Part shown: piece after piece, positions 1 to 54,224 of the stretch
Layout: each line of letters begins with the position of its first letter
How positions within the stretch are numbered: position 1 is the first letter of the stretch
DNA from: Chromera velia
Lineage: Eukaryota
Length of the DNA stretch: 54,224 nucleotides
Reading direction: 5' to 3'
NCBI GenBank assembly: GCA_018398765.1
Contig: JAHBMJ010000189.1
Span: 1 to 54,224, forward strand
Translations under genes and position numbers: made by a program
The notes under the pieces: model-generated
Database searches by the model: none
The model's input: the letters and a program-made list of their open reading frames with translations, nothing else
What the model was told of the DNA's origin: nothing

Positions 1-119
1 CAATCAAAATTATCAAAAGAATCGATGAATAAATGAATGTTCTAGTGAATGTTACTGAATGAATGAGTGAGTGAGTGAGTAAGTGGGTGAATGAATGAAT
101 GATTCAGGATGACTGAGCC

Positions 120-545
120 CAAAATAGCCCAAAACTGACTCTAGGTCCGAATCTAGGACTGACTCCGACTGAGCCACAGTAAATTAAACTAAGTTTGATC
201 AATTAGTACTAGCGGCATAGTCTAGCGCTGAACCTTATAGGTTGAGCCTTTTATAATAAGTTACGCTAGAAGTTATACGTGATTTTGTAAAAAATAAAAA
301 AGAATTAATTAAAATGTTCAACTTAAATTCAGAATTCTATAGATTTGGGTATCAAACATAGTATTTTTTAGTATAACTAGTGTATGACTATAGCTTTATA
401 TAATGAAGTCACTGTAGCAGATGTCAAAAAGCCTAGCAAAAGGCTTACTAGTTCAAAATTCTATACTGTTAACTATAAAATTTTTTTAAAAAATTTTGTT
501 ATATATTATTAAAGTCAGTTCTAGAGTCAGTTAGAGCTATCGAGA
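120..545. repeat. Degraded AT/TpA-rich inverted-repeat element (MITE-like relic)
   Basis: AACTGACTCTAG near 133 is the exact reverse complement of CTAGAGTCAGTT at 521-532; the interior is AT-rich with no ORF. No TSD resolved. Confidence 0.35.
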
Positions 546-972
546 GCTATGATGTACGCTATAATTTAGTTTAAGTAGCAGCACCAAACCAATTGAAACC
601 ATAAAATATTTCCCGGGCTTTCTTGTATAGGCTGTATTAGGCTAGATATTAGCCTATTATTATTATAGGCTAAATATTCGGCTATGTGCAAGCTTACAGC
701 GCTTCAAACGTTTTTTTATAGACGCTCGATCATGAAAAGTGTTCTAGGAAGTGTTTCGGCTGCTGACCGACATTCAATGAATTCTATTCATCTACCACTG
801 CATCAGGTGAGAAGCACACCCACTGGCGCGCCTTCTCAGATGTCCAAAAGCATATTTCCGTTTCTACTTCTTCAGTTTCCTGGTCTCTTTCTCGATCCGC
901 GCAGCCCTCTCACCTCGTGATTGGGGGGACTCAGGCGGAAGAATCCCTCTGCAGTTCGATCAATCACATGTC

Positions 973-3900
973 TTATTGAGCACTGGCAGGAGACTGAGGT
1001 AAAGGGACCCGCACGCTCGGAGGCTGTACAGATGCAGAGACCCTCTGAAATCCCTCAGACCACCCCTCTCGCTCAGTCTCTTTGTCTCTCTGCGTTCCTG
1101 CCCCCAACTTTTGATTCTGAAACTTGTGCACGAGACCTGCGACACCCCTGGGTCGGGGAATGTGAAGGTCGACAGAGACACAACGAACCCGAGATGCCTC
1201 ACAGGCCCTCTGCAGGGAGTCATCCCCACCCCCCAAAACATCGCGCTGCCCCCCGGCACGCTCACTTGGCACGCCTCCCAAAGAAGCGTGAGTCTGCATT
1301 CTGGAAGGCTGCACAGGCAATCCCCGATTTTCTGGAACGAACGGCGCCGGTCCGCTCCCTCTTCCCACTTGCGAAGAAGAGAAACCGAAAGGGAGAGAAC
1401 CCAAAAGGCCCCGAGAGACTGCCCCCAACCCCCCCCCTGGGTGATGCCCTCTCTGGTTAAATGCAGAAGCAGCTGATGCAAATCCAGAGGATGGGGGGTG
1501 GATTTGAAGAGCGTCTGCCTGGGATCGACTCCTAACAAGTCCCCCCCCACCCCTCCCACCGACTTGCCAATGAGTAGAGGATCCAGCGGTACTTTTCCTC
1601 ACCCCTCCCCCCACAGGTGACGAAGAGCCGAACGACACTGAGGTGGACGCTTCGGAAATTTTGGGCCCCACCCATCTGCCAGAAGGGACACCGACTCCCG
1701 ACGGCACAAAGCCCTGGGGAAATACGATTTTTCGGGTCTGTTGGCTTAGCGTAGAGCTAACGGGGTGTCCACGAAACAGGCCTGCGGGAGCTGTTGCACC
1801 CCAGAACCGCGATGCTAAGTGTCTTTCAACGGTGGCACCGTTGGTTGGAGTGTGCTGTTGTTGCTGTTGCTGCGTGCAAGAAGACGAAGACGAGGCAGCT
1901 GCTGCATGCGAATGCTGAGGGTCTTCTCTCGTTCCTCCCTTAGGAGTTCGACGCGGCGGGTGGGGATCTGTCTCCCCGCTCCTTGTCGTCAAAAGGGGAG
2001 GGGGGGGGGTGCGGGATGCGATGATTGATCTTTCATGAGCCTCGTGTGGCCATTGTGGTGGCCCCGGAAGGCTGGAGTGTGCACCCTCCGGAGGTGGACT
2101 CGACGAGTGGGGGGCAAAGTTGTGATGTCGCACTGCGGTCAAAGGGAGAGGAGCGTTGTTTGTCATACTGGTTGTTGCACTCCCCTGGCCAGTCGGGGTT
2201 GCTGTTCCTTTTTCGTTTGGGAGCGCCTCTACCTCCTCAGGGGGGGTAACCGAAAGAAGAAGGGAATGGACGGGACCGGGGGGCCTCACGATGGATGAGG
2301 CGGTCTGATTGGTTTGTGTTGCTTCGTCTCCTCTGATTGACTCTGGCACCATGTCCTCCTCTTCCTTTCTCAAACGATCGGATCGGTTTCCTTCCTTCTC
2401 TCTTTCCTCTCTCTCCTCTGGTGTGCTGCAGCCCTCATGAGCACTGGAAGGCCGGGCGGCAGAGGGTTCTTTTCCCTGCACGGAGCAGAAGGGAAGAAGA
2501 CAAAAGAAAGAAACAGGAAGAAGGGCAAAAGATCAATCAGGTCCAGACCCTGCAGGGGTAAATGACAGTATTGAATCCAGGAAAAACAGATTCATTTCTG
2601 GCAGTGGTGATGAAAAAAAAACTCTTCAAAAAGCGAGACGGAATAATCCTTTTCTCCAAACACGAATTCTTTCGCACCTGCACTCTGACCTAATGCGCTG
2701 AGGGGGAAGAGAGACAAATCCGAGCTTTGGAACGAACGAACACGTCTTCCTTGCTTCCTTCGCGTCTTGCCCCCCACCTACCCGAAGTCTCCGATTCTCT
2801 CTGAGCAATTTGCGAATCACCAGCGCGAGATCACTCACAAACTCAAACTGCAACAACAGAGAGGGGACAGAGAGAGAGAGACAGGCACTCACATCCAGTC
2901 GAAAAGAAACGAGACGCCTGCACGGGCCGCACTGAACTAATCGATTCTCTTCTGCCATGATGGTGAGCGCCTCTCTGTACATGATGCTGACTTTTTCTAG
3001 AATGCAGGTGTGCGACCGCACATACCACAGCAACCATCGCAGTGTGCACACAAGTAAGGCGAAAGGCAACAGAAATGAAAACCACAAGGAACTGGTGCAT
3101 GCTGGAAAAGAAGGATGCTGAACAGGACTAAAAGAACGGCAAACACACAGACGGGTATACAGCCAGCCTCTCAGCTGAGGAACGGATACGCACCCCCCCT
3201 TAGAACTCCCGGTGGACAACACCCTCAGGGGAGTGACAAGATCCAACTGCAACAAAACGTGAGAATGCCCAACACTGAAAACAAAAATACAAGCACCGCA
3301 TTCACTCGCTCTACCCACCTACCTCGACATCGCTCTCACCCCCGGCAGTCCCTTCCGATGCCAAGCTCTGACGCACTGCCGAGAGCACACTCCCGGCCAC
3401 TTTGTTGCTCTGCCGCAGTCCCGAGACGTCTCCTCCACTTCCCCCCTGAGAATGCAAACCCCCACGCCTAGACCTCGCACGAACAGGAGACGATGAGACC
3501 GGGGCTGTGGCACTGAAGGATGCGTACGATGCTTTCAGGTTGTCCTGAATCATCTTGCCTTCTGCGCTATTAGCTCCTTCTGCCAATGCATCCGTGGGCA
3601 GCTCCACACCATCCTTCTGGGCACTGGACTGTGTGCCCCGCCCTTTGTGCTCATTTTCTCTTTCCGGGCTTCGACGAGGGCCTTTCCGGGATAGAGAACG
3701 CGCTCGGCCCCCTCTCCCTCTTGGGGTCTTGACAGGTGTACTTCCGCCATCCTTTGAAGGTCTGGCGGACACAGCCACAGTAGGCGGCGGAGACTTGAGG
3801 GGAAGTTTTCCGGATGCATCGGGTCTTCCTCCTTCCTTTCGATTTGTCACAGCTGACTGAGAAGAAGATCGTGCTCTTCTCCTCTCCACCTTCCCATGGC

Positions 3901-4243
3901 CGTTTCCGCGTCCCCCCTGTCTCCCTACCTCTTTTTCTTTCACGGTCTTCCGCCCTCCTCCCTGTGGTGCTGTCTGACGAGACACACCTCGTTGTTGCTG
4001 TTGGCTGTTCAGACGGGCGTTTTCCCTTTCGAGAGTCTCCAAGACCTGAGGGAGGAAAGGGAAGGAGAGGGGGACATATGAGGCACAGGAATCAATAGCG
4101 GTCAGAAAGAAAGAAAACATACATGCAGGAAGTTGAACCTGCTCGGCTGTTCCTAATTCTCTGTTGATGCGTGTGTGCGTCTGTGATGATACCGCACCCC
4201 AATGTCCCAAATCTTTCTCTTTGTCTGTGTCTTTCTCTCTGTT

Positions 4244-4332
<89 letters not shown>

Positions 4333-4366
4333 AAAAAGAAAAGAAAGGAAGGAAGGAAGGAAGGAT

Positions 4367-4442
<76 letters not shown>

Positions 4443-6750
4443 GGAGAGAGACGGAGAGAGAGAAAGAAAGAAAGACAAGCAGACAGAGAAGACAGACAAC
4501 GAGAAAAAACGAGTAAGAGCAAGCGACTGACCTCTGAAACCTTCCACTTGCGGGGTCTCTGATCCTCCACATCCGTTTGCTGTTTCCCGTTCCCACTTCC
4601 CCCTTTTGCATCTTTTTCCTTTGCCACCATTTCCAATTGAGCCTGCAACATTCCCACCGTGTCCACCTCCCTACAAGACCCACTCTCTGCTGAGGTCTCA
4701 CAGGGCAAAGAGACGGGCTCGCCGGACGGAGACGGCAAAGGCCGCTTGGAAAAGGAGACGGCGGCCACGGCATCTGCACATGCCGTGGCCCCAGCGAGTT
4801 CATCTCGCAGGGCGGAGGCCGCTGCCCAGCTCTGGACCCAGGAAGATGATGCACCGGCATGCTGTGGAGGCCGCAGGGGCTGCTGGAGAGCCCCGGCATG
4901 TGACGAGTGAGGAGGGCCCGCGTGGACCCCGGCACTGGGCGGGTGCGTTGGCCATGCCGGGGCACCTCCGTTGGGTGGACCCCGGACAGACTCCTGCGCG
5001 ACGGCATGCGGCATCGACGCGCCCATCAGGCCGGAAACTGCGGGACCGGCACGAGGAGCAGGCGCCGCCCATCTGTCCTCCTGTGCTTCACAAGGCACCT
5101 GCTTGACCCTGGCGCTGTGTGGAGGTGCAGCTTGGACGGTCAGGTGTCTGTGTCTGCTCTGCCGCGTGTTTGCGTCTCCTGAGGGAGGGAAGTGTGAATG
5201 TGGGGTGGCTGGGTGCACGTCTGAGGATGTGCGGACTCTGTGGGAGTGTGGTTGAGAGCCGAAGATGAGACGCTGCTCTGCAAGGAGACGGTGTGGAGGC
5301 TGGTGACGCCATGTAGGAGGAGGGGGGATGTCGTAGGGCATGTGGGGCACCTGTCTGGCTGAGTCTGTGTTGGGGGGGGGAGCTCGGGCTGAAACGGGGA
5401 CTGGGAGACGGCTTGAGGCAAGGGAGACGGCGGAGACGGCGTGCATGCCGTCTCTGCCACTATTGACCCCCTCAGCCCCCCTGTCAGAAGCCATCCCAAG
5501 GCATTGAGTCAGCCTGAGGGGGGGGACCGGAGGACCGGCAGTAGAAGCCGCGTAAAGACCTTCTCCAGCCCCCCCTCCCTCTTCTGGTGGGCTTTCTCTT
5601 GTCGTCATCTGGTTGCCCTCCCCCCCCTCCTGCCCAGAGCCACTCCCGAGGATCGCTCTGCAGGCAGGCAAACAACCAAACCAAGACCAAGCAGCTGTTT
5701 TTTCCGAAATTCATTTTGCTGACTTATATCACGCGAGTTTAGGCACACACTCCGAGTGTTGGTTCAAGGCCGCCAATCAGATTTGAGCAAGAAAAGAACG
5801 AGAAAGGAAACTTATGGAAGGACTAAAAAGACCCTCGGTAGGTCTGCAGAGGGATGCTGAAGGGGTTGTGTCCAGAAAAGAATAGGAACGAGCGAAAGTG
5901 TGAGAGCACGCAGGCGGACTGACATCAGTTGTGACCGAAGGAGCTCATTCTCCTTCAACAGATTCTGCAAGCAGACAGCAGTCAGGGGNNNNNNNNNNNN
6001 NNNNNNNNNNNNNNNNNNNNNNNNNNNNNNNNNNNNNNNNNNNNNNNNNNNNNNNNNNNNNNNNNNNNNNNNNNNNNNNNNNNNNNNNNNNNNNNNNNNN
6101 NNNNNNNNNNNNNNNNNNNNNNNNNNNNNNNNNNNNNNNNNNNNNNNNNNNNNNNNNNNNNNNNNNNNNNNNNNNNNNNNNNNNNNNNNNNNNNNNNNNN
6201 NAAGGGAGGGAAGAAGAGAGCAAGACAAATCTCCAAACGTGTCCGTGGAGAAGATTGAACCAAATCCAATCAAGATAATCATCCCTTTATCCTCCTCGCG
6301 TCCTCGACAAGTCGCCCCCCGCAACGCCCCACCACTATAAAGAGAGAAGTGGAAAGAATCAAACCGCAAGAAGCATCATCGCACACGGGAGACAGATGGA
6401 TGGGGTGTCATGATGACTTCAATGCCCCCCCTCACTCTTTCACAACATCGAAATGATGATCGAGCCACAGCATGTCCGACGGACAGGGCAGAAACAGTCC
6501 CCCCATCTTTCTTTTTCAGCAATTAACAAACTCCCTCCGAACCAAAGCGCAAAGATGAGCTTCAAGGAAGGACAACATGAAACCTCTGCCACGTTGACAG
6601 TGAAACCACACAGCCGTTCCCCCACGCCCCCCCTCTTCCTTCAACCGACCCTATTTTCTTCCTGAAGCCTCTGTTGCTCTTGCCGCCCCCCTCCCCCTCC
6701 TCCCGTACCCAGGCCGAGGCACTCAAGCCGCACGGCCTCATTGACCGACA
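973..6750 (-). CDS. Probable coiled-coil neck and low-complexity C-terminal tail exons of the kinesin (could be a separate gene)
   Basis: Same strand, downstream of the motor: NLLKENELLRSQLM (about 5915-5970), VLETLERENARLNSQQ (about 4045), and long P/S/G-rich ORF segments 4550-5660, 3311-4045 and 973-2481 bounded by plausible splice sites. The link to the motor is interrupted by an N gap. Confidence 0.5.
5989..6201. other. Assembly gap
   Basis: Run of N. Confidence 1.
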
Positions 6751-6953
6751 CCTGAAGAGAAGAGAGAAAGACAACCACATGTGATGTGGTGAAAAAACAT
6801 CGCACCATTATTGAACGTTTGAAAGAAGGCAAAGTTTCTTCTCTGCTTCGCATGGAGGCACCTACGGCCGAGTATCCATGCGGACGGTGTTTTTGTACGT
6901 CCACAGCCCACAGCAGAAACTCATCATGCAAAAACGCACTCGTACTCATCTAC

Positions 6954-9900
6954 TGACCTCTGTGGAGAGCCTCCCGCATCTGCTAGCGAACCGCGCAGTC
7001 GAAATCGTTTCTTCCTGCATGGAGTGCACAGGCAGACAGACAGATACGATGATCCCAACTCACATACATTTACTGGTACTCAATCAAACATGGGTGAAAA
7101 AAGGTGACTGCGTAAGGAGGGAGAAGGTACAAGCTCTTGCAGCAAACGAAGGAACGACTCTTCGTTGCGGACATACATCTATTCTCTCCGGCTTTCTTTC
7201 TTTCTTTCCTTCTTTCTTTCTTTCTTTCACTCACTCACTCACGAACGAACGAACGAACATGCAGATGCGAAGAGAGACAATCCGAAGAGCTGGAAGAAAT
7301 AACAAATTGAGGGCCAACGAAAGAACGACTGGGGTTACTCAAAAGCAGTCTTTATACGACCAAAACGCCTTGAGAAAAAAATCCGGCCTGCTCTAAAGTT
7401 GCCCCCCCTTCTCAGCGTACAGAGTTCCCCTGCCACCTGAGAGAGACACGTGCAGACCACCGATGCCCCCTAGCTCCTATTTCATTTCTTTCTGCGACCG
7501 ACCAGTCTGGAGAGGTCAACAGAGAGGTTCGAAATCACGATCTGCACAGAAAGAGAAAACAGTGTAGGCGCTTTCCGTCAAACCTTTCTGGAAAAGCTAA
7601 ATGTTTATTGTACTAATGCGCGATGCCCATTCTTTACCCCAAACTGGGAAAGCTTCAACACAGAGGCATGAAGCAGAAGTAACGCACGTGCAGGAGTATC
7701 AATGAATGACAACCACCACCAACACGCAATCTCTGTCTCCCTCACGGAAAAGGAACACAGAGGTGAGCAGACGGAATAACAAACAGTCAACAACGCCGGA
7801 AGGGACCCACGTCTATATGCAAAGGGCTGCTGTGACAAAATGACCCCCTTCAGGAAGACAAGGCACCCACAAAGCCAGACTCCAAAAAAATACAAGACGG
7901 GGAAAAGCCAAATGCAGGCCATGAACCACTCAATCAATCAATCAATCAACTGATCGACCCCCCCCCCCCCCCCTCCTCGCCCCCTACGAACCGTCCTACA
8001 GCTGCCCCCAAAGGAGTCTCTCAAAAGACTTGTCAGGAGAGAATTTCGAAAAGGGACGTGACCAAGTTGCGACTGGAGATTTTCATTTCTTCCGACACTG
8101 TCACACAACATGCATGAACAGAGGAGGGGTTTGGGATGAGGCACACGAGCTCGAATGCAAAGAAAGTTCTGCCTGCCTGGAGGTTCTCATCTCATCATTT
8201 GCGCACGTAATCGAGCGATCTCGCAGGACCATCTAACTGAACGAAAAAAAGAAAATCAACTGAAAAGCTTCGACCATTCGCACTTTTCTTCTTTGTTCGA
8301 CCGAGCCCCGTCAGACTGCCACAAGCTGCCCCTCCTATCCTTGTCAAAATTGAAATATGAAAGAGCGACGCTCAAAGAACAGAAAATGGGAAGAGAAGAA
8401 ATGATCAACTCAGTGTGGAAAGGGCATGGAAGAAAGGAAAAAAACGCAGAAAGAGAAGGGAACGAGAAAGATGACCCACCAAGAGGCGCTCCCCTTCTCC
8501 CGTGCCATCAGACTCGCACTTCTTCCTCCTCTTTCCCCCTCTTCTCCCAAAACCCCCACCCCAAGAGCCGAACTCGAGGCCCAATTTCTCATGGAAGGCA
8601 CAACGCTGGAAGACCGTCCCCGAGGGGCCCCGGCATGCCCTGCAGTCTCGGGGGGATATCGTGGTGCAGAGCCCCCAAGTGCCCCGGCACGACGGGGTGC
8701 CGTCGGTGTCACTGCAGATGCAGGTCGCCCCCTCTTTTTCGTTCTTGCCCCTCCTTCCCGATCGTCCTCTTCTTCCTTTGACTCATTTTCCCTCTCTGCC
8801 AGCAGCCTCGTTCCTTTCTCCTTCTGCTGACGAATGTTCAATGCAACGATCACATGCTCCAAGTGATGGAGAGAGAGGTTAATGTGCCGAGCCTCCTGCA
8901 GACGTTTGCCTTCCAGAGTGCTGCGTCGAACCCTGGAAGACGTACACAGAACGAGGAGGCGGAGAGACGGTAGTCAGAATAGACAGAGACGCGAAAGTAC
9001 TTTCTCAACAATGCAGTAATCCAAAAGACAAACGAAGAAAAACGAACGGAATTCAGGAGAAAAACTTTTTTTTCACCGGGAGGTTCAGGGAAGAATCACC
9101 CAACCAGCATTTGTTTTTTTGCAGGGGATCTGTTTCCGATCTAAACGAAGAGATTCGAGACAACAATACAGATGAGTGAAACAACGACCTCTTAATTCGA
9201 AAGAGAAGACCAAATGACCTCTCAGATCCTGCCAGGTCGACCAGATGAAGTTTTGCAGTCCTCTCTACCACAGGCCCAGAAGGCAAACGTTCGCGCATCT
9301 GCGAAAACAAAGAAGTACGATACACGAAGGCACATAAAGACGTGCACAAAGAAGAGAAGATGCTACGAAAATCATTCCAATTCTTCTTCTTCCCTGTCTA
9401 CACATTCCTTTCCCAGGCCTGCATGGCGCATCCCCGATCACCAGACACAAACACCAAATGAAAGAGCAAAAGAAAAAAACATGATGAATCTAAACACGCT
9501 CCAGCCTCCATTCTTTCTTCATTGCTGACAGCTTCACTGAATCACTTCCCTCTCTCCCTGCCTTCTCCACTCCTACACCCACCCACCTGAAAATACATCG
9601 TGAAGATACAGTGGCTCCTACTGGACACGAGATTCATTGCAGTCTGGGCCACCGCCCGGTTCTCTGCCCCCCTCTTCAGAAGAGAAAGGGCCTCACGCAA
9701 GGATCCTACAGGGACGATCGACAGGCCGCGGGCATGAACTTGTCGGTCTGCCCCCTCGCTGCAATAAACCTGCAACATGCGCATTTAATGTAATCTATGG
9801 GTGCATACACAAATAAACACCCCATGTACGTCCCACATTTTTGCAGCAAAGAAAACACCCAAATGATGTTCCCACGGATGCATGCATGAACTTCCTTCCC

Positions 9901-12854
9901 TCAATCCACTTGGTGGTGCATCCAGCCTGACAGTCTACAACCACCATGTCTCGACCGAAACGAAACTCAGAGCGAACAAAAGCATGAAGCCTTTATCGCC
10001 AAATTGCTGCTGGATGACACAGGAAGAAGAGAAGAAGAGAAACAGTTCACCTGTCGTCCTCAACCCCCACGTCCATTCCCTTCCCTCTTTAAACCAAAAA
10101 CAGAAGTCTGCATGTCAATTTTGCACATTTACTGCATAGACGAAGACGCCTTCTCACTAAGCCCCTCTTCGTTACAGCTTACGACCAACCCACCCTTCTG
10201 AAGTGAGGTACCTCCTCCCCCCCCCCCNCCCCCCCTTCCTGTCAGTGTTCATCCCCCCTCCCCCCAACCCCGCAGACGGAGGCAATCTCCCTGCCTGCCC
10301 GAAATGGCCACCCCACGGCACCGTCTGCTGGTGCTTTGCCGTGAAGTTGTTGTCCCACGGGGGCTGCCTCGCTTTGCCTCCCCTGTGACTGGACTCTGTC
10401 AGGGGTGCTCTGCCTTGTTGGGATTCTGTCGGGGGTGACGAGGAAGGGTTCTGTTCCTGTTTTGTGGACAGACTGAGAAGGTCGTACCTGCAAATGCAAA
10501 CATGCAGACATGTATCAATGTTAAGAAAACGAGAGATACCGCTCCGGGTGGGATGATACGTTGGAAGTCTCCATCAAGCAACAACATGTTCTCATTTCTC
10601 TAGCTGCCCACCCACCCACCCGCTGACCCGATCTCATTGTAGATTTCCATGAAGGACACGGAGATGCACCAGCTCTCAATTGATGTCGAATTCTGCCTTC
10701 CGGGCCCGCCCTCTTGCTTCTGCCTCAGCATCCTCGCCCTCTTGTCGAAAAAAGATTCCAACGTTCGAGGTATCAGGCCTCGTCTTGCACCTCCCCCGTC
10801 TCCCATCATCGTGTATGTCTTTCCAGACCCGGTCTGTGCAGGTGCAGAAGCAAACAGAGATATTACTAGGAGAAAGGAGATCATGCACATGCAAGGGGGG
10901 AGGGGAAATGTCCCGAGAACAAAACAAACCCAGAGAATATTGAGGGCGCAGACGTCCAGTGGAGCCCTCTGTTCCTTCCTTGTTTTTTTCTTTTGTCGAT
11001 TTGTCTTTAAATCTTTCTGTCTTTCCTTCCTTTCTTCCTTCCTTCCTCGCTTTCTTGCTTCCTTTCAATTTGTGTCTCTTTCTTCTTTTCTTCTTTCTTT
11101 TGCCCTTTGAACCTCCGGTTGACAAGCTTTCTTTGTTCTCCGTCTCTCGTTTTCTTTTCCCTGCTCCCTCTCTTCGCGTTTCATTCTACGAGAAGACAAA
11201 AAGCAAAAACCTTGTGTATGCTGTCGCACCAGAAATCAAGTCCCTGAGAAGAGACACTTACCTGGCCATAGCAGAAGATCTGCACAGAAAAAGACAGAGA
11301 AAACAGAAAATTGTCAAACAGACGGTCTAGTCGTACCACAAATTTCCAACAGACATCCACAATGGAAGAATTTAGGCACATTCGAGGCAAATCGGCGAAG
11401 ACGCAGGGAGAGAGAGGGGGGGGGAGGGGGGGCAGGCAACGATATAGAATCTCGAGGATATAATGGTCAGTTGTCCGCAAAGGCCAGTTCATGCACGAAC
11501 ATGGAAAGAGAAGACATTCCGCGTCTCCTTTTGAAAGGAGCAAACTATGAGAGCAAAAACGCAAATCGAGACTCGTGAAGCGGTGCCTAGGTTGGGACGG
11601 TCGGCTTTTACTCGCACTCGCTTACCGTTCCGTTTCTTCCTTCAAGGCAGCTGCATGCAGAAAGCAACAAGCGCAAATGAAGAGACAGACGCACAGAAAG
11701 GGAACAAAAAAGGCTGCGGGAAGAAAATGCAAAGAACCTAGAAGGAAAGTGAATATGATCAACGGCAGAAAAGAAAAAATGAGAACCGAACAGATCGTTC
11801 GAGAAGACAAGAGAAGAAAACAACACAGACATGCACAGAGAAAGCCAGGAAGGAAGACGGAGACGCACCTGTCCAGCATTTTCAGTCCCAACCTGTCGAA
11901 GACTTCCGCCTGGCCTGCAGAAGGAAAGAAAGAAAAAAAGAGGAAGGACCAGCAGGGAAATTAATGATCCGAGGAATCAATTGAGCTGCGCATTGTCAGA
12001 AAAGCTCTATAACCAAGATGGTCTTCGGCAGATGGGCAAAGAAAAGGCGCGCACGATGCCTCCAAGAATGGCAAACAATGTTCATCCCTGTGCTGTCCTG
12101 TTCCGGTCCTTCCTAATTGCTGCTGAGGTGCACGCCATGCCCACTCTCACTGCCTGCCTCCATTCCTTCCGATCAAAACAGTGGACCAAGTCTCAGCTAC
12201 AGACTCATGCGTCAATAAGCGCGCAACAACAAGCCATTCATTGTCGGCAACCCCCGCACGCTCATACCTGCTTTGGGATCGAAGCAGTGGTCGAACGAGA
12301 ACTGAAGAGGGGGCTGCAACAACAACGAGTATCAAAAATCAAGGGGGAAAGGGTCACTGACAGAAAGGAGAATGGTGTTTTGCCTCTAGGGAGAACGAAA
12401 CAAAACGGGGAGAAGATCCAGAGGGGAAAAAGAAAAAAAAAACTGAGCGGAAGGGCTTTCATGTACTGCATCCTGGGAGAGTCACAAGGGACTCGCCCTC
12501 GTTGAATGTGGACAGGGGCAGAGGTTTCCTTCCCTCCTCTTTCTCTTTCCACGGGTATCCTTGACAACTAAGAGGAAGGAGCAACACCGACCAGACTGAG
12601 GGACATGTCTGCGGGACCGAGAAAGAGCTGGACCCCCTCGGCGTCGTCCCCCTTCCCGTTTCCCTGGGCCTGGATCTTTGCCTTTTCGATTCCATAATTG
12701 ACTGAATGTGCCCTGCAACAAAAGCGGAAGAGGGAGAACACACACTTCAAACGAGCGAAGGTGCAGATACGCGAGTGTCAAAGAGCGCTTCTCAAGCAGC
12801 AACCGACGTTGCTGGGGGCCGGAGCCTGCCGAAGCTTTCCACTCGGTACTTCAT
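6954..12854 (-). CDS. Kinesin motor domain, kinesin-9 (KIF6/KIF9-like), multi-exon
   Basis: Exons joined by eye at GT-AG sites read MKYRVESFGRLRP (ATG 12854), PLQFSFDHCFD, QAEVFDRLG, CLEGRNGT, IFCYGQ|TGSGKTYTM (P-loop), VSFMEIYNE, YDLL, MNLVSSRSHCIFT (switch I), KLHLVDLAGSER (switch II), EARHINLSLHHLEHVIVAL, HVPFRNSLLTSLLRDSFGG, EETISTARFASRC. The NLSLHxLExVIxAL motif resembles KIF6. The 3' boundary is approximate. Confidence 0.9.
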
Positions 12855-13815
12855 CGGACCAAACGGACACCTCGCCTCGGATTTCGTTTCCCCTCTGCCT
12901 GTTGTTTGTGCCTCGACACACTGAAAGGATGCAGCGCCTTTCCTGCCAGTGATATACTCAGTCCTGGACAGAATGAGTGCTGTGCAAGGTTGAAAAAACC
13001 CTCCTCTCTACGTACAGATGACAGAAGAGGCGCCTTGCTTCTGCTACTAGTACAGAAATCTGCCAGACAGTCAGCACAATTAGGGATTGGATTGTGGAGA
13101 CGGAGATGAGTGGGCCTTCTGCCACTGGACTTTTGGATTCAAGAGACGTTCGATCAACCTCGTCCACCTGCGCTCGAGCAGAAAATTCGACTTGCACGGC
13201 AGTCAGGACATGTCAGGACAATGTGAGTACGACTGCGTGTATTAATACAAGTCCGATCAGAATTCTGAACAGCTAGAGACGATTGCTGTCAGATCGATCG
13301 ATCGATCGATCGATCGTACATTTTTTTTGCGGTCGACACACATGCAGCTAGTCTATGATTAGTGCCGTGGCCCCCGGCCATGGTATCTGTTAAGGCCCTT
13401 AGCCGCGTACAACAACATCTGTATACATCTGTTGCATGCACCACGTACGCAGCTCTCACCACTGGGGGCCACGGCATGTCCCGTAGGGACATATTACATC
13501 TATGCATGTCTATATATGCTAGTCTACACGCACAACTTTTCACGAAAATTTTTCGTGCCCCACGCAAACACAATTAACCGTTGCGCAAATTATGTTGCAC
13601 GCGCGTGCAACAGTCGATCGATCTCTTGGAATCATCCGACGACGCGGTACGAAACAACAGTTACAACACTCCTGAACTAGGCTCAGGCCGCTCAGCTAGC
13701 TACTGGCAGTAGCAGCTGAGTATACGTAGCCCTATCTTGCCACGGTCTTGGTACGTATAAGACGCTTCCTTTGGCTGCACACAATCTCACGTCATTCCGT
13801 CTTTTGCTTAGCACG

Positions 13816-16116
13816 ATGGCTGGTCAGGGCGTCCGTTTCGATGTGGTGCAATACAAGAAGCATAAAGTGGGACAACAGACTGACCTTGACTGCCTGGCAC
13901 AAAAGGAGGAGCTTGGAAAGAAGACACTGACAAAAGTAGAGCAGGATCTCCTTGCAGCGGAGCAACGATATCATGCTGCAGCTGCAACCTTCAACTCAGC
14001 CCACGGAGCGGTGCAGGCTTTGAGCCTTCAAATCAACGAAGGGATGGAACAGTTGTCCCCTCGGCAACAGAAGCAAGTGAAGGAAACAATCGAAACGCAA
14101 CAGGCGGGACTGGACGCTTCTGCATTGATTGAGCGTCAGTTATCGATCATATGAAGGTGCTAAGAGGAAGTAGACGGATTCTCTCTGCAAGGGTCACGTA
14201 CAACCCTGCACTTGCGCGCAAGTATATATGTGAGTACACTTCTGTTGCAGGTTTCCGGGAGAAACAAAAGGAGGTCTTTGACGCCTTTTTCCAGTGCGAG
14301 CAGGCAAAGCTCCACCTTGTGACCGCAGAGCGCCAAGCGAAGGCCTCGGCTGCTGTCTATGCCATGTACACGGAGACCAAAGAGTGGTGGGAGGAGCAGA
14401 TAGAGAAGTACTGCGAGGAGAAGAAGACTCTTGCGGAGAAACAACATAGAAGGGAAGAGGTATGTGCTGTGCCGCATTGTTACGTAATCTGCACAATCTA
14501 GAATACGACTGCAAGAAGCCGTGCCCACACAAGAAAGGAAAAAGGCACCCCAGCTTCCCTTTTCTACATCCACGGTGCTGTCTGCGTAACTTCTAGAGTA
14601 ATTGCAAAAGGGCCCACGTATGCACTCACAACTCCCGAGCAGGCCGGTCCTCTTTCACAGTCCACAGACATGCTTGACTGCACGTGCATGAAGCAAGTGA
14701 CGGACCGTCAGATTCAAAAACTCCGCCACCCATCCTTTCAGCAAGAATCTCTCCGCGTCCATTAGAGAAACTTTTCTCGTTCAATCTTATTTCGTCATGC
14801 GCAGTGCTCACAGATGGAAACTCGCTCGCTCTCTGCTTTTGAGCATGACACTCCGAGCGGAATGAAAGGAAAGCATCATGAGATTCCGTGAAATCGAATG
14901 CTGCTGCAGGATTTGAAAAAGCGAATGGAGGACAACACTCGGCGGTTGGAAGGGGTGCGTTCTCAAAAAGCGGCAGCAGAGCAGAAGAAAAAAGTCAGTC
15001 AGTTCTCTATCGCTTGGCAGCCTCTACATTTGACGGTCTCTATACCGGTACTACAGCCCCAAGTGACTCTGTGGTTTCCACCCTCTACTGGCTTTCTGTC
15101 ATTTCTGTCCCCTCACTGTGTCCTTCCTCACCCCCTGTATTCGCACACAGCCGTTCAAAGTGCCCTCTGTCGGCCAATTCCGTCCTCCCACTTTGTGCGA
15201 GTGCGTGTGTGTCTGCATGTGTGTAGCAAAGTGTGTCTGTCTGTCCGTCTGACTGACTGTCTGTTTGTCTGTTTGTAGGGAGAAGAAGAAGAAACATATG
15301 TCTGTTCATGAAGAAAAGGAGGGAGAAGAAGAAGTCTGTCTGTCTGCCTGTCTGTCTGTCTGGCTGGCTGAAGAAACATGCGCTCTGTCTGCCACACTAT
15401 TTGATTGTTGGTTCTGTTCTTTTGTCTTTGTTCTTTCTTTCTTTTTGTCTGTAATGCACATGAAGAACAGAAGGGGGACGAAGAAACATATTGTCCGTCT
15501 GTTTGTCTGTCTGTCTGTCTGTTGTCTGTTGTTTTCATGAAGAAAAGGAGGGAGACGAAGAAGAATCATATAGTCTGTCTGTCTGTGCCCACTTTGTCTG
15601 AGTCGTCGTGACGTTCTTTTGTCTTTGTTTCTTTCTTCCTTTTTGTCTGTTGTGTTCATAAAGAAAAGGAAGTGTCTTTGTTTCTTTCTTCCTTTTTGTC
15701 TGTTGTGTTCATAAAGAAAAGGAAGGAAAGAAACCATATAGTCTGTCTGTCTGTCTCCCCACCCCCTGTCTGAAGAACATGACGGTGCCGGGTCCCCCTA
15801 TGTTGCATATGTTTGTTTGAAGTGCAGCACGGTTTTGCCTTTTTTGTTTTTTCTGCGTTTCTTTTTTCCTTTTTTTGGCTTGAGTGGAAGCAGCAGAGAA
15901 CTAACGTGTGAATCCAGTGATCACGTGAAAGTCTGTCGGGAGGTGGAGAGGCAAGGGGCGCTTAACTGTCAACTTTGGGGCCCCCTGCCCCACGCTGTTT
16001 GATTGTTGGTTCTGTTCTTTTGTCTTTGTCCTTCCTTTCCTTCTTTCCGTCTATTATGTACATGAATACAAGAAGGGAGAAGAAGAAACATGTATAGTAA
16101 GTCAGTCAGTCAGTCA

Positions 16117-16148
<32 letters not shown>

Positions 16149-16149
16149 A

Positions 16150-16184
<35 letters not shown>

Positions 16185-16246
16185 GTCTGTAGAAAAGACG
16201 ATATAGTCTGTCTGTCTGTCTCTCTGTCTCTCTGTCTCTCTGTCTC

Positions 16247-16284
<38 letters not shown>

Positions 16285-16791
16285 CATGAAAAAAAGGAGG
16301 GAGAAGAAGAAACATATAGTCTGTCTGTCTCTCTGTCTGTCTGTCTGTCTGAAACATATAGTCTGTCTGTCTGTTATGTACATGAAGAAAAGAAGGGAGA
16401 AGAAGAAGTATATAGTCTGTCTGTCTGTCTGTCTGTCTTTCTGTCTGTCTGTGTGCTTGCGAGAGGGTGGCTGTGCATCCATGGCGTAAGCACAAGTGTG
16501 GCTGACTTCTTTCATCGGGTCCCCCCCCTGCAGATGATCGCTTGGGAGGCGCGGACTCTAGGGAAACCATTTGTGCAGCTCCCCCAGAAACAGAGGAACC
16601 ACGGAGCAGTTGCAGTGGCAGCAACAGATGCCAACCCGTTTATGAAACTCGGGAAGGCAGGGACCGGGGGAGGAGTCGAATTCCCACAAGCAGCAGCAGC
16701 AGGCAGTGGAAGAGCAGGGAAGGAAGGGAGGGAAAAGGGAGGAACGGAAAAGGGAGGTAAAAAGTCCAAACACAGGGAAAGAGCGGAATGA
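13816..16791 (+). CDS. Uncharacterised coiled-coil protein, about 4 exons
   Basis: [11 protein letters not shown]...[11 protein letters not shown] (ATG 13816), FREKQKEVF...EKQHRREE|gt (about 14250-14459), [12 protein letters not shown]...EQKKK|gt (about 14910-14993), cag|[10 protein letters not shown]...RERAE* (about 16534-16791). E/K/Q heptad-rich; no family recognised. Confidence 0.6.
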
Positions 16792-17137
16792 CCGATCGAG
16801 GGAGTTCATCGATCGAATGAGTCTCTCTGTCACTTTTGCGAAAGACTTTATACACAAACTGCGTCGGAACCGCGAGTGCGTATTCAGGTGATGATCCTTC
16901 ATAGCCACTGCAGTCTGCCCGTCAGTGTCGCTCTGGGAGTCTGTGGGCCTGTCTCTCTTCCTGTCTATAGATGTTCATCTGTCTGTCTTCCCTTGTGCTT
17001 GACAGACTGACTGTCTGGAAGACAAAAAGGAAATAAAAGAGGATGTAGTCTGTCTGTCGCATAAGGCTTGGAGCTCTGGTACTCTTCCACTGAGAGTGCG
17101 CCAAAAGAAAAAAAACAGAAGAGAATGAAAGGAAGGT

Positions 17138-17168
<31 letters not shown>

Positions 17169-17198
17169 GAAGACAAGAAGGGAGAAGAAAAAATGTAC

Positions 17199-17233
<35 letters not shown>

Positions 17234-17493
17234 GAAAGAAAGGAATTGAAAAAGTAAAGTAAACAAAAGACGATATAGTCTGTCTGTCTGTCTGTCTGTC
17301 TGTCTGTGTTTCATTGCTGCTTTGAAAGGAGAAAGAAAAAAAGAAGTCATACATTCTGTCTGTCTGTCTGTCTTTCTTTCTTTCTTTCTTTCTTTCTGCT
17401 TGCTGTCGTGTTTTCTTGCTTTCCAATTCGAGTCTTTTCTGCCCTTGTTTATTTCTTTTGCTTTTTTTCTGTTTCGTTTTATCGATCTATATG

Positions 17494-17551
<58 letters not shown>

Positions 17552-17600
17552 CCTCCCTCCCTCCCTGAGGCTCCCTCCCCCTCTCTCTCTCCCTCCCTCT
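15230..17600. repeat. Compound (GTCT)n/(CT)n microsatellite array with a recurring GAAGAAGAAACATATAGTCTG-type spacer
   Basis: Many GTCT tracts each preceded by similar purine-rich spacers; TTTGATTGTTGGTTCTGTTCTTTTGTCTTTG occurs near 15400 and again near 15998. Confidence 0.8.
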
Positions 17601-20446
17601 CTCTTATTATACTCATAAAGATTTTCAATAGTGAGACGTACGTTTTGGATCAGCTTTTCGTGATGACAATTTAGGTATAGAGGTTTTAATGATGATGATG
17701 ATGATGATGATGATTGAGTGATATGCTTTGGGGTGCCTCACAAAAAAACTACTAGAAAAAACACAACATGTATACATATACGGTGTTATCATCTCTTCTT
17801 GCATATCGCGTAAGTATACAGCCCATTATTGTTCAAGTACCTGGTATTTGTGTAAAATAACTTCAATATAGTATATGTATATAATGGTACTCAAATTGTT
17901 TGTATGTCATAACTGCATATTTAAATTGTGAAGAAATTTATCAAAAATAAAATTTAATTTAAGAATCAATTATAACGGAATCTTTATTTTTAACAAATCT
18001 AGAAACAGATTGCTGCTGCTATAACTGGTCTACTACTAGTACCCGTGAAGGTTTTCTGATAACATTGCTTCAATTTGTAACAATTAAGTTAGAGGTCTAA
18101 GATGAATTTTCCAGTTTACTACATCTTTGATTTGATTAGCTTAGATTTCTTTATAGAATTAAATACATTGACTTAAATCAGAAAAAATTAGAGTATTTAA
18201 CTAGTCTAGTAACTAGTTGAACAATAGATCACTTAAATTCAAAATCTTCGTTAAAATTATGCTTTAATATATCACTATAGTCTATAGGGTTATCAAGATG
18301 GTTTGAAGTGTTTTACTCCATGCTACAAATTATGTGACAAATAATCAAACAAACGAAAGTTACTAGGAAATTCAAGAAATATATACAAGCCAGTGCCAGT
18401 GCACGCATCATATTTGCATTGAAAAATACCGTGACTTGTCACGTGTCAAGTGCTGATTCACTGTTGAAAAGGTCTTCATGGCGGATATCTCTGGAGTAAG
18501 GCCGTTTTATAAAAGATGATGAGGCTACTGAAATTACCTCGATTCACTATGGGGGAAAGGGGGGGAAGAAGAAAGATCCTAACTTCGATTCCCAGGTGGC
18601 ATTTCCATTTCAGGCTGCAATGATCGAAATCGACGGTCTCGACTGATTGTTGCATGCACAGAGTTTGAATTCAGAAGTCGATAAATGGCTCAGGAAGCGG
18701 CCGAATTCTAGGAGATCATGCAACTTGAGAAAGAAAGAGCAGTAGAGGACCAGTCGATCCCAGTTGATCACCAAGTGTCTCGTCTCTCTCAACCAGACCC
18801 TCTCAGCAGTGCAGGGAAGCAAAACACTCTAAACATTTGCTCCTTGTCGATCGAGCAGATAGTTTACCTTCGGTCTTCTCTCAGACTCCGTTTCTTCTTA
18901 TCGTGGCTGAAGTCTTCTGAGAGTCCTTTCATACCAGAGTGGAAAGTGACTCAATCGCTCGTTTCTATGTCTCAAAACTTGTCGTCGTCTCTCTGTGTCT
19001 TCGTCTGCATTCGCCTATTTATCCGGGAACACAGCTGTCCCGCATACAAACAGACAGACAGACTAGATAGTTTCCTCTCTCTTCCGTTTATTGACTCATT
19101 CACGAAAATCCCCTTCCTTTTCGGGGTCTCGCAACACACAGATAGATAGATAGACAGACGGAGCTAATGACTGGCAACCAAAAACGCTGGAAGGAACAGA
19201 GAAGGTACACCGAAATTTCGAGGACTGTGTGTGTGTGAGAGAGAGAGAGAGAGAGGGAGCGAGAGAGAGAGAAAACAAAAATGAGAGAAAGGTGGAATTA
19301 CTGGACAACGGCCCAGAAGCCGCTGGAAAGAAAGGATACAAAAAGCGCATGAGACTTCGTTGCACTGTAAATTTCGTGGAATCACTCGGCCGCTCGACTG
19401 GACTCTCCGGCTTCGAGTGGGAAGAATTCAAGAACTTCATTTGAATTTCCTATCATGGAAATCAAATGTACTTCTTTACTCCTCCTCTCTGACAAACAAC
19501 AGCCAGAAAGAAAAGGACATGAACACAGACTGAAAGAAAAACAAAAAGAAAGGCAGAAAGACAGAAAGAGAGACAAAATGAGCAAAAGCAGATTCAAGGG
19601 CAGGCCACCGACCGGCAGTGTTGTTACATTTCACCACACGCATACAGGGAAGGGAAAATCACTGAAGACGCGAATGAATGATCGAGGGAATCATCCGCTA
19701 AGACCCTGATGGGTTTAGGATGAAGCTGGGCGGAATGAAAGAAAAGACCCCCGCGGGACTCAAAGATTCACGACCGTCTTACGAGAGATGTATGAAAATG
19801 ATTTTCCCGGACTGAGTTTTCTCTTTCTCTCTGTCTCTCCGACTGATTTCCATTCATTTGCTCGTTCTCATCGCACCTCTTCGACCCTCCCACCTCCTCC
19901 GCAAATCCCCGTCCAATTCTGTCTTAGATCGACAGAACCATTTAAGGACTCAAAAGAAGAACAAGAAGAAGAGAGATCTACGATTTGATCAAAGAAAGAG
20001 CGAGGCGGACTGCCTGGACTGTCTTCACAAAGTGATTTATTCAGTCCGGAAACCTTCTTCAGGGCACTGCACACTCAAACCGCCGTGGCCGCAGAGCCAA
20101 AATCTCCTCCATGCTCCGTCTGTCCCCCATGCAATTCATACAAGCGCCTCAGGCTACCTTTCCAAAATACCAGGTACTCCTCCCGAGGCACTTGCACAGT
20201 TAGGAGCCGCTTGCACAAGTGGCAGGGGAGCCTCCGAGGTCGAATCTTCTTCAGGTCGCATGGGAGCTTCGATTTCCTGCGGGCAGGCAGGCAGACAGAC
20301 AGACAGGCAGGCATACTTCGAGGGACAGAAAGCGACTGTAAGACTTCCAACCCATGATCTCAAGGGGGGGACAAACGCGAAAGGATGAGAGAAAAAAGTA
20401 AACGCACAGGCAAGCAGGGCAGGATGAAAACGAAAAGCAAACAAGA

Positions 20447-23248
20447 TCACCAGACTTGAGGATAGCGAGAGAGCTTCATGTGAACATCTATGTATCTGAT
20501 GTATGCGTCTATCTCTAGATCTAAATCTGCGTATTGATACACCTCCATACCTACCAGTAGAGGATCTGGAGACTTCTTGGTGCGCCGCTCGGTGTATGCC
20601 CTGATCGCTGCGTCGATGACCATCATGTCAACACTCTCCTCTGGCTTTGTTTCGTGAAGCTGTTGCGCCTCTGGCTTCTGTGTGCTCCTGCTTTTCTCTG
20701 CAAGGCCATCAGGGTCCGACATCTGGTGTACGTCTGGGACGTCAGCTACTCCCTTCATATCGACGCTTGGAGGTGAGTGGAGTTCCTGGAGCTCTTTCAG
20801 GGCTTTGTTACCAGCCTGAACAACGACGGTTGACATTCTTCTTCGGCCCGTAACAATTTCGGGTTGCAGTTCCTCTGGAGGTTCTTCCCCCTTGTCGATG
20901 CAGGCAGTGATCTTCTTCTTCTCCTGCTGGAGCGTCGCTGTCCACTTCGAGCGAATGTAGTAAACATACCTGCACACGGGGGGGGGGGAAACAGAGCAAT
21001 GAATAAATAAAGTCAATTGAAAACGGAAACCTGTGATTCAGAAGCAAAAGGAGAACATGGAGAGGCGAACAAGACGGAAAAACACGGTGAGAAAGACCCG
21101 ATGAAAAAAATGACAAAAGGGGGGAGCTAGAAGGAAAGGAAGGAAGCAGGGAAGAGAGAGATAAAGAAGGACAGAAAGAAAGAAAGAAAGAAAGAAAGAA
21201 GGAAGGACGGACAATCCGACTCACGCTGAGAAAGCCAATTTGGATATGAGATCCATTGTTGACAACACGATGACCTCCGCTTGCGGCGGAATGACCCTGG
21301 CGCCCATCGGCCCGATTATCCACGTAATTGGGAACGCCACCCACGTGACCACCACACACACGGCAATGTATCGGAGATTCGATTTTCCTGCATGTAACCA
21401 AAGATCGATGAAATGAAAGAGAAAAGGAATTCATCGCACACTTCCTGCCTAGCTGAGACTAATGCGTATATATCTCGTGATGTCCGAGAAAGACAAAATT
21501 GAATGCTTGCATCCGTCTGAAGGGTCAACCGGCACGTTGCCAAACGAATGCATGTACCCTCCTTGTCGTACTTCATGCGAACCACCCGATGCACCCACTC
21601 ATGAATACCGGAAGGAGTCGAATACATCTGAACAGATACCGCCTTCTCGTTGGTTCCTTCTTGATTTGCTGGCTGAGAAGCTTTTTCACAGGTTCTGTTG
21701 CGTCTCTCGAATGTCTGAATTCAGTCAGCATCGATGGCGACTTGAAGATTGATTCCCCTCCACAGAAGTAAAGAAGCAGCTGCAACAACTGCTGCATATC
21801 GTAAACATGGAATACCCTGCTCACCCAAGAACAGAGCAGTCCCCCGACAGACAATACAGACAGACAGACCTTTAAACAAGTTGTCATGATTCTCGGAAGT
21901 CTCCCTGACAGCCCAGTCGAGGTTGACAACAAGGAGCACAAAGAAGGACCCACCGAGGCCAAATGCCATCATACGGTAAGAGAACTCAGGCGTCGCGTTG
22001 GCCCACAAACCGAGAGCCAGCATGAGGAATGTGCAAAGCACGAGTTCGACCTGCCTCTGCTTCTTGCTCCGTGCGAGCAGAGAGACCTGCCAGCTAAAGA
22101 GCGGACAGGTGATGGCAAATTGGACAAACCTGCAGACAAAAGAAATCCAGGTACCATGCATGATGCGAAGCACACGAGTGCAGGTTCTTGTTGCGACCCG
22201 AAGACCCTCTTACGGGTTTATATTATTACGCGTATTTCAGCGTGGCGTGCAATTTGTCGACCGATCATTCCCTCGACAGACACGGAGGTCGAGGGCCACC
22301 ACAGATGGACAGCTACAAATTTAGGGGCTTGGTCGGATCGAACAGCGCCATGCGGACTACGAAAGGGACACCCGAAATGAAAGGGAGCGACACTCTGAAG
22401 AGACACGAAGCAGTGAAAGAAACCAACACCCACATGCAACCACGGCACACGCGTCCTGTGTTGTCTCAGCGATGCCGGACTGCACTTCGACGTCACTTGT
22501 ATTAATATATGCAAGTGGTGTGGTACCCGACTTGTGAAACAACCGAACAAGTTTGTGCGAAATCATGTGCGATACGTAACTCCTTGCTGGACAAAATACA
22601 TGGTTTATTACGACATATAGGGTGCTAGATTCCCATGTAGAGGCTCCCATAGACTCTGTGCTGAGTCGTTGCAGAGACGACACCGGAACTCGAAATTGAC
22701 TGACCTTGCTATGTCGTTGCGCGTGCAATCCTCAAAGATGACATCGTCGACTTGCGAGAGCATGATGAGGTTGTGGCACCCGGAGAAGAGCATGATGTAC
22801 CCGTTCAGAGAGGTACACAGGGAGAAGACCGCCAGGCTCTCGTCCTCCACGTGGGGGTCAGGAAAACGTGTCCAGTAGAACAAACCAACCTGCATGCATG
22901 AATTCAGCCCAAAATCGGGTAGGCCAAGCAACACATGCAAACACATTCAGGGAAGACGAAGTGACGTCGCATTTTCACGAATCCTGACGCAGATTATCTG
23001 CATGCGCAGATACAGATTTAAAACTACATGCAGGCGCTCTGGAAACACATGGGGTATATAGGAAAGCTGACCGTCATACAGATCGACGCCTGGGCGATTC
23101 GAATGTAAAATGTGGATTCGCTCATTTCTTCGATGTTTCCGTCCGCTATGCACTCAGCCAGGTAGCTACGTGTTCCTTCTGCAAATGCTGCGAGAAGAGA
23201 AACCGCGGCCAGCAGCTGGGCAAGACAGGGCATCCTGTGCGGAACCAT
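20447..23248 (-). CDS. Microbial (type-1) rhodopsin with N-terminal hydrophobic leader and long C-terminal tail; exons 23248-23072, 22889-22705, 22129-21870, 21387-21225, 20969-20447
   Basis: All four introns are GT-AG and phase-compatible. The spliced protein has helix C DIARFVQFAITCPLFSWQV, helix D LVLCTFLMLALGLWA, helix E MAFGLGGSFFVLLVV, helix F IAVCVVVTWVAFPITWIIGPMG and helix G IVLSTMDLISKLAFSAYVY (DxxxK, Lys codon 21239-21241). The last exon may splice further. Confidence 0.9.
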
Positions 23249-23906
23249 TTTGCAAATTCAAGCCAGAAAGACGTCAGGGGTCAGCTTTTCATTTGCAACG
23301 TTCGATTCTCTGCACCACCCGACAAACGCGTGTTGCTCCAACAACCAGTAACTGAGTACAAGAGGTGCAGTGGAAAGTCCAAGGGACGGACCTCTTGGAC
23401 TGGGGGCTTGCAGCTAGCTTAGGGGCTGCCACAGAAGGCACGTCTTTGCGGAGACAGTCACGGCCATTACATGCTTATCTGAAGCTCTGCATGCATGAAT
23501 CCTGCTGTGTTTTTTTAGACACAAATTATTAATAATAAGTGCATGCCCCCACCGCGTCACCGCGCGTTGCATAGCGCGGACGGAACCCCAATTTAATGGG
23601 TATATAGCGCGGACGGAGGGTGAACCGACGGAATTTGGACATGCAGCTAGTCTGAGCATGCATGTCTGAGCTAGATGATCCGATGTCCGTCAAAATCCGT
23701 CTAAGTATCAATACTGGTGACCTCCTCAGTGCATAGGGCGAAAATCTGTTGCACGGAAGAGTCACTTTGTGGCCGAGGTTTTTTTCATCAGCACATCCTG
23801 CCTGTTCTCTATTTAAGCGCCTGTAGACGCACGCCGTCTCCTTCCTCCAGACAGTCGACCTTCCTCTTTTTTGCCCTTCGCCCTTCTCGTGCCACCGTGA
23901 ACCTAC

Positions 23907-26900
23907 ATGGATGACACAGGCAAACAGACAAAGTTTTCCACCGAAATGACGTCTCAGAGCCCTGCCTCCGTTGAGGATGAACGAGAGCCTCTTGATCAAG
24001 ACGAACAGAAAGTTCAAGAAGAAGTGGAAAAGATCGTGAACGGAGAGATCGCTCCCCAGTTTCGATTTCACATTCCCCCACCTCAATGCACCGAGGCCAT
24101 TTGGCTCACGCCATCGCGTTTTGTGGCTCTGGTAAAGGCTGTTACTTCTGCGGTGAGCATTTGGCCCGTTCGTTTTTTTGTGCTTCGTATCTCTGCCTTT
24201 GATGAGAAGGCAGCTTCATCTAAACGCATTGCAATCGGAGACGGCGGGATCCTTTTGTCTTTTTGCGAACGCCCCCCGCCGAGTTCCAATGCACAGCCAC
24301 CCCTTGTCATTGTGCCAGTCGTCTCTTGCCCTCTCTGTCGTCTGTGTTGCAAGTTTTTCAATTTTGCTCTCCCAATGTTGCCCGTCTCCGTCCTTTGTTC
24401 GTTTTCTGTCGACCAGTCTCTTCGTTCCCCTCTCCTGCGTTGGTGCCTCTCTCTCCTGACGCTCCTCCAAGTTCCCTTTCGTCCCTTCTGTCTCACGTCC
24501 TAGACCTTCGTCCGACTCGACTGTTGGTTTTGATTAGACGCTCCCCTTCCTTCCAGTCTCGTTCTTTGGTGCCGGTGTCGCCCGAATGTCCGTCAATCTT
24601 TCTTCTATCCCTGATACTGGAATGAAATTACGTCCTCTGCTCCTTGTCTGCTGCTGTGCAGATCCATGAAGATCCGGAAAGAGACACGTGGCCGCCTGAC
24701 TGGGAAAAGGTCAGTGCGTGTGCTTGCTCAGTGCGCGCAGTAGACAAATATGAATACGTACTTCTGCGGTACGAACAGTTGAGAGCAACAAAAAAACCAT
24801 AGGCCCCTGTGTCACTTCCAAAGTTTCAAAGGGCTTTTTCTTGGTCTTCTCTTGGACACATGACCAGTTCGATCGCCTAGTTGCCTTTCAACGTGTGGGG
24901 GGACGGACTTTCCTTTCTCACTCATTGGCCCTCTCCCAGCTGGACCCTTTGTTTTCCCTCTCTGTCTGTGTCTCTGTTTTTGTTTGCAGATAAGTGAAGT
25001 TGTGGGCCTCCCCCCCGACCACTGCGAGTTCGTCTGGCTGAATGTCGAGCCGCATCACTTCAGAAGTCAGTCGGAGAGAAGTGAAGTCAAGCAGAGCAAC
25101 TACAAAGGATTGCAGAGCGTAAAGCATGCAGCACGTGAGTTTATCTTTGTCGCCAGCTTACACTACCGAACGGCTTGGCAGAAGGAAAAAAAGGTACCCT
25201 TGTTTCACCGTGACCTGACGTGAGCTGCTCTGATGTGATGAAGTTTCAGATCACTCGAGTGTGGGTGCATCAAGCGAAATTGTCCGCAGCAGGGTTCAGG
25301 GAAGTCACAGAAGACAAAGTGTGGGAAGCAAGCTTTCCTGGCACTCATATTTATTTTTGCATTCCGTCCGATTACCCCCTTTTCTATTTGCAGCTTCTCT
25401 CTCTTGATCTAGTCAGAGTGGAGAGCCGTGCTTCTGCCTACATGAAACACACACAGTTTGAATCCCCTTTGTTGAATGCAGCTTCTTTGGGTTTGATCGT
25501 GATGGAGTTCGATCCCTCAAGTCTTGCTATCGACCATGCAGAAGAGGTGAGGTTGGTGTTTCTTTTTTTTTGTTCTCCCGGTTGTTTTCTTTCATTGTCT
25601 CTCTGTCCTCTTTTGTCAACCTCCGTGGTCTCTGTTGTGCTTGGAAGTTCGATCGCGATTCTACAAGAAGTTTCTTCGGGGAGTTTTCCATGTTCTCTTC
25701 TCGTCACTCTTATTCCCTTTGTTGGTGTGTCAGTTTTTTTATCTCCTGCCCCCTCCTCTTTCGCTGCTCGCTGTCGCCGCCCCCTTTTTCTTTCTTGTTT
25801 CTTTTTTTCTCGGTTTCTGGTCTTTCTGTCCCTCTCTCTCCCCACACATACAGAGCGAGAAATAGTATGTACATGTGAGATTAAAGTATGTGTTTCTGTT
25901 CGTATATATATGTGTGCGTGCGTGTGCGTAGGCGTGTGTTCCCCTTGCACACGTTACTGTCTTCAATTTTTTCCGCAGAGCCGATGTCGAGTCGATGCGA
26001 TCCTCCAGCATGCCTTGGTTGGTTCGTAAGCTGAGCTCTCCCTATCTTGCGAGAGGGGGACTTTTCTTCTTCTTCTTCTTCTTCTTCTTCTTCTTGCTCG
26101 TTTCAGTGGGAACCGAAGGACTTTGCTTGGGTCCCTAGTGCTCGACCCTCTTTGAAGGAGTGAAAGGAGGGGCTTTTGTGTGTAAACGGCTCTGTTATTT
26201 CTTCAGATACACCGTTCTTCTGAGTTTGGAAAAGAGGAGAGATCCCTCACTGATAGAGTCAAAGAACACATGCGTTTTTTTCAGATTTTGTGCCTTTACG
26301 CTTGCTTCCATGCGTTCCTTCAAGCACTATTGGCCGTTCCTTTGTCTGCGTTTTCCCCTTCCCTCTGCTTGTCCCCTCTCCTGATGCCCACGAAAGTATT
26401 CATCATGCGTGTCTGTATTGCACTGTTGCACTGTTGCAGTACAGAATACAGCAGATGGAAGAGGCCGAGGAGGCCGAGGGACTCGACAGAGAAGAATTCT
26501 TTGTCGAAGATGCAGACGAGAAACCCAAAAAGAAAGAAAAAGAGAGAGAGGAAGAAAAGAAAGAGGAAGCGAGAGCCGACTATCAAGATGAAGCAGTCAA
26601 AAAACCAGCCTCAGAACCACACTCGAGAGAGAAAGAGGGAAAGGCAAAATTGGAGATGGAGATGGAGAATGACGCGTTGATCACCGGGACTGCTCAAGAG
26701 GCTGAAGCAAGAGAGAGTGAGAAGAAGGGAGGAAGAAAGAGAAAAGCTCCCGTCTCCTCAAATCCCTTTCAGCCTTCCGCCCCCTTCCCTTTTTCCTCCG
26801 CTTCTTCATCTTCAAGCTCTTCTTCCTCCTCGGCATGCAACCCGACTCAACGGACGGGTCTGGGACTTGTGCCGTCTGCTCCCTGCTTATCCTCGAATCA

Positions 26901-27663
26901 ATTTATGAACAAACTGAAATCCTCCCCGATCCGCCCTCCTTTTTACGGAGTACCCCGACCCCTTTCTGCCTATGCCCATCCATCCCTGCACAGAGCCTCC
27001 CGACCCCCCATCAAAACGACACCCCCAAGTCGGTTTTTCCAGTCTTCCTCCTCCCTCACTCAGCCAAAGAGCCGAAAGGTCGGAGCCAAGTCACGTCCAC
27101 GCATTCAACCGAACAGCAGTCACGCTGCCGCCAAGTCCGCACCCAAGAAGAAGAGTGCAGTGTCTTTCTACCCTCAGCCTTCTTCCACCAGTCTTTTTAG
27201 CTTCCCGGCATCTGTCGCGATGGCTAACCACAGTGGGCCGAGGGGGCCTGCCGGGCCCGGGTTCTTTGGGTGGTGCGGGCCCCCGAGGGGAGCGCTTGAG
27301 GACAACTGCGTCCCCCTCAGCGAGCATGCCTGGCTGGATATGTCATTCATTCCAGTAGTACCTTTCAATCCTGCTCTTCCACCGATGTGTGCGCCCATCC
27401 GTGCTCCCTTCCTCCCTTCCTTCTGTCAACCCAACATTTTCCCCTTTGCACAGGGTGCACCCGCTGGCGGCAGGTTCCCACCCCCACAGCAGCAGCAGCA
27501 GGATCTTTCAGGTTCACGCACCTCCACTCGGACATCCAGTCCCGAAAAAGAAAAAGGTCACCAAGGGAAGGACCAATCCTCATCCTCCTCTTCTTCGTCT
27601 TCTTCTTCTTCTTCGCGCCACAATCCTTACAGTGCGTGTGTGAAAGAGCCCAACAGCGCGTGA
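23907..27663 (+). CDS. Uncharacterised multi-exon protein with acidic/basic and S/P-rich C-terminus
   Basis: MDDTGKQ...FVAL|gt, IHEDPERDTWPPDWEK (about 24662-24709), ISEVVGLPP...QKEKK, LLSLDLVRV...HAEE, then a long terminal exon YRIQQMEE... to the stop at 27663. Splice sites plausible; no family recognised. Confidence 0.55.
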
Positions 27664-28354
27664 GCAGTGCGAACAAAGCAGAGCACAGGTGCCCGGCAGG
27701 AGGAGAGGAAGGAAATGGCTCAAGTGATCGACATACCCGAGTGAGTGATTCATTCGAATAAATTGTCTGTGTGTGTGCGCGCCTGCGTGTGTGTGTTGAT
27801 CTGAAGGCACCCTGGGGGGCGAAAAAAAATATGCCTGCTCATTCTCAAGCTCTATCTCTCTATCGCACATACACACAAACAGAAGACCCTCTCCCTCCCT
27901 CTCATGTGCCTCTCTTTTTTCTTTCAATCCTCTGTCTTGCCTTGCATGGTCGGGCAAACAGAGAGAGAGGTTAGAGACGATCTGGGAAGACTTCTGTGTC
28001 AGGCCTTTTGCCTAGCTGGATCTGTCTAAAATCTTCGATGTATGATTTGCATGGTGTGTGTGTGGCGAGACACACAAGAAGCACAAATAAATTGTGTGAC
28101 AGTCAAGGGGGGGTGGGGAGAGGGGGAATTCAGGAGAGATGTTCCCGTCGGCATGAGGTTTACTCTTTTCTTTTGTTTCCCTCCGTGGGCTCGCGCTGTT
28201 CGCTGCTTGTTCCCTTCCCCCTCTTGGTCTTCCCCTTCCACCCCCACCTCTGAATTCTTTCCTGTGCCTCAAGGGGACTCGTGTTTGTTTCATCAGAAAG
28301 CCGTACGTTAAAGGACAGGTCTCTGTACAGACAGACGGCGTCATAGATTGTCAA

Positions 28355-28409
<55 letters not shown>

Positions 28410-28719
28410 TGGGAGGCGCCATTGCGTTCACACATCGGCCGAAACCGTTTTTCCACGTTACGACACAACTTCGTTCACCTCAGCACGGTCACATCTACCA
28501 GGTCTGGCTGATAGGTTGATCGACGTCTGATCGACTCGATTGACGGCAGATGGATGTTTATTGATAGATCTAGATGGAATCATGCACAAGTACGTGCACC
28601 TTCTGACGAGAGAGTGACGTCACAACTCCTCAAACCATTGTCCATTAGACAGCGCTAGAGACAGTGCTACAAAATGCAGCCCAGAAAGTTGCAGAAACAA
28701 AGTTTTGTGAGCATCGGTC

Positions 28720-29540
28720 CCTAGGTGGGTCCTAGGGTGGGTCCTGAATAGAATCCGAGGATGGATAATGAATAAAATCCGAGCTGGGTCCTGAATAGAA
28801 ATGAATAGTGTGGAGCTAAGTATGGAGCCAGGTTTCATCTTTTTACAACTGAAGTATATGTTCGGTATTCTCTTTGATTCCTTACTCTAGCCTTTAGACT
28901 ACTAGCCCTTTACTACCGATCACCGATAAAATTAATTTTGAATAGAATCCGAGATGGGTCCTGAATAGAAATGAACTAGGCCCTGCACTACTAGCTGCAT
29001 TATACATAAAAAAAAATAAAAGATCGGGAAAACTTTTTTTTAAAAGAGATTTTTTTTTTTAAATTAATTTATCATGGTAGTCAACAGGCAAACAACCAGC
29101 TGTTGTTCATGCAGCAAGTGTTAGAGGAGTGTTGTACGGGGTATTAATTGCATTAAAACTATAGTTTTTTTTGTTAATAAATAAAAAAAGAAAAAAAAGA
29201 TCGGAACCTAGATCGGAACTAGAATCGGAAACTTTCTTTTTTTTCTCTTTTTTTTATTATTATTATAGAGTGCAGAGCCTAGGAAATAAATAATGTGGAC
29301 TAGGGTGTGGAGCTAGGTATGGAGCCAGGTTTCGTCTTGTTACAAGTTACAACTAAAGTATATGTTCAATATTCTGTCTGATTCCTTACTCTAGCCTTTA
29401 GACTAGCCCTTTACTACCAATCACCGATAAAATTTTGTATAGAATCCAAGATAAGTCCTAAATAGAAATAAATAGTCTGGATTAGGGTGTGGAGCTAGGT
29501 ATGGAGCCAGGTTTCGTCTTTTTACAACTGAAGTATTCTT
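28720..29540. repeat. Imperfect tandem repeat of about 180-200 bp (2-3 copies) interrupted by a MITE
   Basis: GTGGAGCTA(A/G)GTATGGAGCCAGGTTT recurs near 28810, 29307 and 29489; TACC(G/A)ATCACCGATAAAAT recurs near 28915, 29415 and 30115. Confidence 0.75.
28980..29278. mobile_element. AT-rich MITE
   Basis: Ends GCCCTGCACT and AGTGCAGAGC form a 9/10 inverted match, flanked by CTAG on both sides (28976-28979, 29279-29282). Confidence 0.6.
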
Positions 29541-30513
29541 CTAAGAAGTGGTTGGTAAGTAGAGATCGATCTACTTATTCCTACTGCACTTTATGCTCAT
29601 ACTCAACGTTTGAAAGTTTGCTTATGCATGTCTGTGTCTGTCTTTATCGCTACCCGGATGGCCGTTTCGACTCTTCCGAAAGAGTCTCATCGGCGGGCTT
29701 TCAAAGACTCCTCTTTTCATGCATCACTGCAGAAGAAGGCACACAATGCAACATTGCAACCTGATAGATGTGATTGGTTGTTTACCGGCAATGTCTGGCG
29801 TACACAATCCGGTTGCATCATGGCAATCGACGTTCAAATCGCGGGTACCAGCTCCCCAAGTTCGGTTCGCACGGCTTGCAGGGCTCTAAATTTTTCCTCC
29901 TTGTTTGTTTAGCCTTTTGGGGTACGCGGACGTCGCACAAACGAGGGGCACGATCGCAACTTTCGCTTCGATCTTCTGTACGCACGCGTCTGACCTTCGC
30001 ACTTGATGTGAAAGAGTGCTTGAAGGCTGGAGGTAACAGCCTCTCTCTTCTTTTCTCTTTTCGGTCTCTCGTCTTCTTCTTTAGACTGTTTGGTATTCTG
30101 TTAGATTCTTCACTACCGATCACCGATAAAATTTTGAAGGATCAATATAATACTATTAATACAGATAACTCAGATAATTAAGCTTTTAGACCGTTTGAAT
30201 TTATAACTCTAAAGTTCACTAGCATCCAAAATTATATTCAAATACATGTTGTTAGGCCCTGTAAACACCGTACGGTCACAGGTAGAATTTACCGTAGAAA
30301 GTGATCTACGTATGGCTAGACGTCCAGACGGTGTTCTAGAATCTAGATACATCGTTATCTAGACCCAAACTTTGAAATTAAATACTTTAGTGCCCACGCA
30401 AACTAACACCGTAGTAACACGGTAACACCGTGACAGTGGGAGCCACTATCACTGCCATGCTCCATTTATCCGGGCTTCATTCTCCATGGATACCCTGCAC
30501 TAGACCTTGCAGA

Positions 30514-32197
30514 CTACAGTCTCCAGTACCATCCCTTTCGCTGTAGGACAAGGGCTACGGGGACCAGGAAGAGAGAGGGTACACAGAAAGACCATACGAC
30601 CCCTGCCAGCTGACATCCCATCCAGGATTTTAAAAGAGGACCAAACACCCAAACCTCCCCCACAGACTTTCCGTCTCCATTCTCTAAATTCAACAAACTG
30701 TCAATGGACTCAGACAGGAGATAGAGAGCAAGAGGGTTACGACCAAATGCGACCAGCACAGATACAACCAAGTTCTTTTGCAGACAAACGGCACCATACC
30801 CTCCTGTCGTGACCTCTCTTTCTTGCCCCCTTTCTTGCTGCACTTGGGCAACCCCTTCTCTAACTGCACCAGAGTCCTTTTCTTGAGGAACGCCAACAAG
30901 GTGCGAACTTCTGTTCAGGTTGTCAAGTCCCCCCCCCCTTCCGTCCTTCCTCTCTCCACTCTTGTCACTTTCATTCCCTCCCAACCCCGGGCCTTCTCTC
31001 GATTCGCACCCCTCCCTTCTCTCCTGTAACAGAAACAGATTCCCCTCTTGCCCCCGTGTGCTTCTTCCTGAAGTTGGCACGCTCCCTCCATTGCTCTGTT
31101 TCCTCCCCTGTTCATCGTTCCTCTCCTTCTGTGTCAGAAGCAACTGGTGGAGACCGTGCGACTGATCCTGGATCAGGTCCTTGGCCTCTCCACAAGACTC
31201 TGCTGTCTCCCCCCTTGCCTGGATCTTCACCTCCAATTGACCTGACTGTGACGGCACTTCTACAGAAGACTGAGCAGTCCTGCTTTGTGGGAGCGCATCC
31301 AGAAGAAAAAAACACACGGCAAAGGTAGACAGGGACGCCCCCCCTGTAATGAAGGCAAAAGGGGGGGTCCAAATTTGCTTAGAGATCGGGAAGAAGTTCC
31401 ACAAAAAAAGTCCAAAAACAATTAGACAAAAGGTCCCAATCATCCAGACACACACGGAAAGAAACCGATTCGCACCCTCCCCCCCCAACAACTCCTTCGT
31501 TCGTCCACCCAAACGAATATGCACTCCCACCATCATTCCCAGGATGCAATTCAAACAAGCCGTCAAAGTCGACAGGGCTCCTTCCGGGTCGAAATATTTC
31601 GACTGCCTGTAAAGATGTGACGATCCAAAAAGCTTCCGATCAACGAACCCCTCGGCAGAGCATTTGGGAGTCAGCACTCCTCTCCCACACTCCTCATCTT
31701 CCACTGAAGGAACACAAAGTTCAAACAGAACACCGCTGTAGATCGAGAGCAGCACCGCTGCGCTTAATGCGGGGATGCCGAGCAATCGACCGAAGTCGGG
31801 TTGTCCACCGCTTTCTCGCGCCACTCGCACGGAGTTCTTTAGAAGTAATTCGAATAAAATTGCGGTAAAGGCGTAGCACACCGCCAGTCTCTGGAGCACT
31901 CCCATCAGTCGAATGTTCTCGAAGAAGACGCCAAATTTGCCTCTCCAGAAGTCCACAAACGGAAATTCATTTACAAACAAACCGAGGAGGAACAGCATCA
32001 AAACACGTCTCCAGAATTTGAACCAACGGATGGGGCCTGTCAAAGCGAAAGGAATGGACATACCTGCAAACGCTCACTTAACACAAGTTAAGTCGGTGAA
32101 ACGAACGACAAAAGAAAACGAAAGTAGAGACAGACAGACATAAAAAGATAGACAGGAAGGAGGGAAGGGAAAGGAAAAAGAAACAGAGAAAGAGAGG

Positions 32198-32234
<37 letters not shown>

Positions 32235-32512
32235 CGAACGAACGAACGAACGAACGAACGAAAGAGAAACCGCTAAGTTGCGGCCAAACGGAGGGCCATG
32301 TAAAAAGCACGTCTTTGTCGGATGCTTTGACGTTTCAGTTATTTTCGTCTTTTTCTCCCCCAAGCTTCTCTTTTGTTTTTTTGTTTCTACTTTTGACTGC
32401 GGAGAAGGAAAGGAAACGACACGAAAGGGCAGCGTCGAGAAGTCACCGGAGGAAGGAGACAAAACCCGCTTACCCATTGCGAAGAGAAAGCTGGGAAAGA
32501 CGAGATCCGCAA

Positions 32513-32557
<45 letters not shown>

Positions 32558-33791
32558 CAATACACCGATACACATGTCAACTCATATACATACACAACAG
32601 CCACATTTACACGCGCATGCACATGAACATGCACATGCATACACTTTCATATACATAATACACCCGACGTACACGTGCACGCAGGAGGCAGGCAGGCAAG
32701 CAGGCAGGCAGGCAGGGATGCCGACAGCCGAAGAACATACACACAAGTCCGTTCCCCCTCCCGCAAAAAGGGGACAGAGAACGCCTGCGTTCGTTCTCAT
32801 GCCGAAAAGATCTTTTTCTTTGTTGAGTCCTCAGAAAGACGAACAAAACGCTGAGGCGCGTAGACGGACTGAAGGTTCTAAAAGTCCTGTGCTTCAGGTG
32901 ACAGAATTGCACACACAATCACGCCAAGATCCAATCATCATCACCCAAAAGGGAGTGCTTTGTCATGACTCAAGTTCGGGGCGGCTGAGGAAAGCAAATA
33001 GGGGAACCATCTTCTTCAGACGGAATTCAGCATGCACGAAGTGAAGCATTGTCTCCCGACTGTCACGGAGGAAGGCCACTGACGGGCAAGTTTAAAAAAC
33101 TTGGTGGCAGAGAAGCGGGTCAACGTGAAGATAACATTTCTGCCCGGTGGGAGTGATGAGAGAGAAAGAAAGAGAGCATCCACCGATTACAAAAAAATCC
33201 AAAGAGGACTGACGGAGAGGCCGGTCCAGGAGGGATGCAAGAAGAGAGGAAAGCCGCAAGAGGGCTGCAGACAGACAACACAGTCCATGGATGGACTTGT
33301 GCAAATAACGCTTGTCTTTCGTTCAAATTGGATTGTGACACTCGCATTGATGAAAGTTCCCGACGAAGAGACGAACTTCATGAAGGAGACTGTGTAAACT
33401 GTTTGTCCTCTCGTTTCTCTGCTCGACCCTACATTGCATGGAGAGAAAATGGAAAGCAACCAGCATATGAGGAGCCTCGTTGATAAAGGCACCAGCTACC
33501 TTCTGGCCAAAGTCAATGTTGAACTTCCACCCCCCCGTGTCTCTCTTCACCTTTCCTTGACTTCTCTTCCAGCTTTCATTGCTCCCTTCCTTCCACACTT
33601 CCGCTGTCGCCCTCCCCTCATCCATCTACCTGCCCCACAGAGCGCACCCATCCAACCTGATAGTTCACGAAGACCATCCCGAAGATCACAAGACCCCGGA
33701 AGCAGTCCAAAGAGACCAGACGCTGCTTCTTTACACTTCCTTCTGAGACACGAGACGGCAAGCCGTCTCCAACCCGCTGTGAACTGTCCAT
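30514..33791 (-). CDS. Heparan-alpha-glucosaminide N-acetyltransferase (HGSNAT)-family membrane acetyltransferase, about 4 exons
   Basis: RLVSLDCFRGLVIFGMVFVNYQ | PSCGFPLFLHPSWTGLS (exon 33264-33214, putative catalytic His) | FADLVFPSFLFAMG | MSIPF...RLMGVLQRLA...FDPEGALSTL...PISKQIWT...GRNPLALY. The start codon is uncertain. Confidence 0.88.
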
Positions 33792-34349
33792 CGGCGACAC
33801 ACTCCTTGTTCTTGACCGTTAAGATTCAGGAGCGGTAATCTAGCAACAGAGAAGCCTAGAGATATATGAAATTCTGTCTGACTTTCACCAGTCTGAAGCT
33901 GGGACATCCATAAAGGAGAAGACATTCAAATACTGCTGATCGGGCCACTAATGCTTTCGGCTCGGGTTGCCGGCGGCGAGCTCGCTGAGCGCGGGCGGGC
34001 GCCCGCGCGCGGCCCAACGCGCCGGGCCACGCGGGTCGAAGCGCGGCGCCTTAAACTGCGCCGGGGCTCTCATGCAGTGTGTCGAATGACGGTCACAGTC
34101 TCGTGATACGTTTTGTGAGCATCCATCCGACATCATCCGACTGCCATCGTGAGCCATGCATCATTGTGTTCCATTCAACAGATGATCAGCTCGTCTATCT
34201 GGCAGTGACAAAATCTGCGTGACAGTTTGGTATGAGTCTTCAGCAGTGCGACCCAGGTCTGGGTTAAGAGTTTACCGCTTCAGTCTGACAACCTCCCGAT
34301 TTCAGTTGTCTGACAGACGCTTACATAAGCTCACAGAGTTGCGCACAGG

Positions 34350-36536
34350 ATGACCGCCTTATCTTTGGCAGAGCATTCTCTCTTCTTCGCGAAGATTGTT
34401 CCCTTTTTCGAGAGTGAACTTCTACACCGTTTGAGGGTTTGCCGTTCGTGGAATGAGAAGGTGAGGAAACTCGTGCGGCGTCTCTCCTTCTACAGCAATT
34501 ACGGGGACTCTATTTGGGTCGAGACCGATTCCCCAGTCGACGGCTCTGATCGTGAAGACGACGACGACCGTCTCATCCTCAAGTTCTTCCCCTACCTCCC
34601 AGCTGGAGGCCTTGACTGCTTCACCAAGTGCTGGTCAGGCGTCCGACGTCTGGACCTTCTCGTTGACGTGAAACCTCCAGACCTTCTTGGAAAGGCACTC
34701 GGGCACTTGACCCGCCTCTCCCACTTGACAGTGTCTCTCTGTGCTACCGATCTTAAGATGCTCTGCGTTCTCAACCCAGGGACCCTCTCAGAGCTTTGCC
34801 TCAGATGTCCAACCGGTTGTTGGCATCAGAGTGCAACGGAGGCAGAAAATGAGAAGGTGAGGTCGCAGGCAGCAAAGGGGGCTGAGGAAGTTTTCCAGCG
34901 CTATGGAGAGACTTTGCGGAAGTTTCGGCTAGACCTTTGCGGCTTGTGTGATGGAGTTTTGCCGTCTTTTGAAGGGCAAAATGCTCACAGCACGTCCTTA
35001 CAAATTCGCAGTCAGTGTCCACTTTTGGAGGTTGTGGAACCTCTCGCATGTTCCTGTCACCACTGTAGAAAGATGTATCGGAATTATGAGCAGGTTGGAA
35101 ATTCCGACCCTGAGCAGTCTCCGGTAGTCTCAGTTGAGGACTATTTGGTTGGACGGAATTTTGACTGTGTGAAGTTGGGACGCTGGGGGCTTCGTCTGTC
35201 TAAGACAGATTGGGAGGCTGTGAAGAACCCCCGACTTACTGGGTTGAGGTATCTACAGGTGTGTGGATGTCTTGCACAGGAGGAAGAAGGGGATTTTGAA
35301 GAGATGGATGTGGACTCCGAGGATGTGAGGGCTGTGTTTGAACAGAACCGAAAAATCGAGTTTAGTTGTCTTCAGTTTTCAAACGAACAGCTGCTCGGTT
35401 TGTTGCCATTTGCTCAGAATCTCCGCTTTGTCAGTTGGTTGTTTGGGTCTTTCTCAGAAGATGTGTGGCGGGAGATGGGAAGGTGGCTGGTCAATCTTCG
35501 CGTGATGTCTTCAAGCTCTTGTCATGATCTCTCGGACATTCACATGAAGGCGTGGGCAGAGGGAATCAGGGCAAGTGGGAAGCCTTCCAAGGTGCGCGTG
35601 ATACATCACAAGGGCTCACGTGTCACTTCTGAGGGCCTTGTAGCAGCCGTTCTTCCCGATAATTTGTGTCCCGAGTTGAGGTCCATAGAGGTGGGGGAGC
35701 ATTGGTCGGGGAGATGGTCGGGGGGAATGAGTGCAGAGGGGATTCGGGCGTGGGCCGGGTCGGGGTTGTGGAGTTTTGCGGTTAACTGGCAACGTCCTGA
35801 GAATTCGGGGGGGTTGTTGGAAGGTCTGAAAGACTTCCTTCGAGGTCCGGTGAGGGTGAGTTTGAGGGAACTTTCCTTGTGGAAAATACGGGGGAGAGTC
35901 ACAGACATTGACGACGAACTGATTGAACTCATCTGTGGTTGTCCCCAGCTGAGCGTATTGTCGTTGGGGAGCGTCGATGGCGTCTCAGTTGCGGGATGGG
36001 AAATATTGAAGAGAGCGCGGGTAGAAAAGAAAATCAGGCTGAGGAGCCTGTGGGTGGGGTCAGACACAAGGCCTGCAGACCTCGATACTGTTGCAACGCC
36101 TTTCTTCCCTCCCCTTTGTCCACCCCCACAGAGTTTGAGTGAGATAATAAGAGAGGAGAATGAGAGAAGACTTGCAGCTGAACGGGAGGAGCAGAGAACA
36201 CAATCGGTTTTGGACTCAGCAGCTGAGGGGGTGAAGAATCAAATTAAAGCAAACTTTCGTCAGACCCTTGTGAAAGCTGCCGCTGAATCGGCAATGCCGA
36301 CTGGGGCAGTCAAGCCAAAGGTCATGCAGTCTCCTTTCAAGTCTATTGGAGGAATTCCAGTACGCGTGGGAGTTCTCTCTTTTTTTGGGAAGGCTCTTGT
36401 TGACGAGATCATTCAAAAGGCCGTTGATGATCTCAAGGTGAAAGAAAGAATTGTGAAAGAGCGCCGAGTTGCGTGGAGACAAACTGTAGAGAAAGAAGGC
36501 TGGGAGACCTGGAAAAGGTTGGTTGATACCTTTTGA
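34350..36536 (+). CDS. Intronless 728-aa F-box-like / leucine-rich-repeat (RNI-like) protein
   Basis: Uninterrupted ORF; N-terminal KIVPFF...LHRLRVCRSWNEKV resembles an F-box; LxxLxL repeats such as CPLLEVV, CPELRSIEV, CPQLSVLSL and SLRELSL. Confidence 0.6.
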   Translation: MTALSLAEHSLFFAKIVPFFESELLHRLRVCRSWNEKVRKLVRRLSFYSNYGDSIWVETDSPVDGSDREDDDDRLILKFFPYLPAGGLDCFTKCWSGVRRLDLLVDVKPPDLLGKALGHLTRLSHLTVSLCATDLKMLCVLNPGTLSELCLRCPTGCWHQSATEAENEKVRSQAAKGAEEVFQRYGETLRKFRLDLCGLCDGVLPSFEGQNAHSTSLQIRSQCPLLEVVEPLACSCHHCRKMYRNYEQVGNSDPEQSPVVSVEDYLVGRNFDCVKLGRWGLRLSKTDWEAVKNPRLTGLRYLQVCGCLAQEEEGDFEEMDVDSEDVRAVFEQNRKIEFSCLQFSNEQLLGLLPFAQNLRFVSWLFGSFSEDVWREMGRWLVNLRVMSSSSCHDLSDIHMKAWAEGIRASGKPSKVRVIHHKGSRVTSEGLVAAVLPDNLCPELRSIEVGEHWSGRWSGGMSAEGIRAWAGSGLWSFAVNWQRPENSGGLLEGLKDFLRGPVRVSLRELSLWKIRGRVTDIDDELIELICGCPQLSVLSLGSVDGVSVAGWEILKRARVEKKIRLRSLWVGSDTRPADLDTVATPFFPPLCPPPQSLSEIIREENERRLAAEREEQRTQSVLDSAAEGVKNQIKANFRQTLVKAAAESAMPTGAVKPKVMQSPFKSIGGIPVRVGVLSFFGKALVDEIIQKAVDDLKVKERIVKERRVAWRQTVEKEGWETWKRLVDTF

Positions 36537-37447
36537 ACAACAGACTCAGTTAGTTGATTGATTGATTGATTTATTGATTGATTGATGCAAAACCCTGGGT
36601 GCAGCTTTCAGCTCCCAGGGGAACCTGAATTCAAATAATTCATTCGCATTAAATTTCGCAAGTAAAAGCATACAAGTCTAGATCTAGCCTATATTAGCCT
36701 ATCCTATATATGTATATCATATATAATATCATATAAAATTAATAATGAGATGATACATTGAGATCATTGGGCCGGCCAGGAAGGTCCGACGCGTGTATGC
36801 GCTTTTCCTGGACGCCGTACGTCGAGTGCTCGGCATTGGGGTAGGAGGCCAATCCTCCAGACATTAATCCTATCCTATCCTATCCTAATGAGATTATACC
36901 GTGTGTGTAGGTTGTGGTGCGAGCGTGAGCGAGCGCCTCACCTTACTGCATTGACTGTGATTGGGGCATTGACTTAAAGTTTGTTCCTAGCATCTGGCCT
37001 ATACGTCTTTCATCTCTTCCTTCTGTCCTGATTACTGCTCTCGCTACTAGCTCTCTCTCTCATGCGACCTCATACTTGACGCTCCTCCATCATTGACTGT
37101 GATTGAGCTGACCCGCGTGTGTGTCTTTCCGGGGCCGCGATTGAAGCAAACATGCGCGTCGTAGCATATGTTTTAACCACATGATGTAGACGATAGTGTA
37201 GCAGCATTCACGGGTCCGTTCTGCTCACTCGTAGGAGTATGCAAGAGGTTTGTTCATAGACTTTTCCACTCGATCAGCAGACGAATTCAGACTGATTTGT
37301 TCTATTCGGACATCTCTGAGTCTAATGTGTTCAATCAGATCGGCAGGGCGCGGCAGGGCTTGCGTCGGGCACCGTCGGCGTGGTGCATGCGCGGGCGGGG
37401 CCGTGGGTGCACAAGTTGTGGCATACAACACAAATCCCCCCCCCCCC

Positions 37448-37476
37448 NNNNNNNNNNNNNNNNNNNNNNNNNNNNN
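37448..37476. other. Assembly gap inside a C homopolymer
   Basis: Run of N. Confidence 1.
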
Positions 37477-37509
37477 CCCCCCCTTTTTTTTTTACAACTT
37501 TGCTTCTGA

Positions 37510-40500
37510 TCACTCATCGGGGATGTGTTGGCTAAAGAATGGGAGAAGAAACGTGGGGGCCATGCTTTTAGTCAAAGGGTCAGCGCGGTTGAGGTCGGTT
37601 GAAATATAACACAGATGGATACGGCATGCATCCAGAGTGTCGCGCAACGCGAGGGTAGACACAGACCACTCCAGGAGCTTTGCTTGGAGAGATTCGACAA
37701 CCTTGGTAATAGACCGCTCATGTGGATGTGGATAGTCTGCGGCAACTAAGTGCAGCACGTCTTGTACGTCAGTGTGCACTGTGCCGGACACTCCCTCTCC
37801 CCAGACGACCCGCAGGCAGGGAAGAACAAACTCCATAAAATCTACCAGGTCGTGCGAGGTGTAGTACCCCTGGTGTACAGCTCAGTACGAGCACTGCTTT
37901 GAGCAACGCGGGGCTGTCGAAAGGACCTCCAATGAATCAGGGAGTTTCTGATCGCAATCAACCACCCGGTGTGCGGGTGGGCACACTCCGCAGTTCCGAG
38001 TGCCGCATCCCCCCACCCAGTCACGTCCAACGGCTTTGAACGCTTGGAGATGTCATCTCTGCAAATGTAGAGGGTGCGGTGTTTGGTTACGGCTGCATAG
38101 CGGACAGCGCCATAGAGATACTAGTGGAGATACAAGAGGCTGCGCTCGGTTGGACAGGCAACGGAGCGACTGAGTTCGTTGCAGGCCTCAGCAAGGTCCG
38201 GTCGGGTGTCTCGAGCGACCCAAGCAAGGCCGCCCAGGAGAGAGCGGAATGAGCGGGCCTGGGAAGCAGGCAAAGCGGGGGAGTCGTCTAGACGGTCGCG
38301 AGAATCGGGGGGAAGCGGAGTGTTTAGGATGGGTCCGGGCGGGACGGTCTGCAAGAGAGACTGCACATTCTTTGCCTGACTCAAACGGATCTCGTCTTCT
38401 CGGAGTTCAATGTCTACCCCAGCCCACCGGGCGCAGCCGTTTGTATCTGCTTTCACTTTAGTGATGGTGAAAGGTCCTTTGGATGCAATCTCGTCGACAA
38501 GCTCGGACGGAGATGCCCCAATGCCAATCACGGCCAGGTCGTCGACGAAAGTCGCGCACAGGCCAAGCAGTCGAGAGGACTCTACTCCTGGCTGGCCGGA
38601 CCATTTCCACCACAAGCCCGGAACCCCGCTCTTCATCCACCCTGCCTCGAGGAGCACACGGTCTCTATGGTGGTCAAAGATGAAGCCGCTGTCCTTGAGG
38701 CCGTAGACAGCTTTCAAGAGGAGCCAGAGGTGAGTGCGGTACTCGGGATGGTCAGGAGGGGGCCGCACATACGTGGGCTCTCCACTTGGGGAGTCAGGGC
38801 GGGGAGCTGTGAGGTAGGCATTTTCGATGTCGGCAAGGAGGAAAGAAGTGAGGGGGTTGAATTCGAGAAAGGTGAAAGCAATGCACAGCGCAATGCGGAG
38901 ACCCCATTGGGCTATATTGGGCTGCTGTGACGTTGGAAACGGGAATGTCCGACCGGCTGTCGAAGCGGGGGGAGCCGTTAGCACAGAGATGGGACTTGAA
39001 AATGCGCTCATGTTCTGACACGCGCTTCAATGTGTTCCTCCAGATCAAGGGGATGGCGGTGCGACGGGCTCAGGGAGGAACTGCATCGATTGGAATGCTC
39101 TGCTTCACACCATAAGTCTCAAACTTCTCTAACTCCTTCTCCCTCCCCGCTTGGTGCTATGCCTGTTCCTCAGGGTCCTTCAGGTCATGAACGCGGACCG
39201 GGATGTGTGTAGTGGCGTTGCTGCAGGGATTGGAGGCGGTTGCAGAGGCAGCAAAGGCAGCAGGGCAAACGGAGAGGTCAGGAGAGGGGCGGTACTCTGA
39301 TTCAGCAGTGGTTACGGAGAGGGCAGCAAGCTCGGCAAGGATTGGGATGCTCCAGAGGGAGTCGGGGGCAGGAGTGCGGGCGACAGAGAATGTGGAGGCA
39401 TGCATAGAGACGGTAGAATGGGGGAGTCGGCCCTCAGGGGAAAGGGAGATGCGACGCTCTCGAATCTTATCTAAGGCAATGATACAGATGTCGGGGTTGT
39501 GGGAAGGGGGCTGCTGGTGCTGGTATCGGACACGGTGCCCCGTGGGATGGCGCCACATGGGAGCAAACATGCAGTTCTTCAGGGTACCATGCCTGAGAGA
39601 GCCCTATGCATGGACTTCAAGGAGTTCTGTCTTCTTCTCAATCCCAACTATCTTCCCCAGGAAGCGCTTCTACGTCTCGGGGACCTCTCAGATGATCATC
39701 TCTCCCTGATGAAAATCGTGAACAGAAGGCAACTCACCGAGGGTGGGCTCAGACGGTGCCGAAGGGATAGGGGATGAAGCATGGGGTGGTGAAGGCGGGG
39801 AGGGCTGACTATCTGAAGGAGAGCTGGAGGGGGGGTGCAGCGGATTCAAAGGGTGCGGTAGGGAAGAACGGGAGGCGGGAGGGGAGGTCTCTGAGGAGGA
39901 ACGAAGACACCGAATGTGTGCAAATGTGGAGCGCTGGGTGCGAGACAGCTGAATGGTGTATACATGCCCCCCGTGTCTCTGTTTGATGATTATATCTTCC
40001 CATAAATCCTCTCTCTTGTCCCTCTACGTTTCTGGATGATTGAACAACACCCGATCCCCCGCAGAAAAAGACTTAGTGCGCAAAGAAGGGTCATTCTTTA
40101 ACTCTTCTGCTGAAAGGAGGTCAAGCATTGCATGAATGCTCGGGAAAACAACGGGCTGACCATGTCGGCGTTCCGCAGGAGAAATGTCCCCTCGACCCGG
40201 ACGGCGGTTGTAGCGTTCGACAGCCAGTTGAACCACGTCAGGCCATGACTCAACGGGCAGTCCGTTGTCGTGGACGATCGCCCGCAGAATTACATCGACC
40301 TCCCTGTGGGCGCACTCGAGGCGCCCGAGGGTCCGGTGCCAACCGACAGGGGCAAGCGTGTGCCCGACTTCTATCTGAGACAAGAAGTCTGCCCAGTCCC
40401 CCTGAAATTCCTTTCCCAAATCCGTGATGACCTCATTGGGATAGTATCCCGCTGAGGTCGCTGCCCACCCCTTGTAGGCTTCACGAAGGGTGGCAGCACA

Positions 40501-41975
40501 CCTGTCTGACACAGCAATATAGTGCAGGTCGTCTTCCCACTCGTCTTTCAGAGTGAGGTAATAGCGTGCGTTAGGGCGGTCGGCCCTTCCGTATACTAGG
40601 TCAGCTTGCAGGCGCTGCCTGGGACCTGTGACCTTCAAGGGAGATGTGCAACCGTCAGAAACATTGCGAGGTTTTACGCATGCGCAGGTCCCCCCCACAG
40701 CTCGTCGTGAAATACCGTAAGGGGGGGCTTTGGGGTGCCCTTTCAGTGCCCGACGGAGGGAAATCCAGGTCTTCGTGACGCGTGCATGCCCAATCTCAAC
40801 GTGGTGGGCACAAATCAATTCATCGACCATCTCAAAACTGATGGTCTCCAACTCGGAGGCTGGAGGGGAGCGGCTGCCCTTTCGGGGGCAGCGCTTACGC
40901 AGACGGCACTTTCGCTTCTTTTTTTCAGCAGTCACACCCTTGATGTGCAACACGGGGCACGCTGCAGCTTCAGTCGTAGAAGCTGTATGGCAGCATGAGC
41001 ACGGCGGACCCGGTCCTGTAAGGAGACGGAGGCTCACGACCATCGTCAAGGGTGGTTGGCTGGAGACGACCGACTGAGCAGTCGGGGAGGGCCCGGCAGT
41101 CTGCGGCTGGGGTGGGTCTACATTCGGTTCGGCATGACTCGAGTCGGATGGGCAGGGAAGAGGTGTATAGCATCCATTGTCCTCTGAGGGCACAACAGAG
41201 GATGAAGTTGGCGCTGAATATGAAGACGCCATGGTGAGGGTACGGGGCTCTGTAGGTTTGGAGGCGGAGACGGTGTCATTCGTGCGAAGCTCTGGGGGCT
41301 GAGACAACGCAAGGAAGAACAAGTCGTTTGGGGAGCGTTGGAAGTGCAGAGAGGGGCGATGGGGAAAGGAAAGAATGCCCGTGGCATACTCAAATGACGC
41401 CTTGAGGGGAATCAATGCCGCATTTCCGATCAAGACCGGAGTGATCGCGTTGGTTTCCAGGATGTCTGCCTCGAGAGAGAGATCACCGGAGAGGCTTCGA
41501 CATGGGATAATGGCCTTTAGCTCCACAGGCATCTGACCGTTGGCAGTCAAGGAGGTGGAAGGCCGGGGCAAGCGGCGCGCTCGGTCCATGTGAGCTCGTC
41601 TTCCTCCTTCCGCTTGCGCAGCCACCCACGAGTGCAGCAGGTGCGGCTGGCTCCAATGTCCAGGATTGCAAAGAATCCATGAAAGGCGAAGGAGAGGAGT
41701 ACGGAATTCTGTGCAGCACGCAAAGCTGCCAAAGCACTCTCCACAGCTGTGCGGACATCTGCAGGGAGACCGTCCAAGACAGTGGAGATGCTGGAGGGGT
41801 CAGAGCAAGCATTCGGGGTGACCTCCTCAGGGTTTTGCAAAACAAGCAACGAGGAAAATGAGGAAGAGCAACCGGAGACGGCGGTCTCGGTGCTGTTGCG
41901 CAAGCAGATTTTTGGATAGACTTTGCCTGAAGCAATCGTAGCATCAAGAATTTTGTTAAGTGAGGCAACAGACAC
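37510..41975 (-). pseudogene. Frameshifted copia gag-pol
   Basis: Protease AILDIGAS; integrase HHVEIGH, LQADL, VITDLGKEF, GRLECAHRE; RT LADIENAYL, KAVYGLKDSG, FVDDL; RNase H WGDAA, SSARTEL, NRADPLTK. Split over several frames. Confidence 0.9.
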
Positions 41976-44971
41976 TGGCTAGCTGACCAGTGAGGAGAGG
42001 TCGTAGCGAGGGGAGGACGACGTTGACTCCATTGTGTAGATACCGAGAGGGCACCACACGATCAAACGAAGAAGAGTCCTCTACCAGTGCATAGCAAGAA
42101 GCGGATCAAACCACATCTGCTACCATGATGTAAACCACAGCGAAGCAGCATTTACGAGTCCGTTCTACTCACTCATAGGAGTATGCAAGAGGTTTGTTCA
42201 TAGACTTTTCCACTCGATCAGCAGACGAATTCAGACTGATTTGTTCTATTCGGGCATCTCTGAGTCCAATGTGTTCAATCAGATCGGCAGGGCGTGGCAG
42301 GGCTTGCGTCGGGCGCCGTGCATGCGCGGACAGGGCCGCGGGTGCACAAGTTATAGCATACAACACCACACGAATCAGCAGCCACGTTTCTATTGCATCA
42401 GCGCGTAAGATCAGTCTGATAGTAAAACACCGAAAAGAGGAACAACAATGGTCGTTCCGACTGACAGACTCTTATACTGCCTAGACCACGTTCACGTAAC
42501 AGGTGCTAGCAGAGTCTTTATTCTGACCAAGGGGATAAGAGAGGCGTTGTTCGTTGATTGAACCCACGTTCAGTCGAGTGAACCCATGACGTATGGTTGT
42601 CGGAGCATCAGCATGCAGTCTTGTTGTGCAGTTGTTCACGACCAGTCAGGAGCCACAGATCAGTAGAGAGCCCTGTAATACAGGCAGTAGAACTGAGTAG
42701 AGAGACATGAGAACATTCTTCGATAGAGCCGAAGAAGTGTTTGCGCTTGGGGGAAAGATAGAGCGTCTCCGTCATTAAGCATTCAAAAAAAGTTGTGCGG
42801 ATTTCGAGGCAGTGATCGTAGAGGTGTGCCGACTTGCATGCACCTTTCATCACAACAGGCCCACCAAGCAGAGAGAGATCGCTATGTAGGTAGAGTCAGC
42901 AACTTTACCTGCAGGGAATAAGAAGAAGAAATACAGGTGAGCTCGTGGTCTCTCTCAGCGGGCGTGGTCCGACATCGAATTCGAAAAGAACCATCGGGCA
43001 GTGATGAAGCAGCAGAAGCAGGCAGAAGCTTCGAGGCAGGAAGCATCAACGAGTGGAGCTGTCCTTGCAGCTTCACCATTGAGGAGAGAAAATTGTGTCG
43101 CCCAGAGAATTGTGCGAGAGGAAGCACAAGGAGACACAAAAGATATGGAGAGCCCATGCGAGATCCCCACTCCCCACACCCAGCAGATTGCCGCAAAGAG
43201 CAGTACACCTCCCAGTAGCCCAAGCAGAAAGCAAGAGCTGATGACAGATAAAGAGATGGAGGAGGTGGAGACGGTATTTCGAGAGAGAATATCGCTCTCT
43301 CAGGTTGAGAGGACGAAGCAATCAGTAGCAGTCAACGTGTTTGCGCTCTTCACGCAGTCAAGGAGAGCCCAAGCAGATGAGAAATTGAATGAGTTGACCA
43401 AGACGCGACGCAAGAAGTGGCGCCTTGCTTTCGCAGATGTGGTGGGAAGAAAAGCAAGTGTGTCGGAAGAGGAGAGAGTGTCGTTGATGGGACCAGCAGA
43501 ACGGAAGGCATACAAGAAGGAGTGCTACCGTTAGCCCTATCTAACAGGAGATGAGATGCTTTCCCAATGGCAGTGGGATCGTCCAGGCCGATCTCCACAA
43601 ACCAAGCCACGAAAGCTTGCAGCGCTCAGAGAAGCACGGGGCTCTGGATGTCGACTCGTGACGAAAAAGGAAGGAGCGAGACAGTGGCGCTCATAGAGAT
43701 GTACAGTTTATCTGTAAATATGATTGTTCGCAGACAAGAGACGGGACCAAAGGCCCGACAAGACAGCAGAACCAGCTCGCAGTGTTCTTATGCAGCGGCA
43801 TTCAAAGTGTAGACGATTGGTTGTATACTAGCTTGTACCAGTCGTTCATGTTGAAAGTGCGACGAGCGTGCACAGATACATTGCCACCAGAAAAAGGAGA
43901 GAGGGAGGCTACAGGGTTGGCGCGTCTGACCCTACAGAGACTGGAAGGGTTGCCACCAGAAGTCATGCGCATGCACCAGGCGAATAAGCACGTGCAAGTC
44001 AAGTATGACCATAACTCTGCTCACAGCCAGCCACTGTGACAGCTTTCATGTCAATTATGCCAAACGAGGTGTGTGCGTGTGAATGACATGATTATGGAAA
44101 GATTTTCACCTTCATGTACAGATGGATGACTTTTCATTTCTTCGATACGAAGATCAATATGCATTCATTCTTGTCTGTTCTCTTTGGTGCGAGTTCATTT
44201 ACGTATGAGTAACTTTCAAAGTAACTTAAAGCATGAACGAAGTGCGCTCGAGGGTGAATGAAAACCGTTGACAGAATAAAACGATCGGGGACGATCATTC
44301 TAGGGGGGAGGCATGTGTAGCGTCTGTGTAGGTTGTGGTGCGAGCGTGAGCGAGCGCACCGCCTTACTGCATCGACTGTGATTGAGCTGGTCCACGTGTG
44401 TGTCTTTCCGGGGCTGCGATTGAAGCAAGCACGCACGTCATAGCATATATTTTAACCACACGAATCAGCAGCCACGTTTCTATTACATCAGCGCGTAAGA
44501 TCTGATTCAGTCTGATAGTAAAACACCGAAAAGACGAACAACAATGGTCGTTCCGACTAACAGACTCTTATACTGCCTAGACCACGTTGATGTAATAGAG
44601 GTGTTCATAACTATACTAGCTATTATGCTGAGTGAGAACCGTAATTCGGATTAGCTGGGATTAGCTATGATCATAGTTTCTAGATTGATTGAGAGTTAAA
44701 CTGTTGAAGTGATTCAATCACTGACAACCTTCACTAATTTAAACAACATTGATCGAATTCTAAATTGATATATATCCGGTTTTCATTCTAATCTCATTCT
44801 TCCATTTCGACTTCTTCGGACTTATTATTAAGTCCGGAGGAGCACGGAACAAAGCTGTGGTGGCTTGCTTCTTTTGTCTACAACTATATGCACTGTAATG
44901 CACTGTAGCATACATGAGTTGCCATAAGTTGCCATTAGTTGCCATTCGTCTCTACTTTTAGAGACTCTAGG

Positions 44972-47900
44972 TGTGACGTGAATGCTCGTAGCCGCGCCGC
45001 CTCTAAGCGTTGGCGTGGGCCGGTCGGTGGCGTTAAGAGAATGCAGGAGCCTGCCTTACGGGACTGAGTGGAAGTGCGCGCACCTATAGCCACTCCAATC
45101 GATATAGCTTTAGGACGGCTTGTGTTCATGGCATCCAGATTGACTATCAGGAGAACCGGACTTTGAAGTAGGACTTCTAGGATGAACGTTTCTAGAATAA
45201 GCCAACCGTCCACTCTTTTTTTGAGTCGTTACTTTTATGTCTTGGAATATGAGCTCCGTTACCGCTAGACTACTGATTATATTACAGGCGGATAGCAGAG
45301 CTTTGTTCGAACAGACGGCTCAATCCAAAGTAGACAGAGTCACAAATTTCTCCCTGTTCAAACTGAGTGTGGTGCTTCCATAGAACAGTTGGTCTGATAG
45401 ATTGATCTGGTCTTTCCTTTATGAGCCACACGAGAGAAAGTATTATATTTGAAGAAAATGTGACTACCTGTAGAAAGAGACCGTGAATGGTGATCCACAG
45501 AGAGAGAATTTTTTTTTAAGGAAGGGTAAAACTAGATAAAGCCAGACCACTGGTGTACATAGATTGTTGCGATAAAAGCACAGAGGAAAAGGAAAACACT
45601 GTGCTGATTGGCTCTCTGCCGAGGCTATGTGTGAGGTTCTGTCGGCCTCGGAAGACTTAGTGTTCCCTGAGATGCAAACCTCAGGAAGATGAGACTGAAT
45701 GAAGGCCTCGTTGATGGCAGATCGAGCGTGCTGATGGAAAACCTCTCTCTGGTCCCCTCTCTGAAGATTGCTTCCACAGAAACGGAAGGAGAGGGAGGCA
45801 GGTGACTCTGTGAATTGAGAGTGAAGGGAAGAAAAGAGCTAGAAACAGTGAGTCCAAAAAGGGTGAGACGCTGTTATCAATTTGGACTGTTGTCAGTCTG
45901 ATGGTAAGGACTCGACATGGTAGATCGATGGAAAACCCGTGTGAGATCAGAGTGTAGAGGAAGTGTTTCTGTGCATGCTCCTCTCAGTCATCTTGTCGTG
46001 TTGTATAGGGACCTGCGCAAATCGAGAGAAGAAGCTGCTTGCTGTAGACTCCAGAGAGGGCAGGGCATGTCATTGATAGAACAAGGAGTAACTGAGGAAT
46101 TTCAAACGGGCAGACAGAGCATGGACCGCGCTTCCGGTCGTGCTGACCTGTACATGAAAAAACGAGTCTGCGTCTTTCTGATTCCTTTCGCGTAGACTCT
46201 TGTGAGGTTGGGCTACCTCCCGTGGAAGCAGGTGGCATGCCGTGAAGAGCGACGAAGGAAGAGGAGACGGCAGGGTGTGAGAACACCTGGTCGCCTGGAC
46301 AGGACCCCAGACAAGAAGAGAACAAGTCAGCTGACTGTAGGTGCACATTGTCCCTGTGTTTTCGTTTTCATACTATTAGAATGAAAAAGGAAGAGACGGG
46401 AAATGACAGTCAGCGAGAGCGCCTGGAAATCCTCAGTACTCACTTTGTGTGAGGGCGCCCAGTAGAAGAGAATGGATGAAGAAGAGTAGAAGGACGAGAA
46501 GAAATCAAATAGAAAGAAGAAAGAATTAAGGAGAAGAAGAAGAAAAGAATAAGGAGAAAGAGCGGGATCATGAAAAGAGAGAGGAGATCGAGAACGGCGG
46601 AAAGGCGCATCCAACTTATCAAGATTGGTGCTGTCTGATGAACGGAAGAAATTTAAAAAGCCTGTGTGTGCCCCCAACTTACTAATAGTGGTGCCACACA
46701 GAGGCCTGTACCAACGGTGATGGCAGGCTGATCGAAACAAGCCTTGCAAAGACGTACGAGGCCTATCTGGAAGGCTAGTCTGGAAGCGGGATGCTGGTTG
46801 GTGTGGCAGTATCTATCCGTAACGTTGTGAGGCTTGCAGCCGCCTAACGATATGCAACGCAGCATCTTAGGCCGTATCGAGATACGTGCAGTTCGAGCGC
46901 ATTCGCGTCTATGCAATTAAGTCACGCGCATGCGCATGCAGTTGGCAGTGAGTCAAACCTTGGTATGAAAGTCTGTAAGGAAGTATCTAGAAGTAAAAAC
47001 CTGGCATGACCTAGGGCATGACAGATCCTGTATGTACGAGTCGTGTACGTTACGCTAGCCACTGATATGCACCTGCCCACCACTTAGCATGGTAGCAGAG
47101 GAAGAAGGAGAAAGAGAAAGAAAAATCACTGTGTAGACATCTCTAGGGCAGCCGTAGGTGTATCCAATGATAACAGCATCATCCAACCAGGTAACCCACA
47201 GTCCAAATATCTTATGAGAGAAGGGGCTGCGCAGAACAGAGGATCTTCTCCTAGAGAGAGAGGGTTTGAAACGAATCTAACTTGCCCTGCTATGCCTTTT
47301 CAGGGGGCAGACAGAGGTGAATTGTCCCGTGGGGGAAATGACTGGCGTAGCGGAGTGCCTATGTACGATGACAATGACCATGTTGGTCAGTCGTTCCGAA
47401 AAGAAGGCGGAGAGATATGTAAAATGCAGGAAGAGAGTGGGTTTGTCAATACCGATGAGGGCATAATCTTTACAACGCCTCAGACGACTTTTCATTTTGG
47501 TCAGAGCTCCTCTGTGATGGCTCCTGCTGGAGGGGATGGTCAATTAAATGAATGAGCCCACTCCAATGGAGCTATGCCAGATCGAAAGGTATAGGAAGGA
47601 AGAAGGAGGTATGGGAAAGGACTTGTTTGAGTCATTGTATAGAGTTGGGAGTTGGGAATTGAGAGAGCAAATCCACTGCCAGAGATCGCACAGCCCATCT
47701 CCGCAGCTCAATCATTTGGAGACAGGTAGGCAGGGAAATGACTTTGACGGTACGAATCTGGGGAAAGCAGAAAGACAAAAACAGAAGCGTCAAGAGAAGA
47801 AGGAGAGAAAGAGGCAGGAAAAGCATGAAAGAGAGATGCTGGCTGTGAGGCAAAAGAAGGAAACGGACAACCCTGGGTCTCCTCTGCCTCCAATCAGTGA

Positions 47901-50726
47901 GGGGGTGGAGGAACCGGCAGTCCCATCTAATGGTTTAACACCATCTTGTCAGGCCAAGCATCAGCAAGAGAGAAGGGAAGCGAAGACCAAAAAGAAGGAG
48001 GGAAGGCAAACAGCTCATGAAAAACCAAGGACGCCAGATCCACCGCATGATCCGCTGCAGCACGAGTATTAGGAGGATGTGTCTTTTCGTTTTCAGTTGG
48101 GAAGGGAATTAAGACTTGATCCCAAATGTTCAAGGAATTGGCACGGCAGACTGGGATGCATTTTTGGTACGTCATAGGTGTAGACAGACAGGAGAGACGT
48201 TTTACAGGGAGAATATGATGTATAGAAATGGAGGGAGTGTGATGCCGTGTGTGCCGGAAGTGAGATCTGCAGTGCGGCAGATAAGGACCGTATGGACTGC
48301 CCGCATTTCAGCGCAGTCTTCTATCAGTCCACAACCTCCATCAGAGCAGCAGCACCAAACTAACGGAGTCTCGGATCGAACAAATGGAAAAGAGCCGGGG
48401 GTGATTGTAGGGCCAACCGATTGGGAGATACAGTACTATAACATCCAGTGGACTCCGTGAATGAAGGAACGATTTTAAACTGATATCTGTTTTCCACCCT
48501 TTTGCGTCTGATTTTTTTCTTCTCTGTTGTTATCGTCATGCGCGTCACACTCTCTCTGACCGAGTGTGGACGCGGCCTTAAAGGGTGAGGGGGCGTGCAT
48601 ACGGGGTGTACGGTAAAGTTGGTACAAATGGTGGTTGGTAGTTGTGATGGTTTAACTGGAGTAGACTATGAGTTGACGATGCGAAAGAGAAGAAAAACCA
48701 CAGGAAAGAGGGTAAAGGGAATTTTGAAAACAGAAATAACAGAGATAAAAGAAAAGAAAAGAAAAGCGACCTTTGATTTTTGTGATACCGCAGGTGAGGG
48801 AAAGCGATGATCTAATCAACGATCACTATTTCATTGCCGCGAAACGTTGTATAAGAGAATTCACTCACGTTTTCTGCGTAAACCAGCGTGGACGTGGCTT
48901 CAGGGGGGATATGGCACATAACGTTGTGAGGCTTATAGCCACCTAACGGTACACAACGCAGCATGTCAGGCCATATCAAGATACGCGCAGTTTAAGCGCA
49001 TTCGCGTCCATGCAATTAAGTCACGTGCATGCGCATGCAGTCAGTAGTGAGTCAAACCTTGGCATGAAAGTCTGTAAGGAAGTATCTAGAAGTAAGAACC
49101 TGGCATGACAGATCCTGTATGTACGAGTCGTGTACGTTACGCTAGCCACTGATACGCACCTGCCCACCACCTAAAGCTGTCGGTGCAGGAGAGAACGGGA
49201 AAGAATGGATTAGAAGAAGCAGAAAGAATGAAGGTGAGAAGGAGAGATAGGAGAATGGAAGAGGGATTGAAGAGCTGAAGAAAGACTGAAAGGATGGAAT
49301 GGAGAAGGAAAGAATGAATGTTCTTATCTTTGTCTTGTCTTTAACCTTGTCCCCGTCCATCTTCGCTACCTGAACCTTAAAGTTTTCTTTAACTTTCTTG
49401 CGCTTTGCTGCTTAGAAAAAGAAAGAAAGAAAGAAAGAAAAAAAGAAAGAAAAAAAGAAAAAAAGAAGGAAAGAAAGAAAAGAAGGAAAGAGTGAATGAA
49501 AGAATGATTGAATGAATGAATGAATGAATGAAAGAAAGAGAATGAAGGGAAGCAGAAGAAGAAATAAAAGGCTTAGCGAACAAAAGGTGGAACAAGAAGG
49601 AATGAAAACAAGGGAAAGGTGGAAAGAGAAAGAAGGAAAAGGAAATATAGATAACAGCTTGAGAAGTTGCTAACGCACTTCTTCTGTGAGGAAGGAGAGG
49701 TGTACACTGATTGATGCACTGATACACTGATTGACGCACTAACACACTGACGCTGAATAGAATGACTCGAGGATACTTCCTCTCATATTTTTCTATCTCT
49801 CTTTATTTTTCTTTTAATACATCTCGATACAGATTCTTTTCTCTGTGTCTTGATTCTTATCTTCTCATATATATTTGGTCTCTCTCTATGTATTTTTGCA
49901 TACCTTCTCTCTGAAGCGAGTTGGCATGTGCATTCGCAGGATTTCTTTGTCCTTTCCGACTGCGAAAGTGTTTCTAGTGTTTTCTCCCTGATACATGCCG
50001 AACCAGAACCACTTTACGGGAGGAGAGCTCCACTGCGCAGACACCGCCTCTTGAGTGCCTGTGGTGTCATCATTCATTGTTTGCACAGTGAGTGGATGGA
50101 TGATGAGTGAAAGTGTATGACTGCCTGTGAGGCGATCTCTATATGAGCTCATATGCAGTGACAGATTCGTGAAGCTTCTTGTGGTGACTGATCGCTTACA
50201 CACACCGTTATCCCGTTCTTATTTGCTTGAGGCAGCGATGTTCAAGATGAATGGTTAGCACTCCATGCATATGCTTGTGGCAGTGTTAAAACCCGTGTCA
50301 GTCGTTGTATACCGACTTCTTGTGTGATTTGAATCTGATGCGAGGGAGAAAGGAAAGAGTATTAAGGAGAAATAAAGCGATTGAAATTGAGTACGAGATC
50401 TCAGATCATGTGTGGACACACGCCTTGGAAGGACGGGCATGTGTGACGTGAATGCTCGTAGCTGCACCGCCTCTAAGCGTTGGCGTGGGCCGGTCGGTGG
50501 TATTGAGAGAACGTAGGAGCCTGCCTTGCGGGACCGAGCGGAAGCATGCACATCCGTAGCCACTCCAATCGATATAGCTTCAGGACGGCTTATATTCATG
50601 GCATCCAGATTGACTATTAGGAGAACCGGACTTTGAAGTAGGACTTCTAGGATGAACGTTTCTAGTCGTTACTTTTATGCCTTAGAATATAAGCTCCGTT
50701 ACCGCTAGACTACTGATTATGTTACA
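44972..50726 (+). mobile_element. LTR element C (outer, heavily decayed, possibly gypsy-derived); LTRs 44972-45286 and 50442-50726
   Basis: TG...CA direct repeats, perfect TSD CTAGG (44967-44971, 50727-50731), PBS-like GGATAGCAGAG at 45290; weak SYLL...HMLVAVLKP remnant near 50215-50295 that resembles the gypsy integrase C-terminus. Confidence 0.85.
46802..49175 (+). mobile_element. LTR element D (non-autonomous, about 2.4 kb) nested in C; LTRs 46802-47089 and 48910-about 49175
   Basis: Direct repeats of about 270 bp; PBS TGGTAGCAGAGGA at 47090; PPT AGGGGGGA at 48902-48909; internal short ORFs without RT motifs. TSD not resolved. Confidence 0.85.
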
Positions 50727-51239
50727 CTAGGCTAAACCATAATTAAGTTAGTAATAGTAAATAAAGTAAGTAAGTAGATGCTAGTAGATGCTTAGTAATG
50801 CTTAGTTAGAGTTAGGTTGTATTAGGTAGCTAGACTGGAGGCGACTTGAGCTTCTGAGTGTTTGATACTTGTCTTGTCTTGTCTTGGCAGACTTACACTG
50901 CCGGCCCCGCCCTTGTTATGAGCCCATGCACGGCTATGAATGCAAGCCGCGGCGCCACGGCCGCGGCCGGGGGTCGGTGCTCACAAAATTCGGAGCGCGA
51001 CCAGCCGCTTCGTTTCATTACGAAATCTTCAATTACAGTGGAGAAGTAGAGGTACCTGATCGAGAGGATCTGGAGACAATCGCTCAGCTGTTCTCATCAC
51101 GCAACTCCCACTGTTAGCATCTGCTCTGGGAATCGTTTCTGTGGACGAACAGTTCACGGTGGATTCTCTGTCTGTCAGACACCCTGCCTCCAAAACTCTT
51201 TGAAGCTCCCCAGCCCAGACAGGAGGTATTTGAGGCAAA

Positions 51240-52254
51240 ATGGCTGACGCAGAGGAGGGGTTTCAGAATTTTGACGGGGAAGATTTCGAAGGGGACGGGG
51301 AGATGGGAGATGAGGAGGTGAGACGGGGAGTGATGGGATGGGATTTCCGGGCGTCTCCGTTTTTTGCAGAATCCTTCACTGAAATTTCGTGCGTGTCTTC
51401 CCGCAGGGAATGGGGGAAGACGACATGGGCGGGGACGGTGGCGGCTATGATGACGAAGCATATGACGTCATTCATGAAGACGAGAACGCAGAGCTGAAGC
51501 CGAGGTCCGTCCTCTTTCAAATCTCTGTGTCGGGAGTGGGAGACGGGGAGACGGATGGGGTTTTATTCATGGGTGTCTTTGTGTTTTCTGCTGCATTTTG
51601 GCAACACGGATTGGGTCAAAACTTAGCTCATGATCACGTGAGTCTTTTGCCTTTTGCACCTCCACATGACACACATGCTGGCCCGCTGCAGCAAAGAGAG
51701 GATCACAAGTCCATTCATGACCAAGTATGAAAAGGCGCGAATCATCGGGACACGGGCTTTGCAAATCAGGTCGGTGATGCGTCACTAATCACTCTCCACT
51801 TTCCTTCATCATTACTCAATTCCTGACTTCCTTCTCCATGCACATCTCACCCCCCAAGCCTGCCGCTCTCTTCTTCTCTCTGTCACAAGAGAATACTGTG
51901 TGCTCAGACGAGCCCCCCCTGTTGACGCTTCCCCCCTCCGCTGTTTTTCACTCTACCACAAAAGCACCCCTCCCCTCTTTCCCCTCCTTTCAACTGACTG
52001 CCAGCCCGGGGAGGGATAGCCGACACGTATGCAGAGATCTGGTCCTAGTGCTCTTACCTTCTTCCTTTCTTCCTTTCTGTCTGCTGTGCAGCATGAATGC
52101 CCCTGTGACGGTCGACGTCGGAGACCTCACAGATCCCCTGGCGATTGCAGAGAAGGAGCTCCACGCAGGCACGCTCCCGTTCATCATCAGGCGGTACCTG
52201 CCCAACGGGGCGTTTGAGGATTGGCCTCTGGAGGACATGGAGGTCCCTGAATGA
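51240..52254 (+). CDS. RPB6: DNA-directed RNA polymerases I/II/III shared subunit RPB6 (RPABC2), 4 exons
   Basis: Acidic N-terminus MADAEEGF..., then [25 protein letters not shown] | [44 protein letters not shown]. Confidence 0.97.
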
Positions 52255-52526
52255 GCTTGATTGCCAACTGATTGATTGATTGATGGGCTTGGAAGAGGAT
52301 CGAGGGTGAATTCAGGAGGTGATCGATCAAAGAAACAGAAGATCCTAGAAAGTCTTCAAGAGACGGGCTCGAGGAAGCAGACGCCAAATAAACCCTCTCT
52401 GTTTGCACTTGTTCAGTCAACTCTTGTGACTGCTCAGACATACGCGACGTGGAATCACAAAAAAAAACCATGAAGATCTTTGCAGACTGTTTTCGCATTG
52501 TCGGTTTCACTTCACACGCAAGCACT

Positions 52527-52638
52527 CAGACACACACGCACACACACACACACACATACACACACATACACGCACACACACACACACATACACGCACACA
52601 CACACACACATACACGCACACACACACACACACATACA

Positions 52639-52681
<43 letters not shown>

Positions 52682-52712
52682 TCACACTCACACACATGCA
52701 CAGACACACCCA
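52527..52712. repeat. (CA)n microsatellite
   Basis: Imperfect CA tract. Confidence 0.95.
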
Positions 52713-52827
52713 CACCCTACCAGCTAGCGCTCCTTCTGTTGTTTTCGAGATTATTGATGATCTCTCCAGTGGTCTCTTCCAGGGTCTCTTTGTATTCTTC
52801 TGTCAGGCTCCCTAGCAGTCTCCTCAG

Positions 52828-53167
52828 CTAGGGGTAATTTTCAAACAAAAAAAAAAACAATTGGTCATTTTCACTTTTTTGTTTGTTGTTTTTTTTCTGA
52901 TGTCAAACTAAAAAATATGTTGTTTAAGTGTTGTTGATGTGTTACACGAATTAACACGAATCAACAAGTGTTGTTTAAGTGTTGTTATACTATTGTTTCT
53001 TTGTTATAATGATAAATGAATGTTGTTACACTATTATACAACTGTTGCTTTTATGTGACAAGGTCTTGCATATGGTTGTTATGTCTTGATAGAGGTCATC
53101 ATTGAAAAGCAAAAAAAAGATAATAAATTTACCCTGGAGACTTTTTTTTTTTTTTAATTACCCCTAG
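52828..53167. mobile_element. hAT-like MITE
   Basis: TIR CTAGGGGTAATT / AATTACCCCTAG with a perfect 8-bp TSD CTCCTCAG (52820-52827, 53168-53175). Confidence 0.85.
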
Positions 53168-53202
53168 CTCCTCAGATACCATTCTGATACCCTAGTTTAC
53201 AG

Positions 53203-53490
53203 TAGGGAACACTCTGTCGTCTTAGCTTTGGCGACAGATAGACATCTAGATATACATTTTAAGGGGGAGACACTAGCAAGGCAGCTAGTGCAAAACTATT
53301 AAATCAATCTCTAGCAATCAATCATTGACAATCAATCAAATCAATCAATCCTATACATTAAAAGTAATTTAAAATAATTTGCAATATTCTAATTAAGTGA
53401 TTGATTGATTGATTGATTGATAGGTTCCACATTAGGCCTTCCCGCTATATCTATCTGTTGCCAGAGCTAGCAGGGTGGAGCGTTCTTTAG
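53203..53490. mobile_element. Degenerate foldback/MITE
   Basis: Imperfect inverted termini of about 40 bp (TAGCTTTGGCGACAGATAGA vs TCTATCTGTTGCCAGAGCTA), with inner (ATCA)n and (TGAT)n tracts also inverted. Confidence 0.6.
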
Positions 53491-53517
53491 CTAGGCTAAG
53501 GTATCAGACCCCGCCCT

Positions 53518-54075
53518 CGGGGTAGTGACCAGATTTGATTTGATAGGATTTGATTTAATTTGAGGGTTTTTTCATACATGCCGCGTCCCCATACATGATT
53601 TAATTTGATTTGATTTGTTTTGATTTGAGCTTCAAGCTCAAATCTGACCAGATTTGAGGTAGATTTGAGGTTCAAAAGTTAAAGTCTAGAGGTCACTCTC
53701 GACAACACTGAAGACGACATAACACAGTCAATACCACTAACAAATCCTAGAACAAATCTTAGAAAGCCCTAGAGACAAAAAAATCACTAAAAACTAGCTT
53801 TTGGACGTTTATATTGATGTACCTGAAACCGACGAAAGAATCTTTTTATGATTTTTTTTTTTTTTGCGCACAAAAAAGTGCGAAAACTCATTTGAGAGAC
53901 TCGATGATGGATTGACCTTGAACGAAGATTTGAGGTTCAAAGATCAGATTTGAAGTAGATTTGATCGGATTTGATAGGCCCTATTATGCTAAAGTTTCCC
54001 AGGCCTAATATTTGATTTGAGGTTAAGCCCTCCTTCAAATCAAATTAAAACAAATCAAATCTGATCACTACCTCG
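53518..54075. mobile_element. MITE with 25-bp TIRs and internal GATTT repeats
   Basis: CGGGGTAGTGACCAGATTTGATTTG vs the reverse complement of the right end CGAGGTAGTGATCAGATTTGATTTG (2 mismatches). TSD not resolved. Confidence 0.75.
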
Positions 54076-54224
54076 AAGCCCACCAGAGCTGTCTGCTTCG
54101 GCTGCTGATACTTGACTGTTCGTTTTCTTCGGCCGCTGCTCTTGCCCCTAACAGGCTTTCTGGTCTGAAGATCGAATCGATACAACATAGGGGTGTAAAA
54201 TCTCTTTTGGACGGGGGGGGGGGG

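What the first reader, a model, noticed from the sequence alone, without database searches (positions are those of the whole stretch)
20447..23248. Cryptic five-exon microbial rhodopsin with an intact retinal lysine
Seen: splicing five exons gives a seven-helix protein with the type-1 rhodopsin hallmarks: helix C R-x6-TCPL, helix F WxxFPxxW and helix G DLISK. The exon carrying helices F and G (21387-21225) is in a frame the ORF track does not list, so ORF-based annotation would miss or fragment it. Established: DxxxK in helix G carries the Schiff-base lysine. Inference: this is a functional photoreceptor of a divergent protist family.
Basis: partly seen in the sequence, partly recalled or inferred. 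Interest (0 to 1): 0.92.

Follow-up and report, generated by a model that had tools for sequence, protein, structure and literature searches.

The report
Chromera blue-light anion-channel rhodopsin paralog
This is a real, spliced six-exon gene of the alga Chromera velia for a retinal-type light sensor that is already in databases, and it is likely a light-opened chloride channel like its tested Vitrella relative VbACR2.

Summary
The rhodopsin is real but not cryptic. The gene is Chromera velia Cvel_15662 (UniRef A0A0G4F8P7). The database model includes the helix F/G exon but misses a transcribed 41-residue N-terminus with a likely signal peptide. Pfam Bac_rhodopsin scores E 5e-22; the model (pLDDT about 95 over the membrane part) is a seven-helix type-1 rhodopsin. 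The motifs are QTQ in helix C, Thr-Cys-Pro, and D253/K257. Bulzu 2022 lists this accession as a QTQ rhodopsin. The family (10 Chromera genes, 1 Vitrella, 1 Alphamonas found) is one clade containing VbACR2, a measured 440-nm anion channel (33% identical, no gaps). Best reading: a light-gated anion channel, untested. New here: the corrected N-terminus; loss of an otherwise invariant Arg (R77S); and a fold and predicted trimer closer to bacteriorhodopsin-like proteins than to dimeric channelrhodopsins, echoing apusomonad rhodopsins. Chromera zoospores flee non-red light through an unknown receptor; this family is a candidate.

The parts
23249..23430 (-). 5' UTR, with a three-codon upstream ORF at 23292 and an in-frame stop just before the start codon
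   Evidence: contigs reach 23430
23072..23248 (-). Exon 1 coding part, aa 1-59: likely signal peptide (about 1-25), Cys33, start of helix A. The database model starts only at M42 (23125).
   Evidence: paralogs P0002-P0005 and P0007 carry the same extension
22705..22889 (-). Exon 2, aa 60-121: end of helix A, loop with E74 and S77, helix B, B-C beta-hairpin with Cys114
   Evidence: joints; secondary structure
21870..22129 (-). Exon 3, aa 121-208: helix C (R121, Q124, F125, T128, C129, P130, Q135 = QTQ motif), helices D and E
   Evidence: Pfam PF01036 E 2.7e-8
21225..21387 (-). Exon 4, aa 208-262: helix F (W223, F226, P227, W230) and helix G (D253 at 21253-21251, retinal Lys257 at 21241-21239)
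   Evidence: Pfam E 4.6e-10; bacteriorhodopsin matches; carried in contigs of X1, X3, X4
20555..20969 (-). Exon 5, aa 262-400: end of helix G and low-confidence cytoplasmic tail with a basic RRxS-type site (R305-S308)
20277..20554 (-).
20154..20276 (-). Exon 6 coding part, aa 401-440 and stop; the 3' UTR runs on to at least 19700
   Evidence: identical to the end of P0001

Best explanation
Cvel_15662 is a spliced Chromera velia type-1 rhodopsin gene of the VbACR2 family, and it likely encodes a blue-to-green light-gated monovalent-anion channel of the plasma membrane, predicted to be a bacteriorhodopsin-type trimer. Shown here: gene structure, splicing, seven-helix rhodopsin fold, Lys257, Asp253, Gln at the D85 site, and membership of the VbACR2 clade. 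Inferred: the signal peptide is cleaved near T26; all-trans retinal binds K257 with D253 as the only nearby carboxylate; isomerisation opens a Cl-/Br-/NO3- path because the D85, D96 and GtACR1-E68 sites are neutral (Q124, Q135, S95); the current shifts membrane potential and feeds a light response such as zoospore avoidance. The long unstructured tail likely serves regulation or targeting.
For: P0011 is CEM28120, the protein measured as a 440-nm anion channel with Gln128 and Asp257 (PMC10147648). P0001 aligns to it at 33% identity and 62% positives over 234 aa without gaps, E 2e-56, which puts Q124 on Q128 and D253 on D257. The 11 chromerid rows tested form one clade at 100/98 among 40 rows and 99 among 126 rows. 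Key sites across 12 members: C129, Q135, T154, W223, P227 in 12 of 12; Q124 in 11 of 12; K257 in 11 of 11 that reach helix G. Model pLDDT 88-98 per block over residues 1-250; best folds are microbial rhodopsins, Z 26.9, rmsd 2.3 over 218. Trimer score 0.86 against best control 0.01, contacts agreeing at least 85%, pLDDT at least 78 (the mark was reached by 17 of 29 eukaryotic pairs and 0 of 30 single chains; may be memory of solved trimers). XTQ apusomonad rhodopsins are also anion channels (PMC12557545).
Against: No Chromera QTQ protein was found tested in the searches made. The window protein sits in a seven-member Chromera subclade (100/99), not next to VbACR2. That subclade lacks two basic residues at the cytoplasmic start of helix B and has Phe at W86 in 6 of 7. 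The window protein alone has lost an Arg found in the other 11 of 12 members (R77S) and has K74E, making that entrance acidic. It has 12 private changes in the membrane domain against 6-8 in its four closest paralogs. Selectivity is context-dependent: the same Glu pattern goes with anion or cation channels (PMC8406140). The sister ETx/NxxxK clade, which by motif is the dinoflagellate group, gave only about 20 pA of undetermined selectivity (same paper). Contig differences from the window include 6 amino-acid-changing against 4 silent in the coding region, too few to show constraint.
Confidence: 0.6

Rival explanations
1. It binds retinal but conducts little or nothing, acting as a degenerate channel, a modulating subunit of mixed trimers with its paralogs, or a sensor that signals through its tail.
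For: Private loss of R77 and K74; ten paralogs allow relaxation; related dinoflagellate-type proteins give tiny currents; PMC9601134 argues that long-tailed relatives may signal rather than conduct; best sequence matches among solved structures include sensory rhodopsin II.
Against: All retinal-pocket and motif residues checked are kept; VbACR2 also has a long tail yet passes 0.89 nA; no effector domain in the tail (Pfam).
Confidence: 0.22
2. It is a light-gated channel with shifted selectivity (protons or cations), because the Chromera subclade replaced basic residues at the cytoplasmic entrance with neutral or acidic ones.
For: Charge count over loop A-B plus helix B is +1/-4 here against +5/-3 in VbACR2; the B-C loop is +1/-5 against +2/-4; E245 at the E204 site in 6 of 7 subclade members.
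Against: No carboxylate at D85, D96 or the GtACR1-E68 site; PMC10147648 says a neutral D85 site marks all known ACRs and nearly no CCRs.
Confidence: 0.1
3. It is a light-driven inward chloride pump, QTQ standing in for the NTQ or TSA motifs of chloride pumps (motif names recalled).
For: Top structural matches are cyanobacterial chloride pumps (6k6i Z 26.9, 7zou 26.7), and the scaffold is pump-like.
Against: Those Z values tie within 1 with sensory rhodopsins and proton pumps; the QTQ relative VbACR2 reverses near 0 mV, so it is passive; Cys at T90 is a channel hallmark.
Confidence: 0.06
4. It is a chance joining of exons or a pseudogene.
For: None of weight; one conserved Arg is lost.
Against: All five introns bridged in contigs, open frame of 440 codons, nine Chromera paralogs.
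Confidence: 0.02

Closest known systems
VbACR2 (CEM28120, Vitrella brassicaformis), 'Colpodellida ChRs' (PMC10147648)
   Same: QTQ + Thr-Cys-Pro + DxxxK; Thr at D115; Gly at the S141 colour site; N-terminal hydrophobic leader; long tail with a basic RRxS-type site; colinear 234-aa domain, 33% identical; same clade.
   Different: Arg instead of Lys at R82; Phe instead of Tyr at W86; Gly instead of Ala at the G122 colour site; fewer basic residues at the start of helix B (R77S unique); Cys33/Cys114 pair absent from VbACR2; untested.
Chromera QTQ rhodopsin clade of Bulzu et al. 2022 (PMC9601134)
   Same: This very accession, A0A0G4F8P7, is row 733 of Table S1 (TM3 RFQTQ, TM7 DLISK).
   Different: The parts read give no function, no link to VbACR2 and only 4 Chromera QTQ entries; 10 genes were found here, and the N-terminus is extended by 41 aa.
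Apusomonad rhodopsins, XTQ type (PMC12557545; trimeric SfApuR2 structure, bioRxiv 10.64898/2026.10.19.760008)
   Same: Neutral D85, Thr89, Gln at D96; structure closest to bacteriorhodopsin-like families; trimer (predicted here); anion conduction (inferred here).
   Different: Reported as specific to apusomonads; XTQ members have Glu/Ser/Thr, not Asp, at D212. No ApuR could be identified among my hits, so kinship was not tested.
Dinoflagellate TCP channelrhodopsins (SmChR1, mgdChR1; PMC8406140)
   Same: Thr-Cys-Pro in helix C; the ETx/NxxxK rows are the sister group in my tree (95/90). Their identity with the published group rests on motifs.
   Different: Glu at D85 and Asn at D212, the reverse counterion arrangement; tiny currents of unknown selectivity.
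Canonical ACRs/CCRs (GtACR1, C1C2), Rh-PDE, bestrhodopsin, heliorhodopsin
   Same: Seven-helix retinal fold; Cys at T90 and neutral D85 shared with ACRs.
   Different: Lower structural scores: Rh-PDE Z 22.8, heliorhodopsin 22.6, GtACR1 21.9 (rmsd 3.4), C1C2 21.4, bestrhodopsin 19.9, against 24.9-26.6 for bacteriorhodopsin-like families. No enzyme or bestrophin domain.

Membership tests
Type-1 (microbial) rhodopsin | PF01036 above the curated cut-off | tested here: met
   78.8 bits against 24.6, E 5.4e-22
Type-1 (microbial) rhodopsin | Seven-helix rhodopsin fold | tested here: met
   seven helices plus B-C hairpin; Z 26.9, rmsd 2.3, 218 aligned
Type-1 (microbial) rhodopsin | Helix G lysine in DxxxK and aromatic retinal pocket | tested here: met
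   D253, K257, W223, F226, P227, W230, M157; Phe replaces Trp86
Type-1 (microbial) rhodopsin | Binds all-trans retinal as a Schiff base | not testable with these tools
   shown only for the relative VbACR2 (PMC10147648)
Colpodellida ChRs / VbACR2 family | One clade with CEM28120 | tested here: met
   100/98 in IQ-TREE on 40 rows; 99 in FastTree on 126 rows
Colpodellida ChRs / VbACR2 family | Gln at D85, Asp at D212, neutral residue at the GtACR1-E68 site | tested here: met
   Q124, D253, S95 on VbACR2 Q128, D257, T99
Colpodellida ChRs / VbACR2 family | Light-gated passive anion current | not testable with these tools
   needs patch clamp
Canonical dimeric channelrhodopsins (CCR/ACR) | Thr-Cys-Pro in helix C | tested here: met
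   T128-C129-P130; motif defined in PMC8406140
Canonical dimeric channelrhodopsins (CCR/ACR) | Homodimer and channelrhodopsin-type fold | tested here: inconclusive
   model 3-5 Z closer to bacteriorhodopsin-like chains than to GtACR1 or C1C2; a trimer passed but a dimer was not run; language-model features point to channelrhodopsin clusters at 0.92-0.93
Canonical dimeric channelrhodopsins (CCR/ACR) | Phylogenetic nesting among channelrhodopsins | tested here: inconclusive
   no named ChR references were in hand; three ChR-like rows (my reading of motifs) branch outside with weak support
Enzyme rhodopsins and bestrhodopsins | Fused cyclase, phosphodiesterase, kinase or bestrophin domain | tested here: not met
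   only PF01036; tail mostly low confidence; transcript has its stop at 20154
Apusomonad rhodopsins | XTQ/DXQ motif with fixed Gln at D96 | tested here: met
   Q124-T128-Q135; definition
Apusomonad rhodopsins | Monophyly with ApuRs, apusomonad host | not tested
   no ApuR sequences in hand; the host is an alveolate, so membership is unlikely
Heliorhodopsins | ESL-type helix C motif, SxxxK, inverted topology | tested here: not met
   QTQ and DxxxK; a signal-peptide-like leader fits an outside N-terminus; PMC9601134 classes it Type-1

The most novel reading that the evidence does not exclude
The chromerid QTQ rhodopsins are not true channelrhodopsins but a separate origin of light-gated anion channels on a trimeric bacteriorhodopsin-like scaffold, converging on the XTQ design of apusomonad rhodopsins; Chromera expanded them to ten genes, and a diverged seven-gene branch including this one supplies the unknown receptors for zoospore light avoidance.
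Probability: 0.25. Interest if true: 0.62.

Novelty: new member of a known kind. Interest (0 to 1): 0.33.

Why it matters
The gene itself is catalogued, so the discovery value is modest. It matters as one of ten apparently untested Chromera relatives of a working blue-light anion channel: a ready set of natural variants for optogenetic silencers, and candidate receptors for the avoidance of non-red light by zoospores of the closest photosynthetic relative of malaria parasites, for which the passages read name only cryptochromes (PMC10739334). The corrected N-terminus is practical: a construct made from the database model would lack the leader and Cys33. If the trimeric pump-like scaffold holds, the family is a further independent origin of anion channels.

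Tried and rejected
No whole genome was held, so paralog DNA, synteny and dN/dS could not be done. First fold from five sequences failed (mean pLDDT 45) and was replaced by a 112-row alignment. A careful tree of 126 rows was killed; FastTree on those rows and IQ-TREE LG+G4 on 40 rows were used; 28 of 154 rows were dropped as fragments or, for P0008, for lacking helix G. Six alternative donor/acceptor pairs for intron 5 were tried; only 20555/20276 matches the database protein and contigs. Exon 2 alone matched no rhodopsin in Pfam or PDB sequences. No listed sequencing run is on record as RNA, and run X6 laid nothing; neither is evidence. Predicted interface residues are no more conserved than the rest (0.66 over 42 sites against 0.63 over 187), so conservation adds nothing to the trimer. 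Plastid targeting was considered and set aside: the stretch after the leader is acidic in this protein and its paralogs (rule recalled). A last word-based search with the 12-row alignment found no new member (8 of 7998 candidates; it even missed known members, so it is weak). The scan's own notes held nothing on this family. My column labels 'Q54' and 'C115' were off by one (Q53, C114) and were not used.

Full report
Observation. On the minus strand, exons 23248-23072, 22889-22705, 22129-21870, 21387-21225 and 20969 onward join in frame across GT..AG introns. Exons 3 and 4 each pass the Pfam Bac_rhodopsin cut-off. Searching with exon 3 returned 5 proteins of 147 candidates, the first 100% identical: Chromera velia A0A0G4F8P7, gene Cvel_15662, 399 aa. 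So the gene is annotated, with the helix F/G exon. That exon is only absent from start-codon ORF lists (69 aa stop to stop).

Gene structure. Contigs of four runs of one study (RNA by guess of the tool, but spliced) were laid on the locus. Intron 1 is skipped in 4 of 4 runs. In one search (X3, X4, X1, X6; X6 laid nothing) the joints table shows intron 3 in 3 of 4 runs and intron 2 in 1 of 4. Introns 4 and 5 are absent from that table, which skips joints beside repeats, but appear as consecutive pieces of one record: intron 4 in X1, X3, X4, intron 5 in X1, X4. One 1958-base contig of X1 runs from exon 2 through exon 6. No listed piece skips exon 4 (3 pieces were not shown). The six-exon frame is 440 aa, and residues 42-440 equal the database protein. 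Contigs reach 23430, past the ATG at 23248, which follows an in-frame stop. The 41 extra residues are hydrophobic at 4-25 and align with the leaders and the conserved post-leader stretch of paralogs. I infer a cleaved signal peptide and a database start that is too late; no signal-peptide predictor was run.

Family. A profile search of 1.84 billion representatives gave 207 hits at E 0.001 and 8 at 1e-30. With this yields ten Chromera genes (Cvel_15662, 16888, 21729, 6422, 24766, 23116, 13779, 26554, 747, 21152), one Vitrella protein, CEM28120, and one Alphamonas edax protein. The Vitrella protein is VbACR2, measured as a 440-nm light-gated channel for Cl-, Br- and NO3-, with Gln128 at the D85 site and Asp257 as the only candidate counterion (PMC10147648; I read parts 1-4 of 6 of the text and the legends of supplement 1). 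The window protein aligns to it over 234 residues with no gap, 33% identical. Eleven chromerid rows form one clade (100/98 of 40 rows; 99 of 126 rows; P0008 left out because its model lacks helix G). The window protein lies in a seven-member Chromera-only branch (100/99). The next branch out holds ETx/NxxxK proteins, by motif the dinoflagellate TCP rhodopsins that gave about 20 pA (PMC8406140, passages).

In print. PMC9601134 names a Chromera clade with QTQ and DxxxK near heliorhodopsins (section 7 read whole), and its Table S1 lists this accession. PMC8818676 mentions ChR-like genes in Chromera and Vitrella (passages). The Chromera proteins tested in bioRxiv 10.1101/2022.09.26.509509 are other genes (Cvel_28437, 30056, 21397; passages). 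I found no functional test of a Chromera QTQ protein: 'VbACR2' occurs in 1 paper, five identifiers in 0 main texts, and one search listed only papers already seen. These searches miss subscription papers and supplements; the figure alignments of PMC10147648 and PMC10865886 (passages and one supplement search) could not be seen and may include this gene.

Residues (bacteriorhodopsin labels recalled, placed through alignment columns and the VbACR2 numbering). R121 (R82), Q124 (D85), F125 (W86), T128, C129, P130, Q135 (D96), T154 (D115), M157, W223, F226, P227, W230, E245 (E204), D253, K257; S95 at the GtACR1-E68 site. All channel-type sites of VbACR2 are kept. Of its two proposed blue-shifting residues the window protein has the Gly (G180) but not the Ala (G161), so I guess blue to blue-green absorption. 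Against simple transfer of function: the seven-gene branch has Ala-Val where the VbACR2-like members have basic residues at 79-80; the window protein alone has Ser at 77, Arg in the other 11 of 12, and Glu at 74 where its six closest paralogs have Lys. Contigs show no difference at these codons. Cys33 and Cys114 occur together in the Chromera members aligned and both are absent from VbACR2, which hints at a disulfide; not tested.

Fold. With 112 aligned rows the model has block pLDDT 88-98 over residues 1-250, seven helices and a B-C hairpin, and a mostly low-confidence tail. Foldseek's listed rows are all microbial rhodopsins. Among 48,161 representatives, bacteriorhodopsin-like families score Z 24.9-26.6 (rmsd 2.2-2.5), schizorhodopsin 24.0, Rh-PDE 22.8, heliorhodopsin 22.6, GtACR1 21.9 (rmsd 3.4), C1C2 21.4, HcKCR1 20.6, ChRmine 20.0, bestrhodopsin 19.9. 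Three copies of residues 1-235 folded as a trimer through helix B against helices D-E: score 0.86, best control 0.01, contact agreement at least 85%, pLDDT at least 78. The calibration was on two copies (17 of 29 eukaryotic pairs, 0 of 30 single chains, 1 of 7 without a solved relative), so the pass may be memory of bacteriorhodopsin trimers; a dimer was not run. Further cautions: 33 of the 112 rows behind the model are pump-like, and language-model features point to channelrhodopsin clusters (0.92-0.93). Canonical channelrhodopsins are dimers (PMC8818676). Apusomonad rhodopsins show the same mix of XTQ motif, bacteriorhodopsin-like fold, trimer and anion current, and are described as an independent origin (PMC12557545, parts 1-3 of 8 and passages; bioRxiv 10.64898/2026.10.19.760008, abstract only).

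Mechanism. Best reading (0.6): a membrane-targeted retinal protein whose light-driven isomerisation opens a passive anion path, as in VbACR2. Rivals: a weak or non-conducting sensor or modulating subunit (0.22), altered selectivity (0.10), chloride pump (0.06), artefact (0.02). Physiological role is inference: Chromera zoospores avoid all tested light but red, and blue light is needed for their formation; the authors found only cryptochromes and 'rhodopsin' does not occur in that text (PMC10739334, passages; PMC13403131, passages). Chromera's other channelrhodopsins are equally good candidates.

Verdict. Real, spliced, already annotated and already listed as a QTQ rhodopsin; a new member of a known kind. 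Added here: the link to VbACR2, a ten-gene count, the corrected N-terminus and exon count, the R77S loss, and the pump-like trimer prediction. Interest 0.33.

Noticed in passing
window 23292-23281 (-): Three-codon upstream ORF in the 5' UTR with the same start context as the main ATG, 44 bases upstream; could damp translation.
   Followed up: no
window 23714-26029 (+): A spliced gene is transcribed divergently, starting about 280 bases from the rhodopsin 5' end (contigs from 23714, loose end joining near 24630); no Pfam match in the frames tried.
   Followed up: partly
P0008 (Cvel_26554) and P0006 (Cvel_23116): Database models look mis-spliced: P0008 lacks the end of helix F and helix G, P0006 has an unrelated N-terminus.
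   Followed up: no
P0012 (Alphamonas edax): A non-photosynthetic colpodellid carries a family member with VTQ, Asn at R82 and NxxxK, so no carboxylate at either counterion site; a UV-absorbing or halide-counterion pigment is possible.
   Followed up: partly
P0016, P0036, P0041, P0065: A four-member clade with DTQ, Thr-Cys-Pro and G/SxxxK branches just outside the chromerid and dinoflagellate-type groups; P0016 is from Eukaryota sp. GEM-RC1.
   Followed up: no
P0093 (unnamed record, 1177 aa): A rhodopsin-like domain lacking the lysine (SxxxT) fused to a P-type cation ATPase.
   Followed up: no
P0031, P0037: ETx/NxxxK rhodopsins with weak TPR matches in their long tails.
   Followed up: no
window 20842-20831 (-) and paralog tails: A basic RRxS-type site recurs after helix G in this protein, several paralogs and VbACR2; a short 'IAN.FD'-like motif recurs in P0003, P0005, P0006, P0007.
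   Followed up: partly
window 8410-11064 (-): Exons of a kinesin motor gene.
   Followed up: no
window 30514-32073 (-): HGSNAT-like membrane acetyltransferase frame, below the Pfam cut-off.
   Followed up: no
window 38121-41799 (-): Weak RVT_2 and integrase matches: remnants of a copia-type LTR retrotransposon.
   Followed up: no
window 34329-36536 (+): Intronless 735-aa frame that looks F-box/LRR-like by eye; no Pfam match.
   Followed up: no

What the first reader, a model, noticed from the sequence alone, without database searches (positions are those of the whole stretch)
21225..22129. Non-canonical rhodopsin active site: Q-T-Q motif, TCP helix C, a single carboxylate counterion
Aligned by eye to bacteriorhodopsin (RYADWLFTTPLLLLD), RFVQFAITCPLFSWQ gives D85>Q, T89=T, D96>Q, W86>F and T90>C. 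Helix D puts Thr at D115, helix F puts Phe at Y185, and D212 and K216 are kept. Established: outward proton pumps need the D85 acceptor; Cys at T90 is typical of channel- and enzyme-type rhodopsins; a non-carboxylic D85 position occurs in anion-transporting ones. Inference: not a proton pump; possibly a light-gated channel or sensory pigment with a shifted spectrum.
Basis: partly seen in the sequence, partly recalled or inferred. Interest (0 to 1): 0.8.

Follow-up and report, generated by a model that had tools for sequence, protein, structure and literature searches.

The report
Chromera QTQ-motif channelrhodopsin-family gene
This gene of the alga Chromera velia encodes a light-sensing rhodopsin that lacks the usual proton-acceptor aspartate and is likely a light-gated anion channel like its tested Vitrella relative VbACR2; the odd motif was already in print, so it is a new member of a known family.

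Summary
Window 21225-22129 is exons 3 and 4, plus the intron between them, of a six-exon minus-strand gene: Chromera velia Cvel_15662 (UniProt A0A0G4F8P7). It encodes a type-1 rhodopsin. Profile alignments to solved rhodopsins put Gln at BR D85, Thr at T89, Cys at T90, Gln at D96, Thr at D115 and Phe at Y185, and keep D212 and K216. Helix C holds no acidic residue, so no register shift could supply one.

The pattern is conserved. Eleven C. velia paralogues and Vitrella VbACR2 carry it. VbACR2 (CEM28120) is a patch-clamped, 440-nm anion channel with Gln128 and sole Asp257. It aligns to this protein without a gap over 234 residues (33% identity, E 2e-56). The nearest other family, the dinoflagellate-type TCP rhodopsins, shows the reverse pattern: Glu at 85 and Asn at 212.

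Contigs from four sequencing runs join the exons at GT-AG borders.

Most likely function: a light-gated anion channel, predicted to absorb in the blue, possibly serving zoospore phototaxis. This is inferred, not measured.

The QTQ motif of this Chromera clade (2022) and the Gln/Asp arrangement of VbACR2 (2023) are already published. It is therefore a new member of a known kind, of moderate to low interest.

The parts
23072..23248 (-). Exon 1 coding part. The ATG is at 23246-23248. It encodes a signal-peptide-like N-terminus, a short extracellular segment with a conserved Cys, and the start of helix A. The UniProt model starts 41 codons further in.
   Evidence: ORF and translation. There is an in-frame TGA just upstream. 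Contigs run unbroken from 23070 to 23400. The N-terminus aligns to those of the paralogues.
22890..23071 (-). Intron 1 (GT..AG).
   Evidence: The joint is seen in 4 of 4 runs laid. Splice dinucleotides were checked.
22705..22889 (-). Exon 2: end of helix A, helix B, and the B-C loop. Helix B has no internal carboxylate; S54 sits at the GtACR1 E68 position. The exon ends with AG, the first two bases of the Arg codon (BR R82).
   Evidence: This exon has no rhodopsin hit in PDB by sequence.
22130..22704 (-). Intron 2 (GT..AG).
   Evidence: The joint is seen in 2 of 4 runs laid. Splice dinucleotides were checked.
21870..22129 (-). Exon 3: helices C, D and E. Codons (window positions, with the BR equivalent): Gln 22120-22122 (D85), Thr 22108-22110 (T89), Cys 22105-22107 (T90), Gln 22087-22089 (D96), Thr 22030-22032 (D115), Gly 21952-21954 (S141).
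   Evidence: Pfam Bac_rhodopsin 2.1e-7. PDB alignments. Codon map.
21388..21869 (-). Intron 3 (GT..AG).
   Evidence: The joint is seen in 4 of 4 runs laid. Splice dinucleotides were checked.
21225..21387 (-). Exon 4: helices F and G. Codons (window positions, with the BR equivalent): Trp 21341-21343 (W182), Phe 21332-21334 (Y185), Glu 21275-21277 (E204), Asp 21251-21253 (D212), Ser 21242-21244 (A215), Lys 21239-21241 (K216, retinal attachment).
   Evidence: Pfam 7.2e-10. Ungapped phmmer alignment to BR 174-219. Codon map.
20970..21224 (-). Intron 4 (GT..AG). It holds an (AGAA)n microsatellite at 21129-21204.
   Evidence: Consecutive pieces of one contig in 4 of 4 runs (table 8). The joint table skipped this repeat. 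Tandem repeat.
20555..20969 (-). Exon 5: end of helix G and the cytoplasmic tail. The tail has no recognised domain and is predicted to be disordered.
20277..20554 (-). Intron 5 (GT..AG).
   Evidence: This is the only GT-AG junction that reproduces P0001. Contig pieces flank it.
20154..20276 (-). Exon 6: end of the tail and the stop codon (20154-20156).

Best explanation
Cvel_15662 encodes a type-1 rhodopsin of the chromerid/colpodellid channelrhodopsin family and most likely works as a light-gated, passively conducting anion channel.

Shown:
- It is a six-exon gene. Its spliced form is present in sequencing-run contigs.
- The protein has a seven-helix Bac_rhodopsin fold with the retinal lysine (K216 in BR numbering and in P0001 numbering; K257 of the 440-aa protein).
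- Asp at the D212 position is the only carboxylate among the three counterion-candidate positions: BR D85 is Gln, the GtACR1 E68 position is Ser, and D212 is Asp.
- The D96 donor position is Gln.
- The closest tested relative is the anion channel VbACR2, which has the same arrangement.

Inferred:
- With no acceptor or donor carboxylate, no outward proton relay can run.
- Retinal isomerisation would instead open a passive anion path, as in VbACR2.
- In the zoospore, anion efflux would depolarise the membrane and could feed the negative phototaxis reported for C. velia.
- Gly at the S141 position predicts blue-shifted absorption.
- The paralogues differ at that position (G, T or S). They may therefore cover different colours.
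For: Identity:
- Exon 3 is 100% identical to P0001 (UniRef A0A0G4F8P7, C. velia), which is Cvel_15662.
- The spliced model reproduces P0001 exactly.
- Pfam Bac_rhodopsin scores 5.4e-22.

Structure:
- The AF2 model built on 86 sequences has pLDDT 87-98 over residues 1-250.
- Foldseek matches rhodopsins at target-normalised TM-score (TMt) 0.8-0.86.

Residue map.

Family:
- An exhaustive HMMER search gave 385 hits at E<=1e-3.
- After the C. velia paralogues, the best named hit is P0012 (8.8e-71), which is CEM28120.1, i.e. VbACR2.
- BLASTP of P0001 against VbACR2 gives 33% identity, 62% positives, 234 residues, 0 gaps, E 2e-56. Q83, T87, C88, Q94, D212 and K216 lie opposite Q128, T132, C133, Q139, D257 and K261.
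- In the careful tree (62 rows, 225 columns) the chromerid/colpodellid clade has support 80/85 and this gene's subfamily 99/97.

Conservation. Identity to P0001 among the first seven paralogues found is 35-76% in the seven-helix part and 14-24% in the tail.

Function of VbACR2, from Kojima 2023, PMC10147648 (sections 6 and 8 read):
- Photocurrents reverse with voltage.
- The Erev shift is 65.6 mV against a 71.2 mV Cl- Nernst value.
- The maximum is at 440 nm.
- Gln128 and Asp257 are noted, and G184 (BR S141) is linked to the blue shift.

General rule: all ACRs known then had a non-carboxylate residue at D85, and TCP is conserved in most ChRs (PMC8818676, passages).

Behaviour: C. velia zoospores show negative phototaxis to all tested light except red (PMC13403131, passages).

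Splicing: contigs in 4 runs of one study join the exons at GT-AG borders.
Against: - No current or spectrum has been measured for this protein or for any member of its subfamily.
- Identity to VbACR2 is only 33%. VbACR2 sits in the other branch of the clade, whose members share a post-helix-G segment that this gene lacks.
- Clade support is moderate (80/85). An AU test does not reject a tree that puts this subfamily with the Glu-85/Asn-212 family instead (p 0.295).
- A neutral residue at D85 does not by itself predict anion selectivity (PMC8818676). ChvCCR1, from the same alga, has a non-carboxylate there and conducts Na+.
- Relatives often give tiny or no currents. The dinoflagellate TCP rhodopsins gave about 20 pA, and CEL94649 gave 59 pA.
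- By sequence and by fold, the best-matching solved structures are pumps and sensors, not channelrhodopsins.
- Helices A-B match no solved rhodopsin by sequence.
Confidence: 0.5

Rival explanations
1. It is a light-gated channel, but cation- or proton-selective rather than anion-selective.
For: It has the same fold and the TCP motif. ChvCCR1 (Cvel_28437), from the same organism, has a non-carboxylate residue at D85 yet conducts Na+ (Govorunova 2022 preprint, section 8 read). The review states that the D85 residue alone does not set selectivity.
Against: ChvCCR1 belongs to another family. That family has Gly instead of the TCP Cys and did not appear among this gene's close hits. The closest tested relative, VbACR2, is anion-selective. 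Helix B has no internal Glu.
Confidence: 0.15
2. It is a non-electrogenic sensory rhodopsin. It would signal through its cytoplasmic face, either the strongly conserved E-F loop or the tail, to a partner that steers zoospore behaviour.
For: - The E-F loop motif (E156, E/D162, L164, G167, S169, R172) is nearly invariant in the 12 clade rows and in most of the 66 rows of the Glu-85/Asn-212 family.
- SRII is among the best sequence and fold matches.
- Bulzu 2022 argues for a sensory role for neighbouring dinoflagellate clades.
- Many relatives give little or no current.
Against: VbACR2 has the same loop and is a channel giving nA-scale currents. The tail has no recognisable signalling domain. No partner is known.
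Confidence: 0.17
3. It is a light-driven inward anion pump resembling the bacterial NTQ chloride pumps or halorhodopsin. Chloride would bind near the Schiff base between Gln-85, Thr-89 and Arg-82.
For: QTQ differs from NTQ only by Asn to Gln. (The NTQ motif is recalled, not taken from any call.) R82, T89 and D212 are kept. A cyanobacterial chloride-pump mutant (6wp8) has the highest target-normalised TM-score in the fold list, 0.86. Kojima 2023 raises bound chloride as a possible counterion.
Against: VbACR2, with the same motif, shows voltage-reversing passive currents. Cys at T90 and Ser at A215 are channelrhodopsin-like. The family does not group with the BR-like (Asp-85/Asp-212) pump rows in the tree.
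Confidence: 0.06
4. It is an outward proton pump that uses an unrecognised acceptor.
For: R82, E204 and D212 of the extracellular network are kept.
Against: There is no carboxylate at D85 or D96 and none anywhere in helix C. This holds for all 12 clade rows.
Confidence: 0.01

Closest known systems
VbACR2 (CEM28120), the anion channelrhodopsin of Vitrella brassicaformis ('Colpodellida ChRs', Kojima et al. 2023)
   Same: - Gap-free homology across all seven helices: 33% identity, E 2e-56.
- Gln at D85, Thr at T89, Cys at T90 and Gln at D96.
- Asp at D212 is the only carboxylate among the three counterion candidates.
- Gly at the S141 position.
- Phe at Y185.
- Both come from chromerid algae.
   Different: - Identity is only 33%.
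- VbACR2 has Lys at R82, Tyr at W86, Ala at G122 and Ala at A215.
- VbACR2 carries a conserved post-helix-G segment that this gene's subfamily lacks.
- This gene is functionally untested.
Dinoflagellate-type TCP channelrhodopsins (deltaSmChR1, mgdChR1; Govorunova et al. 2021)
   Same: This is the nearest other family in the exhaustive search, from 2.6e-32. It shares the TCP motif, Phe at Y185, the helix-B end motif, the E-F loop motif and S/A-K in helix G. By eye, P0016 closely resembles mgdChR17 as printed in the paper's supplement.
   Different: The carboxylate pattern is reversed: Glu at 85 in 66 of 66 rows and Asn at 212 in 66 of 66. Many members have long extensions. The reported currents were about 20 pA, and the selectivity is unknown.
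Cryptophyte ACRs (GtACR1, GtACR2)
   Same: Neutral residue at D85, the TCP motif, and Asp at D212.
   Different: The cryptophyte ACRs have Ser rather than Gln at D85, and Glu68 in helix B where this protein has Ser. They are not close in sequence: none appeared among the named close hits.
ChvCCR1 and its paralogues (Cvel_28437, 21397, 30056) of C. velia
   Same: Same organism. Non-carboxylate residue at D85.
   Different: They cluster with the kalium channelrhodopsins and have Gly in place of the TCP Cys. ChvCCR1 conducts Na+. Their gene identifiers differ from the 11 in this family.
Bacteriorhodopsin and sensory rhodopsin II (haloarchaeal type)
   Same: They are among the best sequence and fold matches among solved structures. 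Loop lengths are identical from helix F to helix G. R82, W182, P186, W189, E204, D212 and K216 are kept.
   Different: D85 is Gln, D96 is Gln, T90 is Cys, D115 is Thr, Y185 is Phe and W86 is Phe. Helices A-B are unrelated in sequence. The gene has a eukaryotic signal peptide and a long tail.

Membership tests
Type-1 (microbial) rhodopsin, Pfam PF01036 | Profile match above Pfam's gathering score | tested here: met
   P0001 scores 78.8 bits against a cutoff of 24.6. Exons 3 and 4 pass separately with 31.1 and 39.2 bits.
Type-1 (microbial) rhodopsin, Pfam PF01036 | Schiff-base lysine in helix G and the seven-helix fold | tested here: met
   K216 aligns to BR K216 without gaps. The AF2 model has pLDDT 87-98 in the helices. 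Foldseek gives target-normalised TM-scores of 0.8-0.86 to rhodopsins.
Outward proton pumps (BR type, DTD/DTE) | Carboxylate proton acceptor at D85 | tested here: not met
   Gln. Helix C holds no acidic residue.
Outward proton pumps (BR type, DTD/DTE) | Carboxylate proton donor at D96 | tested here: not met
   Gln in 12 of 12 clade rows.
Chromerid/colpodellid channelrhodopsins (VbACR2 family) | Full-length homology of the seven-helix domain to VbACR2 | tested here: met
   Family profile against P0012: 8.8e-71. P0012 is CEM28120.1. BLASTP: 33% identity, 0 gaps, E 2e-56.
Chromerid/colpodellid channelrhodopsins (VbACR2 family) | One clade with VbACR2 in a tree | tested here: inconclusive
   The clade is present in the best tree with support 80/85. 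An alternative that excludes VbACR2's branch is not rejected (AU p 0.295).
Chromerid/colpodellid channelrhodopsins (VbACR2 family) | Gln at D85 and Asp at D212 as the sole carboxylate among the three counterion candidates | tested here: met
   Q83, S54 and D212 lie opposite VbACR2 Q128, T99 and D257. Positions are as named in Kojima 2023 section 8.
Chromerid/colpodellid channelrhodopsins (VbACR2 family) | Light-gated anion conductance | not testable with these tools
   This needs patch clamp. It has been measured only for VbACR2.
Channelrhodopsins in general | Thr-Cys-Pro motif in helix C | tested here: met
   T87-C88-P89. Cys is present in 12 of 12 clade rows. The motif is described as conserved in most ChRs.
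Channelrhodopsins in general | Conserved glutamates of helix B (ChR2 E82, E90) | tested here: inconclusive
   There is no Glu inside helix B, and Ser sits at the E90/GtACR1-E68 position. A conserved Asp (D34, 11 of 12 rows) at the cytoplasmic start of helix B may stand for E82, but no alignment to a ChR was computed.
Dinoflagellate TCP channelrhodopsins | Asn (or other non-Asp) at D212 together with Glu at D85 | tested here: not met
   This gene has Asp at 212 and Gln at 85. The other family has N in 66 of 66 rows and E in 66 of 66. The feature is as stated in Govorunova 2021.
Chloride pumps (NTQ, halorhodopsin TSA/TSD) | Asn or Thr at D85 with Thr/Ser at T89 | tested here: inconclusive
   The D85 position is Gln, which is neither Asn nor Thr. 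Thr at T89 and Gln at D96 match NTQ. The pump motifs are recalled, not taken from a call. No pump sequence was compared directly.
Heliorhodopsins | SxxxK in helix G and inverted topology | tested here: not met
   The helix G motif is DxxSK. The N-terminal signal-peptide-like segment points to a type-1 orientation. Bulzu 2022 also places the clade among type-1 rhodopsins.
Enzyme rhodopsins | Fused cyclase, phosphodiesterase or kinase domain | tested here: not met
   Only Bac_rhodopsin is found in 5 of 5 family proteins scanned. The exon 5 tail has no family match. Tail pLDDT is mostly under 50.

The most novel reading that the evidence does not exclude
The seven-member Chromera subfamily that contains this gene lacks VbACR2's post-helix-G segment and varies at the S141/T142 colour-tuning positions. 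It may not be a set of simple anion channels. It may be a spectrally diversified set of zoospore photoreceptors with a different output: a non-electrogenic sensor acting through the invariant E-F loop, or a channel of another selectivity.

Together with the sister family (Glu-85/Asn-212), it would show that alveolate TCP rhodopsins run on a single counterion carboxylate that has swapped helices during evolution.
Probability: 0.2. Interest if true: 0.6.

Novelty: new member of a known kind. Interest (0 to 1): 0.3.

Why it matters
If this protein conducts anions like VbACR2, it and its ten C. velia paralogues would be a ready natural series of Gln-85 / sole-Asp-212 channelrhodopsins. They differ at a known colour-tuning site. 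That makes them useful for learning how a single carboxylate stabilises the Schiff base, and as candidate blue-shifted optogenetic silencers.

Tried and rejected
Genome access and earlier notes
- No whole genome is held for this window.
- Earlier scan notes returned nothing.

Searches that found only C. velia paralogues or nothing
- Three word-indexed protein searches found only C. velia paralogues: 5 of 147, 8 of 7998 and 7 of 455 candidates. They missed VbACR2. Only the exhaustive search found it.
- The search for related loci found no relative in viral contigs or in metagenome contigs.
- A back-translated helix-C pattern had 0 matches in metagenome contigs.

Structure
- The first AF2 model, from 8 sequences, was poor (mean pLDDT 54.5). 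Its fold hits were superseded by the second model.
- VIA-align searches were never accepted. No residue-level structural superposition was obtained, and solved channelrhodopsin structures were not ranked against BR by Z-score.

Weak or empty comparisons
- NCBIfam gave nothing relevant.
- ESM Atlas nearest clusters were chlorophyte ChR 0.93, giant-virus opsin 0.92 and ChRmine family 0.92. These are leads only.
- Exon 2 matched no solved rhodopsin.

Sequencing runs
- No RNA holder is listed. The four runs that hold the locus are labelled RNA by guess only.

Sequences not compared
- Channelrhodopsin sequences printed in a paper's supplement were only read by eye. They are not stored session proteins, so they were not entered into any tool. 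No computed alignment to GtACR1, ChR2 or deltaSmChR1 exists here.

Literature gaps
- Figure S1 of Kojima 2023 is an image and could not be read.
- No paper in the library mentions six of the family's gene identifiers, this gene's among them. 'QTQ' with 'rhodopsin' occurs in one paper only.

Rejected readings
- Enzyme rhodopsin: no fused domain.
- Heliorhodopsin: DxxSK motif and type-1 orientation.
- Pseudogene: the frame is intact, the spliced form is present and the residues are conserved.
- Tandem duplicate in the window: tblastn finds one copy.
Full report
WHAT IS THERE

The window is eukaryotic, with fragmented ORFs and GT-AG introns. The motif lies on the minus strand. The exons are:
- exon 1: 23248-23072
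- exon 2: 22889-22705
- exon 3: 22129-21870
- exon 4: 21387-21225
- exon 5: 20969-20555
- exon 6: 20276-20154

All introns are GT..AG.

Exon 3 is 100% identical to UniRef A0A0G4F8P7 of Chromera velia CCMP2878 (P0001, 399 aa). This is gene Cvel_15662, annotated 'uncharacterized protein'. The spliced model reproduces P0001 letter for letter.

An in-frame ATG 41 codons upstream (23248) adds a signal-peptide-like segment that aligns with the N-termini of the paralogues. The true product is therefore probably 440 aa.

Contigs in four sequencing runs of one study join the exons at these borders. The run kind 'RNA' is a guess by the tool, not on record.
- Intron 1 joint: seen in 4 of 4 runs.
- Intron 2 joint: seen in 2 of 4 runs.
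- Intron 3 joint: seen in 4 of 4 runs.
- Introns 4 and 5: bridged as consecutive pieces of single contigs.

This is what spliced mRNA gives.

The contigs differ from the window at 10 coding positions, 4 synonymous and 6 not. None is at a motif residue.

CHECK OF THE OBSERVATION

Pfam Bac_rhodopsin matches both exons above threshold and matches P0001 at 5.4e-22.

A profile of the family against all PDB sequences gives Rubrobacter rhodopsin 6kfq (3.1e-15), H. marismortui BR-I (3.4e-14) and SRII as best hits. The printed alignments place Gln opposite D85, Thr opposite T89, Cys opposite T90, Gln opposite D96, Thr opposite D115, Phe opposite Y185, Asp opposite D212 and Lys opposite K216.

Exon 4 aligns to BR 174-219 without a gap. 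By coincidence, P0001 numbering in helices F-G equals BR numbering.

Helix C has no Asp or Glu at all between D77 and E108.

An AF2 model built on 86 sequences is confident across the seven helices (pLDDT 87-98). It matches solved rhodopsins at target-normalised TM-scores of 0.8-0.86. I could not obtain a residue-level superposition because the VIA-align service was never free.

THE FAMILY

Word-indexed searches found only C. velia paralogues. An exhaustive HMMER search of 1.84 billion representatives with the family profile found 385 proteins at E<=1e-3, 94 at E<=1e-10 and 10 at E<=1e-30.

Look-ups of 20 of these hits gave the following.
- C. velia has 11 members. Eight were found earlier. 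The three new ones are Cvel_747, Cvel_21152 and the partial Cvel_8989.
- P0012 (8.8e-71) is CEM28120.1 of Vitrella brassicaformis, that is, VbACR2.
- P0013 is from the colpodellid Alphamonas edax.

P0001 and VbACR2 align over 234 residues with no gap (33% identity, 62% positives, E 2e-56). Q83, T87, C88, Q94, D212 and K216 lie opposite Q128, T132, C133, Q139, D257 and K261. Kojima's third counterion candidate is VbACR2 position 99, which corresponds to GtACR1 E68. It corresponds to Ser54 here.

Counts in the 12-row clade:
- Gln-85: 11 of 12
- Gln-96: 12 of 12
- Cys-90: 12 of 12
- Thr-115: 12 of 12
- Phe-185: 12 of 12
- Asp-212: 10 of 12. One row is a truncated model and Alphamonas has Asn.

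The next family in the hit list (from 2.6e-32) also has TCP and Phe-185, but it has Glu at 85 in 66 of 66 rows and Asn at 212 in 66 of 66. That is the signature Govorunova et al. 2021 give for dinoflagellate channelrhodopsins and their marine metagenomic homologues (PMC8406140, passages). By eye, P0016 closely resembles mgdChR17 as printed in that paper's supplement. This comparison was not computed.

TREES

A quick tree used the 133 rows with at least 135 aligned positions.

A careful tree used 62 of those 133 rows, chosen by hand (225 columns). The choice was:
- kept: all clade members;
- thinned: the Glu/Asn family, to 28 of its 66 rows, and the outgroups;
- dropped: two long-branch rows, P0143 and P0149, which the quick tree had placed inside the clade.

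Support in the careful tree, given as ultrafast bootstrap / SH-aLRT:
- this gene's subfamily (P0001-P0007): 99/97
- VbACR2 + Alphamonas: 99/95
- the whole chromerid/colpodellid clade: 80/85
- the Glu/Asn family: 100/94

The TCP families are separated from the BR-like and chlorophyte-ChR rows at 83/88.

An AU test does not reject grouping this subfamily with the Glu/Asn families instead of with VbACR2's branch (p 0.295). The sister relation to VbACR2 is favoured but not proven.

VbACR2, Cvel_747, Cvel_21152 and Cvel_26554 share a conserved segment after helix G that this gene's subfamily lacks.

WHAT IT MOST LIKELY DOES

Shown:
- a retinal-type seven-helix protein with the lysine;
- no acceptor or donor carboxylate;
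- Asp-212 as the single carboxylate among the three counterion candidates;
- the TCP motif and Ser before the lysine;
- no fused domain;
- a conserved seven-helix part (35-76% identity to P0001 among the first seven paralogues found) against a fast-evolving tail (14-24%).

Established by others, for the closest tested relative. VbACR2 gives voltage-reversing photocurrents. Its reversal potential shifts 65.6 mV on chloride substitution, against a Nernst value of 71.2 mV. It absorbs at about 440 nm. The authors name Gln128 as unique among ACRs, Asp257 as the putative counterion, bound chloride as a possible alternative counterion, and Gly184 (BR S141) as one of two residues, with Ala165 (BR G122), that probably cause the blue shift (PMC10147648, sections 6 and 8 read).

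Inferred: this protein is a light-gated anion channel. Gly139 at the S141 position predicts blue-shifted absorption. The paralogues carry G, T or S there, which suggests colour diversification.

C. velia zoospores show negative phototaxis to all tested light except red (PMC13403131, passages). That behaviour is consistent with rhodopsin-type photoreceptors, but no link to this gene has been shown.

Against this reading:
- identity to VbACR2 is only 33%, and it sits in a different subfamily;
- clade support is moderate;
- a neutral D85 residue does not fix selectivity (PMC8818676; ChvCCR1);
- relatives often give tiny currents;
- the best-matching solved structures are pumps and sensors.

I put the anion channel at 0.5, another selectivity at 0.15, a non-electrogenic sensor at 0.17, an anion pump at 0.06 and a proton pump at 0.01.

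WHAT IS KNOWN, AND NOVELTY

Bulzu et al. [quoted passage not shown] It is the only paper in the library that holds both 'QTQ' and 'rhodopsin'.

Kojima et al. 2023 describe the Gln / sole-Asp arrangement and its channel function in Vitrella.

Govorunova et al. 2022 tested three other C. velia rhodopsins (Cvel_28437, 21397, 30056). These have Gly instead of the TCP Cys and belong to another family.

No paper in the library names Cvel_15662 or five of its paralogues.

The gene is therefore an untested new member of a known, recently characterised family. The odd active site is real and conserved but not new.
- a corrected N-terminus;
- confirmed splicing;
- the count of 11 paralogues;
- the explicit gap-free link of the Chromera QTQ subfamily to VbACR2;
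- the quantified reciprocal Glu-85/Asn-212 versus Gln-85/Asp-212 pattern.

Noticed in passing
window 23072-23248 (-): The public model (A0A0G4F8P7 / Cvel_15662) starts 41 codons too late. An upstream in-frame ATG at 23248 adds a signal-peptide-like segment and a conserved Cys-containing stretch that aligns with the paralogues. Contigs cover this region.
   Followed up: yes
window 20633, 20647, 20884, 21287, 21339, 21352, 21950, 22042, 22776, 23147: Contigs of runs X1-X4 differ from the window at 10 coding positions (4 synonymous, 6 not). One change is Gly to Ala at the BR T142-equivalent retinal-pocket position. This could be an allele, a strain difference or a very recent copy.
   Followed up: partly
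P0008 (Cvel_26554), alignments A2 and A3: This paralogue's gene model lacks the end of helix F and all of helix G, including the lysine, yet it continues with the conserved post-helix-G segment. It probably has a missed exon, or it is a broken copy.
   Followed up: no
P0001 residues 156-172; window about 21870-21903 and 21371-21387 (-), spanning intron 3: A cytoplasmic E-F loop motif (E..S....E.L..G.S..R) is nearly invariant in the 12 chromerid/colpodellid rows and in most of the 66 rows of the Glu-85/Asn-212 family. This is unusually strong conservation for a loop, and its role is unknown.
   Followed up: partly
hit list; table: The sister family keeps its single carboxylate on helix C (Glu-85 with Asn-212). 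This clade keeps it on helix G (Gln-85 with Asp-212). The pattern is reciprocal. The Alphamonas protein P0013 has neither (Val-85, Asn-212).
   Followed up: partly
P0001 residues 139-140 (window 21949-21954) and the paralogues: The positions equivalent to BR S141/T142 near the retinal ring vary among paralogues: G, T or S at the first and G, L, F, A or T at the second. The rest of the pocket is nearly fixed. This suggests spectral tuning.
   Followed up: partly
cytoplasmic tails of P0001-P0007 (window about 20800-20840 for this gene): A short basic stretch, then Ser, then a VTG-like motif, recurs in the otherwise unconserved tails. It may be a phosphorylation or sorting site.
   Followed up: no
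window 38121-41625 (-): Two long ORFs have weak matches, below Pfam's gathering thresholds, to integrase core (rve, 4.4e-4) and copia-type reverse transcriptase (RVT_2, 4.1e-5). They are probably a retrotransposon remnant.
   Followed up: no
window 21129-21204: An (AGAA)n microsatellite lies inside intron 4. It read as SFFLSFFL in one frame and caused the read-laying tool to skip this stretch.
   Followed up: yes

What the first reader, a model, noticed from the sequence alone, without database searches (positions are those of the whole stretch)
44972..50726. RIP-like hypermutation: LTR pair differs only by C>T/G>A transitions at CpG and CpA
Manual alignment of 44972-45286 with 50442-50726 gave about 25 substitutions, all transitions, over roughly 285 aligned bp. 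Nearly all are CG>TG/CA/TA or CA>TA (TG>TA), and both copies are hit. Established: CpA>TpA change in duplicated DNA is the signature of fungal repeat-induced point mutation, while plain CpG methylation decay would not explain the CpA class. Inference: this protist has a repeat-directed cytosine methylation/deamination defence. I do not know of such a system described in alveolates.
Basis: partly seen in the sequence, partly recalled or inferred. Interest (0 to 1): 0.78.

Follow-up and report, generated by a model that had tools for sequence, protein, structure and literature searches.

The report
RIP-like transposon mutation in Chromera velia
Retrotransposon copies in the alga Chromera velia, a free-living relative of malaria parasites, carry a strong excess of C-to-T changes at CG and CA on both DNA strands, likely the footprint of a repeat-targeted mutation defence so far known from fungi, although a published survey lists none of the usual DNA-methylating enzymes for this species.

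Summary
Confirmed. The window is Chromera velia. 44972-45286 and 50442-50726 are the LTRs of one insertion (TG..CA ends, target duplication CTAGG) and differ by 25 transitions, 0 transversions in 286 columns. Changes per target site: CpG 13/50, CpA 10/31, CpC 2/34, CpT 0/39. Three more LTR elements and one non-LTR duplication in the window agree (pooled CpG 42/178, CpA 30/147, CpC 10/112, CpT 6/144). Other family copies polarise 17 of the 25 differences, all as C>T or G>A; two others may run the opposite way. Across the family both strands are hit equally, so editing during reverse transcription is not the main source. Host genes keep CpA and avoid TpA, which argues indirectly that the process spares unique DNA; no substitution data for unique DNA were available. 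Best reading: repeat-targeted cytosine methylation at CpG and CpA followed by deamination (0.55). It works like fungal RIP but membership is not shown: homology triggering and timing are untested, and a published table lists no RID or other DNA-acting DNMT in Chromera, only four DNMT2 genes (that table misses known genes elsewhere). My paper searches found no earlier description.

The parts
44972..45286 (+). 5' LTR of the outer element (315 bp, TG..CA); carries the T/A letter at 11 of the 25 differences
50442..50726 (+). 3' LTR of the outer element (285 bp, TG..CA, lacks 30 bp); carries the T/A letter at 14 of the 25 differences
44967..44971 (+). left target-site duplication CTAGG (right copy 50727-50731, identical)
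45287..45300 (+). primer-binding-site-like motif after the 5' LTR; shares TAGCAGAG with the two other plus-strand elements (likeness to an initiator-Met tRNA primer site is recalled, not tested)
50424..50441 (+). purine-rich tract before the 3' LTR
   Evidence: loose ends
45301..50423 (+). interior of the outer element, many stops, no Pfam family in any of six frames read with X at stops: non-autonomous or decayed
46818..49176 (+). nested LTR element: repeats 46818-47089 and 48917-49176 (22 transitions, 1 transversion in 257 columns), primer-site motif at 47090, flanking 5-mers CTATC / CTGTC (differ by TG/TA); its termini are not clean TG..CA
36895..44597 (+). neighbouring LTR element 'AC': 5' LTR 36895-42501 (interrupted by two insertions), 3' LTR 44316-44597; terminal TG of the 5' LTR reads TA and terminal CA of the 3' LTR reads TA, each intact in the partner; flanks GAGAT / GAGGT
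37182..42365 (-). Copia element inserted in the 5' LTR of AC; LTRs 37182-37431 and 42126-42365 (16 transitions, 2 transversions), target duplication CCACA, RVT_2 and rve matches below Pfam cut-off, broken frame
28746..29537 (.). intergenic patchwork of short local duplications without LTR structure; 11 G/A, 1 C/T, 3 transversions in 161 columns; one copy has five G>A against two others
50727..50900 (.). single-copy, TA-rich flank right of the insertion (TpA/ApT 2.78, (CpA+TpG)/(ApC+GpT) 0.68); old mutated repeat, spill-over or promoter, not resolved
51243..52254 (+). single-copy host gene used as control (RPB6-like by recalled motif; Pfam gave no hit on the unspliced frame); introns at about 51505-51690 and 51770-52090

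Best explanation
Retrotransposon copies in Chromera velia accumulate C-to-T changes at CpG and CpA on both strands after insertion, likely because a cytosine methyltransferase marks repeats at these two dinucleotides and the marked cytosines are then deaminated. Shown: the spectrum, its direction, its presence in several elements, and that both copies and both strands are hit; CG>TA double changes in one copy mean both strands of that copy were hit. Inferred: restriction to repeats (from composition of host genes and introns), accumulation over several rounds. Untested: methylation itself, whether deamination is passive or enzyme-driven, how repeats are recognised, and the enzyme; the only listed candidates are four DNMT2-class genes, so a divergent DNMT2 paralogue or an unrecognised methyltransferase would have to do it.
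For: Pair: 25/25 transitions; CpG 13/50, CpA 10/31, CpC 2/34, CpT 0/39. Six repeat pairs pooled: 88 transitions, 8 transversions in 1150 columns; CpA 30/147 vs CpT+CpC 16/256, p=3e-5; unpolarised test YpA 30/277 vs YpT+YpC 14/481, p=1.5e-5; outer and Copia pairs alone 16/69 vs 6/127, p=2e-4. Direction: 12 of 12 T/A letters of the 3' LTR in 50442-50620 face a C/G family majority (69-99% of X1 depth), and 5 more differences show the 5' LTR's T/A as a minority; two obligatory LTR termini of element AC read TA. Family sites with 5% or more T/A in X1: CpG 10/42, CpA 9/23, CpC 2/24, CpT 1/21. Family strand symmetry: C>T 0.288 per C, G>A 0.291 per G in X1; 0.263 and 0.266 in X2. Other Copia loci: 29 of 33 unambiguous residue differences are single transitions against 29% expected, 11 of 29 at YpA against 13% expected. 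Host control: synonymous C share before A 138/175 (0.79), G share after T 161/197 (0.82), intron 0.80; TpA o/e 0.28 in host ORFs and 0.35 in two introns against 1.21 in these LTRs. Precedent for a methyltransferase-dependent CpA mutator in repeats: PMC8016269.
Against: No substitution spectrum for unique DNA could be obtained (no genome; 0 differences over 1704 single-copy bases in X1 and X2), so repeat-specificity rests on composition, and the Copia ORFs have the same CpA-rich, TpA-poor composition as host genes. Sarre et al. 2025 Supplementary Table 1 lists 0 DNMT1, 3, 4, 5, 6 and orphan enzymes and 4 DNMT2 for Chromera, and DNMT2 is regarded as an RNA enzyme. In the 40 best-supported rows (of 1308) the 29 window T/A letters fall CpG 10, CpA 8, CpT 7, CpC 4, against 384, 634, 687 and 478 target sites: little CpA excess over CpT there, and 7 rows run the other way. 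Some strand bias exists: A>G 203 vs T>C 113 places (p=0.005) and upstream copies lean to C>T, downstream copies to G>A (21:12 vs 16:39, p about 0.009, post hoc), which passive deamination does not predict. Two TG/TA sites of the pair may be A>G.
Confidence: 0.55

Rival explanations
1. A true RIP analogue: duplicated DNA of any kind is recognised by pairing and mutated in bursts by a dedicated enzyme, perhaps at a sexual stage.
For: CpA hit as often as CpG; a non-LTR local duplication shows the same G>A pattern, five changes on one strand in one copy; strand lean within single copies (8:2, 2:8, 0:9); 14 of 23 hits of the outer pair lie in 60 bp, p=0.001; target duplications and a flank look mutated.
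Against: Load is mild (about 4% per copy); element interiors have TpA/ApT 0.52-0.66, not RIP-index positive; mixed C>T and G>A within each LTR of the finding; no clustering in the Copia pair (p=0.89) and weak in the nested pair (p=0.07); LTRs are shorter than the 400 bp cited for Neurospora, though the families are multi-copy; no RID listed.
Confidence: 0.15
2. A genome-wide mutation bias towards C>T at CpG and CpA that is simply visible in unselected repeat pairs.
For: No direct spectrum for unique DNA; host genes are mildly CpG-depleted (o/e 0.65; synonymous C share before G 0.43); TA-rich single-copy intergenic patches exist.
Against: Synonymous sites and introns of host genes hold C at about 0.8 of YpA positions and TpA o/e of 0.28-0.35, the opposite of what sustained CpA>TpA pressure would leave, unless selection or repair against TpA is strong even in introns.
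Confidence: 0.15
3. A DNA cytosine deaminase acts without methylation, on integrated repeats or on retrotransposon cDNA during reverse transcription.
For: No DNA-acting DNMT listed. 5' LTRs lean to sense C>T and 3' LTRs to sense G>A, the pattern expected from transiently single-stranded plus- and minus-strand LTR DNA (my reasoning from the standard reverse-transcription scheme); excess of A>G places.
Against: Family-wide C>T and G>A are equal per site over 4651 bases of same-orientation elements; the Copia RT region of the window copy has 5 sense C>T and 2 sense G>A polarised by a third copy; a non-LTR duplication and target duplications, which never pass through cDNA, show it too; the preference is on the 3' neighbour, with no 5' preference. 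These reject the cDNA form as the main source, not a genomic deaminase.
Confidence: 0.12
4. The CA/TA differences run the other way (TpA eroded to CpA/TpG), or come from assembly error.
For: The genome is very TpA-poor; two sites (50684, 50691) show no G at 5% or more among X1 contigs; an earlier scan note describes TpA erosion in a diatom.
Against: Six of the ten CpA-class sites of the pair are polarised as CpA>TpA by family majority; LTR termini TG and CA turned to TA; contigs of two runs match the window exactly across the LTR ends and flanks (534-538 bases; 1704 bases), though one run may be the assembly's own source.
Confidence: 0.03

Closest known systems
Repeat-induced point mutation (RIP) of Neurospora crassa (RID/DNMT4 and DIM-2 pathways; PMC3318451, bioRxiv 10.1101/115501)
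   Same: C:G>T:A transitions in repeated DNA, CpA among the targets, both copies and both strands hit, possible spread into flanks.
   Different: CpG is hit as often as CpA; the load is mild; no RID or DIM-2 listed for Chromera; homology trigger, length threshold and premeiotic timing not tested.
Dim2-dependent mitotic CpA mutator of Zymoseptoria tritici (PMC8016269)
   Same: C>T in transposons at CpA without need for a sexual cycle; CpT almost spared (there in methylation, here in mutation).
   Different: There more than 98% of C>T are at CpA and CpG is spared; here CpG and CpA are equal. No DIM2/DNMT1 listed for Chromera.
Passive deamination of methylated transposons (plants, e.g. Brachypodium PMC7497039; CpG-only pattern in Agaricomycotina, PMC3318451) and transposon-enriched CH methylation in Symbiodinium (PMC5890265)
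   Same: Transition excess at CpG in repeats after insertion, strand-symmetric; an alveolate precedent for non-CG methylation on transposons.
   Different: A CpA rate equal to CpG with CpT and CpC low needs heavy CpA-specific marking; Symbiodinium mCH is about 1%, and Chromera lacks the listed DNMT3/5 enzymes.
APOBEC3-type editing of retroelement cDNA (recalled, no paper read)
   Same: C>T changes in retroelements; a weak 5'/3' LTR strand lean here.
   Different: No sense-strand G>A dominance in interiors, no 5'-neighbour preference, and non-retro DNA is affected.

Membership tests
LTR retrotransposon (outer element) | Direct terminal repeats with TG..CA ends, 4-6 bp target duplication, primer site, purine tract | tested here: met
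LTR retrotransposon (outer element) | gag/pol coding (autonomous element) | tested here: not met
   no Pfam family at E<=0.05 in six frames read with X at stops
Fungal RIP | Strong excess of C:G>T:A transitions in repeats | tested here: met
   25/25; 88 vs 8 pooled; 948 vs 173 places in X1; direction
Fungal RIP | Non-CpG dinucleotide target, CpA in Neurospora | tested here: met
   CpA 30/147 vs CpT+CpC 16/256; but CpG equally high, and weak in the 40 rows
Fungal RIP | Both copies and both strands mutated | tested here: met
Fungal RIP | Unique DNA spared | tested here: inconclusive
   composition of five host ORFs and two introns fits; no substitution data for unique DNA
Fungal RIP | Triggered by homology, whatever the sequence (host gene duplicates are hit too) | tested here: inconclusive
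   one non-LTR patchwork duplication fits; no close host paralogue found to test
Fungal RIP | RIP-index-positive, AT-rich repeats | tested here: inconclusive
   LTRs TpA/ApT 1.24, substrate index 0.91; interiors 0.52-0.66 and 1.28-1.37, not positive
Fungal RIP | Needs RID/DNMT4 or DIM-2 | not testable with these tools
   proteome not searchable here; published table lists none for Chromera but also lists zeros for species with known DNMTs (Phaeodactylum, Dictyostelium, Plasmodium; their genes recalled)
Fungal RIP | Premeiotic timing; length and identity thresholds | not testable with these tools
   needs crosses or engineered repeats
Zymoseptoria Dim2 mitotic mutator | C>T almost only at CpA, CpG spared | tested here: not met
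   CpG 42/178 vs CpA 30/147, p=0.5
Methylation-deamination of transposons | 5mC present at the mutating contexts in repeats | not testable with these tools
   only contigs available
cDNA editing during reverse transcription | G>A dominance on the sense strand of element interiors | tested here: not met
   a mild lean remains

The most novel reading that the evidence does not exclude
Chromera velia has an independently evolved, homology-triggered RIP analogue in which one or more of its four DNMT2-class proteins (tRNA methyltransferases elsewhere) has turned into a DNA mutator of repeats at CpG and CpA.
Probability: 0.12. Interest if true: 0.92.

Novelty: new variant of a known kind. Interest (0 to 1): 0.7.

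Why it matters
Repeat-directed CpA hypermutation is described for fungi in the papers I read. A CpG+CpA version in a chromerid would place mutational transposon defence in the closest free-living lineage to apicomplexans, which have streamlined genomes. It would also have to run on an unlisted or repurposed enzyme, which makes the long-disputed question of whether protist DNMT2 proteins act on DNA directly testable in a culturable alga with about 30 Mb of transposons. In practice, LTR-divergence ages in this genome would be overestimated.

Tried and rejected
No whole genome is held, so no genome-wide RIP scan and no DNMT or deaminase search. One LTR pattern scan of metagenome contigs found nothing. 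No RNA holder listed for the element; no claim on expression is made. Searches for a close host paralogue as a control failed: P0001 and P0089 are singletons and 9 of 10 window ORFs tried were not in the collection. Polarising Copia residues by majority of eight homologues was rejected because most belong to subfamilies 38-68% identical; only the closest copies were used. The 67-column 5' piece of the AC LTR pair (3 transitions, 3 transversions; CpG 2/14, CpA 0/11, CpT 0/7, CpC 1/4) was left out of the pooled totals; adding it gives 91 transitions, 11 transversions and CpA 30/158. Triple hits on CpG as the source of the CpA class: rejected (0.5 expected). UV-type dipyrimidine damage: rejected, CpC and CpT are lowest. 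No 5'-neighbour preference. Atlas look-up of the AC ORF gave nothing usable; the representative search for the nested ORF was still queued and never collected. No tRNA genes in the window. The Gladyshev RIP review was not held.
Full report
Organism and data. The ORF at 30514-32073 is 100% identical to Cvel_15664 of Chromera velia, and the Copia RT matches eight C. velia proteins. Contig depths are not copy numbers, and one DNA run may be the assembly's own source.

Observation. 44971-45286 and 50441-50726 align over 286 columns with 25 substitutions, all transitions, and one 30-bp indel. They are the two LTRs of one insertion: TG..CA ends, identical target duplication CTAGG, a primer-site-like motif and a purine tract. 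LTRs are normally identical at insertion (established), so the differences arose afterwards. Taking the C/G letter as ancestral, hits per target site are CpG 13/50, CpA 10/31, CpC 2/34, CpT 0/39. The interior has no recognisable coding in six frames and holds a nested LTR element at 46818-49176.

Generality. The window holds three more LTR elements and one non-LTR local duplication. Six aligned pairs give 88 transitions and 8 transversions in 1150 columns, with CpG 42/178, CpA 30/147, CpC 10/112, CpT 6/144; CpA against CpT+CpC p=3e-5. One 67-column piece with 3 transitions and 3 transversions was left out of that total. A test that assumes no direction gives the same result (YpA 30/277 against 14/481), as do the two pairs with perfect target duplications alone (p=2e-4). 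Repeated hits on CpG would mimic about 0.5 of the 30 CpA events. Beyond the window, residue differences between the window's Copia RT and two close copies are single transitions in 29 of 33 unambiguous cases (29% expected), 11 of 29 at YpA (13% expected); a third close copy gives 17 transitions, 3 transversions, 2 multi-step.

Direction. Because this genome avoids TpA, the CA/TA class could run backwards, as an earlier scan note reports for a diatom. Laying family contigs on the 3' LTR shows that all 12 of its T/A letters in 50442-50620 face a C/G majority, and five of the 5' LTR's T/A letters appear as minorities: 17 of 25 differences polarised, all C>T or G>A, six of them CpA-class. Six others are not among the 40 rows shown (12 rows hidden). 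Independently, the terminal TG of one AC LTR and the terminal CA of the other both read TA while intact in the partner. At family level, sites with 5% or more T/A are CpG 10/42, CpA 9/23, CpC 2/24, CpT 1/21. Against this, the 40 best-supported rows (of 1308) show 29 window T/A letters spread CpG 10, CpA 8, CpT 7, CpC 4, a weak CpA excess once target numbers are counted; neighbours there were not corrected and the rows include changes older than the insertion.

Strand. Over 44200-48850 the family shows C>T at 0.288 of C and G>A at 0.291 of G in X1, 0.263 and 0.266 in X2, with 948 transition and 173 transversion places in X1. The three elements there lie in the same orientation by primer site and purine tract, so minus-strand cDNA editing, which would give sense G>A only, is not the main source; the Copia RT region also has 5 sense C>T against 2 G>A. 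Residual asymmetries remain: A>G 203 against T>C 113 places (p=0.005), and an upstream C>T / downstream G>A lean across five pairs (p about 0.009, post hoc). Hits cluster in the outer pair (14 in 60 bp, p=0.001) but not in the Copia pair; CG>TA double hits number 3 against 1.8 expected.

Is unique DNA spared? No substitution data were available: the single-copy stretch shows 0 differences in both DNA runs and no close host paralogue was found. Composition is the only control. In five host ORFs the synonymous C share before A is 138/175 and the G share after T 161/197, the highest of all contexts, while CpG is the lowest (166/389, 117/294); two introns give 0.80; TpA o/e is 0.28 and 0.35 against 1.21 in these LTRs. 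Sustained CpA>TpA pressure should leave the opposite (inference). The Copia ORFs share the host-like composition, and element interiors are not RIP-index positive, so the load per copy is mild. A non-LTR patchwork duplication at 28746-29537 shows the same G>A changes at TpG and CpG, a small hint that duplication as such matters.

Mechanism. The simplest chemistry for symmetric C>T chosen by the 3' neighbour is C5 methylation at CpG and CpA followed by deamination, passive or enzyme-driven (inference). The difficulty is the enzyme: Supplementary Table 1 of Sarre et al. 2025 (PMC12344493) lists for Chromera no DNMT1, CMT, DIM2, DNMT3, DRM, DNMT4, DNMT5, DNMT6 or orphan, and four DNMT2; Vitrella has none. 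That table also lists zeros for species whose DNMT genes I recall being described (Phaeodactylum, Dictyostelium, Plasmodium), and four DNMT2 entries occur in other species, so neither absence nor expansion is secure. I put 0.55 on methylation plus deamination of repeats, 0.15 on a true pairing-triggered RIP analogue, 0.15 on a genome-wide bias, 0.12 on a deaminase without methylation, 0.03 on reversed polarity or artefact.

Comparison with what is known. It works like RIP in outcome. It is not shown to be RIP: CpG equals CpA, no RID is listed, and trigger and timing are untested. It fails the CpA-only feature of the Zymoseptoria Dim2 mutator. Symbiodinium has low CH methylation enriched on transposons, an alveolate precedent for non-CG marking, not for mutation. 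The Tetrahymena genome paper treats RIP only as an analogy.

Literature seen. Passages: PMC4501334 (supplements searched, 4 of 16 files not searched), PMC9998398 (its supplements not searched and may list chromerid enzymes), PMC5890265, PMC8744675, PMC1557398, PMC3318451, bioRxiv 10.1101/115501, PMC7497039. Passages and one section: PMC8016269. Passages, one section and part of the supplementary table: PMC12344493. Not in print as far as searched: 'Chromera velia' + 'repeat-induced point' 0 papers; Chromera + DNMT5 + DNA methyltransferase 0; Chromera + DNMT + cytosine methylation, Chromera + DNMT2, and Chromera + deaminase + APOBEC gave 1-2 listings unrelated by title; two broader searches listed nothing on RIP-like mutation in alveolates among the rows shown. 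Subscription journals are mostly not covered. Earlier scan notes hold nothing on this in Chromera.

Verdict. A real, reproducible CpG+CpA C>T hypermutation of repeats in a chromerid alveolate; a new variant of a kind known from fungi, with mechanism and repeat-specificity still inferred. Interest 0.7.

Noticed in passing
window, five direct-repeat pairs (28808-29472, 37106-44598, 37182-42365, 44972-50726, 46818-49173): Upstream copies carry more C>T, downstream copies more G>A on the + strand (21:12 vs 16:39; stratified permutation p about 0.009, post hoc; the AC pair does not show it). The pattern is the same read from either strand. Unexplained.
   Followed up: partly
window 36895-44597: Nested stack: a Copia element and a 127-bp insertion with a 15-bp flanking duplication (36964-37090) both sit inside the 5' LTR of element AC, and the outer element of the finding starts 375 bases further on.
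   Followed up: partly
window 42502, 45287, 47090: Three elements without recognisable pol share a primer-site core TAGCAGAG and similar purine tracts: probably related non-autonomous families.
   Followed up: partly
window 101-700, 18001-18400, 28801-29600, 30101-30500, 44501-44700, 50601-50900, 53101-53300: Low-GC, TpA-rich intergenic patches in a genome that otherwise avoids TpA strongly; possible end products of the process, or promoters.
   Followed up: no
host ORFs 973-36536: Very strong TpA avoidance (o/e 0.28) and mild CpG depletion (0.65) in host coding sequence and introns.
   Followed up: partly
window 30514-32073 (-): Cvel_15664, HGSNAT-like acyltransferase whose best homologues are mostly bacterial at about 30% identity.
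   Followed up: no
window 34350-36536 (+): 728-aa single-exon ORF with no Pfam family and no homologue other than itself in the protein search.
   Followed up: no
window 43004-43534 (+): ORF inside element AC, no family, present letter for letter in a JGI/IMG and MMETSP record.
   Followed up: partly
window 15200-17400: Degenerate tandem array of about 80-100 bp units built around (GTCT)n.
   Followed up: no
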